A DNA stretch of 64,000 nt from positions 496,001-560,000 of the forward strand of contig BROI01000017.1 of the NCBI GenBank assembly GCA_027923505.1, read 5' to 3'. How positions within the stretch are numbered: position 1 is the stretch's first letter; every line of letters begins with the position of its first letter. This document shows positions 1 to 64,000 of the stretch, piece by piece. Both the position numbers and the translations under genes were made by a program. This DNA comes from Mayamaea pseudoterrestris. Its lineage: Eukaryota. The notes below the pieces were generated by a model. It made no database searches. It was given only the letters and a program-made list of their open reading frames with translations, and had not been told where the DNA came from.

Positions 1-684
1 TCTTTTCACTCGCTTCTTGGAGAAAATGTTGGATCTAGAATATATCTTGCGCGCCCTTGAAGCGACACTAATGATTAAGCAGAACAGAGTCAATAAAACC
101 ACTTTACTTATTTTCTCCAAGAAGTGATCGTCCTCGATCCACTCCTTCGGTTGCCGCTTACCGCGCTTACTTAAATGTGACCGTCTTCGTGACGTCACCG
201 CTGCCGCTTCGGTTTGGGTTCTCATCCATGCTCAACACGTCGGATCGCTAGCGACGACAGACGATAGGCTATTTGCGACGCATTGGCCAGCTCGAAAAAA
301 GCGGAAGAAGCATCCTCGCCATTGATCAAAATGTTTGGAAAGATGAGTGGTTCTATGTCGGAGTTGTGGGCCATAACGGTGATTGGAGATACTTGATTTG
401 TCGTCGATGTAAACGAGCGAGTTGAATGATGGGCGGTGCATAATATATTATGGTCGACCGTCAATAAGAACAGTGTCGTTCCGGTATTTAGAGCATGCCG
501 TTGAGACATATTACAACGAACTGTGGTGCGACCTACCGGTACGTTGACGGTAGCCTATCCTCTGTCCAAACTCACAGTCAAACCAAGCTGAGCAATCCTC
601 AATTTACCTACTATAGGAAGCATCAGCATTGTTAGTGGTTACTTCAAAGTGAACCTTTCACTGGTAGGCAGGATGTGATTCAGC

Positions 685-3600
685 ACTGGTGACAAGTTGT
701 CACCAAAGACATTGCCATCCCCTGAGACACCAGCCAAGCTTACCATCTTGTAGCGCAGCCTGAAAAAGGATGTTGGCACCATTCTGGTGTAATTTGGCAC
801 CTACAGGGCCTGCTGTAGGGGCGTTTGAATGTCATGGCATCTGCGGGCTGAGACTGGTGACAAGTTGTCACCAAATATATTGCCATCCCCTGAGACACCA
901 GCCAAGCTTACCATCTTGTAGCGCAGCCTATATAATGATGTTGGCACCATTCTGGTGTGATTTGGGCACCTACCGGGCTTGCTGTAGGTGTGTCTGAAAG
1001 TCATGGCATCTGCAGGCAGAGACTGGTGACAAGTTGTAGCAAATACCATGCAGTCCCCTGAGACACCATCTGAAGGCTGGGACTGGTGACAAGTTGTCAG
1101 CAAATACCATGCAGTCCCCTGAGACAAAGCCAGGCATACCATCTTGTAGCGCATCCCATTTAATGATGTGGCACCATTCTGGTGTCATTTGGGTGTATCC
1201 ATGGCCTGCTGTAGGGGCATTTGAATGTCAAGGCATCTGCAGGCTGAGACTGGTGACAAGTTGTCACCAAATACATTGCCGTCCCCTGAGACAAATGCCA
1301 GGCATACCATCTTGTTGTGTAGCCTCAATTATGATGTTGGCACCATTCTGGTGTCATTTGGGTGTATACATGGCCTGCTGTAGGAGCATTTGAATGTCAA
1401 GGCATCTGCGGGCTGAGACTGGTGACAAGTTGTCACCAAATACATTGCAATCCCATGAGACACCCGCCAAGCTTACCATCTTGTAGCGCAGCTAGAAACT
1501 GATGTTGGCACCATTCTGGGGTAAGTTTGGCACCTACAGGGCCTGCTGTAGGGGCGTTTGAATGTCATGGCATCTGCAGGCTGAGACTGGTGACAAGTTG
1601 TCACCAAATACATTGCCATCCCCTGAGACACCAGCCAAGCTTACCATCTTGTAGCGCAGCCTATAAAATGATGTTGGCACCATTCTGGTGTAATTTGGGC
1701 ACCTACAGGGCCTGCTGTAGGGGCATTTGAATGTCATGGCATCTGCGGGCTGAGACTGGTGACAAGTTGTCACCAAATACATTGCCATCCCCTGAGACAC
1801 CAGCCAAGCTTACCATGATGTAGCACAGCCGGAAAAATGATGTTGGCACCATTGTGGTGTAATTTGGGCACCTACAGGGCCTGCTGTAGGGGCGTTTGAA
1901 TGTCATGGCATCTGTCGGCTTAGACTGGTGACAAGTTGTCACCAAATACATTGCCATCCCCTGAGACACCAGCCAAGCTTACCATGTTGTAGCGCAGCCT
2001 GAAAAATGATGTTGGCACCATTCTGGTGTAAATTGGGCACCTACAGGGCCTGCTGTAGGGGCGTTTGAATGTCATGGCATCTGCGGGCTGAGACTGGTGA
2101 GAAGTTGTCACCAAATACATTGCCATCCCCTGAGACACCAGCCAAGCTTACCATCTTGTAGCGCAGCCTAAAAAATGATGTTGGCACCATTCTGGTGTAA
2201 TTTGGGCATCTACAGGGCCTGCTGTAGGGGCGTATGAATGTCATGGCATCTGCGGGCTGAGACTGGTGACAAGTTGTCACCAAATACATTGCCATCCCCT
2301 GAGACACCAGCCAAGCTTACCATCTTGTAGCGCAGCCTGAATAATGATGTTGGCACCATTCTGGTGTAATTTGGGCACCTACAGGGCCTGCTGTAGGGGC
2401 GTTTGAATGTTGCAGCATCTGCGGGTTGAGGCTGGTGACAAGTTGTCACCAAATACATTGCCATCCCCTGAGCCACCAGCCAAGCTTACCCTCTTGTAGC
2501 GCAGCCTGAATAATGATGTTGGCACCATTCTGGTGTAAATTGGGCACCTACAGGGCCTGCTGTAGGGGCGTTTGAATGTCATGGCATCTGCGGGCTGAGA
2601 CTGGTGACAAGTTGTCACCAAATACATTGCCATCCCCTGAGACACCAGCCAAGCTTACCATCTTGTAGCGCAGCCTGAACAAGGATGTTGGCACCATTCT
2701 GGTGTAAATTGGGCACCTACAGGGCCTGCTTTAGGGGCGTTTGAATGTCATGGCATCTGCGGGCTGAGACTGGTGACAAGTTGTCACCAAATACATTGCC
2801 ATCCCCTGAGACACCAGCCAAGCTTACCATCTTGTAGCGCAGCCTGAATAATGATGTTGGCACCATTCTGGTGTAAATTGGGCACCTACAGGGCCTGCTG
2901 TAGGGGCGTTTGAATGTTGCGGCATCTGCGGGCTGAGACTGGTGACAAGTTGTCACCAAATACATTGCCATCCCCTGAGACACCAGCCAAGCTTACCATC
3001 TTGTAGCGCAGCCTGAATAATGATGTTGGCACCATTCTGGTGTAATTTGGGCACCTACAGGGCCTGCTGTAGGGGCGTTTGAATGTCATGGCATCTGCGG
3101 GCTGAGACTGGTGACAAGTTGTCACCAAATACATTGCCATCCCCTGAGACACCAGCCAAGCTTACCATCTTGTAGCGCAGCCTGAATAATGATGTTGGCA
3201 CCATTCTGGTGTAATTTGGGCACCTACAGGGCCTGCTGTAGGGGCGTTTGAATGTCATGGCATCTGCGGGCTGAGACTGGTGACAAGTTGTCACCAAATA
3301 CATTGCCATCCCCTGAGACACCAGCCAAGCTTACCATCTTGTAGCGCAGCCTGAATAATGATGTTGGCACCATTCTGGTGTAAATTGGGCACCTACAGGG
3401 CCTGCTGTAGGGGCGTTTGAATGTCATGGCATCTGCGGGCTGAGACTGGTGACAAGTTGTCACCAAATACATTGCCATCCCCTGAGACACCAGCCAAGCT
3501 TACCATCTTGTAGCGCAGCCTGAATAATGATGTTGGCACCATTCTGGTGTAAATTGGGCACCTACAGGGCCTGCTGTAGGGGCGTTTGAATGTCATGGCA

Positions 3601-6600
3601 TCTGTGGGCTGAGACTGGTGACAAGTTGTCACCAAATACATTGCCATCCCCTGAGACACCAGCCAAGCTTACCATCTTGTAGCGCAGCCTGAAAAATGAT
3701 GTTGGCACCATTCTGGTGTAAATTGGGCACCTACAGGGCCTGCTGTAGGGGCGTTTGAATGTCATGGCATCTGCGGGCTGAGACTGGTGACAAGTTGTCA
3801 CCAAATACATTGCCATCCCCTGAGACACCAGCCAAGCTTACCATCTTGTAGCGCAGCCTGAATAATGATGTTGGCACCATTCTGGTGTAAATTGGGCACC
3901 TACAGGGCCTGCTGTAGGGGCGTTTGAATGTCATGGCATCTGCGGGCTGAGACTGGTGACAAGTTGTCACCAAATACATTGCCATCCCCTGAGACACCAG
4001 CCAAGCTTACCATCTTGTAGCGCAGCCTATATAATGATGTTGGCACCATTCTGGTGTAATTTGGGCATCTACAGGGCCTGCTGTAGGTGTGTTTGAATGT
4101 CATGGCATCTGCGGGCTGAGACTGGTGACAAGTTGTCACCAAATACATTGCCATCCCCTGAGACACCTGCCAAGCTTACCATCTTGTAGCGCAGCCTGAA
4201 TAATGATGTTGGCACCATTCTGGTGTAATTTGGGCACCTACAGGGCCTGCTGTAGGTGTGTTTGAATGTCATGGCATCTGCGGGCTGAGACTGGTGACAA
4301 GTTGTCACCAAATACATTGCCATCCCCTGAGACACCAGCCAAGCTTACCATCTTGTAGCGCAGCCTGAATAATGATGTTGGCACCATTCTGGTGTAATTT
4401 GGGCACCTACAGGGCCTGCTGTAGGGGCGTTTGAATGTCATGGCATCTGCGGGCTGAGACTGGTGACAAGTTGTCACCAAATACATTGCCATCCCCTGAG
4501 ACACCAGCCAAGCTTACCATCTTGTAGCGCAGCCTGAATAATGATGTTGGCACCATTCTGGTGTACATTGGGCACCTACAGGGCCTGCTGTAGGGGCGTT
4601 TGAATGTCATGGCATCTGCGGGCTGAGACTGGTGACAAGTTGTCACCAAATACATTGCCATCCCCTGAGACACCAGCCAAGCTTACCATCTTGTAGCGCA
4701 GCCTGAATAATGATGTTGGCACCATTCTGGTGTAATTTGGGCACCTACAGGGCCTGCTGTAGGGGCGTTTGAATGTCATGGCATCTGCGGGCTGAGACTG
4801 GTGACAAGTTGTCACCAAATACATTGCCATCCCCTGAGACACCAGCCAAGCTTACCATCTTGTAGCGCAGCCTGAAAAATGATGTTGGCACCATTCTGGT
4901 GTAATTTGGGCACCTACAGGGCCTGCTGTAGGGGCGTTTGAATGTCATGGCATCTGCGGGCTGAAGACTGGTGACAAGTTGTCACCAAATACATTGCCAT
5001 CCCCTGAGACACCAGCCAAGCTTACCATCTTGTAGCGCAGCCTGAATAATGATGTTGGCACCATTCTGGTGTAAATTGGGCACCTACAGGGCCTGCTGTA
5101 GGGGCGTTTGAATGTCATGGCATCTGCGGGCTGAGACTGGTGACAAGTTGTCACCAAATACATTGCCATCCCCTGAGACACCAGCCAAGCTTACCATCTT
5201 GTAGCGCAGCCTGAATAATGATGTTGGCACCATTCTGGTGTAAATTGGGCACCTACAGGGCCTGCTGTAGGGGCGTTTGAATGTCATGGCATCTGCGGCT
5301 GAGACTGGTGACAAGTTGTCACCAAATACATTGCCATCCCCTGAGACACCAGCCAAGCTTACCATCTTGTAGCGCAGCCTGAAAAATGATGTTGGCACCA
5401 TTCTGGTGTAATTTGGGCACCTACAGGGCCTGCTGTAGGGGCGTTTGAATGTCATGGCATCTGCGGGCTGAGACTGGTGACAAGTTGTCACCAAATACAT
5501 TGCCATCCCCTGAGACACCAGCCAAGCTTACCATCTTGTAGCGCAGCCTGAATAATGATGTTGGCACCATTCTGGTGTAATTTGGGCACCTACAGGGCCT
5601 GCTGTAGGGGCGTTTGAATGTCATGGCATCTGCGGGCTGAGACTGGTGACAAGTTGTCACCAAATACATTGCCATCCCCTGAGACACCAGCCAAGCTTAC
5701 CATCTTGTAGCGCAGCCTGAATAATGATGTTGGCACCATTCTGGTGTAACTTGGGCACCTACAGGGCCTGCTGTAGGTGCGTTTGAATGTCATGGCATCT
5801 GCGGGCTGAGACTGGTGACAAGTTGTCACCAAATACATTGCCATCCCCTGAGACACCAGCCAAGCTTACCATCTTGTAGCGCAGCCTGAATAATGATGTT
5901 GGCACCATTCTGGTGTAATTTGGGCACCTACAGGGCCTGCTGTAGGGGCGTTTGAATGTCATGGCATCTGCGGGCTGAGACTGGTGACAAGTTGTCACCA
6001 AATACATTGCCATCCCCTGAGACACCAGCCAAGCTTACCATCTTGTAGCGCAGCCTGAATAATGATGTTGGCACCATTCTGGTGTAATTTGGGCACCTAC
6101 AGGGCCTGCTGTAGGGGCGTTTGAATGTCATGGCATCTGCGGGCTGAGACTGGTGACAAGTTGTCACCAAATACATTGCCATCCCCTGAGACACCAGCCA
6201 AGCTTACCATCTTGTAGCGCAGCCTGAATAATGATGTTGGCACCATTCTGGTGTAATTTGGGCACCTACAGGGCCTGCTGTAGGGGCGTTTGAATGTCAT
6301 GGCATCTGCGGGCTGAGACTGGTGACAAGTTGTCACCAAATACATTGCCATCCCCTGAGACACCAGCCAAGCTTACCATCTTGTAGCGCAGCCTGAATAA
6401 TGATGTTGGCACCATTCTGGTGTAATTTGGGCACCTACAGGGCCTGCTGTAGGGGCGTTTGAATGTCATGGCATCTGCGGGCTGAGACTGGTGACAAGTT
6501 GTCACCAAATACATTGCCATCCCCTGAGACACCAGCCAAGCTTACCATCTTGTAGCGCAGCCTGAATAATGATGTTGGCACCATTCTGGTGTAACTTGGG

Positions 6601-9600
6601 CACCTACAGGGCCTGCTGTAGGGGCGTTTGAATGTCATGGCATCTGCGGGCTGAGACTGGTGACAAGTTGTCACCAAATACATTGCCATCCCCTGAGACA
6701 CCAGCCAAGCTTACCATCTTGTAGCGCAGCCTGAATAATGATGTTGGCACCATTCTGGTGTAATTTGGGCACCTACAGGGCCTGCTGTAGGGGCGTTTGA
6801 ATGTCATGGCATCTGCGGGCTGAGACTGGTGACAAGTTGTCACCAAATACATTGCCATCCCCTGAGACACCAGCCAAGCTTACCATCTTGTAGCGCAGCC
6901 TGAATAATGATGTTGGCACCATTCTGGTGTAATTTGGGCACCTACAGGGCCTGCTGTAGGGGCGTTTGAATGTCATGGCATCTGCAGGCTGAGACTGGTG
7001 ACAAGTTGTCACCAAATACATTGCCATCCCCTGAGACACCAGCCAAGCTTACCATCTTGTAGCGCAGCCTGAATAATGATGTTGGCACCATTCTGGTGTA
7101 AATTGGGCACCTACAGGGCCTGCTGTAGGGGCGTTTGAATGTCATGGCATCTGCGGGCTGAGACTGGTGACAAGTTGTCACCAAATACATTGCCATCCCC
7201 TGAGACACCAGCCAAGCTTACCATGTTGTAGCGCAGCCTGAAAAATGATGTTGGCACCATTCTGGTGTAAATTGGGCACCTACAGGGCCTGCTGTAGGGG
7301 CGTTTGAATGTCATGGCATCTGCGGGCTGAGACTGGTGACAAGTTGTCACCAAATACATTGCCATCCCCTGAGACACCAGCCAAGCTTACCATCTTGTAG
7401 CGCAGCCTGAATAATGATGTTGGCACCATTCTGGTGTAAATTGGGCACCTACAGGGCCTGCTGTAGGGGCGTTTGAATGTCATGGCATCTGCGGGCTGAG
7501 ACTGGTGACAAGTTGTCACCAAATACATTGCCATCCCCTGAGACACCAGCCAAGCTTACCATCTTGTAGCGCAGCCTGAATAATGATGTTGGCACCATTC
7601 TGGTGTAATTTGGGCACCTACAGGGCCTGCTGTAGGGGCGTTTGAATGTCATGGCATCTGCGGGCTGAGACTGGTGACAAGTTGTCACCAAATACATTGC
7701 CATCCCCTGAGACACCAGCCAAGCTTACCATCTTGTAGCGCAGCCTGAATAATGATGTTGGCACCATTCTGGTGTAATTTGGGCACCTACAGGGCCTGCT
7801 GTAGGGGCGTTTGAATGTCATGGCATCTGCGGGCTGAGACTGGTGACAAGTTGTCACCAAATACATTGCCATCCCCTGAGACACCAGCCAAGCTTACCAT
7901 CTTGTAGCGCAGCCTGAATAATGATGTTGGCACCATTCTGGTGTAAATTGGGCACCTACAGGGCCTGCTGTAGGGGCGTTTGAATGTCATGGCATCTGCG
8001 GGCTGAGACTGGTGACAAGTTGTCACCAAATACATTGCCATCCCCTGAGACACCAGCCAAGCTTACCATCTTGTAGCGCAGCCTGAATAATGATGTTGGC
8101 ACCATTCTGGTGTAAATTGGGCACCTACAGGGCCTGCTGTAGGGGCGTTTGAATGTCATGGCATCTGCGGGCTGAGACTGGTGACAAGTTGTCACCAAAT
8201 ACATTGCCATCCCCTGAGACACCAGCCAAGCTTACCATGTTGTAGCGCAGTCTGAATAATGATGTTGGCACCATTCTGGTGTAATTTGGGCACCTACAGG
8301 GCCTGCTGTAGGGGCATTTGAATGTCATGGCATCTGCGGGCTGAGACTGGTGACAAGTTGTCACCAAATACATTGCCATCCCCTGAGACACCAGCCAAGC
8401 TTACCATCTTGTAGCGCAGCCTGAATAATGATGTTGGCACCATTCTGGTGTAAATTGGGCACCTACAGGGCCTGCTGTAGGGGCGTTTGAATGTCATGGC
8501 ATCTGCAGGCTGAGACTGGTGACAAGTTGTCACCAAATACATTGCCATCCCCTGAGACACCAGCCAAGCTTACCATCTTGTAGCGCAGCCTGAATAATGA
8601 TGTTGGCACCATTCTGGTGTAATTTGGGCACCTACAGGGCCTGCTGTAGGGGCGTTTGAATGTCATGGCATCTGCGGGCTGAGACTGGTGACAAGTTGTC
8701 ACCAAATACATTGCCATCCCCTGAGACACCAGCCAAGCTTACCATCTTGTAGCGCAGCCTGAATAATGATGTTGGCACCATTCTGGTGTAATTTGGGCAC
8801 CTACAGGGCCTGCTGTAGGGGCGTTTGAATGTCATGGCATCTGCGGGCTGAGACTGGTGACAAGTTGTCACCAAATACATTGCCATCCCCTGAGACACCA
8901 GCCAAGCTTACCATCTTGTAGCGCAGCCTGAATAATGATGTTGGCACCATTCTGGTGTAAATTGGGCACCTACAGGGCCTGCTGTAGGGGCATTCGAATG
9001 TTGCGGCATCTGCGGGCTGAGACTGGTGACAAGTTGTCACCAAATACATTGCCATCACTGTCTGAGAACCAGCCAAGCTTACCATCTTGTAGCGCAGCCT
9101 GAATAATGATGTTGGCACCATTCTGGTGTAATTTGGGCACCTACAGGGCCTGCTGTAGGGGCGTTTGAATGTCATGGCATCTGCGGGCTGAGACTGGTGA
9201 CAAGTTGTCACCAAATACATTGCCATCCCCTGAGACACCAGCCAAGCTTACCATCTTGTAGCGCAGCCTGAATAATGATGTTGGCACCATTCTGGTGTAA
9301 TTTGGGCACCTACAGGGCCTGCTGTAGGGGCGTTTGAATGTCATGGCATCTGCAGGCTGAGACTGGTGACAAGTTGTCACCAAATACATTGCCATCCCCT
9401 GAGACACCAGCCAAGCTTACCATCTTGTAGCGCAGCCTGAATAATGATGTTGGCACCATTCTGGTGTAATTTGGGCACCTACAGGGCCTGCTGTAGGGGC
9501 ATTTGAATGTCATGGCATCTGCGGGCTGAGACTGGTGACAAGTTGTCACCAAATACATTGCCATCCCCTGAGACACCAGCCAAGCTTACCATCTTGTAGC

Positions 9601-12600
9601 GCAGCCTGAATAATGATGTTGGCACCATTTTTGGTGTAATTTGGGCACCTACAGGGCCTGCTGTAGGGGCGTTTGAGAGTCATGGCATCTGCGGGCTGAG
9701 ACTGGTGACAAGTTGTCACCAAATACATTGCCATCCCCTGAGACACCAGCCAAGCTTACCATCTTGTAGCGCAGCCTGAATAATGATGTTGGCACCATTT
9801 GGTGTAATTTGGGCACCTACAGGGCCTGCTGGGGTTTGTTTGAATGTCATGGCATCTGCAGGCTGAGACTGGTGACAAGTTGTCACCAAATACATTGCCA
9901 TCCCTTGAGACACAAGCCAAGCTTACCATCCTGTAGCGCAGCCTATATAATGATGTTGGCACCGTTTTAGTGTAAATTGGGCACCTACAGGGCCTGTTGT
10001 AGGGGTGTTTGAATGTCATGGCATCTGCAGGCTGAGACTGGTGACAAGTTGTCACCAAATACATTGCTGTCCCCTGAGACACCTGCCAAGCTTACCATCT
10101 TGTAGCGCAGCCTGAAAAAGGATGTTGGCACCGGATTTGGTGCCGGGCCGTTTGAATGTCATGGCATCTGCGGGCGGAGACTGGTGACAAGTTGTCACCA
10201 AATACATTGCCATCCCCTGAGACACCAGCCAAGCTTACCATCTTGTAGCGCAGCCTGAATAATGATGTTGGCACCATTCTGGCTGTAGATGGCCGGCGTT
10301 TGGTGGCATCTGCGGGCTGAGACTGGTGACAAGTTGTCAAACCTGAGACATCAGCCAAGCTTACCATCTTGTAGCGCAGCCTGAATAATGATGTTGGCAC
10401 CATTCTGGTGTAATTTGGGCACCTACAGGGCCTGCTGTAGGGGCGTTTGAATGTCATGGCATCTGCGGGCTGAGACTGGTGACAAGTTGTCACCAAATAC
10501 ATTGCCATCCCCTGAGACACCAGCCAAGCTTACCATCTTGTAGCGCAGCCTGAATAATGATGTTGGCACCATTCTGGTGTAATTTGGGCACCTACAGGGC
10601 CTGCTGTAGGTGTGTTTGAATGTAATGGCATCTGCGGGCTGAGACTGGTGACAAGTTGTCACCAAATACATTGCCATCCCCTGAGACACCAGCCAAGCTT
10701 ACCATCTTGTAGCGCAGCCTGAATAATGATGTTGGCACCATTCTGGTGTAATTTGGGCACCTACAGGGCCTGCTGTAGGGGGTGTTTGAATGTCATGGCA
10801 TCTGCGGGCTGAGACTGGTGACAAGTTGTCACCAAATACATTGCCATCCCCTGAGACACCAGCCAAGCTTACCATCTTGTAGCGCAGCCTGAATAATGAT
10901 GTTGGCACCATTCTGGTGTAATTTGGGCACCTACAGGGCCTGCTGTAGGGGCATTCGAATGTTGCGGCATCTGCGGGCTGAGACTGGTGACAAGTTGTCA
11001 CCAAATACATTGCCATCCCCTGAGACATCAGCCAAGCTTACCATGTTGTAGCGCAGTCTGAATAATGATGTTGGCACCATTCTGGTGTAATTTGGGCACC
11101 TACAGGGCCTGCTGTAGGGGCATTTGCTGTCATGGCATCTGCGGCTGAGACTGGTGACAAGTTGTCACCAAATACATTGCCATCCCCTGAGACACCAGCC
11201 AAGCTTACCATCTTGTAGCGCAGCCTGAATAATGATGTTGGCACCATTCTGGTGTAATTTGGGCACCTACAGGGCCTGCTGTAGGGGCATTCGAATGTTG
11301 CGGCATCTGCGGGCTGAGACTGGTGACAAGTTGTCACCAAATATGCCACCCGGCTATCATGGCATCTTTTAGGCTGGAGACTGGTGACGAAGCGCTTACC
11401 ATCTTGTAGCGCAGCCTGAATAATGATGTTGGCACCATTCTGGTGTAATTTGGGCACCTACAGGGCCTGCTGTAGGGGCGTTTGAATGTCATGGCATCTG
11501 CGGGCTGAGACTGGTGACAAGTTGTCACCAAATACATTGCCATCCCCTGAGACACCAGCCAAGCTTACCATCTTGTAGCGCAGCCTATAAAATGATGTTG
11601 GCACCATTCTGGTGTAATTTGGGCACCTACAGGGCCTGCTGTAGGGGCGTTTGAATGTCATGGCATCTGCAGGCTGAGACTGGTGACAAGTTGTCACCAA
11701 ATACATTGCCATCCCCTGAGACACCAGCCAAGCTTACCATCTTGAAGCGCAGCCTGAATAATGATGTTGGCACCATTCTGGTGTAATTTGGGCACCTACA
11801 GGGCCTGCTGTAGGGGCGTTTGAATGTCATGGCATCTGCGGGCTGAGACTGGTGACAAGTTGTCACCAAATACATTGCCATCCCCTGAGACACCAGCCAA
11901 GCTTACCATCTTGTAGCACAGCCTGAAAAAGGATGTTGGCATCCTTCTGGTGTAATTTGGGCACCTACAGGGCCTGCTTTAGGGGCGTTTGAATGTCATG
12001 GCATCTGCGGGCTGAAACTGGTGACAAGTTGTCACCAAATACATTGCCATCCCCTGAGACACCAGCCAAGCTTACCATCTTGTAGCGCAGCCTGAAAAAT
12101 GATGTTGGCACCATTCTGGTGTAAATTGGGCACCTACAGGGCCTGATGTAGGCTGTTTGAATGTCATGGCATCTGCAGGCTGAGACTGGTGACAAGTTGT
12201 CACCAAATACATTGCCATCCCCTGAGACACCAGCCAAGCTTACCATCTTGTAGTGCAGCCTAAAAAATGATGTTGGCACCATTCTGGTGTAATTTGGGCA
12301 CCTACAGGGCCTGCTGTAGGGGCGTTTGAATGTCATGGCATCTGCGGGCTGAGACTGGTGACAAGTTGTCACCAAATACATTGCCATCCCCTGAGACACC
12401 AGCCAAGCTTACCATCTTGTAGCGCAGCCTGAATAATGATGTTGGCACCATTCTGGTGTAAATTGGGCACCTACAGGGCCTGCTGTAGGGGCGTTTGAAT
12501 GTTGCGGCATCTGCGGGCTGAGACTGGTGACAAGTTGTCACCAAATACATTGCCATCCCCTGAGACACCAGCCAAGCTTACCATCTTGTAGCGCAGCCTA

Positions 12601-14366
12601 AAAAATGATGTTGGCACCATTCTGGTGTAATTTGGGCACCTACAGGGCCTGCTGTAGGGGCGTTTGAATGTCATGGCATCTTTGGGCTGAGACTGGTGAC
12701 AAGTTGTCACCAAATACATTGCCATCCCCTGAGACACCAGCCAAGCTTACCATCTTGTAGCGCAGCCTGAATAATGATGTTGGCACAGGGCCTGCTGTAG
12801 GGGCGTTTGAATGTCATGGCATCTGCAGGCTGAGACTGGTGACAAGTTGTCACCAAATACATTGCCATCCCCTGAGACACCAGCCAAGCTTACCATCTTG
12901 TAGCGCAGCCTGCAAAATGATGTTGGCACCATTCTGGTGTAATTTGGGCACCTACAGGGCCTGCTGTAGGGGCGTTTGAATGTCATGGCATCTGCAGGCT
13001 GAGACTGGTGACAAGTTGTCACCAAATACATTGCCATCCCCTGAGACACCAGCCAAGCTTACCATCTTGTAGCGCAGCCTGAAAAAGGATGTTGGCACCA
13101 TTCTGGTGTAATTTGGGCACCTACAGGGCCTGCTGTAGGGGCGATTGAATGTCATGGCATCTGCGGCTGAGACTGGTGACAAGTTGTCACCAAATACATT
13201 GCCATCCCCTGAGACACCAGCCAAGCTTACCATGTTGTAGCGCAGTCTGAATAATGATGTTGGCACCATTCTGGTGTAATTTGGGCACCTACAGGGCCTG
13301 CTGTAGGGGCATTTGAATGTCATGGCATCTGCAGGCTGAGACTGGTGACAAGTTGTCACCAAATACATTGCCATCCCCTGAGACACCAGCCAAGCTTACC
13401 ATCTTGAAGCGCAGCCTGAAAAATGATGTTGGCACCATTCTGGTGTAATTTGGGCACCTACGGGCCTGCTGTAGGGGCGTTTGAATGTCGCGGCATCTGC
13501 GGGCTGAGACTGGTGACAAGTTGTCACCAAATACATTGCCACCCCCTGAGACACCCGCCAATTTTACCATCTTGTAGCGCAGCCTAAAAAATGATGTTGG
13601 CACCATTCTGGTGTAAATCTGGGCACCTACAGGGCCTGCTGTAGGGGCGTTTGAATGTCATGGCGTCTGTGGGCTGAGACTGGTGACAAGTTGTCACCAA
13701 ATACATTGCCATCCCCTGAGACACCAGCCAAGCTTACCATCTTGTAGCGCAGCCTGAATAATGATGTTGGCACCATTCTGGTGTACATTGGGCACCTACA
13801 GGGCTTGTTGTAGATATGTTTGAATGTCATGGCATCTGTGGGCTGAGACTGGTGACAAGTTGTCACCAAATACATTGCCATCCCCTGAGACACTAGCCAA
13901 GCTTACCATCTTGTAGCGCAGCCTATATAATGATGTTGGCACCATTCTGGTGTAATTTGGGCATCTACAGGGCCTGCTGTAGGTGTGTTTGAATGTAATG
14001 GCATCTGCGGGCTGAGACTGGTGACAAGTTGTCACCAAATACATTGCCATCCCCTGAGACACCAGCCAAGCTTAACATCTTGTAGCGCAGCCTGAAAAAT
14101 GATGTTGGCACCATTCTGGTGTAATTTGGGCATACACATGGCTCAAGGTATGGGCATTTGAAAAGCATGGCAGCTGCTGGCTGAGATTGGTGAGAAGTTC
14201 TCACCAGTCACATTGCAGTCTACTAGGACACTAGCCAGGCATACCATCTTGTAGCGCAGACTGAATAATGATGTTGACACCATTCTGGTGTGATTTGGGT
14301 GTCAACATGGCGTGTTATCTGGGCAATTGAATGTCAAGGCATCTGTGGGCTGAGACTGGTGAGAAG
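685..14366. repeat. Tandem satellite array, 169-bp monomer, about 81 copies
   Basis: Consensus CTGGTGACAAGTTGTCACCAAATACATTGCCATCCCCTGAGACACCAGCCAAGCTTACCATCTTGTAGCGCAGCCTGAATAATGATGTTGGCACCATTCTGGTGTAATTTGGGCACCTACAGGGCCTGCTGTAGGGGCGTTTGAATGTCATGGCATCTGCGGGCTGAGA, repeated head-to-tail. The ORF track repeats with a 169-bp period. About 51% GC by hand count. One HindIII site per monomer. Edge monomers are diverged. Confidence 0.99.
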
Positions 14367-14548
14367 CAGTCTACTCACCCGCCAGATTGTTGGATCTGCT
14401 GAGTTTCACCGTGCCATGCATGGAGATGGATTCAAGGTGCTACTGACCCAATTGTTTCTTTTAAATGACATAAAATATCAATTGAAAGGTTTTGACTGTC
14501 TTGGTTGGCCATTCTAATGATCCCTGTGCCGAAAATGGGGCACTGCTG

Positions 14549-15017
14549 GCACAGTCAACCTTTAAGACTGATAAGTTAGAAATCAATCAGTGACGTCATC
14601 AAGCGCCGGACGGACGTCACGAGAAAACTTCAAATCAAGTTCGCGTCGCCCTTTTTCACCAACGCGCAAAGCAGCGACAGTGCAACAAAGCTTCTACATC
14701 AATCTACAGACAACCAACTAACGATTTATAAAGAAAGATGTTGGCGCAGACTGGTCCCGTCGCTTGGGTATAGATTCTTTGGGGATGTTGAGGTGCGGAA
14801 CGATTTTCGCTCAAGCGGGCAGGTGCGACATCCATCGGTACTCGACTGCGTCTTAGGATTGCTCGCGCACCTCCTCTCCGATTTTCACTCGTTGGTAACC
14901 GTTGGAAAGCCCGTCGAGTCGTTAATGAAATGTGATGCATAACTAAAAAACGTCAAAAAGGTCATTATGACGTCACTGAAGGCATTCTAACTTATCAGTC
15001 TTTTTTGTTGAATGTGC
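14549..15017. mobile_element. 469-bp segment bounded by 51-bp imperfect inverted repeats (MITE-like or foldback element)
   Basis: 14549-14599 matches the reverse complement of 14967-15017 at 42/51 positions, including perfect blocks AAGACTGATAAGTTAGAA and TCAGTGACGTCAT. No convincing internal ORF and no clear target-site duplication. Confidence 0.45.
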
Positions 15018-15309
15018 TCAGTCTCTTGGCATAGTGATGGGTTCTGCACACAATTTGTGAACTCTATTGGTCCAATACATTCATGAACAACTTCAATCAT
15101 GTTAGTTTTTCGGAAGTGTCAGGCCACTCTGGCAGTCTGGGTGCCAACTGGGCTGTACATGGCGCAGGCAAATTCCGCGAAGCGTCGCATTTCCTACGCA
15201 TGCCAAACGGCAGACCAAACGAGGTACAGATCACAAACGGTAAAAATATCGCTAATACTCAACATTTCGTAGTTTTGTTGTGCTCTCTAAAAGACAGTGA
15301 ATAAAGAGC

Positions 15310-15400
15310 ATGCGTCGACGGCAAAGCAATATCGGAGCAAACACACGCATCAATCATTGATGCAGCAATTGTTCGTCATTCTTGCCTTGTCGCGACGCAT
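15310..15400 (-). promoter_or_regulatory. SECIS element in the 3' UTR of the SelT-like gene
   Basis: Minus-strand hairpin: ATGCGTCG/CGACGCAT and CGACAAGGCAA/TTGCTTTGCCG form helix I. The core is ATGAC (15379-15375) with CGAT (15334-15331), a tandem GA/AG quartet. Helix II is GAACAATTGC/GTGTTTGCTC. It lies directly downstream of a UGA-containing SelT ORF. Confidence 0.8.
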
Positions 15401-15425
15401 CGCGCCTTACGTCATCTTCATTCGC

Positions 15426-16110
15426 TCATGTACGCTTCATCAAGCCCATGGCCGACATGCCGTTAATCATGTCCTCCATGGTTGGAAACTGACCAGTCTC
15501 CAACTTGCTCCATACCTTCTTCTCGTCAAGATAGATTTCGAAAGCTCCGGTTATCAACCATTTCGACAATACTTGCGGTAGAATCAAGAATAAAGCAATA
15601 CCAATCTGCAGCGAATTGTTTCGAATCGACTCGTACCATCTTGGAATGCCTTGGTAGCCAAGCATTCGCAAGACTCTCTCTCCTCCAAAGAACATGTAAA
15701 GCAGCGCCATTAGTTGCAACATGGATAAGAGATTGCTAATAAGCTCGGCCACTGGCGGTGGAGGATAGTTTTGACCTTCAATGTGTCCGCGCAGCTCTGG
15801 GTATGAGTTTTCGAGGAACTGAGCCATGGAGACAAAGTTCCTCTTCATGCCTCAGCCCATGCAATAGAATATTTTTACCGAATGCTGTACAAATTTGTTG
15901 CTTTCAGAGTCTGCTGCATTAACGAGCGCATGCTATGGAAACGAAACGAAAGTATATACATTTGTGAGCAGGAAGGCCGAATGACGCTCCATCGCTCAAA
16001 CAGCTCCAGAGACTCACCGTCTCAAATTCCTGAGACATTGCTATTGCCGAAAGCAGCAACAGCAGGAGGGCGGACAACGACCGTGTCGAAAGAACCAGCA
16101 TGGTGGTCAT
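15426..16110 (-). CDS. SELT: Selenoprotein T-like (Rdx family) with Sec in a CxxU motif; 2 exons (16110-16018, 15884-15426)
   Basis: A signal-peptide exon splices (GT at 16017, AG at 15886-15885, phase 0) to HSVKIFYC-M-G-TGA-GMKRNF...YPELRGHIEGQNYPPPP...TGAFEI..VWSKLETGQFP, the SelT signature. In-frame TGA at 15854-15852. SECIS downstream. Confidence 0.92.
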
Positions 16111-16418
16111 GGCAGCAACTGAGGTTCCGTTTTGTGTCGATGAGCGGCTGGATCGGACTGATTTTTAAATCGCATCGGCAATGAATACTGACGTATGCGA
16201 ACGCCATGGTACATGAATGTCACACTCACCGCCAATGTACACTTGACACCACAGTAAAAGTGGCGACGCTGACACACAACGGTTTTCAAAAATCGCACTG
16301 GCGGTTGTTGGCGTGTGGCCAAGCCAGCCGACGACCACACTACTTGCTGCTCCATGGCCCCAACATTCGTCGCCCTTCACTCATTCAGCCAAAAGCATTC
16401 AACAGCTTGTCTATAGCC

Positions 16419-17736
16419 ATGTCCATGTCATTGGGGTCCAAGCTGCAGCTCGAGCCAGGTAGCTGGATGGAAGCAATCTACGACGTCTACATTGGCATTG
16501 TCGTTGGAGGCCGGCATTCAGCCTTTTTGGTTTCGCGGGGCGCGTACAACCTGTTCGGGCACCCGATTCTCGCCCTCTTTGGCATTCAACGCGCCATTGG
16601 TCAAGAGGAAGCTGCAACGAATACGGAGGGTCTCAAAGTGGTAGCTGTTGGCTACGGACGGACAGGAACGGTACGTGAACGGACGCGCTGGTTCCGCATG
16701 CTGCTTTTTTGCATTGAAACCGTCGAATCTACCATGGAAGCGTATGTTTTTGTTATGTCATGACTGAGTTATCGTGTGTCATCGCTTGAAATGAATAGTT
16801 GGGTGTAAGGGCGAGCGTCTGCCGTCGTCTTTGCATTTACAAGCGACTCATCACTTGTCGTCTCACTTTCTTCCACAGTATTCGCTGACATTGGCGCTAG
16901 AAGAGCTTGGTTTTCCAACGTTGCACACCCAACATTTATACGAAAATGAAGAAATTATTAACATGTGGACCAATGACGTCTTTCTGCCTTCCATCAAAAC
17001 CGGCGAGATTGATCTTGGACGACCAAATCTACAAATCATTGCCAAGAAATTTCAAGCAACAGCCGATTTGCCCATGGCCCTTTACTTTGAACAAGTTATG
17101 GAGGAATTTCCCGATTGCAAGTTTGTCCTGACGGAGCGAGAAAACTCGGAGACTTGGTTTCGGTCCTGGAGTGTGCTCACGCAGAGCATCACCACGCCGA
17201 CGCAGACTGGAGGCATGTTCTTCTCCAAGGTCAAGCAGTATTCGCACTACTTGCGATGGCTTTATTCTGTCGTCAACCAAGATGAAGAGTTTCTTACATC
17301 GTCCTTTCCATTTCCGGAGCAAAACAAGGAGATGGCTATTATGAGCTACGAAGCTCACAATGCTCGAGTTCGGCAGGTCATTCCAAGCGATCGCTTGCTC
17401 GAGTACAATGTCAAGCAAGGCTGGGAGCCGCTTTGCAATTTCCTCGAGATTGAAAGTTGTCCTGACACGCCATTCCCCAAGACCAATTCGGCGCGATCAG
17501 TCCAAGTCCAGTCCATTTCGGCGCAGTTGGTTCCACTCGTCGTTTCTCTCTTTGTCGTATTTACCCTATTTGCTAAGGGCTTTCAAATGGCGACTGGAAA
17601 ACCAGTCGTCGGCTGGGCGCGATGCAAGACGTTGGAACTGCTGCGAAACATGAATCGCGCGCTGAATGGAGAAAAGGTCATTTGGACCAATGGCAGCCCG
17701 CCGCCAACTCCAAGACGAAAGCGTCGCATCAGCTAA
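16419..17736 (+). CDS. Sulfotransferase-like P-loop protein (sulfotransferase_4-type family); intron 16671-16878
   Basis: Spliced motif LKVVAVGYGRTGT|YSLTLALEELGF, also DLP, FPDCKFVLTER..W..S, RLLEYNVKQGWEPLCNFL and PFPKTN. Canonical GT-AG intron. Confidence 0.8.
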
Positions 17737-17981
17737 ATAGCATGATTGCGAAGTGTGCTCGTCATTTCGATGAGTCTATTTGTGATATCTGTCAATTGTG
17801 GAGGTAATCCTCATGTCGTCTTTGTTTCGTTCGATTAAGCATGCTGTATATCGGATCGAGAAAACAGTAAATTAAAGCTTATTTGTGCTATCACCATCTG
17901 CCACTACACGATGATTACACATAGTCTTCATATCAATCCTATGTTAAACAATGACGCCTATCTTTATAAGGTATTCTGCCT

Positions 17982-18719
17982 TTAATTGTTTTTGATAATG
18001 CCGACCTCGGCAGGTCGTAGTACTCGCTTATTTAAAGAGAAGCCCTTCTTCATGACTTGTCCAACGACGCCATCGTTCTTGCTCGGATCAGGATACTGCA
18101 TGAGTGCTTCATGCTGGTTCGGATCGAACTTATCTCCAACATTGCCATATTTGACGAGTCCGTTTGACTCGAAGGCCTTATTCAACCCCATTTCTGTCAA
18201 ATGTATACCTTCATAAAGTGATCCCAGCACTGGATTCGCTTCCTTATCATCCAGCGCCTCCTTTGGCACACTCTCCAAAGCCCGCGTCAAATTATCCGAA
18301 ACATCCAAGAGTGATTTGGCGAATGATTTAATCGCGTACTGGCGCGCATCCTGTACATCCCGTTGAGCAATTCGACGCGTATTGTCTTGCTCGGCCAGTG
18401 AGCGAAGAAGCTGATCCTTGAGTTCCTTGACTTGAGCTTCGAGCTCCTCCTCCTTTGAGACAATTTCGGGAGGTACCGTCGTAGATTCCGGCGGAGGTTC
18501 TTGGGAGTCGTTGTCTGTTGCTGCAGCTGCTGCTTCATCCTTCTTGTCCGTGTTGTAGTAGTCGCTCAGAAATCGCATCGATGTTTGTGGGGCAAACGCT
18601 GCTCGAATTGACAGCGCATTTTGCGAAATTTCAGGAATTCGACTGCGAACGATCTGTCGCGAAACAGTCTTTGGCAGTAGCGAGGACGATAGTGCGAAAA
18701 CAGTGCGAGTGGACGCCAT
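17982..18719 (-). CDS. grpE: Mitochondrial GrpE nucleotide exchange factor
   Basis: LRSLAEQDNTRR, FAKSLLDVSDNL, FDPNQHEAL, GFSLNKRVLRPAEV. Arg/Ser-rich mitochondrial presequence starting at MASTR. Confidence 0.95.
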   Translation of the reverse strand: MASTRTVFALSSSLLPKTVSRQIVRSRIPEISQNALSIRAAFAPQTSMRFLSDYYNTDKKDEAAAAATDNDSQEPPPESTTVPPEIVSKEEELEAQVKELKDQLLRSLAEQDNTRRIAQRDVQDARQYAIKSFAKSLLDVSDNLTRALESVPKEALDDKEANPVLGSLYEGIHLTEMGLNKAFESNGLVKYGNVGDKFDPNQHEALMQYPDPSKNDGVVGQVMKKGFSLNKRVLRPAEVGIIKNN

Positions 18720-18828
18720 GGTGAAAGGGAGGAAGAATGGTCGAGAATTGTGACGACGTGTGGTCGTCGCGCCGAGAATGCGTGTGAGACGTGGCATGAA
18801 AACCGCTGCGACGATTTAACGATCTTTG

Positions 18829-19965
18829 ATGAGCGAAGCTGTTGCAACTCCACAACCAACCAAGATCAACATGGCGAAGAAGCGAAAGCATGCCGGCGAG
18901 ACCTCGACAGCAGTTAGTAAGGACATTCCGAAAACGACAGTTGCTTCCAATCCGCTTCTAGATGAACAATTACGCTTTCTCGATTCACTTTCGGAGAAGG
19001 AACGAAACAGTTTCTTCGCGCCAAACCTTGATCCATCGCGACGTGCCGAGCTATGGATGCAGCAGGCCGACTTGGGCGAACGACTCGTAAACTCTTACTC
19101 ATGGGCGACTCCAAATGATCGCGCCATGCGAGTCCTGAAGCACTTTGCGCCAATTGTCGAAATTGCGTCAGGTCAAGGGTACTGGCTGCGAATGATGAAG
19201 GAACACGGAATCGATGCTGTTGGATACGATATAGATCCAAGCAAGGGTGGCAAGATCGCCAAGGACAATTCGTCAACAACACATGGCACTATTGTTAAGA
19301 AAGGTGGGCCGGAAGTTTTGGAGCGCGCAGAAAATCGTCGCCGAACACTCTTTCTTTGCTATCCCGACGAAGATACGCCAGCTTCAACGAGCGATCAAGG
19401 AACGAATACGCAGTCGCTGGCATCGGCCTGTCTAAAACATTACAAAGGAGACTATGTAATTCATGTTGGAGAACTCTTTATGGATGCTACACTTTCAATG
19501 GATCAGGCTCCCTGGGGACGGTCCTCGAGTCCATCCTTTCAGGAGCAGTTGGCCGCACAGTTTCACTGCGTTGCCAAGATCAGCCTTCCAAGCTGGCTGC
19601 ATGTACGAGACACGCTGAGCGTATGGAAAAGATCTCAAGTATGCTCCATTGTTTTTGAAGCCGAAGACGGAGACGACGATGGTGATGAAGAATATGAATA
19701 TAGGTGCGTGTGTGTTGCTCTTAGGTTCTCGACAGTTTAGCTTCATCCGTTTCTTACAATTTGTCAAATGTTACCACTACGAAGACACATTCCAGCGGAG
19801 GAGCGGCTACCAGTGGATATCACTGCGCCTTGTCTCCGACACTTGCTTGAGGAAAAGGACATGGACGGTGTCGAGGTTGCTGAGCTCCAGAAGGCTGTTT
19901 CTCCGGCAGTCAAAACGGATATAAAGGCGCCCAGTACAAAGAAAGATTATAAGGCTCCTTGGTAA
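18829..19965 (+). CDS. Putative class I SAM-dependent methyltransferase-like protein; probable intron 19704-19784
   Basis: SWATP...IVEIASGQGYW...GIDAVGYD resembles SAM-binding motif I, also TLFLCYP and VIHVGE. The splice restores the frame into the 19768-19965 ORF. Confidence 0.65.
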
Positions 19966-20177
19966 GTAGTATTACACTACTAATACTTTATAAATGTATA
20001 TATGTACATCGTTTGCACATTAAAAAGCCGCTAAGCATTTAAACATCGTGCTGTCGACAGGTACTAGTTTAGCGCTAAATTAGCGACGATGTCGCTGCAT
20101 CACAAAATCGAACATCCCACTTGCTGGTTGATGACGAGGCATGCTAAACGCTTTGTTTCATATAAACAAACATTGAT

Positions 20178-22015
20178 ATGTCTGATGAGGAGCAAATGAT
20201 CGGCGACGATGTGTCGGAGGACGACATCTTTGATCGAGTGCCGACAAAGCAAGAGCGAATCGGTGGGTATAACATTGCTGTTGCATCAACACTGACGTAC
20301 GAGCATGCGACATGGTGTTCTCTCGAGTTTTGCAAGCTTAACTTGCATTGTCATCCTTCTTCGGAGTAAGCGTGCCATTGTGAGTTACCTTTCCAAACGA
20401 CGTCATCGTCGCAACCTTTTTTGTTTCGATCGATTCGAGGATCGAAGAACGGAACGCGGCATCCTCCTCCATGGCCAGAAATCGTGGTGGGGCGAGATTC
20501 CCTTGTTGCGCCCATAACCGGTTCGACACCTGAGGTTTTGCTATTGTACCTATCGCAGGCCTAACGTTTATTGTATGTCCCTTTTCCTTTACATCAGAAA
20601 TGAGACAAGCGAACAAGCCTCCCTCAGAATGGCTCCGCCTGCTTTGCAAGGATTGGTCTTTACAGAATGAGGTGCTTGTTGAGACGGCGGATGCGAAGTT
20701 CATAGACTACAAACCATACCTTAAAGGCTTGCTCACTCCTCAACTTTTATACCGACTCTCTGTCCCTGTGGTCAAGGATGGAATTGATGGAATAGCTGCA
20801 TCGCCAACGCTCGATTTTTGGGGCATCCTGGGTATTTCGGATGAGTTTGATCGAAGCTATATTACGGCACAAGTGGAACGATTTTGCTCCCTTTACAATA
20901 TCAGGGAAACTGTTACCGATGATGACAACCTTTTTCCGCATGAGATGAGCACAAATGACCCTGCTTCTCTAGCAGCGGCAGCAGCTGCTGGGATTAATGT
21001 CTCACCCAACGGTGCTTTGAACCTCAACTTTGAAGCCAGCGCGGCTGCTGCAGCCGCCGCGGCAGCGATTCCAATCAACATTCCCAGATTACCTGGCAAG
21101 CAGCTTTACGATATGTCGCAAGCTCAGCTGGCGAAGGAAGATGCAATAAAGACGGAGCGCCGGACGAGTTTAAAGCGCAGCGAGCATAGGTTGCCATCTG
21201 AAGGCAAGGAACGGAAAGTTCGAGACCGTGAGCAACTCGCAGTACAGAAAGCTGCAGTGCGAGCCGAGCGCGAGTCTGAGAGAGAAGCCAGACGACAAAA
21301 AAAGCTGTTAATCCGTCAGCATCGCGAATTGTTTGCCCAGCAGCAGAAGGAAGCAGCTCTTCAACGAGCCGCCGAATTGGTCGCATCCAATCGCGTTCCG
21401 GTTGAGATTACGCGAGGGTCGCAAGCAGTCAAGTCCTTGTTCGCACCAAGCTCATTTCCAAATTCGAATGTCGACGCTTCGAAGAAACGGTCGGCGATTG
21501 TTGTATCAACTGCGGGAGATCTCAATGAAATCGTTACGCATTCGAAAAATCTCTGGGCGAAATACAATGCCATCGCTAAGGAACATAACCAAAAGGTGAA
21601 CTGGATAATCGTTGCGAAGGAGCTGGGTATACATGTCAAGGTTCGTGAAAAGTATGCGCGAATGCACTCGCGGGCTGAGCAGCGAGGCTTTGACTGGGTT
21701 TTGAATAGCCACTGGAAGGTCAAGGACCACCCAGAGATATTTTTGGAACCAACTCTTGCTGAACAAAAGGCTAAGATGCCTCCATCGCCCTTACACACTT
21801 CCGCTACTGTTTTGATTGATAACAATAAAGAAGTCAGCGATGAAGCTGTTGCTTTGGCGGCCGCAGTCGTCGACGCTTCGGTAACTGCTCCATCAGACGA
21901 CGAGTTTGTCGAAACGTCAGACGAGCACCATGGAACTGCAGCTGCCCTTGCCGCAACGTCGCTAGTCAGTGACCCCATAGCTGGGCTGGAAGAAATGAAT
22001 GCGACGGAAGTTTAA
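20178..22015 (+). CDS. Hypothetical protein, probably 3 exons, with a coiled coil and a possible C-terminal helical DNA-binding-like domain
   Basis: 471-aa ORF 20600-22015 plus short protein-like upstream ORFs (20178, 20370-20490). The segment NWIIVAKELG is reminiscent of ARID/Myb-like helices. Exon junctions not resolved. Confidence 0.6.
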
Positions 22016-22090
22016 AAGTAGCATGCACCACCAATATGTATGGGACTCTGATAAAAGTAGCAGGTTTTTATTCTTTAATTCACAATAATT

Positions 22091-25000
22091 TTACCCTGCA
22101 ATCCCTTCACTACTAGTTTTGTCCGTTTTGTTCTTCTGCAAAACCTCTTGCAGCCGCTTTGATCGCACATTTGCGAAAGTAATGGAATCTTCGTATCTCA
22201 TGGGCATGTACGCATCTAACCGCGTTTGTCTCTGTCCTGTGCGGGGTCGATCGATCACTGGATTTAAGAGCGCTCTAGTCTCTTCGGTTGACCACCCTAT
22301 ATTTTTATTGCAGTAAACTATAAGGCCGGCGGCATCAGGCTGTCCCCAAGAAAATCGACCTTTTGAGCTATCGACGACCGGCTGCGAGTATGCCTTTAAC
22401 ACATTCTCGACAGGAAAATTGTCGGGGGTAACCCATCGATTTCGGGCTGACTTGTGTTTCAAGTGGAAGGACTTGACTGCAACATTGTCCTCAGTACTAT
22501 CAACACCAGGAAGATCAATGCCATCAAGCCATGCTTTAAACGCCCGGAGTCCTTCTCCGGTGCTTTTCGAGAAATCAAATGCATGCAAAATCTCCATAGC
22601 GTTAACGATACCAACGCCTTTTACACCTTCAGTGTAATCACCTCCAAGTAACATTGCCAACGCCACCATCTCATGTTGGCCAAGACCCATCTCTCGCTCC
22701 GCGTCGGGTGCTTTGTACGCCTCCGCAAATTTCTGGTCTTCAAAAATATTTTTATAGACGTTCTTTCCGCCGAAAACAAAAACGTCACTATCGTCTGTAA
22801 CAATGCCATTCACTAAGCCAAGGCGCTCAAGCTCGGCACACTGAGACTCTGCTTCAGCCGGCGCTTCAAGGTAAGGTACGCCAAAAAGTTCCAGTAGCTG
22901 CATCACCTCCAATTTCATTTCGTCCGTCACTGTATCCGTATCTCGCTCGCGCTTGTTTCTTTCTTCCGCCCATATATTGCTATTTTCTTCGACAAGCCGC
23001 AGCGCTTGGTCCAGGTTTTCTGCAGTGTAGGCGTCGCCCACAGTGTCGGATTGGAGGCCACCTGCAAGACGGCGGTGAATCGGGGAAACTTTCTTGGCAG
23101 GGGATGGAACTCGACGGCCTGCACGTTGGCGTCGACTAGGTGAACGCTTGCGTGGAGAGGTATCCCGGCGACTGTCACCTTTTGCAGTCGGTGTATCAAG
23201 ACTCACAGCAGTAGAAGACGAAGTAATCACATTTGCCGGTGACGGTGACGCAACAATTGTCTGCTTAGATTCATCAATTTGTCGGCTGGGTGAGGCGGTC
23301 GTTGTGCTTTTTTGAGGCATTGCATCCTTCATTGCCCTGCGGAAAATTCTCCCCGCCCAGTCGGCCAGCTTGGCAGCCTCTTTCTGAGCTCGCTCAAGAG
23401 CTGCATTTGCATCTGCCACTGGACGGGCTTTCTTTGTACGTCTGGTATTAATGTAGTCCTCGTCCCTGTCAAAGGACGCGCTATTTTCTAGTTTATGCCC
23501 TTCCTCCCAGTCGTCGACACTGATTTCATGATCTTCATGTTCCTCGTGGTCTTCATCCTTATATTTATTTACTAACGTGCTAGACTTCGGCATTTCCGCT
23601 GCTTCACCGTCTTCCCAGTCTATGCTTGCTTCATCGCTGCTAGACAAAGCCACGCCGACATCAACGTCGTCTTCATTGTGCGCCAAGCAAATTGCCAAGT
23701 TCTGTGATTTTTCACTTTGTTGAGTATTAGGCTGCTCTTTACCCTGTAAATCCTGTGCCAGTAGCTGGTGTTGTGATTCAGCATACTCCTCAGTTTGAAG
23801 AGCCTCTGCCAAAAGCCGATCCTGGAGTTCCTGCGCCGCATTTTCCTCTAACGCGAGTGATGTCGTTGCATGATTCTGAAATAAAGAATTAGCATCACTA
23901 TTCCCATTGTCGCTGGTTCGAATATAACCGCCTCCGTCGGTCTCACTGTCGGAATCGACCGCAATGGGGCTGTGTTGTTGATTGCCATGTAAGCGGTTGT
24001 TCTCATTATCGAGTCGGGCATTTCCACCAGCACCACCTCGTTCCCACTGCACATCGGCACCTTCATCATCTTCAGAGTCCTCGATCTGCAGAATATTTTG
24101 CTGATAGCTCCGAAAGGGCCTTGCCGAGAGCTTTGTCTCGCCGTCGTTTAATATATTATCGTCAACGTTTCCGTTTCCAACGCTAACATTTCGTTTCTGT
24201 GCAATCGACGGTGAAATTTCCCACTCAGGTTCCTCCTCCGAATCTGATTCGTCGCGGCGACGCTTTCGCAGTAACCGTTTCGTCTCCTTGTGTTCACTCG
24301 TGTTGTGGTCATCTTCTCTAATTAACTCCAATCGCGTTGTGGTATCCGATGCCATGACATCTCCTCCTTGATAATCATGCTTGACAGCAGCAGCAAGCGA
24401 CGTTTGAATGCTCTTATTGAGTCGGGAGGATTTCAGAAAGTTAGCCATTTGCACCTGCGAAAAGGCAAACGGATCGCCTGCCGCTGGCATATGTTCCTTT
24501 CGACTCTGAATGCGGTGCCTGCGCTGGGCCTTTTCAATTGCATCTTTGCGTCGATTCGGAGGTAGCGTCGCGAGAAATGACATGTCAAGGTTATCGTGAT
24601 TGTCGCTCTGTTGTTGATTGTTGTTGTCCGAGTCATCATCAGAATCGTACAAACCAAGTCGGAGTAGTTGCTCTTGCTCTGTCTCCTGCGGATCGTCCCA
24701 ATCGTTAACTTCCTCCTCATCGTCATATTGCTGCTGATTAGTTGCGATTATCTGGCTGGTTTCACTACTAGCGGCTGGCAATTTGCGATCCAAATCACTG
24801 TCAACCATTTCACTTGACTGTGACTCTGCGCGATTGTTCGCTTGTGCTGTTCGAACATTGTCATCATCGTCATCGCCAGGATTAAATCCTCGCTCAAACG
24901 CTTGCGCATTCCCTTGGTTTGCCACCTGAATCCGTTCCTTCAATAGATTCTGATGAAGCAGCTTACGGGCCATGCGTTGCATGGAATCCTTGGAAACGTG

Positions 25001-25300
25001 GGCAAACTGCTCTCGCCTTCTTCGTCTTGCCGCTAGTTCGGCCGCTTTGACTTGCGGCGTTGGTCCATCAAAGACCAAGACTGGTTTAATGTTATGATAT
25101 AGCAGTCGACAGAGTCGACGAAAGAATCCCTTAAGATGCGCGGCTGGTTGGACCTTGCCAGTCTCTGGATCGCGCATGGCCTTGAGAAACTGCGTCAACC
25201 AGATGGACGCGTCCACCGCTAGTACTTGGCCTTCAAGTGTTTCAATGGAAATGCGACGGCCTATTGGCAGTAGCAGCTGCCATAGTCCCTTGACTCCCAT
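22091..25300 (-). CDS. ERCC5: XPG/ERCC5/RAD2 nucleotide-excision-repair endonuclease
   Basis: XPG-N (MGVKGLWQLL, LAVDASIWL, IKPVLVFDG), a long acidic spacer, and XPG-I (PYLEAPAEAESQCA, TDDSDVFVFG, LLGGDYTEGVKGVG). Confidence 0.95.
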   Translation of the reverse strand: MGVKGLWQLLLPIGRRISIETLEGQVLAVDASIWLTQFLKAMRDPETGKVQPAAHLKGFFRRLCRLLYHNIKPVLVFDGPTPQVKAAELAARRRRREQFAHVSKDSMQRMARKLLHQNLLKERIQVANQGNAQAFERGFNPGDDDDDNVRTAQANNRAESQSSEMVDSDLDRKLPAASSETSQIIATNQQQYDDEEEVNDWDDPQETEQEQLLRLGLYDSDDDSDNNNQQQSDNHDNLDMSFLATLPPNRRKDAIEKAQRRHRIQSRKEHMPAAGDPFAFSQVQMANFLKSSRLNKSIQTSLAAAVKHDYQGGDVMASDTTTRLELIREDDHNTSEHKETKRLLRKRRRDESDSEEEPEWEISPSIAQKRNVSVGNGNVDDNILNDGETKLSARPFRSYQQNILQIEDSEDDEGADVQWERGGAGGNARLDNENNRLHGNQQHSPIAVDSDSETDGGGYIRTSDNGNSDANSLFQNHATTSLALEENAAQELQDRLLAEALQTEEYAESQHQLLAQDLQGKEQPNTQQSEKSQNLAICLAHNEDDVDVGVALSSSDEASIDWEDGEAAEMPKSSTLVNKYKDEDHEEHEDHEISVDDWEEGHKLENSASFDRDEDYINTRRTKKARPVADANAALERAQKEAAKLADWAGRIFRRAMKDAMPQKSTTTASPSRQIDESKQTIVASPSPANVITSSSTAVSLDTPTAKGDSRRDTSPRKRSPSRRQRAGRRVPSPAKKVSPIHRRLAGGLQSDTVGDAYTAENLDQALRLVEENSNIWAEERNKRERDTDTVTDEMKLEVMQLLELFGVPYLEAPAEAESQCAELERLGLVNGIVTDDSDVFVFGGKNVYKNIFEDQKFAEAYKAPDAEREMGLGQHEMVALAMLLGGDYTEGVKGVGIVNAMEILHAFDFSKSTGEGLRAFKAWLDGIDLPGVDSTEDNVAVKSFHLKHKSARNRWVTPDNFPVENVLKAYSQPVVDSSKGRFSWGQPDAAGLIVYCNKNIGWSTEETRALLNPVIDRPRTGQRQTRLDAYMPMRYEDSITFANVRSKRLQEVLQKNKTDKTSSEGIAG

Positions 25301-25774
25301 GCTGTCGTTGTTATCTGTATGTATCTGTATACAGCACTCTGTTTCGTTCTTTCGTTGTCTTATGCCAAAGAGGTTCAATCGTATTGTGCCTCGTTGCTTC
25401 CTCGGAAAACAAACTGTGCTTGTCACGCACGTCAAGAAGCCACAAATTTACTGATGAGAAACGATTTGATAGTTCGAGAATGTCGCCAATATTTTCTATA
25501 AATTAACTAACAATGAAGGAGTCCATGCAAAGTGAAGAAGTTGGAAGAATGAACGTCATGGTGGCTGCGCATCGATCCTCGTTGAGTACCGGTGCGTCCC
25601 TTGATGAAACCGCTACGATACTCGTTCATTAGATTCGTTTCGACTTCGCCCACGATTTGAGCGATCTTGATGCCATACCTGTCAAGACCTTCTCGTCAAT
25701 TTCGGCATCCTTGACAACCTCCGTTCCGCTTTGCCAGTACATAGATAGATACATATCAATTGCAAGGCTTTAGC

Positions 25775-28700
25775 ATGTTGCAATCTCGACTTGCCTCGCT
25801 GGCTCGTCGCCGCGTCGTAGCAGCGCCTGCTACGCTTGGATGGCGATTCGCTTCCGTTCTCAACGACAAACCCCTTTGTACCCGATTCCTCTCCAATGAC
25901 AGCAAGTCAAACAGTCATCAGCCGCAGCATCGACAAGAACATGTCGTTATCCCTGGCATGCGGAGCGACTTGAGCTCCCTGGGTGGTGATGCCATCATGC
26001 CGAACCGTCAGCATCCGGTCGCTCCATGGCAGGCGGAACACAATATTGACGTGCAGCGTGTCACGCGCAAGGCTATAGTGCAAGTCATAGTATTTCTGAT
26101 TGAATTGGTTGAGATGCGTAATAAATTCACTCATATTTTACGAATCTTCATCCTGTTTACACAGATACGAACTCGCCCAGCAGTCGACTCGTTCGCTTGA
26201 AGAGGTTGTTCCATGGTTTCTCGACAATATGCCATCGGCTTACTTTCGTCAAGTACACGAGCAGTATCGCAATCAGCACCTAAAGTCAATTACAGCTGTC
26301 AAGGAAGCAGGTATGGACATGTATTTGAATCTCAAGACGCAACTACCGGATGGGCGGCAGGTTTTGACGTTTATTCGACCCGGCACGGCGGCTGGAACCT
26401 TGCTCCGCATGGTGGAGGAGCTGCCGTGGAAGCATAACGATGCCGACTATTTGCCGTTGACCCGGATTTTAGTATTTTCAGCCAAGGATGAGTCCATGAG
26501 CTTGAACATGTTTGTCTATGGCGTCAAGAATATGGCGCTGCCTGGACACTTTGATGAGCTGGAAGCGGGTAGAAACATTCTCGACTATGCCGCCGCTGTT
26601 CAGCGCGGAGACGTTTCGGAGCTGGAGCCAAACCCCTTGTATGAGCCAGAACCAATGAAGGAGTTTTTGCAGCGTTGCACGGAGAATTATATTCGGGCGC
26701 TCGCGAATGAACCGCGTCGCTTCTTGACGCAGCGCGCCTTGATTGAGCAAGTCTCGGGCACGGAGGGAACGCGCGTTTACATTGAACCAGCCGAGTCGGA
26801 AGATGGCGGAGAAGGAAGTTATTGGGTGGACGTTGCCGTGGCCAACTCGCTTCCGCAGGTGGCGTTGGAAAATGTGTGTCGGTTGCTGTTTCATCACCAT
26901 TTTGACGTGACTCGCAGTCGATTGGATATTGTCAATGACGGCGACAATGGAACTGTCACGGTAAGTGAAGTGAGGTGGTGATTGCGTGTCAAAATGTCAA
27001 ATGCTTACAATTTTGCTTGCAGATTCTTCGCATGCTTGCCGCACCAGTTTCTGGCAAGGAAATTACAGTTGATACGTTTGAGATGCTACAGCGGGAATTG
27101 AAGAGAGCTAAATGGCTCGACCCATTGACAATGGAGCTGTTCTTTGACAAGTACAAACATCTAGGGGTTGCTCGGGCGGAAATTATTACTGCATTTGGCT
27201 CGCTGCTGCACCCAATCATGGCCAAGGAAAATGCAATGGCGTTCTCCAAGGCGAACATCCTAGCGACAATATGCAGTGAGCGCTTCATGCCATACTCGGA
27301 AGCCGTTGCTGATCTTTTCGTCGACCGTTTTAATCCCAACAATCCACTATCAGATGCGGACTTTAAGTTGCGCTGTAATGAGATTATCCAGCTGATCAAA
27401 AGCGACGTTGAAGACACTGTTGCAACGGAACTCTTTCTTAAGATGGTGGCCATTGTGACTCACACGCTCAAGACGAATCTTTACATGCCTGACCGCTATG
27501 CGCTTGGACTTCGTTTGGACCCAAGGGTCATGGAAACTCCAGCCGACAAGGGACGAGAATTACCATTTGGTATCGTTTTTGTTCACGGACGGCGTTTTAA
27601 CGGTTACCATGTTCGATTCCGCGACATTGCTCGCGGAGGACTTCGGCTGGTGACTCCTCCAACACCAGAGCAGTACTCGCTGGAGTCGGCACGGCAATAC
27701 GACGAGTGCTATGGACTTGCATTCGCCCAGCAGCTCAAGAACAAGGATATTCCTGAAGGTGGTTCGAAAGCCGTCTGCCTCGTCGACCCCACTGGTATCG
27801 GCTCTAGTGCGAAGCAGTTTGTCATGCGAAAAAGTGTGAAAGCATTCACCGACACCATACTAGATTTGATCGTGTTGACTGATGAAACGAAGGAGAACAT
27901 TATCGACTTGTACGGCAAGAAGGAAGTGTTGTACTTGGGACCAGATGAGCAGATAATTCCAGATGACATTAACTGGATCATTAAGCGCGCTGGCTATCGA
28001 GGATACGACACTCCAAACGCTTTTATGAGCAGTAAGCCACGCGCCGGTATTAATCACAAGGAATTTGGAGTGACTAGCGAAGGCGTCAATGTTTATTTAG
28101 ACGTGGCGCTTCGTCAGGTTCTTGGCATTGATCCAAAGAAGGATACTTTCACAATCAAAATGACCGGAGGACCAGATGGAGACGTTGCTGGCAATGAGCT
28201 GAAGATTCTTTTTCGGGAGTACAATGAGACTGCCAAAGTTGTTGGAATTGCGGATGCATCGGGATGTTGTGAAGACCCGGCGGGGTTGGACCAAGAAGAG
28301 CTTCTCCGACTTGTGACGGACGGTTTGGCGATTGGTTATTTCAACCCAGCAAAGCTGGGTATCGATGGAGTTTTGCACAAGGCTGACAATCCCGAAGGCA
28401 TCAAAGCCCGCAACAGTATGCACAATCGCTTAAAGGCTGACGCATTTATGCCGTGTGGAGGACGTCCCAACACGATCGACATCACAAACTATCGTAATTT
28501 CATCGCCGAAGAGGGAGTTCCATCAAGTCCACTTATTGTTGAAGGCGCCAACCTATTTATAACCAAGGAAGCACGCAAGGCACTTTTCGAGGAAGCTGGT
28601 GTAGCCATTATCAAGGACAGCTCTGCTAATAAAGGCGGAGTAATAACAAGTTCCTACGAAATTTGTGGTTAGTGTACTGTGTCCCTCGTCGCATTGTAAA

Positions 28701-29441
28701 ACATTCCCAATCTCATTCTTTCTCCTATTTAGCCGCCATGCTTTTGGACGAGGATGTATTCTTGGAAAACAAGACGCAGATCGTGTCGGAAGTGCTTGAA
28801 AAACTCCGTGAGTATCTGTATTGGCAGCTTGTTTTATAACTATCAAGTACTCACCTCTATCGCTCGCAACAAACAGGTGGAGCTGCACATCTCGAGGCAA
28901 CACTGCTATTCCGTGAATTTGAAGTTCTCGGCACGTACTCGCTTCCCGAGATGAGCCAGGTCATCAGCGACACAATCAACGCTGCTACGGATGCGCTGGC
29001 AGTGGCTTTGGACACGTTATCTGAACAGGACCGTCAGTCACTGCTCCCGCTATTTCGCTCACACTTGCCCAAGACAGTAGCAGACCTGGGTTTTGACAAT
29101 GTGAGCGAACGCGTACCAGAACAATACATCAAAAATGCAATTGCTTCTTCCTTGGCTTCTAAGCTAGTCTACAAGGAAGGAACGTTGTTTATATCCTCGT
29201 TGCCGAAAGCACAGCTAGCAATGATGGCTCTCAAATACTTGGAAAAAGAACAAGAAGTGGTAAGTCATACTCCTGGGCTCCGGAATCTGTGCGCCAATCG
29301 AAGTTCTAACCCTTCGTTCGATTACAGATGAAATTATTGGAGGTAGTTCAACAGTCGGACCTGGCAGAGACGGACAAGGTAAAAGTTGTGACTTTACTGG
29401 ATCTTGGAGGTGCCCGAACAGCATTGAGTGCTCTTCAGTAG
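25775..29441 (+). CDS. GDH2: Large NAD-specific glutamate dehydrogenase (GDH2-type), probably mitochondrial; 6 exons
   Basis: GYHVRFRDIARGGLR, QQLKNKDIPEGGSK, LYLGPDE, GINHKEFGVTSEG, MTGGPDGDVAGN, PCGGRP, IVEGANLF, KDSSANKGGVITSSYE. Introns at about 26080-26164, 26961-27022, 28668-28731, 28809-28876 and 29260-29327. Confidence 0.93.
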
Positions 29442-29831
29442 CTGCGCTACACTTCATACTAAATACAAAAATAAACTAAAGAGTAGTTATACTGCACGTG
29501 AGTGAGGATGTCTGACACGGCCACCGTTAGCTCTAATTCACATTGCTTGATGGCAGCGTTCAGAGAAACGTAGGACTGGATGTACGCTCGATCTCGATTT
29601 GTAGGCTCTGACATCTGCGATACCATGGTTTCGTGTTTGAAAACCAGAATCCTGGGCGAGGATCCGTAAACGCATGGCAAATTGTTGCGCTGGGCCGCCG
29701 AAAGACAGAGAACCTCAAGCACTTTGTCGATGAGCTCGTTTGGAACATCACAGTCATCTCGAAGAACTCCCACACCCTGCAAACTTTTGTCACGTTGCTT
29801 AATACTATTAATCTTGTGAGCCAATGACTGT

Positions 29832-31822
29832 TTATAGATCTCGATCAGACTGGTATGAAATCTCTGCAATGGATCCCATTGAAGACGTCTGACTCTTTCG
29901 TTTTGTTTCTTCCCGCTCAAACCTTGCGTGAAACGAAGCATTGGAGGATCTGCCAACGTTTCGTCTCCAGTTGAATGGCAATTCTGCTGCCTTTAATAAG
30001 ATCAGCCTTTCTTTGTCTGCTTCTTCTCTGCCAACAGATGAGAAGGAATCGCTTTCTTCGCTTCATTCCAAACTAGATCACCGACAAATCCTTGTTCGCA
30101 GCACCTTTCAAATAGCCGGAGAGCGAGTTTTGTCCGAGATGCCCCTGCAGACATGAGATTCACAAAACACTTCATTAGGTTGCCATACGAGACGGCATCA
30201 GGCACAACATTCTCATCATTCATGCGCTTAAATGTGTGAACAGCAATCTGCAATATGTGCTGCCGCTCTTGCTCTGTATTTTCAGTGGCAGAGAACGCAG
30301 CGGCGTTTAGGACGGCATTAAATGGCAGTTGACTGAGCTGCAAATTATGTCTTGTCTTTCGCAAAATCAAGTATGCATTCAAAATTGATTCCGCTCTTAT
30401 GACCTTGTCTCTGGCCTTTGACTTGGCAAGAGTATCGAGAACTGAAGTAAATGAGTAGGCATCGGGTGCGATCTCCTCCTTTCCTGCCAAAATCATGTAA
30501 CGAAGCACTTTTTCGGCTCGAGACGCAGCCCCGTCAAGTGCACTCTTGCTCCACGCATGTAAGATATTGTTATACGAAATGGTATTCGGCGCCGGCGCGA
30601 CACCAGGGTCTTCGCCATGGGATGTAATCATTTCTTTGACCAACTTTTCCACTTGTGGGCCAGCTTGAGCGTGGCCCGAGTGACTCCACGCGGAGAGTAA
30701 CGTATTGTGCGAGACAAGATCGGGCTGGCAGCCGTGCGCTTTCAATTCCGTCAATAGTCTCATCGACTTCATTCCTGAGCGCGGGTCGTTGCTATTAGCC
30801 CAGCAGTGCATTGCCGCATTAAAGACAATGACATCAGGTTTGAGACTTGGGTCGTGACGTTGTCGATCCAGCAACCGATAGAGAAGCTCCTCTGCCGTTT
30901 CGGCAGCCTCTCTTCCTCCGCGACATGTCGCCAGTCCGTGTAAAACGGTGGCATAGGAGTGAATAGATGGTCGACTGGATGAATTTTTGCCTATCAAATC
31001 AAGACGTTTAAGTAGCTCAAGAGCACGTAATGCACCCTCCCACGTTCCTTGCTGCGCCCAAGCATTCATGACAGTATCAGCAACAACTGACGTTAGCTCG
31101 ATATCTGGACTATAAAGCGATGAGAGGTCATCAATGGCATGGAGTAGCTCAAAAAGTAAGCGCTCCGCCTGTAAAGGTGCGTCGCTGTCAAACTTGGCGT
31201 CGTGCGCGTAAGCATCCATGACGCTTGTATAGCTTATGAGGTTGGGTTTGACTCCCTTCTCCTGCATTAATCTTAAGACTGCTTCGGCTTGTGATCCGAC
31301 TGATCCTCGTCGCTCCAGCTGATTGTTACTGCTGCCACTTCGTCCTCGACTCTTGGCAATGGCATGGATCCACAAAATGTAGCCGCGCCTCAGCGTTGGC
31401 ACCGTAGCATCCAAGACTCCAACGCGACTGCCCAAATAATCCAATCGTTCAACCATTTCTTTGGCCTTTTTTACGGCTTTTGGATCGTTCTTGGCGATGC
31501 GATCCGAAACGTCTTGAAGCAGCAAGTATGCCTTCTTTTTATACTTGGCTCGAGGAAGGGCCAAAAGTGAGACATCGGCGTCAATACCGTCCTCACCACC
31601 ACCATCTTGTTTATGATCTTCGTTAGACAGTGCTAACGCCATCTCAGTCACTACCTTTGGTGTCTGATGAATGACCTGCGACGAAACAAATGCAGATTGA
31701 TCGTACGGTCGACGCCTTGTTAAAACTCCACGAATCGTTATTCGCGGGCAACACCATGCATAAGACACACCAGAGAGGCATACCAGGAGGATGATGGCGG
31801 CAGATAGGAAGCAACTATGCAT
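29832..31822 (-). CDS. Pentatricopeptide-repeat protein, probably plastid-targeted; apparent frameshift near the 3' end
   Basis: PPR-like units (PNLISYTSVMDAYA, PDVIVFNAAMHCWA, PDLVSHNTLLSAWS, PNTISYNNILHAWS, PDAYSFTSVLDTLA). Signal peptide ending SYA-W. The main ORF stops at 30002, but a PPR-type tail ELPFNWRRNV continues in another frame to TAA at 29834-29832. Confidence 0.85.
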
Positions 31823-32052
31823 ACTTGTACCGGTATAATGGTTGTTGTCGCCATATATCATGAGATCCAACTCAGGTTGACGCGAACAAAGCAAGAATCT
31901 CACTCGGCGTTTAGGTCTCGTATCGGTACTCACAAGAGACGTATCAAGGACGGACCGTCGCGGCGCTGATGCACTTGATGCGACTGCTGCCAATCAACGA
32001 TCGATTCCATCACCCTATTTCCTTGAGACCATTCAACTGGATATAAACACAG

Positions 32053-33312
32053 ATGGCGACAATGATGAGGTCACAAAAGAGATTGGTAGTTTTGCCTTTG
32101 CTATTCGCTGCAACTTTTTTTGCAACAGCTGCATTTATCACGCCATCTTTATCTGGTCGACGAGAAAAGTTCCATCATCCATCACCCAGTGTACCTTTTA
32201 CTGCTACTCCGGCATTAACATCGTCATCAACTGTACTATTTGCTGTTCCAGCTCTTGTCAAGCGAGCCAAGAAACAAGTCTTGAAACAATATGCGGCTGC
32301 AGGAGTACCAGAAGACGTCATGGCTGTCTATCGATCCATGATGGAAAAGGTGAAGGAGAATAACGACGAGGAGTCAATGGCAGATGCAGCGGCTAATACC
32401 GTCATGGGGCCACTCCAGGATGCAATCACGAGACGCAAGGGAACATTGACTGTCATTGCCGAGTTTAGACGCAAGCGAGAAACCCAAAATGCCAGCAAGG
32501 CGAAAGCAGCGGAAGATGCAGCAGCGTCGGACTCAAGCGAGACTGCTGCTGCTTCCTCTACTGCAACGCCAACCGGTGACAGCGTCTCCCTCAACTTGGA
32601 TCCCGAAGTATTGAGTCCCATCTTTCGGTCCAGCGGCGTTTCCGGCATTGCCGTGCTGGCCGACGACAATGTTGGTGGATGCAGCTACGACGATTTGAAT
32701 AAAATTGTCACGGAGCAGTCTCGGGCGCATCAACAAGTACCCGGACCAGTGATTGTCATTAACAGTGATGTCATTATTGACGAACTCCAACTTGCAGTGA
32801 GTAAAGTGGCTGGCGTAGGAGCAGTCTTGGTATCGTTGACTATGAATGGAGCCGAGCAGACGCAAAAACTGTTGCAGTGTTGCAAGGCTGTCGACTTGGA
32901 GTGCATAGTCAGTGTCGAAACGCCAGAGGAAGCACAGCAGGCGGTAGATTTGGGCGCGGCCATGATCATGGTGACCAATGTGGATGGAGCCGACGCCAAG
33001 CAAAGTGTGATTAGCAACTTGACTATGCCAGAGGCTAGCAACAACAACAAAGTTTCACTCATTGCCAATATTCGCGCCTACAATGACAACCAGTGGCTTG
33101 AAGTTGAGGAGGCTTGGGCAATTCGCGACAAAGGCTTTCACTGCGCATGGGTTGGCGATGCTTTATACAAGAGTGGAACGGATGTTATGGAAACGCCGGC
33201 CGCAATCATCAAGGCCATGAAGAGCAAGAGCAGCGTCAAGTGGGCGAGTCCGAAAGTGTACACTGGCAAGGGCGAGGGTGCTAGAGAATACCTTGGTGAT
33301 ATTCTAATGTAA
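32053..33312 (+). CDS. Indole-3-glycerol-phosphate synthase-like TIM-barrel protein, plastid-targeted, catalytic residues degenerate
   Basis: Signal peptide + AF motif. VIAEFRR, IAVLAD, SDVIIDELQL, GVGAVLV and VETPEEAQQAVDLGA align with TrpC motifs. Confidence 0.75.
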   Translation: MATMMRSQKRLVVLPLLFAATFFATAAFITPSLSGRREKFHHPSPSVPFTATPALTSSSTVLFAVPALVKRAKKQVLKQYAAAGVPEDVMAVYRSMMEKVKENNDEESMADAAANTVMGPLQDAITRRKGTLTVIAEFRRKRETQNASKAKAAEDAAASDSSETAAASSTATPTGDSVSLNLDPEVLSPIFRSSGVSGIAVLADDNVGGCSYDDLNKIVTEQSRAHQQVPGPVIVINSDVIIDELQLAVSKVAGVGAVLVSLTMNGAEQTQKLLQCCKAVDLECIVSVETPEEAQQAVDLGAAMIMVTNVDGADAKQSVISNLTMPEASNNNKVSLIANIRAYNDNQWLEVEEAWAIRDKGFHCAWVGDALYKSGTDVMETPAAIIKAMKSKSSVKWASPKVYTGKGEGAREYLGDILM

Positions 33313-33447
33313 AATTGTTACAACTACCGGTAGTGGTAATGTACAAACTAAAGAATGGCACGTCGAGTTTTGCTGTCACTTGATAAATCGCTTCGTACGG
33401 TAAACTCGTTTTGAGCATGCGACATGCTTCGCAAACACCTGTCCATA

Positions 33448-34173
33448 TTAGATCGGGAGATCCTGGACCTTGATTTTACCATTGCCGTACATCAGTTTTA
33501 ATAATATCTGTGTCAGCCCCGAAACAAAGCCAAGGAAGCTTGGAATCACAACGTTGTAATCATTCAAGCGCAATGCCCCCACTGATGTCCAAAGAAAACC
33601 ATTAACTGTCATGGCAATCGATAGCGGAAGTGCAATGGACGCCGCTGATTTAATATCAATAACTGTCTTTAGTGAGGCCAAAGGTGACGCAAACAAGGCA
33701 ATGCAAATGGCTACGGCAGCACGTCCAACAATCTCACTCTTGTGTCTGAGCGGCGAAATTGCAACCAGCAAGGTTGCTACTATAATTGACAATGCGACTT
33801 GAAAATGTTGCTGAACAGATCCGGGCAATGTTGGAGCAGATTTTGGTGAATGCTTGATAAACTTTAACATGTAAAAGAGACCGAGAAAAATGCCTGGTCC
33901 GTTGGCAATCCAGATTTTTGGCTCCCTCTTCATAACGCCGTAGCAAGTCCATACGAAAGCATTTGCCAGCATGCTGCTGTATGGCAAGAGGGGTAGCGTC
34001 CCAACCGACTTGTCCTTGGAAATTTGCTGCATGGTTGGAATGGGCGACAAGCAGAGAATGATGCTCGATAAAGGTGCGGCCACCTGAGCGAAGTCAAGAA
34101 ACGGGCTCACGCCATTCTGTAACAGAGACGACGTCGTAGACGTTGCTGCAGAGATTGTCATTCTAGGGATCAT
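33448..34173 (-). CDS. SWEET: SWEET (MtN3/saliva) sugar transporter
   Basis: Seven hydrophobic segments; LSPIPT..I.KDKSVG.LPLLPY, W..YG, ANG.G, ASPLASLKTVI..KS. Confidence 0.92.
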   Translation of the reverse strand: MIPRMTISAATSTTSSLLQNGVSPFLDFAQVAAPLSSIILCLSPIPTMQQISKDKSVGTLPLLPYSSMLANAFVWTCYGVMKREPKIWIANGPGIFLGLFYMLKFIKHSPKSAPTLPGSVQQHFQVALSIIVATLLVAISPLRHKSEIVGRAAVAICIALFASPLASLKTVIDIKSAASIALPLSIAMTVNGFLWTSVGALRLNDYNVVIPSFLGFVSGLTQILLKLMYGNGKIKVQDLPI

Positions 34174-34417
34174 GGAGATTGGCTAGTAAGGAGCACGGTG
34201 GCGCTGGTTTTTGTGAGGCTTGACGCCTCGCGTCGAAAGAAGCCGATGGATTTTCTGCCGCTGCGACGTCATAAAAACCTCTCCGTTTCGTCAGCGGCTC
34301 GCCCGGCGCGCAACACAAAAGATCGCGCGCGTCGTCAGAACATTCATGTTGTTGCCTTCGACGTTTATAATATCGACCCATGTGTCTTGATTAACAGTAA
34401 ATCGCATTGATATCGAC

Positions 34418-35115
34418 ATGACAACTCCTTGTGCTTTTAGTTGCGTGTTCGGCCTTTCAGTTGCCAGCTAGAGCGCCTCGACGGCACCGACGTATTTTTT
34501 TTTCGTACTCGCGAGAAAGCCAACAAGCACGACAAGCTACTGCTTTGAGATTTAATCCAATTGACGCATGGGATGCTTACAATGATGCACTCCAAGCTTC
34601 GCCATTGGCAGTCAAAAGTGTCACGGCATGTGTGCTGCTCGGAGCCGCTGATTGACCGGCCAGGTGCTTGAACAAAAGTTACAAGGCAACGCGGACGACG
34701 AAACAAGTACGGACTGGGCACTGGGCTAGAGCAGCTCGAATAGCATTCTTTGGTCTCGTATTACTAGCACCATGGAAGCACTTTTACTACGAGCAACTAC
34801 GGTAGACAGCGCCATTCCTCCAGCAACAGAACCATTCGGCAACAAATGGAGTCAAGGTTATCATCGACCAGCTTGTACACAGGCACCCATCTTACAATTC
34901 TCATATGTGTATTCCTCGGTCTACTTGAAGGGAAGCCTGTTGATGCAATACAAAAGCAACTTGACAAGGATTATAAAGACACACTTATTGCTAACTGGAA
35001 ACTTTGGGTGCCAGCCACGATCGTATACATTGGATTCGTCCCCCCCATTCTGCGCGTGCTATATCTCATTGTCATCTTTTGGACGGAGCATCTTTTTATC
35101 GCTATAGTTAAATAG
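34418..35115 (+). pseudogene. Mpv17/PMP22-family pseudogene with multiple frameshifts
   Basis: Fragments in different frames: YNDALQASPLAVKSVTA, DWARAAR..FFG...APW.HFYY, KVIIDQL, DTLIANWKLWVPA..VPPILRVLY. At least 4-5 frame breaks, including a 7-bp duplication and a 5-bp insertion. Confidence 0.8.
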
Positions 35116-35214
35116 AAAGGAAGATTAACCTGTATTGAATGACATGGCATATACTGGATAAACCTGAGTTGCAGTAAACGAAATGCGCTGGCATGAACCA
35201 ATCATCTAGCGATT

Positions 35215-36614
35215 CTACAGAGCCCCAAGATCCGCGAAAGCAATGAGAGAGACTTCAAGCTTTTTCAAATCTCCACTACCGGCACCATGTAGCCGAGATG
35301 ATGCATTCTTTATCAAGGGCACAACTGGCATGGCAGCCTCCATTTTCATGCTCAATGGACCAAGCTCGGCATGAACAAAGCGCCATTCCATTGGAAGTAG
35401 CTCCGTCTCCTGAGTTTCATTTATTGCTACGCGAAGTTTTTCAAACGTGATATCGGGTTTGACAAACAAGAATCCACGTCTTGTTCCAACTTCATCTTGC
35501 TTATTCGTTACAAAAATCTGGCATGCCACATCGTCCCCATCAGAGCTTGTGCTTTGAGCGGTCGTGGCAGCGGCTGACTCTATCAACTGCGTCTTCCGAC
35601 GTTTGGTAGGAGACGTGACATCAAGACCAGAAGCGGTGTTCTCTGTTGACAAAGTCGCTTGCGATGACAGCGATGGCCTTTTCGCCAGGGTCCTCCGCAC
35701 TGATCCACCTTTAGGGAGCGAACGCTTGGCCGTAGTTTTCTTTATCAGCTTGGACGACACCATAGCTTGATTGAATTCATCTTTGGAAGCTGGAGCCTCC
35801 ACGGACTCGATGCGCTTGTCAACTGGAATGTGGGCTTCTAGATTTGCAATTTGGAGGGCCTTGACGAAGTCGGAACGGCGGCTGCCACCCTTGGCTGTGA
35901 TTCCCTTTCCAAGGTGGTAATCTCTCGCTAGACCTTCTTCCCAAGCTGCCACCTTGCTGGGAATTAATACCGCAAAAGGAACGTCGTGACAATGAAAGAA
36001 ATAGCAAAGATGACGCTTTCCAAGATCTGCGAGGACACATGTTAGTTGAAAACAAGCCATGTAGCTTCAAGCCGACATGGCTGTTTACTTACATTTGCGA
36101 GCTTCCGCCCGGGTTGTCCCAAGCGTGTATCGCGGATCGTATACAATACTCGGCCACCAACCATACCCACCACCACCTTGAGCCCACACAATGGAACCAA
36201 AGAGAGACGAGAACTGTGGCGGCAAGGCGGCAACCATCTCGTCCAGCTCATCTCCGTAACTGGTACAGTTAGCTGATTTAGTGAAACAAGAGTGGACCGT
36301 AAGCAGATGAATATTAGGTCAGACACATTTTCATTTGTTCACGTACAACAGTACCAATTGTTCTGTGGCACGCTTGCCAATGGCGGAACAAGGCACCCCA
36401 TGTGATACTCCGCATTGCATTTATCGCAAATGAGCATTTCCTCGTAATTGTTGTCTTGCTTGCATAACACACAGCCTTCTGTCGGAGGAATTGTCGTTTT
36501 CGTAGCGATGGGCATTGCGGTGCTCAGATATGGTTTGCCTACCGTCGACAGTTCCGTATCCACTCGAGATGCGCGTGCTGCTCGTGTATTTTGGCTGCCA
36601 CTTGCCGATGCCAT
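35215..36614 (-). CDS. PHD finger + PWWP domain chromatin-reader protein; introns 36346-36273 and 36092-36027
   Basis: Splicing completes the PHD finger C..C...CDKC..YH..C...WYC|SNC, followed by the PWWP core GSIVWAQGGGGYGWWPSIVYDP...RHLCYFF. Both introns are GT-AG and frame-consistent. Confidence 0.85.
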
Positions 36615-37080
36615 GATCGAATTGACCTGCTCAAGAGAAAATATATAGTATCACGGTAAGTCTTACAGAGCTAATTTAACCATAGCATTTGTGCTAAGCT
36701 AAAGAAGCGTCGCATAGCCTGTGGTACGAAGAGTACGTCGTATGCACGAACTTTTTAGTACCGGTACGGCTTTTCTGCGCATAAATCGAAGACGGCCGAG
36801 AACAACATCAGCCACGACCATGGACGACTCGTCATCACTCACGCCATAAACTGACAATCCTTTCATCGCTTCACGTTTCGACAACTTACTGCAAGACTTC
36901 TTAAAAGGGAGACGGTTAGATTTACCAAGTGTCGGATCCTTCAGCGTGGATCAAAATTGACTCCGCATCTCGATACGTAATCCACGCGTCACTTCCGCTT
37001 GCAGCCGCTCACGATTCCATAGTCCTCCGTCGTCAGCCTCTAAAAAACTTGCTCTTCTTCATCGCTATAAACATACAATT

Positions 37081-38697
37081 ATGAGCAGAGACGAGCCTTC
37101 GTCTCCCGAAGTCCAGGAAATGTCTAATTGTGATTGCTGTGGCAAGATGGTTCCGACGGCAAATTTGTTGCTTCACGAACGACGGTGTCCCAATCGCAAA
37201 TTGCCTGCGCAGCAAGCTCAAGAGGACCAGCATTTTATGGATATCGACAATAGCTACGAAATGGATGAAGAGGAGCAAGACATAACGATGATGATGCCGC
37301 CTGCGTCGACGGCTGCGGCGGCGCATGCGTCGGCTCCGCTGGAGATTTACGACACTGACACGGACGACTCGGTGCGTTACATGAGTCCGCCAATGTCTCC
37401 AAACGATACGACTCGGTCAGTAATGCGGGCGCAAGCAGCGTATAGCGACAATAATGCGGCGGCTGCTGCTGCGCTTCCAGTAGTGAATGGCTATGTCGTG
37501 GTGGATCGGCCAGACTCAACGTCGCCATCGTTACATGCCCAAAGCGGATCGAATTTGAATGCAAGTACAAACGGCAACAGTCCCTCAAGTCCTTGGCAGC
37601 GCCTTGCGAGCGGGTTTTCGCATGTCATTTGCCCTGGTCCCGGCGCGACTGCCGCGTTTGCTAGTGGCCGAAACTCATCGCCTCCTGTCACACATTATCC
37701 TGGAGCTCGTCGACGAACTAATGGCAATACTACCCATCACGCAGCTCCTAGCCGCTCTCCTATTGACTTGACGAGCGATGAAGAAGGCGCTATGTGGCCT
37801 TGTCCGCAATGCACGCTACTTAATCCTATCAGTCGGACGACTTGTGACGCTTGTCGCCACAAGAAGGATGCTCCATTGCAAAATGATTGTCCACGCGCAC
37901 AAGAACGACAATACATTCATCGTTCACAACAGCAGCAGCAACAACAACCACGATCGTCGCACCAGCCCATGCGCACGACTCAAAATGTTGCCATTGGTGG
38001 AGCGGTGCTTGGAGGAGTTTTGGGTGCGGCGAGTGCCATGGCGCGAGGACGTCCAGTGGCTGGAGCGGCCTTGGATGGCGCTTTGAACGGAGCTGTAGGA
38101 AGCGTCTTTCTCAACGGAATCGCGCAACAAGTGGATCGAAGCAGCGGTGGATTTGAAAGTCGTGCTCAAAGTGTTGGACATTCTTCGTCGCGTGCGATGG
38201 AGAATAATTCTCGTCGACGCCGCGACGTGGAGCAAACTGCCTTGGATGACATGTTCATGATGCAGTTCATGCAACAGGAATTCAACAGAGGGCATGCGCT
38301 CTATGGACGAGATCGCCGTCGACGACATCCTGCTGCATTGATGGACCCGAGTGCAGAACTGGCAATGGCGTTGCAGGAAATGCAAGCGCGGCAGCAAGGG
38401 CGACATGTGGATGTTTCGCGCATGTCCTACGAAGAACTTTTGGCGCGGTTTGGAGACGGTTCCGAGAATCGCGGAGCATCGGACGTTCAGCTCCGCGAGC
38501 TGCCAGTCCAGACGATTCAAGACATTGATAAACTCGGGGAGGACGGCAAGGAGTGTTCCATTTGCTTGGACGAGTTCAAGGCTGGCGACAAGCGCAAGAC
38601 ACTACCTTGCTTGCATGGATTTCATGAAGCGTGCGCGAACAAGTGGTTGCGCACCAATGCATCGTGTCCAATTTGCAAGCATCGCGTGGGAGAGTGA
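37081..38697 (+). CDS. RING-H2 E3 ubiquitin ligase with a RanBP2-type zinc finger
   Basis: C-terminal CSICLDEF...LPCLHGFHEACANKWL...CPIC; MSYEELL motif; WPCPQCTLLN.....CDAC; N-terminal CDCCGK...LLHERRC. Confidence 0.9.
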   Translation: MSRDEPSSPEVQEMSNCDCCGKMVPTANLLLHERRCPNRKLPAQQAQEDQHFMDIDNSYEMDEEEQDITMMMPPASTAAAAHASAPLEIYDTDTDDSVRYMSPPMSPNDTTRSVMRAQAAYSDNNAAAAAALPVVNGYVVVDRPDSTSPSLHAQSGSNLNASTNGNSPSSPWQRLASGFSHVICPGPGATAAFASGRNSSPPVTHYPGARRRTNGNTTHHAAPSRSPIDLTSDEEGAMWPCPQCTLLNPISRTTCDACRHKKDAPLQNDCPRAQERQYIHRSQQQQQQQPRSSHQPMRTTQNVAIGGAVLGGVLGAASAMARGRPVAGAALDGALNGAVGSVFLNGIAQQVDRSSGGFESRAQSVGHSSSRAMENNSRRRRDVEQTALDDMFMMQFMQQEFNRGHALYGRDRRRRHPAALMDPSAELAMALQEMQARQQGRHVDVSRMSYEELLARFGDGSENRGASDVQLRELPVQTIQDIDKLGEDGKECSICLDEFKAGDKRKTLPCLHGFHEACANKWLRTNASCPICKHRVGE

Positions 38698-38976
38698 TTG
38701 TGATACCGATACCGGTAGGTCTGATTTGTCATCAACGAACTACCCTTCGTGCGGGACAGTAGCTAACTAACATGAACAAATGCGATGGGACTGTCGTGAG
38801 CCAAGTTTCCGGCGTATTGTAGTAAAAGGCAATTTGGTATGTACTAACTATAAGCAATGATTGGTATTATCTTGTTTAAACGTGTTTATACATTCAGACT
38901 CTTCCCGCTACAAGTAAGTCCACAAAGAGTGTGATTTAGTGGGAAATGTAGTAAAAAATGGCATGCTGCTTCCATG

Positions 38977-39660
38977 CTAGACAAAGGTTGAAATCGGCAC
39001 CGGCTCCATACTCTCCGCATGTGGCGACACGAAACCCCGACGTATCATGTACTGGTCATAGTATAGCTTCGCCCTTGTCCAGTACAAATCACCAACATGT
39101 CGTCTCAGCCGTTGCTCCACCGCCTCCTGCAGCGGCGAGTAATTGGCATCGCCCATGCGGTTGCCTCGGGTGCATTCCCTGACAACCGCCTTGGCGCGCG
39201 GCTTGAGGCGAGGGTCGTCACTCTTGTCCAAACATTTAAACAATATTTTTATAAAAATAAGAAAGCGCTCCTGCTCTGTTAGGTCGCGTTGTCGACGAAC
39301 TTGCAGTCGATTATCCATGTTATGCAGCATAGTGCTTGGTAGCGAAAAGCTTGGAACCGTCTGAAGGGAAAAATTGGAGAGTGACGGTGCGCACATGTTC
39401 AAGGTTGTAGTGGACGAAGTATCGGACGGAGCACCGAACGAAGAGATGGTTTCGGATAAAAGATCAAGATGTGGAGTCTTGTCGAAAAAGTGTTGCTGGA
39501 ATTGTTGTTGTTGAAGTTGCTGATGCACCTGCTGTTGTTGCTGGGATTCCTGATGCGCTTGATCGAAACAAGCGTCGTCGTTGTTCAATAGCGTCGAGCG
39601 AGATTGTGAGAAGAATGCTCTCAATATCTCCATATTCTGATTCGCATCATTAGCATCCAT
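38977..39660 (-). CDS. Hypothetical protein with a Gln-rich N-terminus and a compact helical C-terminal domain
   Basis: Clean ORF. Globular-looking C-terminus FLIFIKILFKCL...AKAVVRECTRGNR...YSPL..AVEQRLRRHVGDLYW. Confidence 0.7.
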   Translation of the reverse strand: MDANDANQNMEILRAFFSQSRSTLLNNDDACFDQAHQESQQQQQVHQQLQQQQFQQHFFDKTPHLDLLSETISSFGAPSDTSSTTTLNMCAPSLSNFSLQTVPSFSLPSTMLHNMDNRLQVRRQRDLTEQERFLIFIKILFKCLDKSDDPRLKPRAKAVVRECTRGNRMGDANYSPLQEAVEQRLRRHVGDLYWTRAKLYYDQYMIRRGFVSPHAESMEPVPISTFV

Positions 39661-40579
39661 CTTGCCAGTCAAATTGCAGAGACAAGGCGATCAATATGGC
39701 CGACCAGCAAGACCTTCTCGTTCAGTCCGCTTGCAACCCGAAGCGCTTTCGCGAAGTGAATCTTTGTGGTCCGTGGAGCCTCATCCAGACACGGAAACGA
39801 ATTTGATGACGTCATGATTCTCCGACGAATCGTGGTTTCGCGGCAATACTCGTCGCATCGGGAGTGCTTTTCCCGCTTGCAAATTCGTCCCGTATCGAGT
39901 GCAGCTTCTCATTTGCCCTTGCGGGGAATCACGCCATCAAAGCTACAGTGAGTTAAGACACAAGACTTTCGGGTATGTTTGTTGAAGTCGCTAGTACTGT
40001 TCTAGCTATTCGTCGATACCTGCGGCAACCATCGTTGTAGGTGGGCCAATATCCGATCCGATTCCAATGACACTGGCCTCGCTGTGCTTTGACATTGATT
40101 CCGATTTGAGCCATTCGTACACATTGGGAGAAGACGAGAGGCGTACACCAAGAGTAAGAAGTAATTGCGAAGCCTGTGGCGGTAAGATTCATTTGTGGAC
40201 GCCAAGGACAGCGTCCTTCTCATTGTCGCCGCGGTCCCGACTCGTCCGCACTGCTGCGAAAACCATGCTGCCAAAATGTGAAGCTTAGAGAACGTTGTTG
40301 CTAAAATGACCATTCACTAACGTTTACAACCAAGCCGTGATGTCATTTGGCTGCCAAATTCACCAAAGGACTTGCCGGGTTTTTTAGTGCCGCAACGACA
40401 AACACGAAGAATCGGATGAGCCGTTGCTTCGATGATCGGCATGCGCGGCATTTCGCATTGATGCCTCGTTCATCCTTCCATTCGGCAACCTTTTAACCTG
40501 CAAGTTAAAGCAGACAAGAAAGGCGAATATTGTAGTAGAGGAAGTAGAGAGGAAGAATCTATTCATAGCCGTACTAATT

Positions 40580-42346
40580 ATGGATTCCGAAGCAGCAAGA
40601 CCTGGCGAAAACGAAGTCGTCTCGGTGCACTCGTCATCAGCCTCGGAGATGGACGATTGTAGCAGTACCGGTAGCAGTGACAGTGACGATGACTCCACCT
40701 TGGGATCCTCGACTTCTGTAAGCTCTCCAGAGTCGTCTCCTGTTTCCAAGACCAACGTCGTCGTGCCTCGGACACTGAAGGAGAATATCAACATCGAACC
40801 GAGAAACGGCGTATTCACATTGACAAAGGCACCCTCCAACTTTGCCGTGACGCAGAACAACACGAAACAATTACCGGCCGAGCCACTGTTAGCATCTGAA
40901 AACAACATGAAGAAAAATGAAAAAGTTGAACGTACAGATGCAGCAAAGAAACCACAAGCAGCTCGCAAGCGCAAAACCAAGGCTCATGACAAAAATGAGC
41001 GCTCTGAGTTGCAGCAGCTGCATGAGGCAGCCTTGCATCCACCACGGCGTGTTCGCCGTACTCCGCTTGAAGGAGTCGAAGCAGAGCAACGGCGAGTTCA
41101 GCAGGAGATTGCCGCAGCACGGCAGCGCCTTGTGGCGCAGCGAACAGGTGACAATGTTAAGAAGGAAAGTGCGCCATGCAGTAAGATCGCCTCGACTGAA
41201 GACGATAAGCCGGTTCAGATGGAGAACGCTGCAGCAAGAATTACTGAAGCCGTAGCGAAACCTCAAGCTCTACAGACTTTAGCGAACGTTGCTACTGCAG
41301 CGGTAGCTGCAAGGCCACACGCCAGCACACAGGAGACAACTCTAGTGACCGTACCTCCCCAAACGAAAGTTCATGCAGCCTGTAATGTTCCAGACAAGCC
41401 TCACCCTTCAAGACCGCAAGCTGTGGAAGACGAAAGTACAACGCAGAAGGGACCCACACAAGCAATTGCTGCCGCGGCACCTATAGCAGCAGCAAAGCCA
41501 GCTCCAATCGCGACAAGTGCCAAGGGCGTCCCCAATTATACGTCAAACCCTGCTACTACACCATCTGGAACGAAAACAAAATCTGTTGCAACGTCTGCAT
41601 CCTCCAGCAGCAGTAAACCTCGAAAGAAGAAGCAGACTTTTGATGAGCAAGTGCTTTCGCACATGCTTCTTGCTTTCAAGCCATTCACGTTGAAGACGCT
41701 TGCGCAAGAACTTAAAACTACAGACACAATCGTTAACTTTTCCATGCTAACTATGATTGACAAGGGTTTGGTCATTAAAAAGGACTTTGTATCTGCGAAC
41801 GGCAGCAATACCAAGACTTTGTATTGGGCTAATCACGGTGTTACGGCCAAGGAGCTTTCAACGGTGCCAAAAAAAGCAACTATCGATGAAATGCAAGTGA
41901 CCAAACACGAACTTAACCAATTCAACAGTCAGAACGCCGCACTTCACCGTGAGCTTGCCGCTGTTTCGGAAACGGCTTCCAATGACGACTTGAAGCAACA
42001 AGTTCTTGCGCAAGAGTCGCAGCTTAAGGACATTATCAATCAGCTGGATGGCATAAAGGATCGCATTCGCAGCCAGCAGCAGCCACCAGCCGTACCTTTA
42101 CGAATTTTGGGACGCGTTGTTCCCAAGAGTGCGGCGCAAATTGCCCGCGAGCAGTGTCCACGTCGGACCAAGATTCGCATCAACAGTATGCGCAGTGAAT
42201 GGAAAATTCGCAAGGACAAGTGCATTAACTTTATCGATACGCTCGCAGATTGCCTGGAAAAGTGTCCAAAAGAGGTTGTCAAGCTTCTTGACCTTGAAAC
42301 TGACGAAATGGTTGGCGTGTGCATGCCTCCAAAGCATGTTGTTTAA
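40580..42346 (+). CDS. HOP2: HOP2/TBPIP (PSMC3IP)-like protein with a long low-complexity N-terminal extension
   Basis: C-terminal ~235 aa: winged-helix-like VLSHML...KPF...DKGLVIKK...LYW, a coiled coil, and the tail EWKIRKDKCINFIDTLAD..EKCPKEV...LDLETDE resembling the HOP2 WxKRK...GIETDE tail. Confidence 0.7.
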   Translation: MDSEAARPGENEVVSVHSSSASEMDDCSSTGSSDSDDDSTLGSSTSVSSPESSPVSKTNVVVPRTLKENINIEPRNGVFTLTKAPSNFAVTQNNTKQLPAEPLLASENNMKKNEKVERTDAAKKPQAARKRKTKAHDKNERSELQQLHEAALHPPRRVRRTPLEGVEAEQRRVQQEIAAARQRLVAQRTGDNVKKESAPCSKIASTEDDKPVQMENAAARITEAVAKPQALQTLANVATAAVAARPHASTQETTLVTVPPQTKVHAACNVPDKPHPSRPQAVEDESTTQKGPTQAIAAAAPIAAAKPAPIATSAKGVPNYTSNPATTPSGTKTKSVATSASSSSSKPRKKKQTFDEQVLSHMLLAFKPFTLKTLAQELKTTDTIVNFSMLTMIDKGLVIKKDFVSANGSNTKTLYWANHGVTAKELSTVPKKATIDEMQVTKHELNQFNSQNAALHRELAAVSETASNDDLKQQVLAQESQLKDIINQLDGIKDRIRSQQQPPAVPLRILGRVVPKSAAQIAREQCPRRTKIRINSMRSEWKIRKDKCINFIDTLADCLEKCPKEVVKLLDLETDEMVGVCMPPKHVV

Positions 42347-42369
42347 GACGCTGTCGCCCGTCATTTTTG

Positions 42370-43659
42370 TTAATCACTGCGGTCTAACACAATATTTAAG
42401 AGTAATTCCTTGACTTGAAATCTGTCAGGGTCCGAATTATAGTCCGTATCCATGTAATAGTCTGTAATTTATGCAGAGGGTTGTGTCAGCAATAATGGAT
42501 GCGTGAAGTAGCTCATGTGTAACCAAATGGACCAATACTCACCATCAATAGTGACACTGACTCCGCTCAAACACTTCTCAAGCACAGCTTGGATGCCAAG
42601 TCGACAAAAATTTGGATACAGTCGATACCCTTGCTCCTGCAACAACACTTGCGCGCTAAGCGTCGCTTCCCCGTCCAGTGCCAAGCTGACGGTTAGCTCG
42701 CCACCGTCCAAACACCACTCGGCCAATGCATCAGCATCCACAGCTGGTGAATCCACCTCAGCCGCAAATCCTCGTGCAACCATTGCCGAGGTTAGTTGCT
42801 CCAATGATTCGATGGCTTGTTGCCATTGATCGGTACATGACCGCGTTACTTTCGTTCCTTGTTGACGTGGAATTTGCAAGTGCTTCATGGTTTCTGCGGG
42901 TAGCAACAGATTGATCACAGAACTTCCGATTGACGTCTCCAAGTCACGCTGAAATTGCTTGAACGTAGCGGATGATTGCTGCTCGGAAAAGATTTCAATG
43001 TATGTCTTGTAGCGACAATATGCAACAAAGTTAAATTCCTCGGCCGTCGTCGGACGCGACAGTGACTCAGTGGCCAATCTTAGTCCAGATCGTTCGAATG
43101 ACGGCCGCACCAAAGATTGCACAGCTTGTACTTGTCGATTCAAATCGGAAGCAGATACACCTGGTAGACTCTGCAGGAATGCTCGATCGGCACTCTCCAA
43201 AAGTTGCATGGCCAATTGACTGTCAAGTGGCTGCAACGGCGGAATCATCTTGGGTTTGGGACGACCAGCTTGCTGCTTTCGTGCATCGCCAAGCCTATAC
43301 TGGTCCGAAAGCTTTTCCCAGGAACCATCGACTCGATCGATGAATTGAGCGGCTCGAACGACGGACCGACGAACGGAGATGCCAAGGTCAGATTGCGTGA
43401 CCATTTCATTAAGTACAGGCGCTGCTAGAGACGTAGAAGCAAGCGAAGCAGAAGCAACTCCTAACATGCTTGCGATCATGTGGCGGCGATCAATCTGATC
43501 CACTTTTGGTACATGGGACTTGATGTGATGGCAGGATGAATGAGGAGGAGGCAAGGACCTCGACGGTAGGACGAGGCACGACGCGGAAGTGAGACTTAGC
43601 GACAGTATCAGCAGAATCTTCTGCTTTAGAACTCTCTTGGATCTTTTCAACAGCAGCAT
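42370..43659 (-). CDS. Uncharacterised plastid (possibly thylakoid-lumen) protein; terminal intron about 42462-42542
   Basis: Signal peptide followed by a twin-arginine plus hydrophobic segment (DRRHMIASMLGVASASLASTSLA). The last exon DYYMDTDYNSDPDRFQVKELLLNIVLDRSD* is recovered by GT-AG splicing. Confidence 0.7.
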
Positions 43660-43866
43660 GGTGGTGTGAAGCTGACAGGTACCGATTGAGCTAACAGTAA
43701 ACGAAACCGATATGGAATTTGCGTTGATGGAGATTTTGTGAGCGTCGTTTCTTCGAGTACCGATGCGAGAACACACTTTCTACGTGCTTTTCTACGCAAG
43801 CGCTTCGTAGGGAACGCAGTCTTTCGACTGGCCGCGAGCCTGCGTGAACGACGCGACGACGCCATC

Positions 43867-46800
43867 ATGGTGCCAATTCTACCTCTCGGCGACGCCATTG
43901 ATTCGATCCTTGAACTCCTTAATGTTAACAGTACTGTATTAACAGCTAATAATACGGGAAAGTTATATCTCGCGGGACTTGCCCTTCTATTTCACCTCCA
44001 AAACGACAGTGCTCGGATCCAGGCCATTTTGTAAGCTCGAATCCTTAAGTGGATGTGTATGATTTGCATGATGTCGCTAGCTATCGGTATCTAAGCAAGC
44101 TCTCACTCAAATTTTGCATTTTTAGAAACACTCACGACGACGAGGTAGATGTTCTCAAACCACCTCCGTTTGAAGATATACCAGCTATAGCTGCAATTTT
44201 ACAGAATGCTTCACTTTTTCAAACCCTTCTGCAGTGCCTATCCACCACACCAGAAGCAGACGGCCATGGTAACGGCAACACCGAGCCGACAAACCTACCC
44301 GGCAGCAGAAAGCGGACTCTGTCGATTGGAGGGGAAAGTCATAACGGTCCACCATACAACAAAGCCATGAAGTCTTCAAACCTGTCGCCTGTACCAAACC
44401 GCGTCAAGCTTGACGCTGTCAACAATTCTCCCAAACCCGCAATGAATACTCAAGTATTGGTAACGACAATACTCTACGCCGCCTTGCGGCATTTGGATCA
44501 TTGGCCGGCTCCGCTAGTAAAGGCATACTGCGACGACTGTTTTGCGGGACGTAAGTGGGTCGATTTGAAGGAGTGTCAGTTGCTAGTGCAGAATTTAGCA
44601 CTCGTGCACTCGCCAATCACGGAGCATAATGGCGACAAGTTGTCTTTTAACGCCAAAGAAGCAGACGCAGTAGCCGCAGCTTATCAAAAGATTTCGGAAA
44701 GTCGTTATACGAGCGCAACATCTACTATGCGACGGCAAAATAGCACTTCATCGTCGACGGGTTCCAATTCCAATGCCCTTCCAGCGCCGACTGAGAGTAA
44801 GGAAGTGATGGAAGACAGTGACTCGTCATCGGGCGAGGAAGAAAACGAGCAGGAGATGGAACGTACGCCTTCGAAAAGAGACAAGAAGGCAAATCAGTTG
44901 GAAGGGCTGGTGTATTACCCCGAACGCCATCCGATTAGAAATTTTGAAGCTGTTCGTCAAAGATATTTTGGGTCAAACCAAGATTTAGCTCATGAACTGG
45001 TCGTTCAATCGTTATCGGATCGGTTGGATGCAAAATCAAAGCAAAGCTCGGGTCTGCTGTTGGCTCTACCGTCGTTTGTATGCATTCCTGGTGTGCGGAG
45101 ACTTGCAGCCAAGAATTTGGAACGATGGCTCCAGTCACCTGCAGTAAGTCCAGAGGTAGCGTTATCTGGTTTGTACCTGAATGCTGTGCTTGTCTCACCT
45201 TCCTGTTTAGCTGGCCGGGCTTGGCCGGACTTTGTTTAATTCAGTCGTGACGAGCATGAAGAACGTTGATCCTCCTTTGCCAGCCGATTTGGAAGCTGTA
45301 GAAAGCATTGTCACGATGCAACTAAAATCTAATCAGGTACGTAAAGCATATTCGGTCGTCGCGCGTACCACAAACTTGAACCTGACGATGAGTCGCGTTT
45401 CCTCAGCTCGGTTCACATGTAGAGAATGTAGTCGCTGCTGTTAAAGGTGTCCCCAACGTCGCGATAGTACGTGCAATGTATTCAAAGCTTCTTGCTGGTT
45501 TTATCGATCGGGCCGAGGATATTGACCGCGGAAATGCCGACCAGTTGAAAATGATTGTAGCAATACACAGAAATGTACCTGAGCAAATGTCCTACGAATG
45601 TCTTGCAGCTTCCATTTCCCGTCTACTTGTACCAGACAGTGGTACGCCTCCACTGATTGCTTTTAAAGAAAATTCAATGTTGGAACAGCTGTGCGCCACT
45701 ATACGTTCCTTCGCAGCAGAATTGGGGCCTGCATTTAATGGATGTACACTGTTCGACTCTCTGATGTCAGTCAACCGAGATAACGTTGCTACCTCTTCCG
45801 TCGAAGACGAGAATAAGGCGCGCGTGATGTGCCATTGTCTTGTCATGCATGCGAGGTATAGCCCTTCGACGCACCATAAACTTTATGTAAATACCAAAAC
45901 AAAGCTGCTGTTTTGGTGCTGCACAAGGTACGGACCAGGTTTTAATACGAAGATGCTGCGAAAAATGAAAGTCTTGGACTGTGCAACGGAATTTGGGGGG
46001 CAAATGCTTCCTGCCCCAAATTACCGAACTATTTTTGACTCCGCTGCGAATGACCAGCTACCGGCATTCTTCAGTGCCATGCGCTGCATTTTATTTTTGG
46101 AAGACGCTGCGTCAAGATCGATGAGGCAATTTCATACAGCGACTTACAAAGACGACAGGGATCTGGAAGCTGTTCGAAAATGTTGTGCACTGCTTTCCCC
46201 AGTGAATGATGAGATGGTTTGGATCGTCGTGCGGTCTTGTTCTTTATCGAGAGGAGGATTATCAAGGGAAATAGGGATTCAAATGCTGGAGCACTTATTT
46301 GAAAACTGTGGCCGGAGACGCGTAAGCTCGCTGCATTTGACCAATCCCATGCTTGTTTGGGAGCTTTACAATCTTGCACAGTATGACTTGCCGAATTTAT
46401 CTGCTACAGACAGTAAGCCGCAACTGGCGCTGTCTAGTATGTGGTGGCGATCGACCATTCTTTCGCTAGTCATGTGTGCTTCCTCAACTGAAAGCATTGG
46501 TACAATAATGTGGAAAGAGAATCCGACATTGAGATGTATAATAAAGATGGTGACATCGTATCGATTTCGATTTCCCACGATCGATTGTGACGAGGTGACC
46601 CGCGTTGAGACGAAGACGGCAGAGCAACATGCGCGAGATCTGGAAGCTTCCATTGCTGAAAGTATTTTTCTTCCGCCTGCCGAAACAATTGCAGTCTCAG
46701 AGGAGAAACAAATGGGCTCCAGGACTTCTACGCGTCTGCGTAAGAAGGAAGTGGAAACTCGATTAGCTCGCGAAGTTTCTGAGCGAAAGCGGAGAAAAGC

Positions 46801-49800
46801 GTTGCTACGAACTGCACAGAAGTCGATCATGCTTTGGGATCCTGTCGGGCCGGCAAGAAAGCCACCAAAAGAAGCAGCAGAGCTTTTGCTATCGGTGGAA
46901 AAGTTGTTTGATTTGTCGGCCACTTTCCAGAGCTCCACTCAACCAGACTTTTTGTTAATGACACTTGGCGGGACAGATCGCGGAGCAATTGAGAGAGCAT
47001 ACGATTGGCTTCTGCCAATTATATCGAAAATTCCAACCACCATTAGTCGCTTGCCTTCCAGTGCATCATGTTTCTTGCTTCTACGGGCCTACGGTTCTAA
47101 CGGTCAGACAGAGCTGAAAGTGCTTTCTTCTCCATTACTACATCATGTCATTGCCTGCTTGAGGGGGGCATTTGGAGGCGACGAAGCGGTCAAAGCTTTA
47201 CGCTTACTTTTACAAGACCTGGCTAGCACAGAACCCGAGAAACGGAGATGCGCAAGACGCGTCCTTCAAGCGTCTTTAAAGCGCCACGAGTCTGAGTCGA
47301 ACAACGATCCTGACTCGTGGCTACTTGAAATATTGGAGTTAAAGCACGCCTCCAGTGTCATCCAAGAATCAATCCAGTTAATGGTAAGCAATATAAATCG
47401 CTTTTCCCTGAGTGCGTTTGACGTCGTCTTCTAATCTGGTTTTGAAATTTGTACTCAATCAGGCATCCGCGGCTGCTTTGGAACGAGGGCGAAATTTAAG
47501 ATCCTTGCTGCTGGCATTAGAGCGGTTCGTTGAATTCGCTCAAGCTAATTTGATTGATCCTGTAGTCCGTCTCCCCCAATTAGCGATCGAACTTATGACC
47601 ACCAAGCCCGGTGTGGTCGCGGAGGCGATGGACTCGTTTTCCGAGCTACGCTCGTGGACTTTACGCATGATTATTTTCCAGTTCGACGAGGAAGTTAAGC
47701 GCGGCAAGGCTGCAGAGAACGAACAAGGCCGAGGTCATTTGAAAGTCGCAACAGGTTCTGACACCTGTCTCACACTAAGGACTCTTCAGGGTGTTTCCAT
47801 TTTATTAAGTGTCTGGAAAGAAGAATACAACACAACATTATCTGTCGATCGAGCCATCATCGACAGACTTATCAATGCTCTCTTGGGAAGACCCAGCGAA
47901 CGCTCTGCTGACGTTTCACTTTTACCGACTGCGGAATATAGAATGCCAACTGAAATCGTAAGTTTATTTTGAATGCGAGTAATCGGCTGACTGTCAACTG
48001 TACTAATCCGTATTACGTTCATCAGTGGATCATGCTCGCAAAAGCGCGCAGTGATGTTATCGCCAGGCTAGCAGCGCTCTCTGCGCCCGTAGCTATTCTT
48101 CCGCGGTTAATGCTTTCGTCAGGTCTTTCGAAAGCATCTCTTGCCACCATGATTGATCGCCTTGGCCAACTAGGAGACTCAAGTGACGACAAAGAGGAGA
48201 CATACTTGAAACTACTCGAATCTATAGCGTCAAGTGAACGGGGTATTGGTCAACTCGGAGAAAGAAGAAGCTTGACTTTCAATTTACACAGTCGAATATC
48301 CGCGTATATCAGACTCTTACCTCTCAATGATGGGTTTCTTGTACCATTTTCCACAACGTTTTTGAAATGGCTGGATAATCATTGCGCCACTCGTGTTCCG
48401 ACGCCGAGCAAGGTGAAGCAAAAGAAATTACAAAAAGCTGGTACACAAATCGGACGAAGCGAAGTTTCACAAATACTAGCAAATCTTACCAAGACATCCA
48501 CACCAGAGGATATAGAGTACGAGCTATTTGCCTCAAAAGCGATGCTTGAGCCATCGATCAAATTTAAACTGCCTAACGCGTGGGAGCAATGTGCTAACGA
48601 TCGAGTCAACCTGGACAAGTTAGCTTCCGCTGATGAGCAACTCGAGGAGTTGGTTAAATCATCCGACCGAGAAGCTGCACTAGCTAAGGCGATCCAATTT
48701 ACTCGCTCTTCATGCACCGAAAAGGGAAGCGAGAAAGCTCTTGCACAGAAATGGTTACCTCTGCTTCCAATAGCGACCAATTGCCCCGAACTTTGGGTTG
48801 AACTGTTTCGGTCATCAGACAATGACGAAACGACTGAGTTGCTCGATTTGTTGGCAGAGAAGTGTGCTATCTACTGGGATAAAGGTCAGATCCAGGCTTG
48901 TTTAAAGTGGATTGCTTCTGCCGTAAGTCAACCGAGCAAGAGCTGCTTTGAACGCATGGTAACTTTCGTTGTGGCAAGTGCCGGTTGTGGCGACCTCTAT
49001 CCCACGCCACCACGCTTTTCCGTCCTCGCCTCGAAAACGGCACTAAATGTTGATTACGGCCTTTTCCACGGGCTGGTGAACCTGGCGCTTGGTACTGCTA
49101 TTAAAGCCGACAACTTCAAGTCGAATTGTCCATGGCTAATTCTCCTTCGCTTGTTAGCAAGTTCCAGCCAAAACCGAGAGCAAAATATTTCGAATAACGT
49201 TTTGGAAAGAATACCCACGGCCACTGAATGCCACCAGCGAGTGTTGCACGGTGTTCTGCTTAGCTTGTATGTCTACTGCCCAAACTGGGTAAACGTTGAT
49301 GTCCCATCAACGCAAATGAAGCTAATTAAAGCTGTGAGTATGTATCCCGAGTATACGGAATGGGCGTCTTCAACGACGAGTGGCACATTTAACAACTCGT
49401 TATGCTCACTGGCCAGCGATGGTGGCGTTCGATCCGGTCGAGGATTGCTGGAGCTGGCGCGGAAGTATCCTCTCCTCTTATTAGCGAAGTGTTCCGCCAT
49501 GGTTTATCTGCTGAAGGCCGACGCGTCGGTTCATCCACATCGCGGCACCGTTCGTGATGGACGAGTCCAAGGCGAAGGACTGCAAGACAGTCGCGAAGCT
49601 TTATTTGATAGCCGCACGGTCATAGTAAAGGTCCGACATTGGGGGTACGCCTACACGGAAGTATTATGGCTCGCTCTATTGGATGCTCTGACGACAGTGC
49701 CTTCAAATGTGCTCTTCACTTGCGGAGTATCGGTTGGTCTATTAAACGTTCTTACAACATACGTCCAGCTTCTCAGTGTGCAGCTTCGCTTGCGCACACC

Positions 49801-50008
49801 GGACCGGGCCGCTCGGTTAACGGCAAAGTTATCGGAAGTCTCGCGGACCTTTAGAAGCAGCGCACCGAGCGGCTGGAAGCGATGGTTGAGTGAGGTGGTT
49901 GAGGGTACAGAGATGCGGCACATGCTCATGGGTTTGGAACTGATCACGCCACAGGATGCCATTGAAAGCATACAGTCAACACAAGATGATGAAGCTTTAC
50001 AAGAATAG
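43867..50008 (+). CDS. INTS1: Integrator complex subunit 1-like protein; about 6 exons
   Basis: WPAPLVKAYCDDCFAGRKWVD, VRRLAAKNLERWLQSP, W.ENPTLR, WDPVGPARKPP, QPDFLL and KYPLLLL match INTS1 blocks as I recall them. Consecutive long ORFs are separated by short GT-AG introns (about 44031, 45145, 45337, 47384, 47958). Confidence 0.8.
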
Positions 50009-50354
50009 AAATGATACCTTACCTGACTGCATATAGTTCTTTTTCTACTTTAACTTCCATCTTACCAAAAGTCATCCTCAATAACTACGCCGGCCGCGTG
50101 GAACGCTGCTCTTGGCCAAGCATGGGAATATGCGTCCGTCAACAACCTTGTGCCGAGTAATGACGCCATGTTCTTGGATCACCTTTTACTGTTGGTGACA
50201 TTTTTGTATACTCGCTCACATCCAAGGCATCGGTGGCGGACGTAATCATAATGGAAACAGAAGTACGCAAGCTCGCAATGTTTCCCGCCATCGCGACATG
50301 TATCCTAACTCGAACACAGTGAATAGTTTAAAAACTAAAAATAGCATTCGCATA

Positions 50355-51035
50355 TTACTCTAATTGCGAAGTGAAGCTCAATTGAGACTGTCTGCAGTTT
50401 GGACAGGAACCTTGTTGACTGTCCTTGACACAGGGAATCGGGATTATATCACCCTTCACAATAAACTCGCGGACATCAAGTTTAAACATTGTATCTAGCT
50501 CCACAGGAATAGCCAGACGAAAGGTTGCTTCCTGCCCTGGTGCCTCTGCGACGGTAATCTCCATTGTATGCAAACCCCGCTGCACAAGATAGGCTGCGTC
50601 AAGTCCGTTCAAAATCTCTGCATACAGATAGATTGCCAGCTCTTCCGTGGTTGCATGAACAATTGGAAGCAAAGCGCAGTCGCCTTTTGGAAACTGGAAT
50701 TGTGATCCGTCTTCGCATTGAATCTTGACGCTATCATTGTCCACTGCGATTGTCAAAACATCGGAATGCATCGGACAGAGAAAGTGTTCATTAAGCTGCT
50801 TGCAAATCTTTTTGCATACATCCTTGATGCATCCGAAATCAATCACATATCCATCTGCTCCAATCTTGCGGTCGCCAAACAATCGAACGCCAACGCGATA
50901 GTTGTGTCCATGCAGCCTTTCCCGATATCCTTTGAATGCCACAAAGTGAGCGGCGTTGAACTTGAAGGTATCCTTGGAAACGTAGACTTCAAAGGCTGCT
51001 GATTCGTGTTTCGTGTTGCTCGTCAATTGAGACAT
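50355..51035 (-). CDS. 6-pyruvoyltetrahydropterin synthase family protein, PTPS-III (ExxHGH) type
   Basis: FNAAHF, ERLHGHNY, GYVIDFG, TTEELA T-fold motifs. Glu instead of Cys before HGH. The 3' end might extend via an intron. Confidence 0.88.
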   Translation of the reverse strand: MSQLTSNTKHESAAFEVYVSKDTFKFNAAHFVAFKGYRERLHGHNYRVGVRLFGDRKIGADGYVIDFGCIKDVCKKICKQLNEHFLCPMHSDVLTIAVDNDSVKIQCEDGSQFQFPKGDCALLPIVHATTEELAIYLYAEILNGLDAAYLVQRGLHTMEITVAEAPGQEATFRLAIPVELDTMFKLDVREFIVKGDIIPIPCVKDSQQGSCPNCRQSQLSFTSQLE

Positions 51036-51305
51036 TATCAGCAGCTTGTTTATAAATCTAACAGCACACAGTACGGTCTTACGCAATACAGTAATTGGAA
51101 ATGAGAGTTAGCGACGAGACTTGGATGTGTCCGAAGCCTTTCATGGCTGCGATCGGCGTCGAATGATTACCGGTACGACTGAAAAGTAACGGTGCGACGC
51201 ATTTTGCTGCACGACCGACTGACTCATGACTCACTGCGGAAGCGAACGAACCATGGACTCCGAGTGGTCGGACACAACCCACAACGACGCAGCCACCTGG
51301 ATGCA

Positions 51306-53207
51306 ATGCAGTCTGCCGACGAACAAAGCGAAGGCCTCGAGGTCACAGCGGAGAAGCCATGCTCACAATTCGGCTCGAAACGACAAGGTGATGCACTTTT
51401 GGAGGAGGAGGACGAACCTACCATGAATCGCAGCATGTCGTCCTTGGAGGATCGCAACGTCGATCCTTCTGCACCAAGCACTTGCAATGTCATTTTATCT
51501 CTCGACATTGGTTCCAGTTCCGTGCGTTGCTCTGCATACCAAGTCCCGGAAGTCGAGTCTTTATATTTTGCTTCGCGAAAGTTGCGAGCCATTCAGCCAC
51601 AGACTGGCAAGGTTCGTGTCGATGCCATTTGCAAAGCAGTCGATGCTTGCGTCGACGAATGCATACAGCAGCTACGAAAATGTTCTACCGATGCTTCAAA
51701 CAATGACAATGATGAACAAGTATCTCAGCCCAATCAATACAAAGTGATTGCTGTTGGCATTAGCTCATTCGCCATGAATCTCATTGGTTTGAACGCGCAG
51801 CACAGTTGCGCATCGGATGACGCGACGCTATCCTACGCTTGCCACACTGACGCCGTCGTGCAGGAAGTGGCGCAGCTGCAAGCAGATTTTGGTGCCGAAT
51901 CATTGGCTGACATGTACCAACGCACGGGCGCTCCCGTTCATGCAGCCTATGCGCTCGCGCAGCTGCGCGTCATGTATGACAACGGAACAGCAGCCACCAC
52001 GACGACAAGTCCTGGAGCCGCAAATCGAAGATCGACGATTACACAGTTTACGACGCTTTCCAGTCTACTCATTTCGCGATGGACCGGGCAAAATCATTTA
52101 CCTATTTCTTATAGTGAAGCTTCTTGGACAGGCTTGATGAATGTTCATACGTGTACATATGATGAAACGGTGTTGAGCTTGCTGCCGGACGAGTGCGTGA
52201 AGGCGCTGCCCCGACTCGTTGATTTTGACAATCTCGACATTCCCGAGGGCCTTTCGAGCGATTCAGCCTACTTTATAAAGTGGCCGGAGCTGCGGGCGAC
52301 GAAGTGGTTTCTCGGCGTGGGCGACGGGGCATGCGCCAACCTTGGAAGCAAGTGTTCCATTCCCGCGCGCATAGCCTGCACGGTCGGAACGTCGGCAGCG
52401 GCGCGTGTGACACTATCGATGCCCAAAATGCCGGAAGAAACATTGAACGACAATGCTACTGCAATGAAAATTCCACAGGGACTTTTTTGTTATCGGATTA
52501 ACCGCGACTACTGCTTGCTAGGAGGCGCATTGACGGACGGCGGGAGCGTCGTTGAGTGGCTCTCGCAGTTGCTCAACTTGCCCAGAGGAAGCCAAGCGTT
52601 TGAGGATTGCATGACGGAAGTGGAGGAACTGGTCAAGGAAGACTTGGAGGCAGTAAGCCTTGCGGGCACCGACAAGAAAACTTCGCTAACGATTCTTCCG
52701 TTTCTGAGCGGTGAACGATCGACGGGGTATCGGAGCAGGGCGACTGGAGCGATGCTGGGACTCACGCGCGAGACCACTCCTGCTCATATGGTCAAGGCTT
52801 GCTTGGAGGGAGTTACACTACGATTGAGTGCGATTGTGACTTTGATACAATCGGCGATTGCATCATCGCAACAATTGAATGATGGCAGCATTCAGCCGCC
52901 GCGCATACTCGCCAGTGGCCAAGCACTTGAAGCCAACAATTTATGGCGGCAAATGATTAGTGACTGCACTGGCTTGTCGGTAATTTTCGACGATGACACT
53001 CAGGAAGCTACGAGCCGCGGCGTCGTCTTTTTGCTTTTGCGTTCCTTGGAGAGCCAACCGGCGACACGAGGTCCAACTGGCTTTCGGCTGGAGGTAGTGC
53101 AGTCCATGCGGGAATGCCGACCGCGGCAGCAAGCGCGAGGATACTGGAAGCGTGCTGCAGCGGCGCAGGATGAGTTTATGAATGCCATCTTTCCGCTCAG
53201 TAATTGA
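51306..53207 (+). CDS. FGGY-family carbohydrate kinase (gluconokinase/xylulokinase-like)
   Basis: LSLDIGSSSVR, SEASWTGL, GDGACANLGS, VGTSAAAR, LPFLSGERSTG, ACLEGV, EATSRG. Confidence 0.9.
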   Translation: MQSADEQSEGLEVTAEKPCSQFGSKRQGDALLEEEDEPTMNRSMSSLEDRNVDPSAPSTCNVILSLDIGSSSVRCSAYQVPEVESLYFASRKLRAIQPQTGKVRVDAICKAVDACVDECIQQLRKCSTDASNNDNDEQVSQPNQYKVIAVGISSFAMNLIGLNAQHSCASDDATLSYACHTDAVVQEVAQLQADFGAESLADMYQRTGAPVHAAYALAQLRVMYDNGTAATTTTSPGAANRRSTITQFTTLSSLLISRWTGQNHLPISYSEASWTGLMNVHTCTYDETVLSLLPDECVKALPRLVDFDNLDIPEGLSSDSAYFIKWPELRATKWFLGVGDGACANLGSKCSIPARIACTVGTSAAARVTLSMPKMPEETLNDNATAMKIPQGLFCYRINRDYCLLGGALTDGGSVVEWLSQLLNLPRGSQAFEDCMTEVEELVKEDLEAVSLAGTDKKTSLTILPFLSGERSTGYRSRATGAMLGLTRETTPAHMVKACLEGVTLRLSAIVTLIQSAIASSQQLNDGSIQPPRILASGQALEANNLWRQMISDCTGLSVIFDDDTQEATSRGVVFLLLRSLESQPATRGPTGFRLEVVQSMRECRPRQQARGYWKRAAAAQDEFMNAIFPLSN

Positions 53208-53464
53208 ATGTGAATTGCTATCAAAACGACCTTATTGCGGTGCAACGCGAAGCTTGATCGAACAACGCACTTTTTGGCAATCTACTAAATAATTATCAAG
53301 TCTTTGTCAATATAGTGCTCTTTATAAGATTTGATCTATTGCTGTAAATATAATCGTAGCGTTGCCAGCGATGACAGGCACTTCATTCCGTATTTCTGTA
53401 CAAGAAGCAAATGCAACTGCGGCTATTGATAAATGCAATTCCAACATTCAATGCTTGCCCAAAA

Positions 53465-54757
53465 TTAGCTAATCAAAGCAGGTTCCAAATGCCCTTCGTC
53501 TGCCGCTCGACGCAACTTATCCAGTGCCGTGTGCACTAGACGTCGCGTGTATTCAGCAGAGACTTGCATTTTCTTCCCAACTTCAACAAAAGACATGGCT
53601 TCGCCTTGCTTTCCTTTGATGGGAATCTCTGGTGCGCGTGTCTGTTGTGGCGGTTTGCCAAAGAGCGCTTCCTCGGCTTCGGCCAGGTAGTCAATGGGCT
53701 CTGCAAGCTTGTGGCTTTCGCTGATCAATCCGTAGCGCCAGCTCAAGGCTTCCATCTCCTTTGGTCTTAGGAACCGCGACAAGGTCTTGGTCAAGTGTTC
53801 GACGTCGTCCGTGGGTGCCCGACTTGCTGCAGCATGCATGGCAGTATCCGTCTGCATATCGCGTCCCTTTTGCATCCACGAGTCGAATGACATGATTCCT
53901 TGACTGCGTCGTCGTCTCACCTTGATGGCTTCTGCCAACTGCCGCTCCGTCAAACCAGCTTCCTCGGCCAATGCCTTGGCAGCTTGCGCCTCTCTCCACC
54001 GATCGGGCGACGATACGGACCATAAAATAGATTCCCCATTAATTTCAATACCCAGAGTCTTGGCTGCCCGCGACATTTTACGCACTGCGGCAGAAACATG
54101 CTCCGGCACTCGCACAACGTCGTCGCGCTCGGCAATGCATCTCAAGACAGCCGCTCGCACCCAATACATGGCGTAAGTGCTAAAGCGACCGCCAATCTCC
54201 ATGTTCCACTTGTCAATCGCTCGCGACAAGCCAATGCATCCTTCCTGCACCAAATCGTCTCGACTCAAGTTCAGTCCTTGTCGACGAGTCTTCATAATGT
54301 CATTGACAGCGTAGTGCACTAGACCAAGATTATTTGTCACTAATTGATCGCGGGCAGCTTGACCAAGGGTTATGGCGTCTTGGTAGGCATAAATGTCGTC
54401 GCCGTACCCGCAGGCTCGTGCCAAGACAAGTTGACTATTTGTTCGACTGGGTGTCTTCAAGGCAACTTCTTGCTGTATTCGTTTAATGGTACGTAATTGA
54501 ACGGCTTGTTTCAGTAGTTCTTGCTGTTCTTCATGTGATAATCGTTCCGTTGGTCGAGTCAAAGAAGGTATTCTGCTGCTGCGGCTAGCTGGCTTGTTAT
54601 AAGCTGATTGAGTTGCGCCGGCATGGAGTGCCGAAGGATCGGATCGACTCCATAGTCGCGACGGAGCAAGAGGCACTGTGAATCCAAAACATGGCGTCGA
54701 AGATATGTAGCATACAGAGACAATGCTCGTCACGGCAATGCATAAGGGACGTTTCAT
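53465..54757 (-). CDS. Nucleus-encoded plastid RNA polymerase sigma-70 factor
   Basis: Bipartite presequence (..PCFG-F). Region 2 LVTNNLGLV, DLVQEGCIGL, RFSTYAMYWVR and VRVP. C-terminal region 4 HTH. Confidence 0.9.
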   Translation of the reverse strand: MKRPLCIAVTSIVSVCYISSTPCFGFTVPLAPSRLWSRSDPSALHAGATQSAYNKPASRSSRIPSLTRPTERLSHEEQQELLKQAVQLRTIKRIQQEVALKTPSRTNSQLVLARACGYGDDIYAYQDAITLGQAARDQLVTNNLGLVHYAVNDIMKTRRQGLNLSRDDLVQEGCIGLSRAIDKWNMEIGGRFSTYAMYWVRAAVLRCIAERDDVVRVPEHVSAAVRKMSRAAKTLGIEINGESILWSVSSPDRWREAQAAKALAEEAGLTERQLAEAIKVRRRRSQGIMSFDSWMQKGRDMQTDTAMHAAASRAPTDDVEHLTKTLSRFLRPKEMEALSWRYGLISESHKLAEPIDYLAEAEEALFGKPPQQTRAPEIPIKGKQGEAMSFVEVGKKMQVSAEYTRRLVHTALDKLRRAADEGHLEPALIS

Positions 54758-55215
54758 AGTAGAGCGCTTGGAAAGTATGGCGGCAAATTTGACGACGATC
54801 TAATATATTATGGCACAGTGAAAGCAACAAGCTGACTATTGCGTCTGCCTCATCACAGACGTGATGGGTGAGCTGTTTCGTGGAGGGATTATTGATCTTG
54901 GACGGTCTCTGACGAGAAAAGCGTTGTCTGCAAGCCACGCTGAATCATCATCGTGATGCGTGTAAAAGTCGACGAGCAACTGTTGTGACTGACGTAGCTG
55001 TCGTACCGGTACTAGCGCGTCACGATGCGACGCGGTTTGCGTTTAGCTACCCAGTCAGCTATCGTCTGCTCAAGCAATCCAGCAAGATTTCTGTGCATAC
55101 ACAAGTACACAACACGTGTCTATAAGATGGCCAACTAATCCAAAACATTGCATCTACGTGGCTATATTAATGAGCCCTTCCATAACTATCGTACGTAGCA
55201 TCGCTCCTCGGTACC

Positions 55216-57666
55216 TCATGTCATCCTCTGTGGCGTTGGATCCAGTAGGCCCTTCTTTGCGTACAACCTACGACACTTTACTAATTCATCATACGTGTAG
55301 TCCTCCTGGTCGCCATCGTCATAGACAATATGCCAAAAAGGCTCGTCCGTAGGATCCGTTGGAATAGGCGGCAAGTACTCGGCAACCGTTCCAAAGTACA
55401 ATAATTTTTCAAAGTACTTGCAAACCCGGGTGTTCAAATAGCTTTCACAGTCGGCCAAAGTTGTTGGCGGCGAAGAGAGATCAGACTTGGCGGCGCTGGC
55501 TGGCATGGACTTGTGCTTTTTGGCTGGGGACTCGGACGATTCAGCCGCAACCACAGTTCCTGCAGCCACGCCAACATTTTCTCTTTTCTGTTGTAAGACT
55601 TGTGGTGTCTCGGCGTTGGATTGCTTTCCAAAAACGGATGCTGCGTGTGCTGCAGGCTCAGCTTTCAATGGGGTTGCGTCATCTCCGTCCATGATCTCGT
55701 CGGCGTCATTACTTTCTTTCTTCTGCAAAGCTTTGATAACATCGCTACATGTTTCTAGTAATGTCGCGCATTCCTTGACGGCTTCCCTTTTACTAGCCCA
55801 CAGTGCAGCATCGTTATCACTACCCTTGATCGCGTAGTAGCTTTGCTTCTCGCCTTTCTCATAGTAAGCAATTAAGGCGTCTGAACAAAAGTGGACAGGT
55901 GAGGATGACTATATATAAAGTCATAGTTTTCCGAACGTGTGAATACTTACGGTAAACTTCGACGATCTGTAAAGCAAAAATGGATAAAGCGTTAGATATT
56001 TTTGGAGTTACGGTCTCACATTCAGACGTTCTCAGTAGACGTCACCTGTAATTCTTCCACTTGGCCGTCATCAAACAAGATAAGCCACCAATCTCCGTCA
56101 GGATTGTTTTTCTCAACGTATTGTAAGCCTACAATGGTTGCTCGGTGGAAAATGTCACCGTCTGCATCTGGCACATCCGGAAACGATCGAGCAATGCGCT
56201 GACCAACAAGTTTGTCGCGAATCCCCGGAAACTTCCATTCGTTACGCTTCCGGCTAATGAGGTTACTAATGGCTACGTGGCATAGGCGCTGCGTGTAGGA
56301 GTGATTATAAAGTGAGGTGGTGAGTTGACGTTGCACGGAATTTCCCTTTCCAGGGCACTACTGTCAAAGCGAGCATCCAAAACCATTTCATCGCCCACAG
56401 CTACTCACATTTGATACATTCATAACTTGAACATCTTTTAGCATGCTGGCTCCTCGTACAGGCGGCTCGATGATACCGCTGTGGTCAGGATTGAGAAGCT
56501 GACTCAGTAACGTAGCATCGCCGCCAGCCACATAGATGCACAAATCCTTGTTGATGTTGGCAATGGCACGCTGCTTTTGCTCGACAGGAACAGGAGCATC
56601 CGCTGCATAAGCATTGTCATCCTTCAAATTCGCTTCCCGCTTGTCGGGCAGTAAATTTTCGTCATCCTGCACGAAATTGTCGTTATTCATATCGCTTCTC
56701 CATCGATGTATAATGCCAACGAGGCAATCGGCAAGCTCATGCAATATTCCGGCGGTAATGCAGTCCTTGGTATTGCTCTTAACGAAGCGTTGCAGCGGCG
56801 GCAAAGGATGATTACTTTTGACTCGTTGTTCGACTGCCTCTTTTAGCTCCTCTGGACTAATCAGTGGCAGCTGCCCCGTCTGCTCATGCAGCGCCACAAA
56901 ACGCATATTGACACCAGGCAAAATGCCTCCTCCCCAGAAGGCTCCCTTTCGATCAAGCGCCGTATACGTGAGCGCCGTGCCCCCATCAATCACCAATGTG
57001 GGAGTTCCATGCAGTTCAGCTGCCGCTCGGGTCGCTGCCATTCGATCCAGTCCAAGCGTATCATAGGCGCCACGCAATATACCATCGCCATCCATAAAGT
57101 CCTTGCGCTGCAAGTCCCAAATACGAGCAGGCAACTTTTGAAACATATATTGGACAGTTTGTACTTGTTGTGGCGTCGTTGTTGACAGTAAATAAACATG
57201 AATAGTGGGTTGTTTTCGCCGAGCCGCCAGGGCAGCGACGCGGAGTGGCGTAAAGGGTTTCTTTTGCTTTTTGAAGTCACTCCCGAATAACCACTCCTCT
57301 ACAATGGTAGGAAGAGACCGGGCGAGCAACTCTGTAGAATCCATTTTCAAATCGTTCTGTGTCATGTAGATTGTTCTTTGAACGAGAGTGAAATGAGAAA
57401 TGTAAAAGGTGAGCGACGCTTGACTGTGAAGCAGCTAGAGGCCAATTTCTCTCTTCTCTTGTCAGTGAGCATGTATGCAACGATTATAACAACAAGTGCG
57501 CAAAATTTTCTTACTTCCATAGCAGAGTTGGCTCAATCACGACGCTTCCTTCCGCCTCGAACATTTCGTGAAACGCCCAGTGCAAATGGGAATTGCCGCA
57601 GACGACGGAAAAGCAAACGTAATCATTGGCGTGCGATATACCAAGCGGCCATTGACTGTCCTGCAT
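55216..57666 (-). CDS. coaX: Type III pantothenate kinase (CoaX-like) fused to two C-terminal Tudor-like domains; 5 exons including a 16-nt micro-exon
   Basis: Exon 1 (57666-57515) has SVVCGNSHLHWA. Exon 2 (from 57375) has LGLDR, VIDGGTALT, GGGILPG and GGDA. Exon 3 has a Tudor-like WWLILFDDGQVEEL. Micro-exon 55966-55951. The last exon (from 55880) has RVCKYF..YFGTV..FWHIVYDDGDQEDY. Junctions are canonical and frame-consistent. Confidence 0.8.
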
Positions 57667-58039
57667 ACTTGTGAATGATGACTAGGAACTGAAACTTCGA
57701 TACAATATCTATCGATGGTGGCTATCTACGATTTTAAAACAGAATCTTGCGCAAGGCGCAAAAAAGCATGCGCTGCATCCACACGGTAACCGCGCCGGCG
57801 CGGCAAGACTCATGTCGCATCGGTATCGCATCAGAACCGGTACGATTTTTCAAACGAAAGTAGTGACGGACGTCGCACTTTCATTTGCACATCATCGCCA
57901 TCATCATGCATCTCCTGCCTCTATCGTCGCAATATTCTTCAATCAATTCTATACTGTCTATACTGACAGAGGAGGCAGAAAATTTGCGTGGACCGTCAAA
58001 GACTTGCTTGTCGTAGCCGCAGCTCCTCGAGCGACAACG

Positions 58040-59797
58040 ATGGATGGAGAGCTGATCGTTCCGATCATTATTACTCTCCAGAATCTTTGGCGCAGTGTAA
58101 CTTTCTTGGATACGGCGCTATGTACAATTATAGTCTTTCCGATCGCTGGTTTGCTTGCAATATATATTCAACGGCGTAGAATATACAAGCGTCTCACTGC
58201 TTGCGGCCTACCCACTGTTTACTGGCGACCAAAGTTTGGCACCTTCAATCCATCCAACGCCGGCGACTCGATCAGCAAGCTACCTAGCTCGACGATTACC
58301 AACATTTTGCCGCGAATGGAGCGACTCAAAGGACCTTACGGCATGTATGGGACCGTTTACGGATGGAACACGCCAGTCATTCACATTGCGCATCCAGTTC
58401 CTGCACGAGCAGTACTTTCGTCGACAACAAACATTGACAAGAGCAGCAACAACAAGACACACTCCGTCATACAAAACTCTAGTGGCGCGACCAAAGCTCC
58501 AGCCTACAATCACTTCAAAAACTTCTGTGGTGATGGAGTATTTACGGCCGATGGCGACGATTGGAAGGCCAAGCGCGCGGCCGTCACACATGCTTTGCTG
58601 AGAGTAAATGGAGGATACGAAGCTGCCATAGAAAAGGAGTCGCATCTTGCTTTGCAGAGAGTATTAAAAATTTTGGACCTGGCTTCGAACAGTGACAAAA
58701 AAATCAACATTGTCCCGCTGCTTCAGAGAGCGACGATTGGACTCATCTATCGATATATAACGCACAGCGATTTGGATGCAAGGATAGATGAACCTTTATC
58801 GCCGAGCAATGCAACAAAAGGGATGGAACAAACAGCGCCGGATCGACTGATTGCATCATATTTGCAGTCAATTACTCGGATCCGAATGATTATTCTTGCA
58901 CAGTCACGATCCATATGGTTTCTCCTACCAAGGTGGTGCTATCGACTATTCTCGTCAATGTATCGGGAAGAAGAGCGAACCATGGAGTCAATACGCATTG
59001 TTTCAGCGCAAGCATGTCGAAATGCATTGCCTGGATCACCGCTCGCCATGCTTCAAGAGCGACCGATTTATGCGGCTCCTGCCTTGCAATCATTATCCAA
59101 AAACATTTTAGACGAAGCAATAACGCTACTGTTTGCGGGTCAGGACACTAGCGCGGCAACACTTTCATGGACGCTCCATTTGCTTAGCCTCTATCCGTCA
59201 ATACAAGACAAGCTCGCTCGAGAAGTCCGTTCTGTGCTGGATACGCAGGAAGAAAATGCGCATGTGACCAAGAAACAAATTTCCAGCATGCCATACTTGG
59301 ATGCCGTCATTAAAGAGTCAATGAGATTATATCCAGTAGCACCCTTTGTTGTCCGCAAACTTCCGTCAGACCTAATCGTCCTTGACGAGACAAATTGTTC
59401 GATAACCTTGCCCTCGCAATCATTCGTTTGTGTTTGGATCTACGGCATGCATCATCACCCAAAGTTTTGGAAAAGCCCCGACGACTTTCGACCTGAGCGA
59501 TGGCTTGAAACAGATCCCAATCAACGTGACGAGGGAATATATAACGGCGCCTATATGCCCTTTGCGCTTGGACCGCGGAACTGCCTGGGACAGCCGTTGG
59601 CACATGTGATTCTGCGAGTATTTTTGTCGCAGCTTATTTGCAAATACAAGTTTGTAGACAATCGGTTGAGCGGCAATGGCTCTGATCCAATCGATTTTCG
59701 GAAGGATATGCAGGCAGGCTTCACGGTTCTGCCGCAAGATGGCGTTCACCTGTCTGTACTCAAGCGACTAGAAGCTGAGATAGATCTTAAATTATGA
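58040..59797 (+). CDS. Cytochrome P450
   Basis: N-terminal TM anchor; I-helix AGQDTS, ExxR (ESMR), PERW, heme motif FALGPRNCLG. Confidence 0.96.
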   Translation: MDGELIVPIIITLQNLWRSVTFLDTALCTIIVFPIAGLLAIYIQRRRIYKRLTACGLPTVYWRPKFGTFNPSNAGDSISKLPSSTITNILPRMERLKGPYGMYGTVYGWNTPVIHIAHPVPARAVLSSTTNIDKSSNNKTHSVIQNSSGATKAPAYNHFKNFCGDGVFTADGDDWKAKRAAVTHALLRVNGGYEAAIEKESHLALQRVLKILDLASNSDKKINIVPLLQRATIGLIYRYITHSDLDARIDEPLSPSNATKGMEQTAPDRLIASYLQSITRIRMIILAQSRSIWFLLPRWCYRLFSSMYREEERTMESIRIVSAQACRNALPGSPLAMLQERPIYAAPALQSLSKNILDEAITLLFAGQDTSAATLSWTLHLLSLYPSIQDKLAREVRSVLDTQEENAHVTKKQISSMPYLDAVIKESMRLYPVAPFVVRKLPSDLIVLDETNCSITLPSQSFVCVWIYGMHHHPKFWKSPDDFRPERWLETDPNQRDEGIYNGAYMPFALGPRNCLGQPLAHVILRVFLSQLICKYKFVDNRLSGNGSDPIDFRKDMQAGFTVLPQDGVHLSVLKRLEAEIDLKL

Positions 59798-60228
59798 TAG
59801 AGCTTTATCTTGTACAAAAGTGCCATTACCAGCGACTCCGCGCAGGGAGGAGTCTTTACGTGGTGACAGCATGGTTCCAACAAATTGTTTGCTTGTAGTA
59901 ATAGCGAGTCTGGTAAGCATCCCAGGATCCCCAGCTGCGATCCAAGCACTTTAATGGAACATGCAGGACTTGCATCATCATTATTTATTTCGACCATCCC
60001 TGGTGGACAAAAGGTAGCAAGAGTCTTAGTGGTTCTGATGTGTGTCGTAGCGATTCTTAATTCCGTACGACGAGCAGACGCCGACGAGCGCCACGAAACG
60101 ATCCGTCGCGCAAATGAACGTGAATCATCGCGACGCGGAACGTTCTCCGTTGATTGCAAGCCGAGCGTTGCCTATTATTTCTTCCTCATTGTATCCTCCT
60201 ACTCATTCAAGGTTTTAGTTGCTCCATC

Positions 60229-61740
60229 ATGTCGTCCTTTAAAGATTCGGTATGTCAACAGATGTGTGCTGTGTGATGGAGTGTTCTTTATTGAGTGATT
60301 CCTAATCCGATTTGCTCCCTCGTTGCTCCCACCCATTATTAACAGGAATTCCGCGGGCTTGTCTCTCTCGAAGACCACGATCCCGAGCTCTACGACTTGA
60401 TTGAGCAGGAGAAGCGTCGCCAATGGCGGTCCTTGGAGCTGATTGCGAGCGAAAATTTTACGAGCCGCGCCGTCATGGAGTGCCTTGGGTCGGCGCTTAC
60501 CAACAAATACGCGGAAGGCTTGCCGCATGCGCGCTACTATGGAGGTAATGAAGTGGTCGATCAGGTTGAAATTCTCTGCCAGACGCGAGCCTTGGCAGCG
60601 TATGGACTTGACCCTGAGCAGTGGGGAGTGAACGTTCAGCCCTACTCTGGTTCGCCGGCCAACTTTGCCGTCTACACTGGATTGCTCAAGCCGCATGATC
60701 GCATCATGGGTTTGGATCTTCCATCTGGTGGACACTTGACGCATGGATTCTATACCTTGAACAAAAAGGAAGGAACACGTAAGGCCGTCTCAGCCACGTC
60801 GTTGTACTTTGAGAGTCTTCCTTATCGTGTGCATCCCGAGTCTGGTTTGATTGACTACGACCAGCTTGACCGTGACGCTGGATTGTTTAAGCCTGCCATG
60901 GTCATCTGCGGAGGATCAGCGTACCCGCGTGACTATGATTACAAGCGTTTCCGTGAAATTGCTGATGCGAATGGAGCATTGTTGATGATGGACATGGCAC
61001 ACACCAGTGGGTTGGTTGCCACGGGCTTGCTCGCAAGTCCATTTGAGTACGCTGACATTGTCACCACAACGACTCACAAGTCGCTTCGTGGTCCACGCTC
61101 GGGAATGATCTTTTTCCGCAAGGACGCGCGTGGCTTTGAAGGCAAGATTAATCAAGCTGTCTTTCCGGCTCTCCAGGGAGGTCCGCATGAGCATCAAATT
61201 GCCGGTGTTGCCACGCAACTCAAGGAGGTTGCCACTCCGGAGTTTAAGGTTTACTCGGAGCAAGTGATCAAGAATGCGCAAGCGTTGTCCAAGAAGTTGA
61301 CGTCTTTGGGCTATGCCATGGCAACTGGAGGCACAGATAATCATTTGGTCTTGTGGGATCTTAAGCCGCAAGGCTTGACGGGAAGCAAGTTTGAGAAATT
61401 GTGCGATGCTGTCTCTATTACATTGAACAAGAACTGCGTACCAGGCGATGTCTCGGCTATCACTCCCGGCGGTGTCCGCATTGGAACGCCAGCGCTTACA
61501 ACTCGAAAGATGGTAGAGTCGGATTTTGAGCAGATTGGCGATTTTTTGCATGAGGCCATTCTTATCGCTAAGAAGCTGCAGGAGCAAAGTGGACCAAAGT
61601 TGAAGGATTTCCTCGCGCTGCTTGAGAAAAATGAAGAAGTTGATGCTTTGCAAAAGAAGGTGCACGAATTTGCTAGCTCTTTCCCCATGCCTGGCTTCGA
61701 CCCATCATCAATGAAGTACAATGACTGCCATGGCGCATAA
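60229..61740 (+). CDS. SHMT: Serine hydroxymethyltransferase (no targeting peptide, probably cytosolic); intron 60250-60345
   Basis: [57 protein letters not shown]. Confidence 0.98.
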
Positions 61741-62132
61741 TTTTAGAAGATGATCCTGTTACTTTTAGTTGGTTTTTGTTAGGTTCACCTACTCTCATGA
61801 TCAATTTATTCTATAACTGAAGCATGGCGCAAACTTCTTCCGTATGGTTTCGGTCAGGAGGCAGCAGCCAGCTCAGGCTCAAGTTTAAAATTGATCGGCA
61901 AAAGGCAGTCGGAAGTAAACTGCTATGTCTCCAACGGATCCATGTAGATATTACAGATTCATCGCGGTCTCCAGATGTAAACAAACAACATCACAGCATT
62001 GGAAAGCGCCGCCTGAGACGCTTCGACAAGATGGCATGCGTCTCGTCACACTTAACAGCTGCGTTGTTTTGCTCAAAAGACATTTTTCACACCCATCGGC
62101 TAGACGTACGGCCCAAGGCAAGGTCCACATAC

Positions 62133-64000
62133 TCAGATTTCGCGCACAAACGTCAAGACACCAAACCGCGGATTCACGGTATCGATTCTTAGTCGCAGCT
62201 TCGCACCCGGGTCAAGACGTGCTGCTGGGGACGTGTAACGATGTTCGAGACCCAGCTCTTCCACAAAAATGGCGTATCTTCTTCGCTCTGGATCGACCGC
62301 ACCAAGTACGAGCGCCATGTACGTCCGGTCAGGTTCCTGCGTAGAAAGGCGTCGCAGGTATTCGTACAGCCAGTATTGCTGGGATTGGCGCTGAAGTGTG
62401 CGCGCTGCGCCCTGCAAGCCCAATCCTTCGAGAGGGTTTGTGTCTTGATCCAGATCATGCCTACTAAAAGACATGTTCGCTAAGACGCCAACAGTTAAGG
62501 TGCCATCCGGGAAGCCAAAATCGCTGTCCCGCAGCTGAACCGGAAGCAACTGCTCTTGCTCAATAAGAACGTATGCGCGTTCGCGTCGAAGGCACCGTTT
62601 GATGGTTCGATGCGTCAAAAGATCACTGTAACGCCTAATTGGTGACGTCCATTGGACGTAACTTCTCAATCCTAGACCAGAATGCGGGCCAGGTTCGTCA
62701 GCAATTTTTAGCGATTGTAAAAACCGACGTGCATACCAGGTATAGCAGTAGCCACCACCCACGTTATATTTCAAAAGATCTCTCGCGACTCCATGCTCCC
62801 GAGCGCGAGATTTGAAATCAGGACTAGGTTGCGTTCGATAAGGTAAAGAAAGACTGTTTGGAAACTTCTTGGCAAGTGTTCTTTTTCGACCATTTTCCAA
62901 GTTCTCCTTCCAAATTCCAATGCCTTCTCCAGCAACAATCATCGACTCTGTCACTAGCAGAGTCGCGTCGGAGACATGGGTACAATCATCGTTTGAGTCG
63001 TCGGTTTCGTCAACGACAGTCTGATTCCTTCCCGCATTATGAGAGACGTCAACCGAAAGTGAGATTCCGATACCATCTGGTGACGCTCTGTCTTTGTATG
63101 CTGTGATTGTTGAGAACGGAATTGGTTTGCGAACGACTCCTTCAATCGACCCATTTCTGACGCGATAATTTCTCCGTCTCGTTGCCATGTCGAACAATGC
63201 ACCCAATTCCCATTCCTCCTGGTATGCAACACCCTCGGAAAGCATTTCGTCTGCATCCTCATAAGTGAGTCGATAGTCAACTCTTATCAACGATGGGGTT
63301 ATGAGCACGCTGCTAGGATCTATCGATCCATCCTCATTCAGCTCCACTCCCATGGATAACGCGCACGCGTCTTGTCCCGCAATAAGCGACATGGCATCGG
63401 AACTCATTGTCGAAGGAAGCATAGGAAAAGTTCCTGTAGGCAGGTACAATGATGTGAAACGCTTTCTCGCTACATTGTCCCACAACTCCGTCGTCATGTG
63501 GCGTTCGGCGTCAGCGATGTGAATCCAGTACCTTTGCTTCGTTGCTCCTCCATCGCGTCGTATGATTTCAACCGAGACACCGTCATCAATTTCGGATGTG
63601 GAAGCGCCATCTATTGTAAACATTTTGAGATGACGCAAATCTCGTCGGATACCCAAAAGCGCGTCAACATCCTCCTTGGGATTTTTGGCAGCGATCTCCG
63701 CCGCTTGTATCTCTCGTCGTGAGAAATGGATTGGAAAGCCGCTCCGAAGAAGAGCAAGGTCTTCATGCTTTGTAAACACACGCATCTCCAAAAGTAGATC
63801 GAAGGCACCCTGCGGTGTGCGCTTGTATAAAAGTGTACCAAGGAGCTCGATTGCCGGCGTCCGGTCTACTCGATACTTGAGACGCCGTATGCTATCGCTG
63901 TTCCACGATTCCAAATCCTGCATTGCTAGACTAGTATCGAATCTATCATCCAAATGTGCGACAAGCTTTCGAAGCTGCTCCGGATGCCCGGTAAGTCCAA
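62133..64000 (-). CDS. RNase II/R (RNB domain) exoribonuclease, 5' end beyond the window
   Basis: RRDLRHL..FTIDGASTSEIDDGVS, IHIAD, SLYLP....PMLP, HSGLGL..YVQWTSPIRRYSDL. Confidence 0.92.
   Translation of the reverse strand, partial: GLTGHPEQLRKLVAHLDDRFDTSLAMQDLESWNSDSIRRLKYRVDRTPAIELLGTLLYKRTPQGAFDLLLEMRVFTKHEDLALLRSGFPIHFSRREIQAAEIAAKNPKEDVDALLGIRRDLRHLKMFTIDGASTSEIDDGVSVEIIRRDGGATKQRYWIHIADAERHMTTELWDNVARKRFTSLYLPTGTFPMLPSTMSSDAMSLIAGQDACALSMGVELNEDGSIDPSSVLITPSLIRVDYRLTYEDADEMLSEGVAYQEEWELGALFDMATRRRNYRVRNGSIEGVVRKPIPFSTITAYKDRASPDGIGISLSVDVSHNAGRNQTVVDETDDSNDDCTHVSDATLLVTESMIVAGEGIGIWKENLENGRKRTLAKKFPNSLSLPYRTQPSPDFKSRAREHGVARDLLKYNVGGGYCYTWYARRFLQSLKIADEPGPHSGLGLRSYVQWTSPIRRYSDLLTHRTIKRCLRRERAYVLIEQEQLLPVQLRDSDFGFPDGTLTVGVLANMSFSRHDLDQDTNPLEGLGLQGAARTLQRQSQQYWLYEYLRRLSTQEPDRTYMALVLGAVDPERRRYAIFVEELGLEHRYTSPAARLDPGAKLRLRIDTVNPRFGVLTFVREI

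Follow-up and report, generated by a model that had tools for sequence, protein, structure and literature searches.

What is a long array of 169-bp tandem repeats doing among the genes of the diatom Mayamaea pseudoterrestris, and could it be a centromere? The human alpha satellite (~171 bp) and the Arabidopsis repeat (~178 bp) are centromeric satellites of nucleosome length. A different picture has been drawn for diatoms. A preprint on Phaeodactylum describes the centromeres mapped by CENP-A ChIP as low-GC and repeat-free, reports that foreign low-GC DNA is enough for episome maintenance, and mentions one low-GC region per scaffold in Thalassiosira (10.1101/096016). A second preprint gives the putative centromeres of Fistulifera solaris as 36–42% GC and without highly repeated elements (10.1101/2021.11.10.468027). 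Within the literature searched (subscription-journal papers and bioRxiv supplements lay outside its scope), diatom centromeres were treated only in these two preprints, and no diatom satellite family was reported.

The published genome of M. pseudoterrestris was assembled from Nanopore reads (N50 8.6 kb), polished, and comprises 41 contigs and 30.6 Mb. Repeats make up 19% of it and are mostly Ty1/Copia; Table S3 of the genome paper lists 0 elements and 0 bp under Satellites and 2.26 Mb as Unclassified, and the string "Centromer" occurs 0 times in the main text.

Structure of the 169-bp array

In the window, by which the whole 64-kb stretch of DNA analysed is meant, period-169 arrays were detected by Tandem Repeats Finder (TRF), with 91–97% matches in the main blocks. 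Together they cover 13,682 bp, i.e., 80.96 monomer lengths or ~81 monomers of 169 bp, which are arranged head-to-tail on one strand (Table 1). A BLAST search of the consensus monomer against the window returned 86 pieces (76 of them full-length, at least 165 nt), all on the plus strand and within 685–14353, and no monomer copies elsewhere in the 64 kb. A 17-nt anchor was found 77 times on the plus strand and 0 times on the minus strand, and 55 of the 76 anchor spacings were exactly 169. Short-read contigs obtained independently of the assembly show the tandem order as well: one of them, from run X1, "goes back 169" (its shorter side measuring 76 letters). The GC content of the consensus is 51.5%, compared with 46–50% in the flanks. 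Unique DNA borders the array on both sides, with a left flank of only 685 bp within the window, and no telomere repeats were found within the 64 kb.

The monomers are most uniform in a central core and diverge towards both ends. Core monomers were 98–100% identical to the consensus and edge monomers 81–94%; the mean pairwise identity of all 76 full monomers was 95.1%, and 14 of these equal the consensus. With its high pairwise identity in the core and its diverged edges, the array displays the concerted evolution by which a satellite is recognised. Two monomers, at 1081 and 1248, represent a variant subfamily in which GTGTATACATGG replaces GCACCTACAGGG, and the 30-nt left-edge variant is also the loose-end consensus of 17 contigs from run X1 and 5 from run X2. 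A higher-order repeat, suggested by a TRF row of period 338, was rejected because identity is flat across lags 1–8, the excess at even lags being at most 0.5 points (in 10400–12800). Thus, the initial annotation, which had described ~81 near-identical head-to-tail monomers of ~51% GC between unique flanks free of telomere repeats, was right about the array, its composition and its surroundings, but near-identity holds for the core only and not for the edges.

Table 1. Coordinates of the satellite array, its parts and its nearest neighbours in the window
Feature	Position	Strand	Basis or description
Whole 169-bp satellite array	685..14366	+	Period 169; 86 BLAST pieces, all +
Left diverged edge	685..1753	+	Monomers 85–98% identical to consensus
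49-nt monomer fragment in left edge	1021–1068	+	BLAST of consensus
Homogenised core, 36 monomers	2937..9020	+	Mean pairwise identity 98.8%
Example of 19-nt palindrome, TGGTGACAA-G-TTGTCACCA	2940..2958	.	Monomer positions 4–22
Cluster of truncated/rearranged monomers	10036..10342	+	Spacings 143, 142, 153
Rearranged monomer with ~50 nt of degenerate monomer-like sequence	11318..11394	+	BLAST
143-bp monomer, internal deletion	12691..12834	+	TRF, anchor spacing, BLAST
Right diverged edge	13508..14366	+	Monomers 94, 95, 96, 89 and 81% identical to consensus
MITE-like element, 469 bp, 51-nt terminal inverted repeats 82% complementary	14549..15017	.	183 bp right of array
Nearest right gene exon, Rdx (SelT/SelW-like) family	15429..15848	-	PF10262, E 6.7e-09

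Coding potential and the conserved palindrome

No open reading frame of at least 150 aa is present in the array. Between stops, the longest frame extends over 148 aa and that of the consensus over 91 aa; stops occur in every frame of the consensus, and the monomer length of 169 cannot be divided by 3. A coding reading of the 91-aa frame was rejected, as the frame has no homologue among ~5.8 billion proteins and no Pfam match. Searches of Rfam gave 0 matches at E values up to 1 on 901 array bases and 0 at the gathering score over the whole window, and the number of tRNAs was 0. The monomer is non-coding, and no RNA family matches it.

Variation within the monomer is lowest in a 9+9 palindrome, of which 77 exact copies were counted in the array. 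The minor-allele share is at most 0.04 at monomer positions 1–32, compared with up to 0.33 elsewhere, and this low variation of the palindrome could be mere homogenisation. In the last full monomer (14185), both arms are changed (C10>G plus G16>C) with pairing kept, a compensatory change seen in this one monomer. A 9-nt arm was reached by 30 of 2000 dinucleotide shuffles. The fold of the whole monomer was no better than that of shuffles (z = -0.91; 41 of 200 fold as well), and a structured RNA or DNA spanning the entire monomer was rejected on that ground.

Abundance in sequencing runs and lineage scope

The abundance of the family was assessed in X1 and X2, public DNA runs from two studies that also contain the unique flank. 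On the monomers (4 were used) lie 58,938 of the 555,133 contigs in X1 (10.6%) and 11,797 of the 182,933 in X2 (6.4%). The summed word depth on the monomers in X1 was 0.65–8.4 million per bin, compared with a flank depth of 76–111 in single-contig bins and ~160 where two contigs cover; in X2, it was 63,000–869,000 versus 23–38 in the flank. These values place the monomers at 10^3–10^5 times the flank depth, to be read as an order of magnitude only, as depths summed over contigs do not amount to copy numbers and the copy-number estimate is rough. Short contigs overlap one another, and 30,206 of the 58,938 X1 contigs can be placed at two positions in the stretch. Other array contexts are shown by a large variety of loose ends and joints in the contigs; the joints either step back by 169 or pass over multiples of ~169.

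Since monomer depth lies far above flank depth, the family is high-copy and lies mostly outside this locus or is collapsed here, and its abundance in X1 and X2 makes collapse or under-representation of arrays in the assembly plausible. Confinement of the monomer to this locus had been named in the initial annotation as grounds for giving up its centromere proposal; instead, 6–11% of the contig records in the two runs fall on the monomers. Its broader suggestion of a satellite or another specialised chromatin locus is supported by a non-coding, nucleosome-length tandem repeat that extends beyond this locus.

Two further runs, X6 and X7, belong to the same study as X1 and represent other coded organisms (C and D). 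In X6, the monomers account for 578 of 812,177 contigs, with a low summed depth, the flank is covered in 11 of 30 bins, and two 151-nt contigs (depth ~2) are identical to the window. In X7, the corresponding number is 510 of 459,145, again at low summed depth, with cover in 5 of 30 bins and none beyond the array. As sample carry-over and a native satellite are indistinguishable here, these runs were rejected as evidence of a family common to several species. One X6 contig runs from the monomer into TTAGGG-type repeats, which weakly suggests that some arrays are close to chromosome ends. The raised depth at 14403–14692 was also considered as a repeated array boundary and rejected: single-place depths of 182–672 are below the bin means of 2,000–2,400, so these means are probably inflated by overhanging satellite contigs.

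Beyond these runs, two conserved monomer patterns gave 0 exact matches in JGI metagenome contigs, and one conserved pattern gave 0 exact matches in either prokaryote genomes or viral contigs. As all of these searches are exact-match only, they would overlook diverged relatives.

Genomic neighbourhood

The element closest to the right end of the array is MITE-like. Its depth in X1 is several-fold above that of the flank, it shares no sequence with the monomer, and it is treated here as a neighbour and not as a demonstrated part of the satellite. The exon of the nearest gene on the right lies 1.06 kb from the array end; SHMT is also encoded in the window, and its protein shows 100% identity to an NCBI entry for M. 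pseudoterrestris. The left and right flanks show no similarity to each other, either direct or inverted, and no transposase or reverse-transcriptase domain was detected among the 24 large open reading frames of the window or among those of the flanks.

The lowest GC content of any 500 bp in the window is 41%, and sliding 100-bp windows with at most 32% GC form 10 clusters, each spanning 100–165 bp. No candidate for a Phaeodactylum-type low-GC centromere (at least 500 bp, 100-bp windows of at most 32% GC, repeat-free) was found in the 64-kb window. The array itself, being repetitive and of 51.5% GC, is not of this type.

Comparison with known satellites and centromeres

When likened by organisation and without sequence comparison, the array has much in common with the centromeric satellites of plants and animals: a monomer of approximately one nucleosome repeat, long head-to-tail arrays, high abundance, a homogenised core with diverged edges, and a short dyad in each monomer. 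Unlike these satellites, the Mayamaea monomer is not AT-rich (51.5% GC) and has no higher-order repeat, and the array measures 13.7 kb as assembled and abuts genes. With the Phaeodactylum and Fistulifera centromeres, as characterised in the two preprints, it shares a compact raphid pennate genome and a single non-genic locus between genes. However, those centromeres are ~0.5–3 kb long, low-GC (100-bp windows of at most 32%; 36–42% in Fistulifera) and repeat-free, whereas repeats with 51.5% GC make up the 13.7 kb of the Mayamaea array.

Two further systems offer partial parallels. In Phytophthora parasitica, the abundant satellites PpSat1 and PpSat2 were found only after improved assembly, and centromere or telomere roles are discussed for them (PMC7290008). 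The Mayamaea family is likewise an abundant satellite in a stramenopile, but the oomycete belongs to another lineage, and the likeness is one of description, the sequences being presumably unrelated. In Tribolium castaneum, euchromatic families of ~170-bp tandem repeats have been described (PMC4675708), and their ~170-bp monomer arrays between genes in chromosome arms resemble the present array. Tribolium is an insect, however, and the Mayamaea arrays may be mostly euchromatic or may form large blocks.

Nature of the array and alternative explanations

The array is best read as part of a new satellite DNA family, which by analogy with other eukaryotes is probably heterochromatic. It is best explained, with moderate confidence, as one of the arrays formed by a high-copy, lineage-restricted family of 169-bp repeats in the M. 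pseudoterrestris nuclear genome, for which non-kinetochore heterochromatin is likelier than a CENH3-bearing centromere core. The core is homogenised and the edge monomers are older and diverged; such arrays would grow and be homogenised through unequal exchange and gene conversion among monomers. Judging from other eukaryotes, each monomer may be packaged with approximately one nucleosome into constitutive heterochromatin. The conserved palindrome may bind a dimeric protein or form a cruciform, and might be retained by selection or by homogenisation. The resulting heterochromatin blocks may be interstitial, subtelomeric or pericentromeric, and would be largely collapsed or dropped by long-read assembly.

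A centromere role must be considered more doubtful than probable on present evidence. Under this reading, which we regard as unlikely, the 169-bp family would be the CENH3-binding centromere repeat and the array, possibly collapsed, the centromere of its chromosome. The nucleosome-length monomer, the homogenised core with diverged edges, and the great abundance of the family in the flank-containing runs all point in this direction, as does the conserved short dyad symmetry in each monomer, short dyads being reportedly enriched in centromeric satellites. It is also consistent with a centromere that no 500-bp stretch in the 64 kb falls below 41% GC and that long arrays would collapse in the assembly, given the read N50 of 8.6 kb. 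Moreover, the rule equating the tandem repeat of highest abundance with the centromere repeat is true of most characterised plants and animals, according to a comparative survey (PMC4053949). Several observations weigh on the other side. The low-GC, repeat-free centromeres described in the diatom preprints argue mildly against such a role, the monomer exceeds its flanks in GC content, and the array spans just 13.7 kb as assembled, with a gene exon close to its end. The X6 contig that joins the monomer to telomere-type repeats hints weakly at arrays near chromosome ends, and the window is 64 kb of a 724,790-bp contig, so that a low-GC centromere may sit elsewhere on it. A low probability is given to the GC-neutral 169-bp satellite being the repeat to which CENH3 binds at the centromeres of M. 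pseudoterrestris.

Still less probable is a transposon-based origin, in which the array would be a tandem expansion of, or travel with, a transposable element and owe its abundance to transposon spread and local amplification, not to a structural role in the chromosome. Satellites often derive from tandem repeats carried by retrotransposons, as stated in one study (PMC7004042), and the genome offers material for such an origin in its Ty1/Copia-dominated repeats, its unclassified fraction, and the MITE-like element of raised X1 depth beside the array. However, this element and the monomer have no common sequence, the consensus has no match outside the array in the 64-kb window, and, the flanks being dissimilar, no terminal repeats enclose the array. 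The transposase and reverse-transcriptase searches were negative as reported above, and at this locus the monomer was not found inside a longer mobile unit. Finally, an assembly artefact (false expansion or a mis-join of noisy long reads) or a gene array of RNA or peptide repeats is very improbable. Polishing of Nanopore-only contigs could overstate monomer uniformity, and the identity of 14 of the 76 full monomers would fit this, but short-read contigs of two studies independently carry tandem monomers with joints at multiples of ~169, by which the artefact is largely refuted. A gene array is opposed by the lack of Rfam, tRNA, Pfam and protein homologues in the searches described, by a period not divisible by 3, and by the stops in every consensus frame.

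Implications

The current picture of diatom centromeres as short, low-GC and repeat-free underlies the design of diatom episomes, as presented in the preprints. Here, a compact freshwater diatom, kept in a culture collection and put forward as a model, was found to carry a nucleosome-length satellite where its genome paper lists zero, and the satellite present in the raw data may reach megabases. At the least, the amount of nuclear DNA is probably underestimated by both the assembly and the estimate of genome size, and a major component escapes repeat-masked analyses of this genome. At most, the family offers a case in which a different type of diatom centromere can be tested directly. If it were bound by CENH3, several megabases of centromeric DNA would be absent from the reported 30.6-Mb genome, and satellite-type centromeres would be documented for the first time in diatoms and, within the literature searched, in any stramenopile. 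A switch of centromere type would then have taken place within the raphid pennates, departing from the low-GC, sequence-independent centromeres seen in Phaeodactylum.

Array structure and monomer variation

The satellite array proposed in the initial annotation at 685-14366 was recovered by Tandem Repeats Finder, whose period-169 blocks together cover that span, the largest (1067-10132) containing 53.7 copies with 97% matches. A consensus of 169 nt and 51.5% GC was derived from monomers at regular spacing. When it was compared by BLAST with the whole 64 kb, 86 pieces (76 full-length) were returned, all on the plus strand and within 685-14353, with no match outside the array. All 77 occurrences of a 17-nt anchor are on the plus strand, and 55 of the 76 spacings between them are exactly 169. 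Only 685 bp of non-repeat sequence lies to the left of the array within the window. The absence of telomere repeats and the gene-dense surroundings, both previously described, also held true, the latter from about 15.4 kb on.

A homogenized core of 36 monomers (2937-9020) shows a mean pairwise identity of 98.8%. Among the 76 full monomers, 52 distinct sequences were found, and 14 monomers are identical to the consensus. Identity to the consensus is 85-93% at the left edge; on the right, it is 94, 95, 96, 89, and 81% for the final five monomers. Monomer-monomer identity was independent of lag from 1 to 8, and therefore the array has no higher-order repeat. Variation is unevenly spread over the monomer: the minor-allele share is at most 0.04 at positions 1-32 and at most 0.05 at positions 86-107, and reaches 0.11-0.33 at positions 79-82, 110, 138-141, 151-153, and 163.

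A perfect palindrome, TGGTGACAA-G-TTGTCACCA, occupies monomer positions 4-22, inside the most conserved stretch, and is present in 77 exact copies; when the consensus was shuffled 2000 times with dinucleotides preserved, an arm of at least 9 arose in 30 cases. In the last and most diverged full monomer (14185-14353, 81% identity), the element reads TGGTGAGAA-G-TTCTCACCA, with C10>G accompanied by G16>C and the symmetry retained. This single paired change is suggestive of constraint on the palindrome rather than proof of it. The partial unit at the array end (14356-14385) carries GGTGAG...CTCACC with a longer loop, which, together with the paired changes, may reflect selection on the dyad. Two weaker dyads have 5-nt arms (positions 94-106) and 7-nt arms (118-137), the latter being lost in an edge subfamily of variant monomers at the diverged left end (starts 1081 and 1248). 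The whole monomer folds no better than shuffled sequences (z = -0.91).

The array is non-coding. It contains no ORF of at least 150 aa, and stops are present in every consensus frame; for the longest (91 aa), a search of about 5.8 billion proteins yielded no homologue, and no Pfam family was matched. No Rfam match was found at E up to 1 in 901 bases of the array or at gathering score in the whole window, and no tRNAs were detected.

Genomic neighborhood

The flanking genes are eukaryotic and nearly without introns, and include XPG, GrpE, PPR, SWEET, P450, SHMT, and a gene for a sigma-70-type factor. All named relatives of GrpE come from diatoms, and the SHMT ORF shows 100% identity to an NCBI protein from Mayamaea pseudoterrestris. 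The gene nearest the array belongs to the Rdx (SelT/SelW-like) family and probably has one or more upstream exons reaching about 16100. A MITE-like element, with no sequence in common with the monomer, begins 183 bp right of the array. In X1, a public DNA sequencing run kept as contigs, single places within it have a depth of about 670, compared with a flank depth of about 160; the element therefore probably represents a repeat family of low copy number. A target-site duplication was not evident by eye.

Features in and around the satellite array (window coordinates)
Feature	Position	Strand	Remarks
Truncated/rearranged monomer	1021-1068		
Truncated/rearranged monomers	10036-10342		
Truncated/rearranged monomer	11318-11394		
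Truncated/rearranged monomer	12691-12834		
MITE-like element	14549-15017		469 bp; 51-nt terminal inverted repeats, 82% complementary
Rdx (SelT/SelW-like) family gene, exon	15429-15848	-	Pfam E 6.7e-09
Bacterial-type NAD-glutamate dehydrogenase fragment	26975-28672		
Nuclear gene, sigma-70 regions 2 and 4	53465-54757	-	Presumably a plastid-targeted RNA polymerase sigma factor
Type III pantothenate kinase	56388-57365		

At 16135-16771 and 16875-17705, contigs of X1 and of a second such run, X2, have an identical set of differences from the window (12-19 per 639-831 nt), whereas a 702-nt X2 contig at 15267-15968 shows a single difference. Such a mosaic is consistent with the published heterozygosity of the sequenced strain, 2.97%.

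Abundance and distribution of the satellite family

A query of 11000-18000, half of it array and half flank, returned eight sequencing runs from two studies; none is recorded as RNA, and all are available in contig form. Four runs were compared over 13678-18000, which comprises four monomers and 3.6 kb of flank.

Contigs and depth over 13678-18000 in two sequencing runs
Run	Contigs	Summed word depth per 145-bp monomer bin	Flank depth (one contig/two contigs)
X1 (organism A)	58,938/555,133	652,845 to 8,408,308	76-111/about 160
X2 (organism B)	11,797/182,933	63,336 to 868,745	23-30/about 38

X1 and X2 contigs span the entire unique flank and diverge from the window by 0.1-2.3%, indicating the same or a very close taxon. 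Taken at face value, the monomer-to-flank depth ratio is about 4,000-50,000 in X1 and 1,700-23,000 in X2; a haploid genome would then contain roughly 0.3-9 Mb of the satellite, versus 81 copies assembled at the locus. This estimate is approximate, since summed contig depth does not equal copy number, about half of the contigs can be placed twice on the compared stretch, and short contigs overlap. Even given these caveats, the family exceeds the single assembled array by two to three orders of magnitude. At contig joints, the match steps back by 169 or jumps ahead by about 169 or 338; this evidence does not depend on the assembly and confirms that the monomers lie in tandem. The edge-subfamily variant (window 1355-1384) is carried by 17 X1 and 5 X2 contigs. 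Several contig junctions run into non-satellite sequence, and the varied loose ends indicate that other array contexts exist; together with the depth excess, this means that the family is dispersed or massively under-assembled. Under-assembly fits the short reads behind the published assembly (30.6 Mb, 41 contigs, Nanopore read N50 8.6 kb; k-mer estimate 27.2 Mb; PMC9724779).

That report gives a repeat content of 19%, mostly Ty1/Copia, and its Table S3 lists "Satellites: 0 elements, 0 bp" and "Unclassified: 6,633 elements, 2.26 Mb"; its main text has no occurrence of satellite, telomer-, or centromer- (PMC9724779). With zero satellites recorded there, the 169-bp family is apparently undescribed, and it was unreported in the literature searched. 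Exact-match scans found no match to two conserved monomer patterns in JGI metagenome contigs, or to one such pattern in prokaryote genomes and viral contigs.

Possible origin and function

We consider it reasonably likely that the array represents a new high-copy, lineage-restricted satellite family. Such a satellite would have been propagated and homogenized by unequal exchange and gene conversion, and would probably be heterochromatic, with one nucleosome per monomer; the conserved palindrome may be recognized by a dimeric protein or form a cruciform. The anatomy, non-coding nature, and abundance of the repeat were observed directly, and the proposals on its homogenization, its chromatin state, and the role of its palindrome draw on other eukaryotes. 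A transposon-linked origin appears very improbable: the left and right flanks have no common similarity, direct or inverted, and no transposon protein domains were found among 24 large ORFs scanned.

The proposal of the initial annotation that the array is a satellite-type centromere is regarded as unlikely, although several features speak for it. The monomer is nucleosome-length and contains a conserved short dyad, and the homogenized core is flanked by older edges. The very high abundance of the family also fits, since in plants and animals the centromere repeat is usually the commonest tandem repeat (PMC4053949). Moreover, the 64-kb window has no low-GC island of the Phaeodactylum type: its lowest 500-bp GC is 41%, and 100-bp windows of at most 32% GC form 10 clusters of 100-165 bp each. 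On the other hand, Phaeodactylum centromeres, identified by CENP-A ChIP and episome assays, are described as low-GC and repeat-free, any low-GC DNA at least about 500 bp long maintaining episomes, and Thalassiosira as having a similar low-GC pattern, one per scaffold (10.1101/096016). Putative Fistulifera centromeres are likewise described as 36-42% GC without highly repeated elements (10.1101/2021.11.10.468027), whereas the M. pseudoterrestris array is repetitive and 51.5% GC. If low GC is a general requirement in diatoms, such a repeat is an unlikely CENH3 substrate. In addition, the array spans just 13.7 kb in the assembly, with the Rdx-family exon 1.06 kb from its end, and a low-GC centromere may sit elsewhere on the contig, of which the window is 9%. 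One contig of X6, a run from the same study as X1, ends at window place 14142 and joins a monomer to TTAGGG-type, telomere-like repeats (CTAGTTAGGGTTAGGGTTAG...), a weak hint, from a low-depth contig of uncertain origin in a run from another organism, that some arrays are subtelomeric.

The satellite may represent megabases absent from a genome put forward as a model, and it offers a direct test of whether low-GC centromeres are general among diatoms.

Follow-up and report, generated by a model that had tools for sequence, protein, structure and literature searches.

Layered turnover of satellite DNA has already been described for the centromeres of humans and plants and for euchromatic satellites of insects. 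For human alpha satellite, the accessible portion of Altemose et al. (bioRxiv 10.1101/2021.07.12.452052) describes a young, uniform core enclosed by more diverged outer layers and invokes both "inter-array seeding" and seeding within arrays. Their model requires mirror symmetry, and such patterns are described there for non-centromeric arrays as well. In Drosophila euchromatin, Rsp-like repeats spread into older clusters of the 1.688 satellite, a movement for which gene conversion or circular DNA has been proposed (Sproul et al. 2020, PMC7403614), and in Tribolium castaneum the variable end monomers of the satellites Cast1–Cast9 are attributed to less efficient recombination (PMC11610590), as far as the accessible parts of these two papers go. 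Diatom centromeres, according to the available portions of the published accounts, are low-GC regions in Phaeodactylum (10.1101/096016) and low-GC regions of 1.4–2 kb without highly repeated elements in Fistulifera (10.1101/2021.11.10.468027). A centromere atlas of 325 genomes places most higher-order repeats in array centers, and the word diatom is absent from the accessible part of its text. Our literature search, whose reach ended before most subscription papers and supplements, found no description in diatoms of a satellite like the one reported here. The process itself is a known one; in this group it seems undescribed so far.

The window, by which we mean the whole 64,000-nucleotide stretch that was analyzed (G000:C17:496001-560000), comes from a 30.6-Mb assembly of 41 contigs. 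Six long matches to PF03842 reveal silicon-transporter genes in this assembly; such genes are typical of diatoms, and they mark it as one. It carries a satellite in the usual sense, with 82 units of 169 bp, longer than 100 bp each, arranged head to tail (Table 1) and forming no higher-order repeat. The array has a GC content of 51% and is noncoding, its only open reading frames being products of ∼140 aa created by indels in the repeat; no Rfam match was found in positions 1–16000 of the window. Monomers of the family fall into classes a, c, B1, B2, other B, and relic (R), with class thresholds that we set ourselves. From left to right, the window reads two class a monomers, a B2 tract, a run of class a, two R monomers, and a unit of a separate 348-bp satellite, with core-type monomers on either side of the left B tract.

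Table 1. Features of the satellite array and its surroundings, in window coordinates
Feature	Position	Strand	Remarks
169-bp satellite array, 82 monomers plus 21-nt stub	685..14375	+	G000:C17:496685-510375
Left flank, 447 bp	238..684	+	Duplicated (98%) with left-edge monomers at the C29 end (327565-329369)
m1-m2, class a (core-type)	685..1021	+	Outside the left B tract
m3, B-side monomer, internally deleted, 60 bp	1022..1081	+	Second copy at the C29 contig end
m4-m5, class B2	1082..1417	+	4.2% / 5.9% from closest monomers of C29:130719-144658
m6-m14, class a left flank	1418..2937	+	5.3 substitutions on average vs commonest monomer
m15-m54, homogeneous core	2938..9700	+	1.2-1.3 substitutions on average
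Palindrome at the start of each monomer, 19 nt (example)	2940..2958	.	9-bp arms, 1-nt loop
m55-m80, class a right flank	9701..14016	+	4.9 substitutions on average
Rearranged monomers within the right flank of class a	10037-10474, 11319-11509, 12692-12834
m81, hybrid	14017..14185	+	Class a 5' part, relic-type 3' part from about 14130
m82, relic class (R)	14186..14354	+	Closest monomer elsewhere 10% away, at C2:464.5 kb
Degenerate unit of separate 347/348-bp satellite	14376..15152	+	Adjoins array; interrupted by the 439-bp element
439-bp element, terminal inverted repeats	14564..15002	.	3-bp TTT target duplication; in loop of the 348-unit palindrome
Nearest right-hand ORF, Rdx family	15426..15848	-	∼1 kb from array

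The palindrome at the head of the monomer is conserved (majority frequency 99.2% versus 93.5%), and in m82 it carries a compensatory double change; the monomer as a whole showed no stable fold (z −0.23). CpG transitions reach 6.6% at 4 sites, compared with 1.2% at 76 other C/G sites, and from the sequence we infer that the arrays may lie in CG-methylated, silent chromatin. Array ends were not enriched within the palindrome (columns 1–24; 19 of 119, against 14% expected, p 0.33). Another 35 of the 119 ends fall in columns 145–169, just 5′ of the palindrome, a hint only, given that this range was chosen post hoc, that the ends are partly non-independent, and that the profile favors conserved stretches.

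The first-pass annotation had proposed that both edges of this array share one older monomer type, parted by a newer variant that was amplified in the middle. All of its motif positions were exact when searched again in the window. The motif CCAGGCATACC is present in three copies, at 1130, 1298, and 14235 (core counterpart CCAAGCTTACC, 75 copies), GTCAAGGC at 1227, 1396, and 14333 (core counterpart GTCATGGC, 67 copies), TTTGGGTGT at 1188, 1357, and 14294, and TGCAGTC at 1049, 1110, and 14214; the 60-bp monomer and the two core-like outermost monomers that it had described on the left are there too. When variants are scored against the commonest monomer, with m3–5 as the left edge and m81–83 as the right, 11 are common to both edges. 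Six of these (columns 53, 56, 115, 116, 118, and 152) occur in no other window monomer, two (columns 33 and 123) are otherwise confined to one rearranged interior monomer each, and three (columns 32, 117, and 140) recur in ordinary core-type monomers. A further 24 variants are restricted to the left edge and 39 to the right, some of them contributed by two poorly aligned stubs. Six exclusive changes common to both edges among 82 monomers are not chance.

The variants common to both edges are, in fact, the ones in which the entire B side of the family differs from its a/c clade, and the edge monomers themselves are far apart. The relic monomer m82 lies 19.9% from m4 and 19.0% from m5, and its distance to the core is 19.0% as well. 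Among 2,794 full-length monomers taken from other arrays, 2,629 are nearer to m4 than m82 is. On the left, m4 and m5 belong to class B2, of which the array at C29:130719-144658 has a mean pairwise distance of 6.3%. On the right, m82 groups with end monomers of other arrays, and the 3′ part of m81 is a second relic type, 2–9% from end monomers on C8, C19, C6, C7, and C21. We built a tree of 179 rows, comprising 11 window monomers, at most two core monomers per segment, and edge B monomers, with hybrids, including m81, excluded. It puts 77 rows on the B side and 102 in the a/c clade, a split with support of 99/99. Forcing m4, m5, and m82, a group fixed before the tree was viewed, into one clade costs 77.5 log-likelihood units (p-AU 0.007) in a tree whose bootstrap had not settled. 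The hybrid monomers show recombination, which weakens any such test; the raw monomer distances agree with the rejection. The root is a midpoint only, since half-units of the 347/348-bp satellite could not be aligned to the 169-bp unit at a significant level (best z about 4 in 12 comparisons). The two array ends are two different variant classes, not halves of one older block.

If an ancestral array of edge type had been parted by the central amplification of a new variant, its edges would be sisters, and both the six exclusive variants and the position of both edges on the B side of the 99/99 split would be explained; such an array could, moreover, have been mixed already. Against this stand the distance of 19–20% between the edges, the far closer relatives that each edge has on other contigs, the rejection of a joint clade, and the class a monomers outside the left tract. 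Other arrays of the family bear on the same question.

Exact matches to 14-nt class motifs number 383 for class a, 3,195 for class c, and 2,127 for the B side (the "edge" motif) in the whole genome. Added up, they give a minimum of 5,705 monomers, which corresponds to about 0.96 Mb and to at least 3% of the assembly. From about 967 kb around motif hits, a profile recovered 3,592 monomer hits of these at least 5,700 monomers. Arrays are 2–35 kb in size, and big ones with the edge motif lie at C1:609771-638189 (171 monomers) and C28:116638-144954 (167 monomers). Diversity between arrays is 23% for R, 7.6% for a, 6.1% for c, and 3.8% for B1, the most uniform class.

Across these arrays, layering is real and genome-wide. 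With R markers derived from the window's own edge monomers, 40 of 45 m82-like monomers and all 19 m81-like monomers elsewhere lie within six monomers of an uncut array end, against a background of 534 of 2,794 (window excluded). Under refined classing, R is found at 20 of 83 uncut ends of arrays with an a/c core, whereas 3 of 1,674 interior positions hold it; 19 of these 20 ends are independent, and they are spread over 10 contigs. B-side monomers take up 45 of the 310 places in the outer five of free a/c-array ends, where rotation predicts 10.5 (p 0.0002), in a set from which 134 overlapping spurious hits had been removed (3,358 to 3,224). The nesting has a direction: a/c monomers occur at 7 of 16 B1-array ends, versus B1 at 1 of 83 a/c-array ends (Fisher p 6e-6). 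Monomers of classes c and a flank both B1 and B2 arrays, and the large C28 array has a B1 core, c at either end, and R outermost at its 3′ end. Left out of these end counts are segments of <12 monomers, cores with <70% of one class, ends that are cut, and the duplicate on C29.

The classes taken to be older lie outermost in a consistent order, R outside a/c and a/c outside B1, with age resting on diversity and nesting because no outgroup aligned. The replacement order, as these two features suggest, was likely R, then a/c, then B1. Class B2 is not simply older than a/c, since c monomers stand at the 5′ end of the B2 array on C29. On this order, the edge motif would mark both the oldest and the youngest layer. 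Shared edge motifs are no marker of age, since they characterize the whole B side, including the most uniform class.

What lies at one end of an array does not depend on what lies at the other. Among 33 complete a/c arrays, B-side or R monomers occur at both ends in 5, at the 5′ end only in 9, at the 3′ end only in 4, and at neither in 15, with no detectable coupling (p 0.44). Those 15 count against the explanation favored below. In the window, the older classes differ between the sides, B2 on the left and R on the right. Symmetry of one class does exist, with R at both ends in 3 of the 33 arrays (C3:595 kb, C8:995 kb, and C9:948 kb) and c on both sides at C28, and it favors the splitting of an older array; the independence of the ends and the c monomers at one end of the C29 B2 array speak against it. 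In its strict form, that model is largely refuted, and we consider it improbable overall. What survives of the expansion first proposed is the uniform center with diverged flanks, the old relic class at the right edge, and layered replacement in many arrays of the genome; the single older type at both edges does not, and symmetry is not the rule.

The more symmetric layer of the window array lies inside class a. Divergence from the column majority is 0.7% in the middle fifth and 4.2% in either outer fifth, and mean substitutions relative to the commonest monomer run 7.5, 5.3, 1.2, 1.3, 4.9, and 4.9 from left to right. That monomer has 14 identical copies here and is absent from every other sampled array. 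The two class a flanks have 19 variants in common, 5 of them absent from the middle, and in class a monomers of other arrays the shared flank variants have a median frequency of 6.5%, versus 1% for singletons. This gradient, together with the shared flank variants and the array-specific commonest monomer, fits a recent local expansion within an older class a block. By itself, the U-shape of the window is weak, since 12 of 77 rotations equal it. The window shows a core more uniform than its flanks, and 17 of 30 complete arrays do so toward both ends; the left outer fifth is more diverged than the middle in 22 of the 30 and the right in 24. Assembly collapse or polishing could also make a center look more uniform.

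We think it probable that newer variants are copied in from other arrays and amplified inside, while the outermost monomers escape homogenization; the arrays are dispersed, and no centromere role is needed. Transfer between arrays, possibly by ectopic recombination or gene conversion, is suggested by the 298 hybrids among the 3,592 monomer hits and by flanks duplicated together with edge monomers. Ectopic seeding would be followed by spread through unequal exchange, least effective at the ends, much as in animals and plants, and each end would keep whatever was last there, independently of the opposite end. At the window locus, R may be the oldest layer, judged by its diversity and outermost position without an outgroup. 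An R array would have stood first beside the 348-bp unit, with the right edge as its remnant, and class a would then have filled the locus. The C29 duplication would have come after a B2 piece was in place near the left end, either copied in there or left over from a B2 block later flanked by class a. Last, one array-specific class a variant would have expanded in the middle.

The duplication just mentioned concerns the left flank, which has a copy number of two. The copy on C29 has the same series of monomers as the left edge (a, a, 60-bp monomer, B2), with 0.6–1.8% difference per monomer, and in its B2 tract a 128-bp deleted unit has since arisen in multiple copies. We rejected the C29 end as the other haplotype of the window locus and read it as a duplicated block, since nothing on C17 matches the 3 kb lying upstream of the common flank. 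The C29 copy may be a structural variant between haplotypes. A mobile element with fixed ends (Helitron or MITE type) carrying the array was also considered and rejected, as the 600-bp flanks have no common end; they match only pairwise or in small groups, including arrays on different contigs. Farther left lie a retrotransposon-like stretch, with a zinc-knuckle open reading frame identified by Pfam, and then a 347-bp array, in a gene-poor block. The other two reading frames of that stretch gave no Pfam match; they may be copia-like.

A different view, by analogy with what has been proposed for human alpha satellite, is that the arrays are centromere units whose young cores are selected by the kinetochore. 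A nucleosome-sized unit amounting to at least 3% of the assembly, a conserved palindrome, and the gene-poor block on the left would suit it. We nevertheless consider it distinctly unlikely. The sampled sequence holds at least 61 loci, spread over 26 contigs and in many cases several to a contig, which is not a pattern of one array per centromere. There is also no single main locus per chromosome, with more than one locus on 16 of the 26 contigs and up to five on one, although contigs may not be whole chromosomes; the centromere analogy of the first-pass annotation finds no support in this distribution. In addition, a reading frame lies 1 kb from the array, and the 51% GC content contrasts with the short, low-GC diatom centromeres without highly repeated elements published so far. 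At least three successive sweeps (R, then a/c, then B1) could have been recorded at the ends of dozens of arrays with the youngest class marking the functional centromere or drive-favored chromatin, a proposal to which we attach little probability.

Contigs of the public runs X1 and X3 carry a joint between a relic-type 169-bp stretch and the 348-bp unit, at the same point of that unit as in the window (joint 14228-14376 by our reading), and they also join across the 439-bp element. The two runs come from two studies, one of which may have given rise to the assembly. Runs X2 and X4 yielded small pieces only. That collapsed or polished repeats produced the uniform center and chimeric edges is very improbable. 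In favor of it, no contig of the public runs spans the whole array, several monomers between 10037 and 11509 are garbled, and C29 breaks within the duplicated copy; against it, the left-edge order recurs in that separately assembled, slightly different copy, the X1/X3 contigs support the right-hand joint, and relic classes recur at 19 independent ends.

The 30.6-Mb diatom genome displays this turnover in dozens of fully readable arrays of 2–35 kb, and the replacement order can be read from their nesting. An absence of CENH3 from all of the arrays would show that layering can do without selection by the kinetochore, and binding to a single class would open the selection hypothesis to testing in a small alga. 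Should the youngest class mark centromeres after all, this would be the first satellite-type, turnover-driven diatom centromere and a small system in which to test whether the kinetochore drives layered expansion.

It is useful to set these arrays beside the described systems, as the accessible parts of those accounts present them. With human alpha satellite they share a unit of ∼170 bp, a uniform core, diverged outer layers, and seeding. They differ from it in size, 2–35 kb versus megabases, and in having several loci per contig; their layers are 1–6 monomers deep, with independent ends often of different class, and the window array has no higher-order repeat. Compared with the centromeres of Phaeodactylum and Fistulifera, the organism group is the same, but the structure here is a tandem array of 51% GC. 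Like Cast1–Cast9, the diatom satellite forms many dispersed arrays in gene-rich DNA, with interchromosomal exchange and variable ends; the ends are degenerate in that system, whereas in the diatom they hold a shared relic class and a replacement order. Rsp-like and 1.688 likewise form small dispersed arrays near genes, with newer repeats inside older ones, hybrids at junctions, and mixed blocks that move with their flanks. Those two repeats are unrelated, however, whereas the diatom classes are subfamilies 80–95% alike, nested in at least three layers.

Each 169-bp monomer carries a 19-nt palindrome with a loop of 1 nt, which was also noted with L005 and L003, two stretches of the same assembly. 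Conservation within this palindrome is 99.2%, compared with 93.5% in the rest of the monomer. One compensatory double change is present in 16 monomers, while the single changes are present in 6 and 4. In 25 monomers, most of them edge or relic, the loop G is replaced by C. Judged from sequence, this G/C swap is what a flip of the hairpin would produce.

The 348-bp family contains two palindromes of similar kind, with 13-bp arms, and it is a palindrome of this family that the inverted-repeat element has entered. Empty sites of this element occur at C29:72.5 kb and C2:461.9 kb, and contigs from sequencing runs X1 and X3 continue across it.

At one end of contig C29, we found a 98% copy of the array's left flank together with its edge monomers. 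This copy has one class-a monomer more than the left edge in the window and holds a 128-bp deleted B2 unit in approximately four copies. Two short inverted repeats (94%) also lie left of the array.

Locations of the features discussed
Feature	Location	Strand	Details
19-nt palindrome (example)	window 2940-2958		
Inverted-repeat element	window 14564-15002		3-bp target duplication; in loop of a 348-unit palindrome
347-bp array	L004:1-6075 (within C17:486-496 kb)	opposite	left of window
Broken retrotransposon-like stretch	L004:6200-10000 (within C17:486-496 kb)		zinc-knuckle ORF; directly left of window, after 347-bp array
Left-flank copy	C29:327565-329369 (L001:5565-7369)		
Short inverted repeats	window 256-271 / 551-566; 10-27 / 110-127		16 nt; 18 nt
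Strand switches	C1:638189-638393; C30:259996; C19:431333-431351; C7:206283		
Hybrid-rich arrays	C8:13-18 kb; C21:400-407 kb; C7:317-323 kb		
352-bp dimer satellite	L007:1-1895 (C1:605-607 kb)		172+180
Open frame with silicon-transporter domains	C1:2970661-2974680		1,445 aa

Elsewhere in the assembly, strand switches occur within 169-bp arrays at several loci; at the one on C1, a 227-bp inverted copy is common to both 5′ flanks. A third satellite, a 352-bp dimer, neighbours the large B1 array on C1 and was found again beside other 169-bp arrays. Contig C1 also carries one open frame with three silicon-transporter domains. Finally, arrays on C8, C21, and C7 are rich in hybrid monomers that join a B-type 5′ half to an a/c-type 3′ half. 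The existence of these arrays suggests that recombinant monomers can be amplified in turn.
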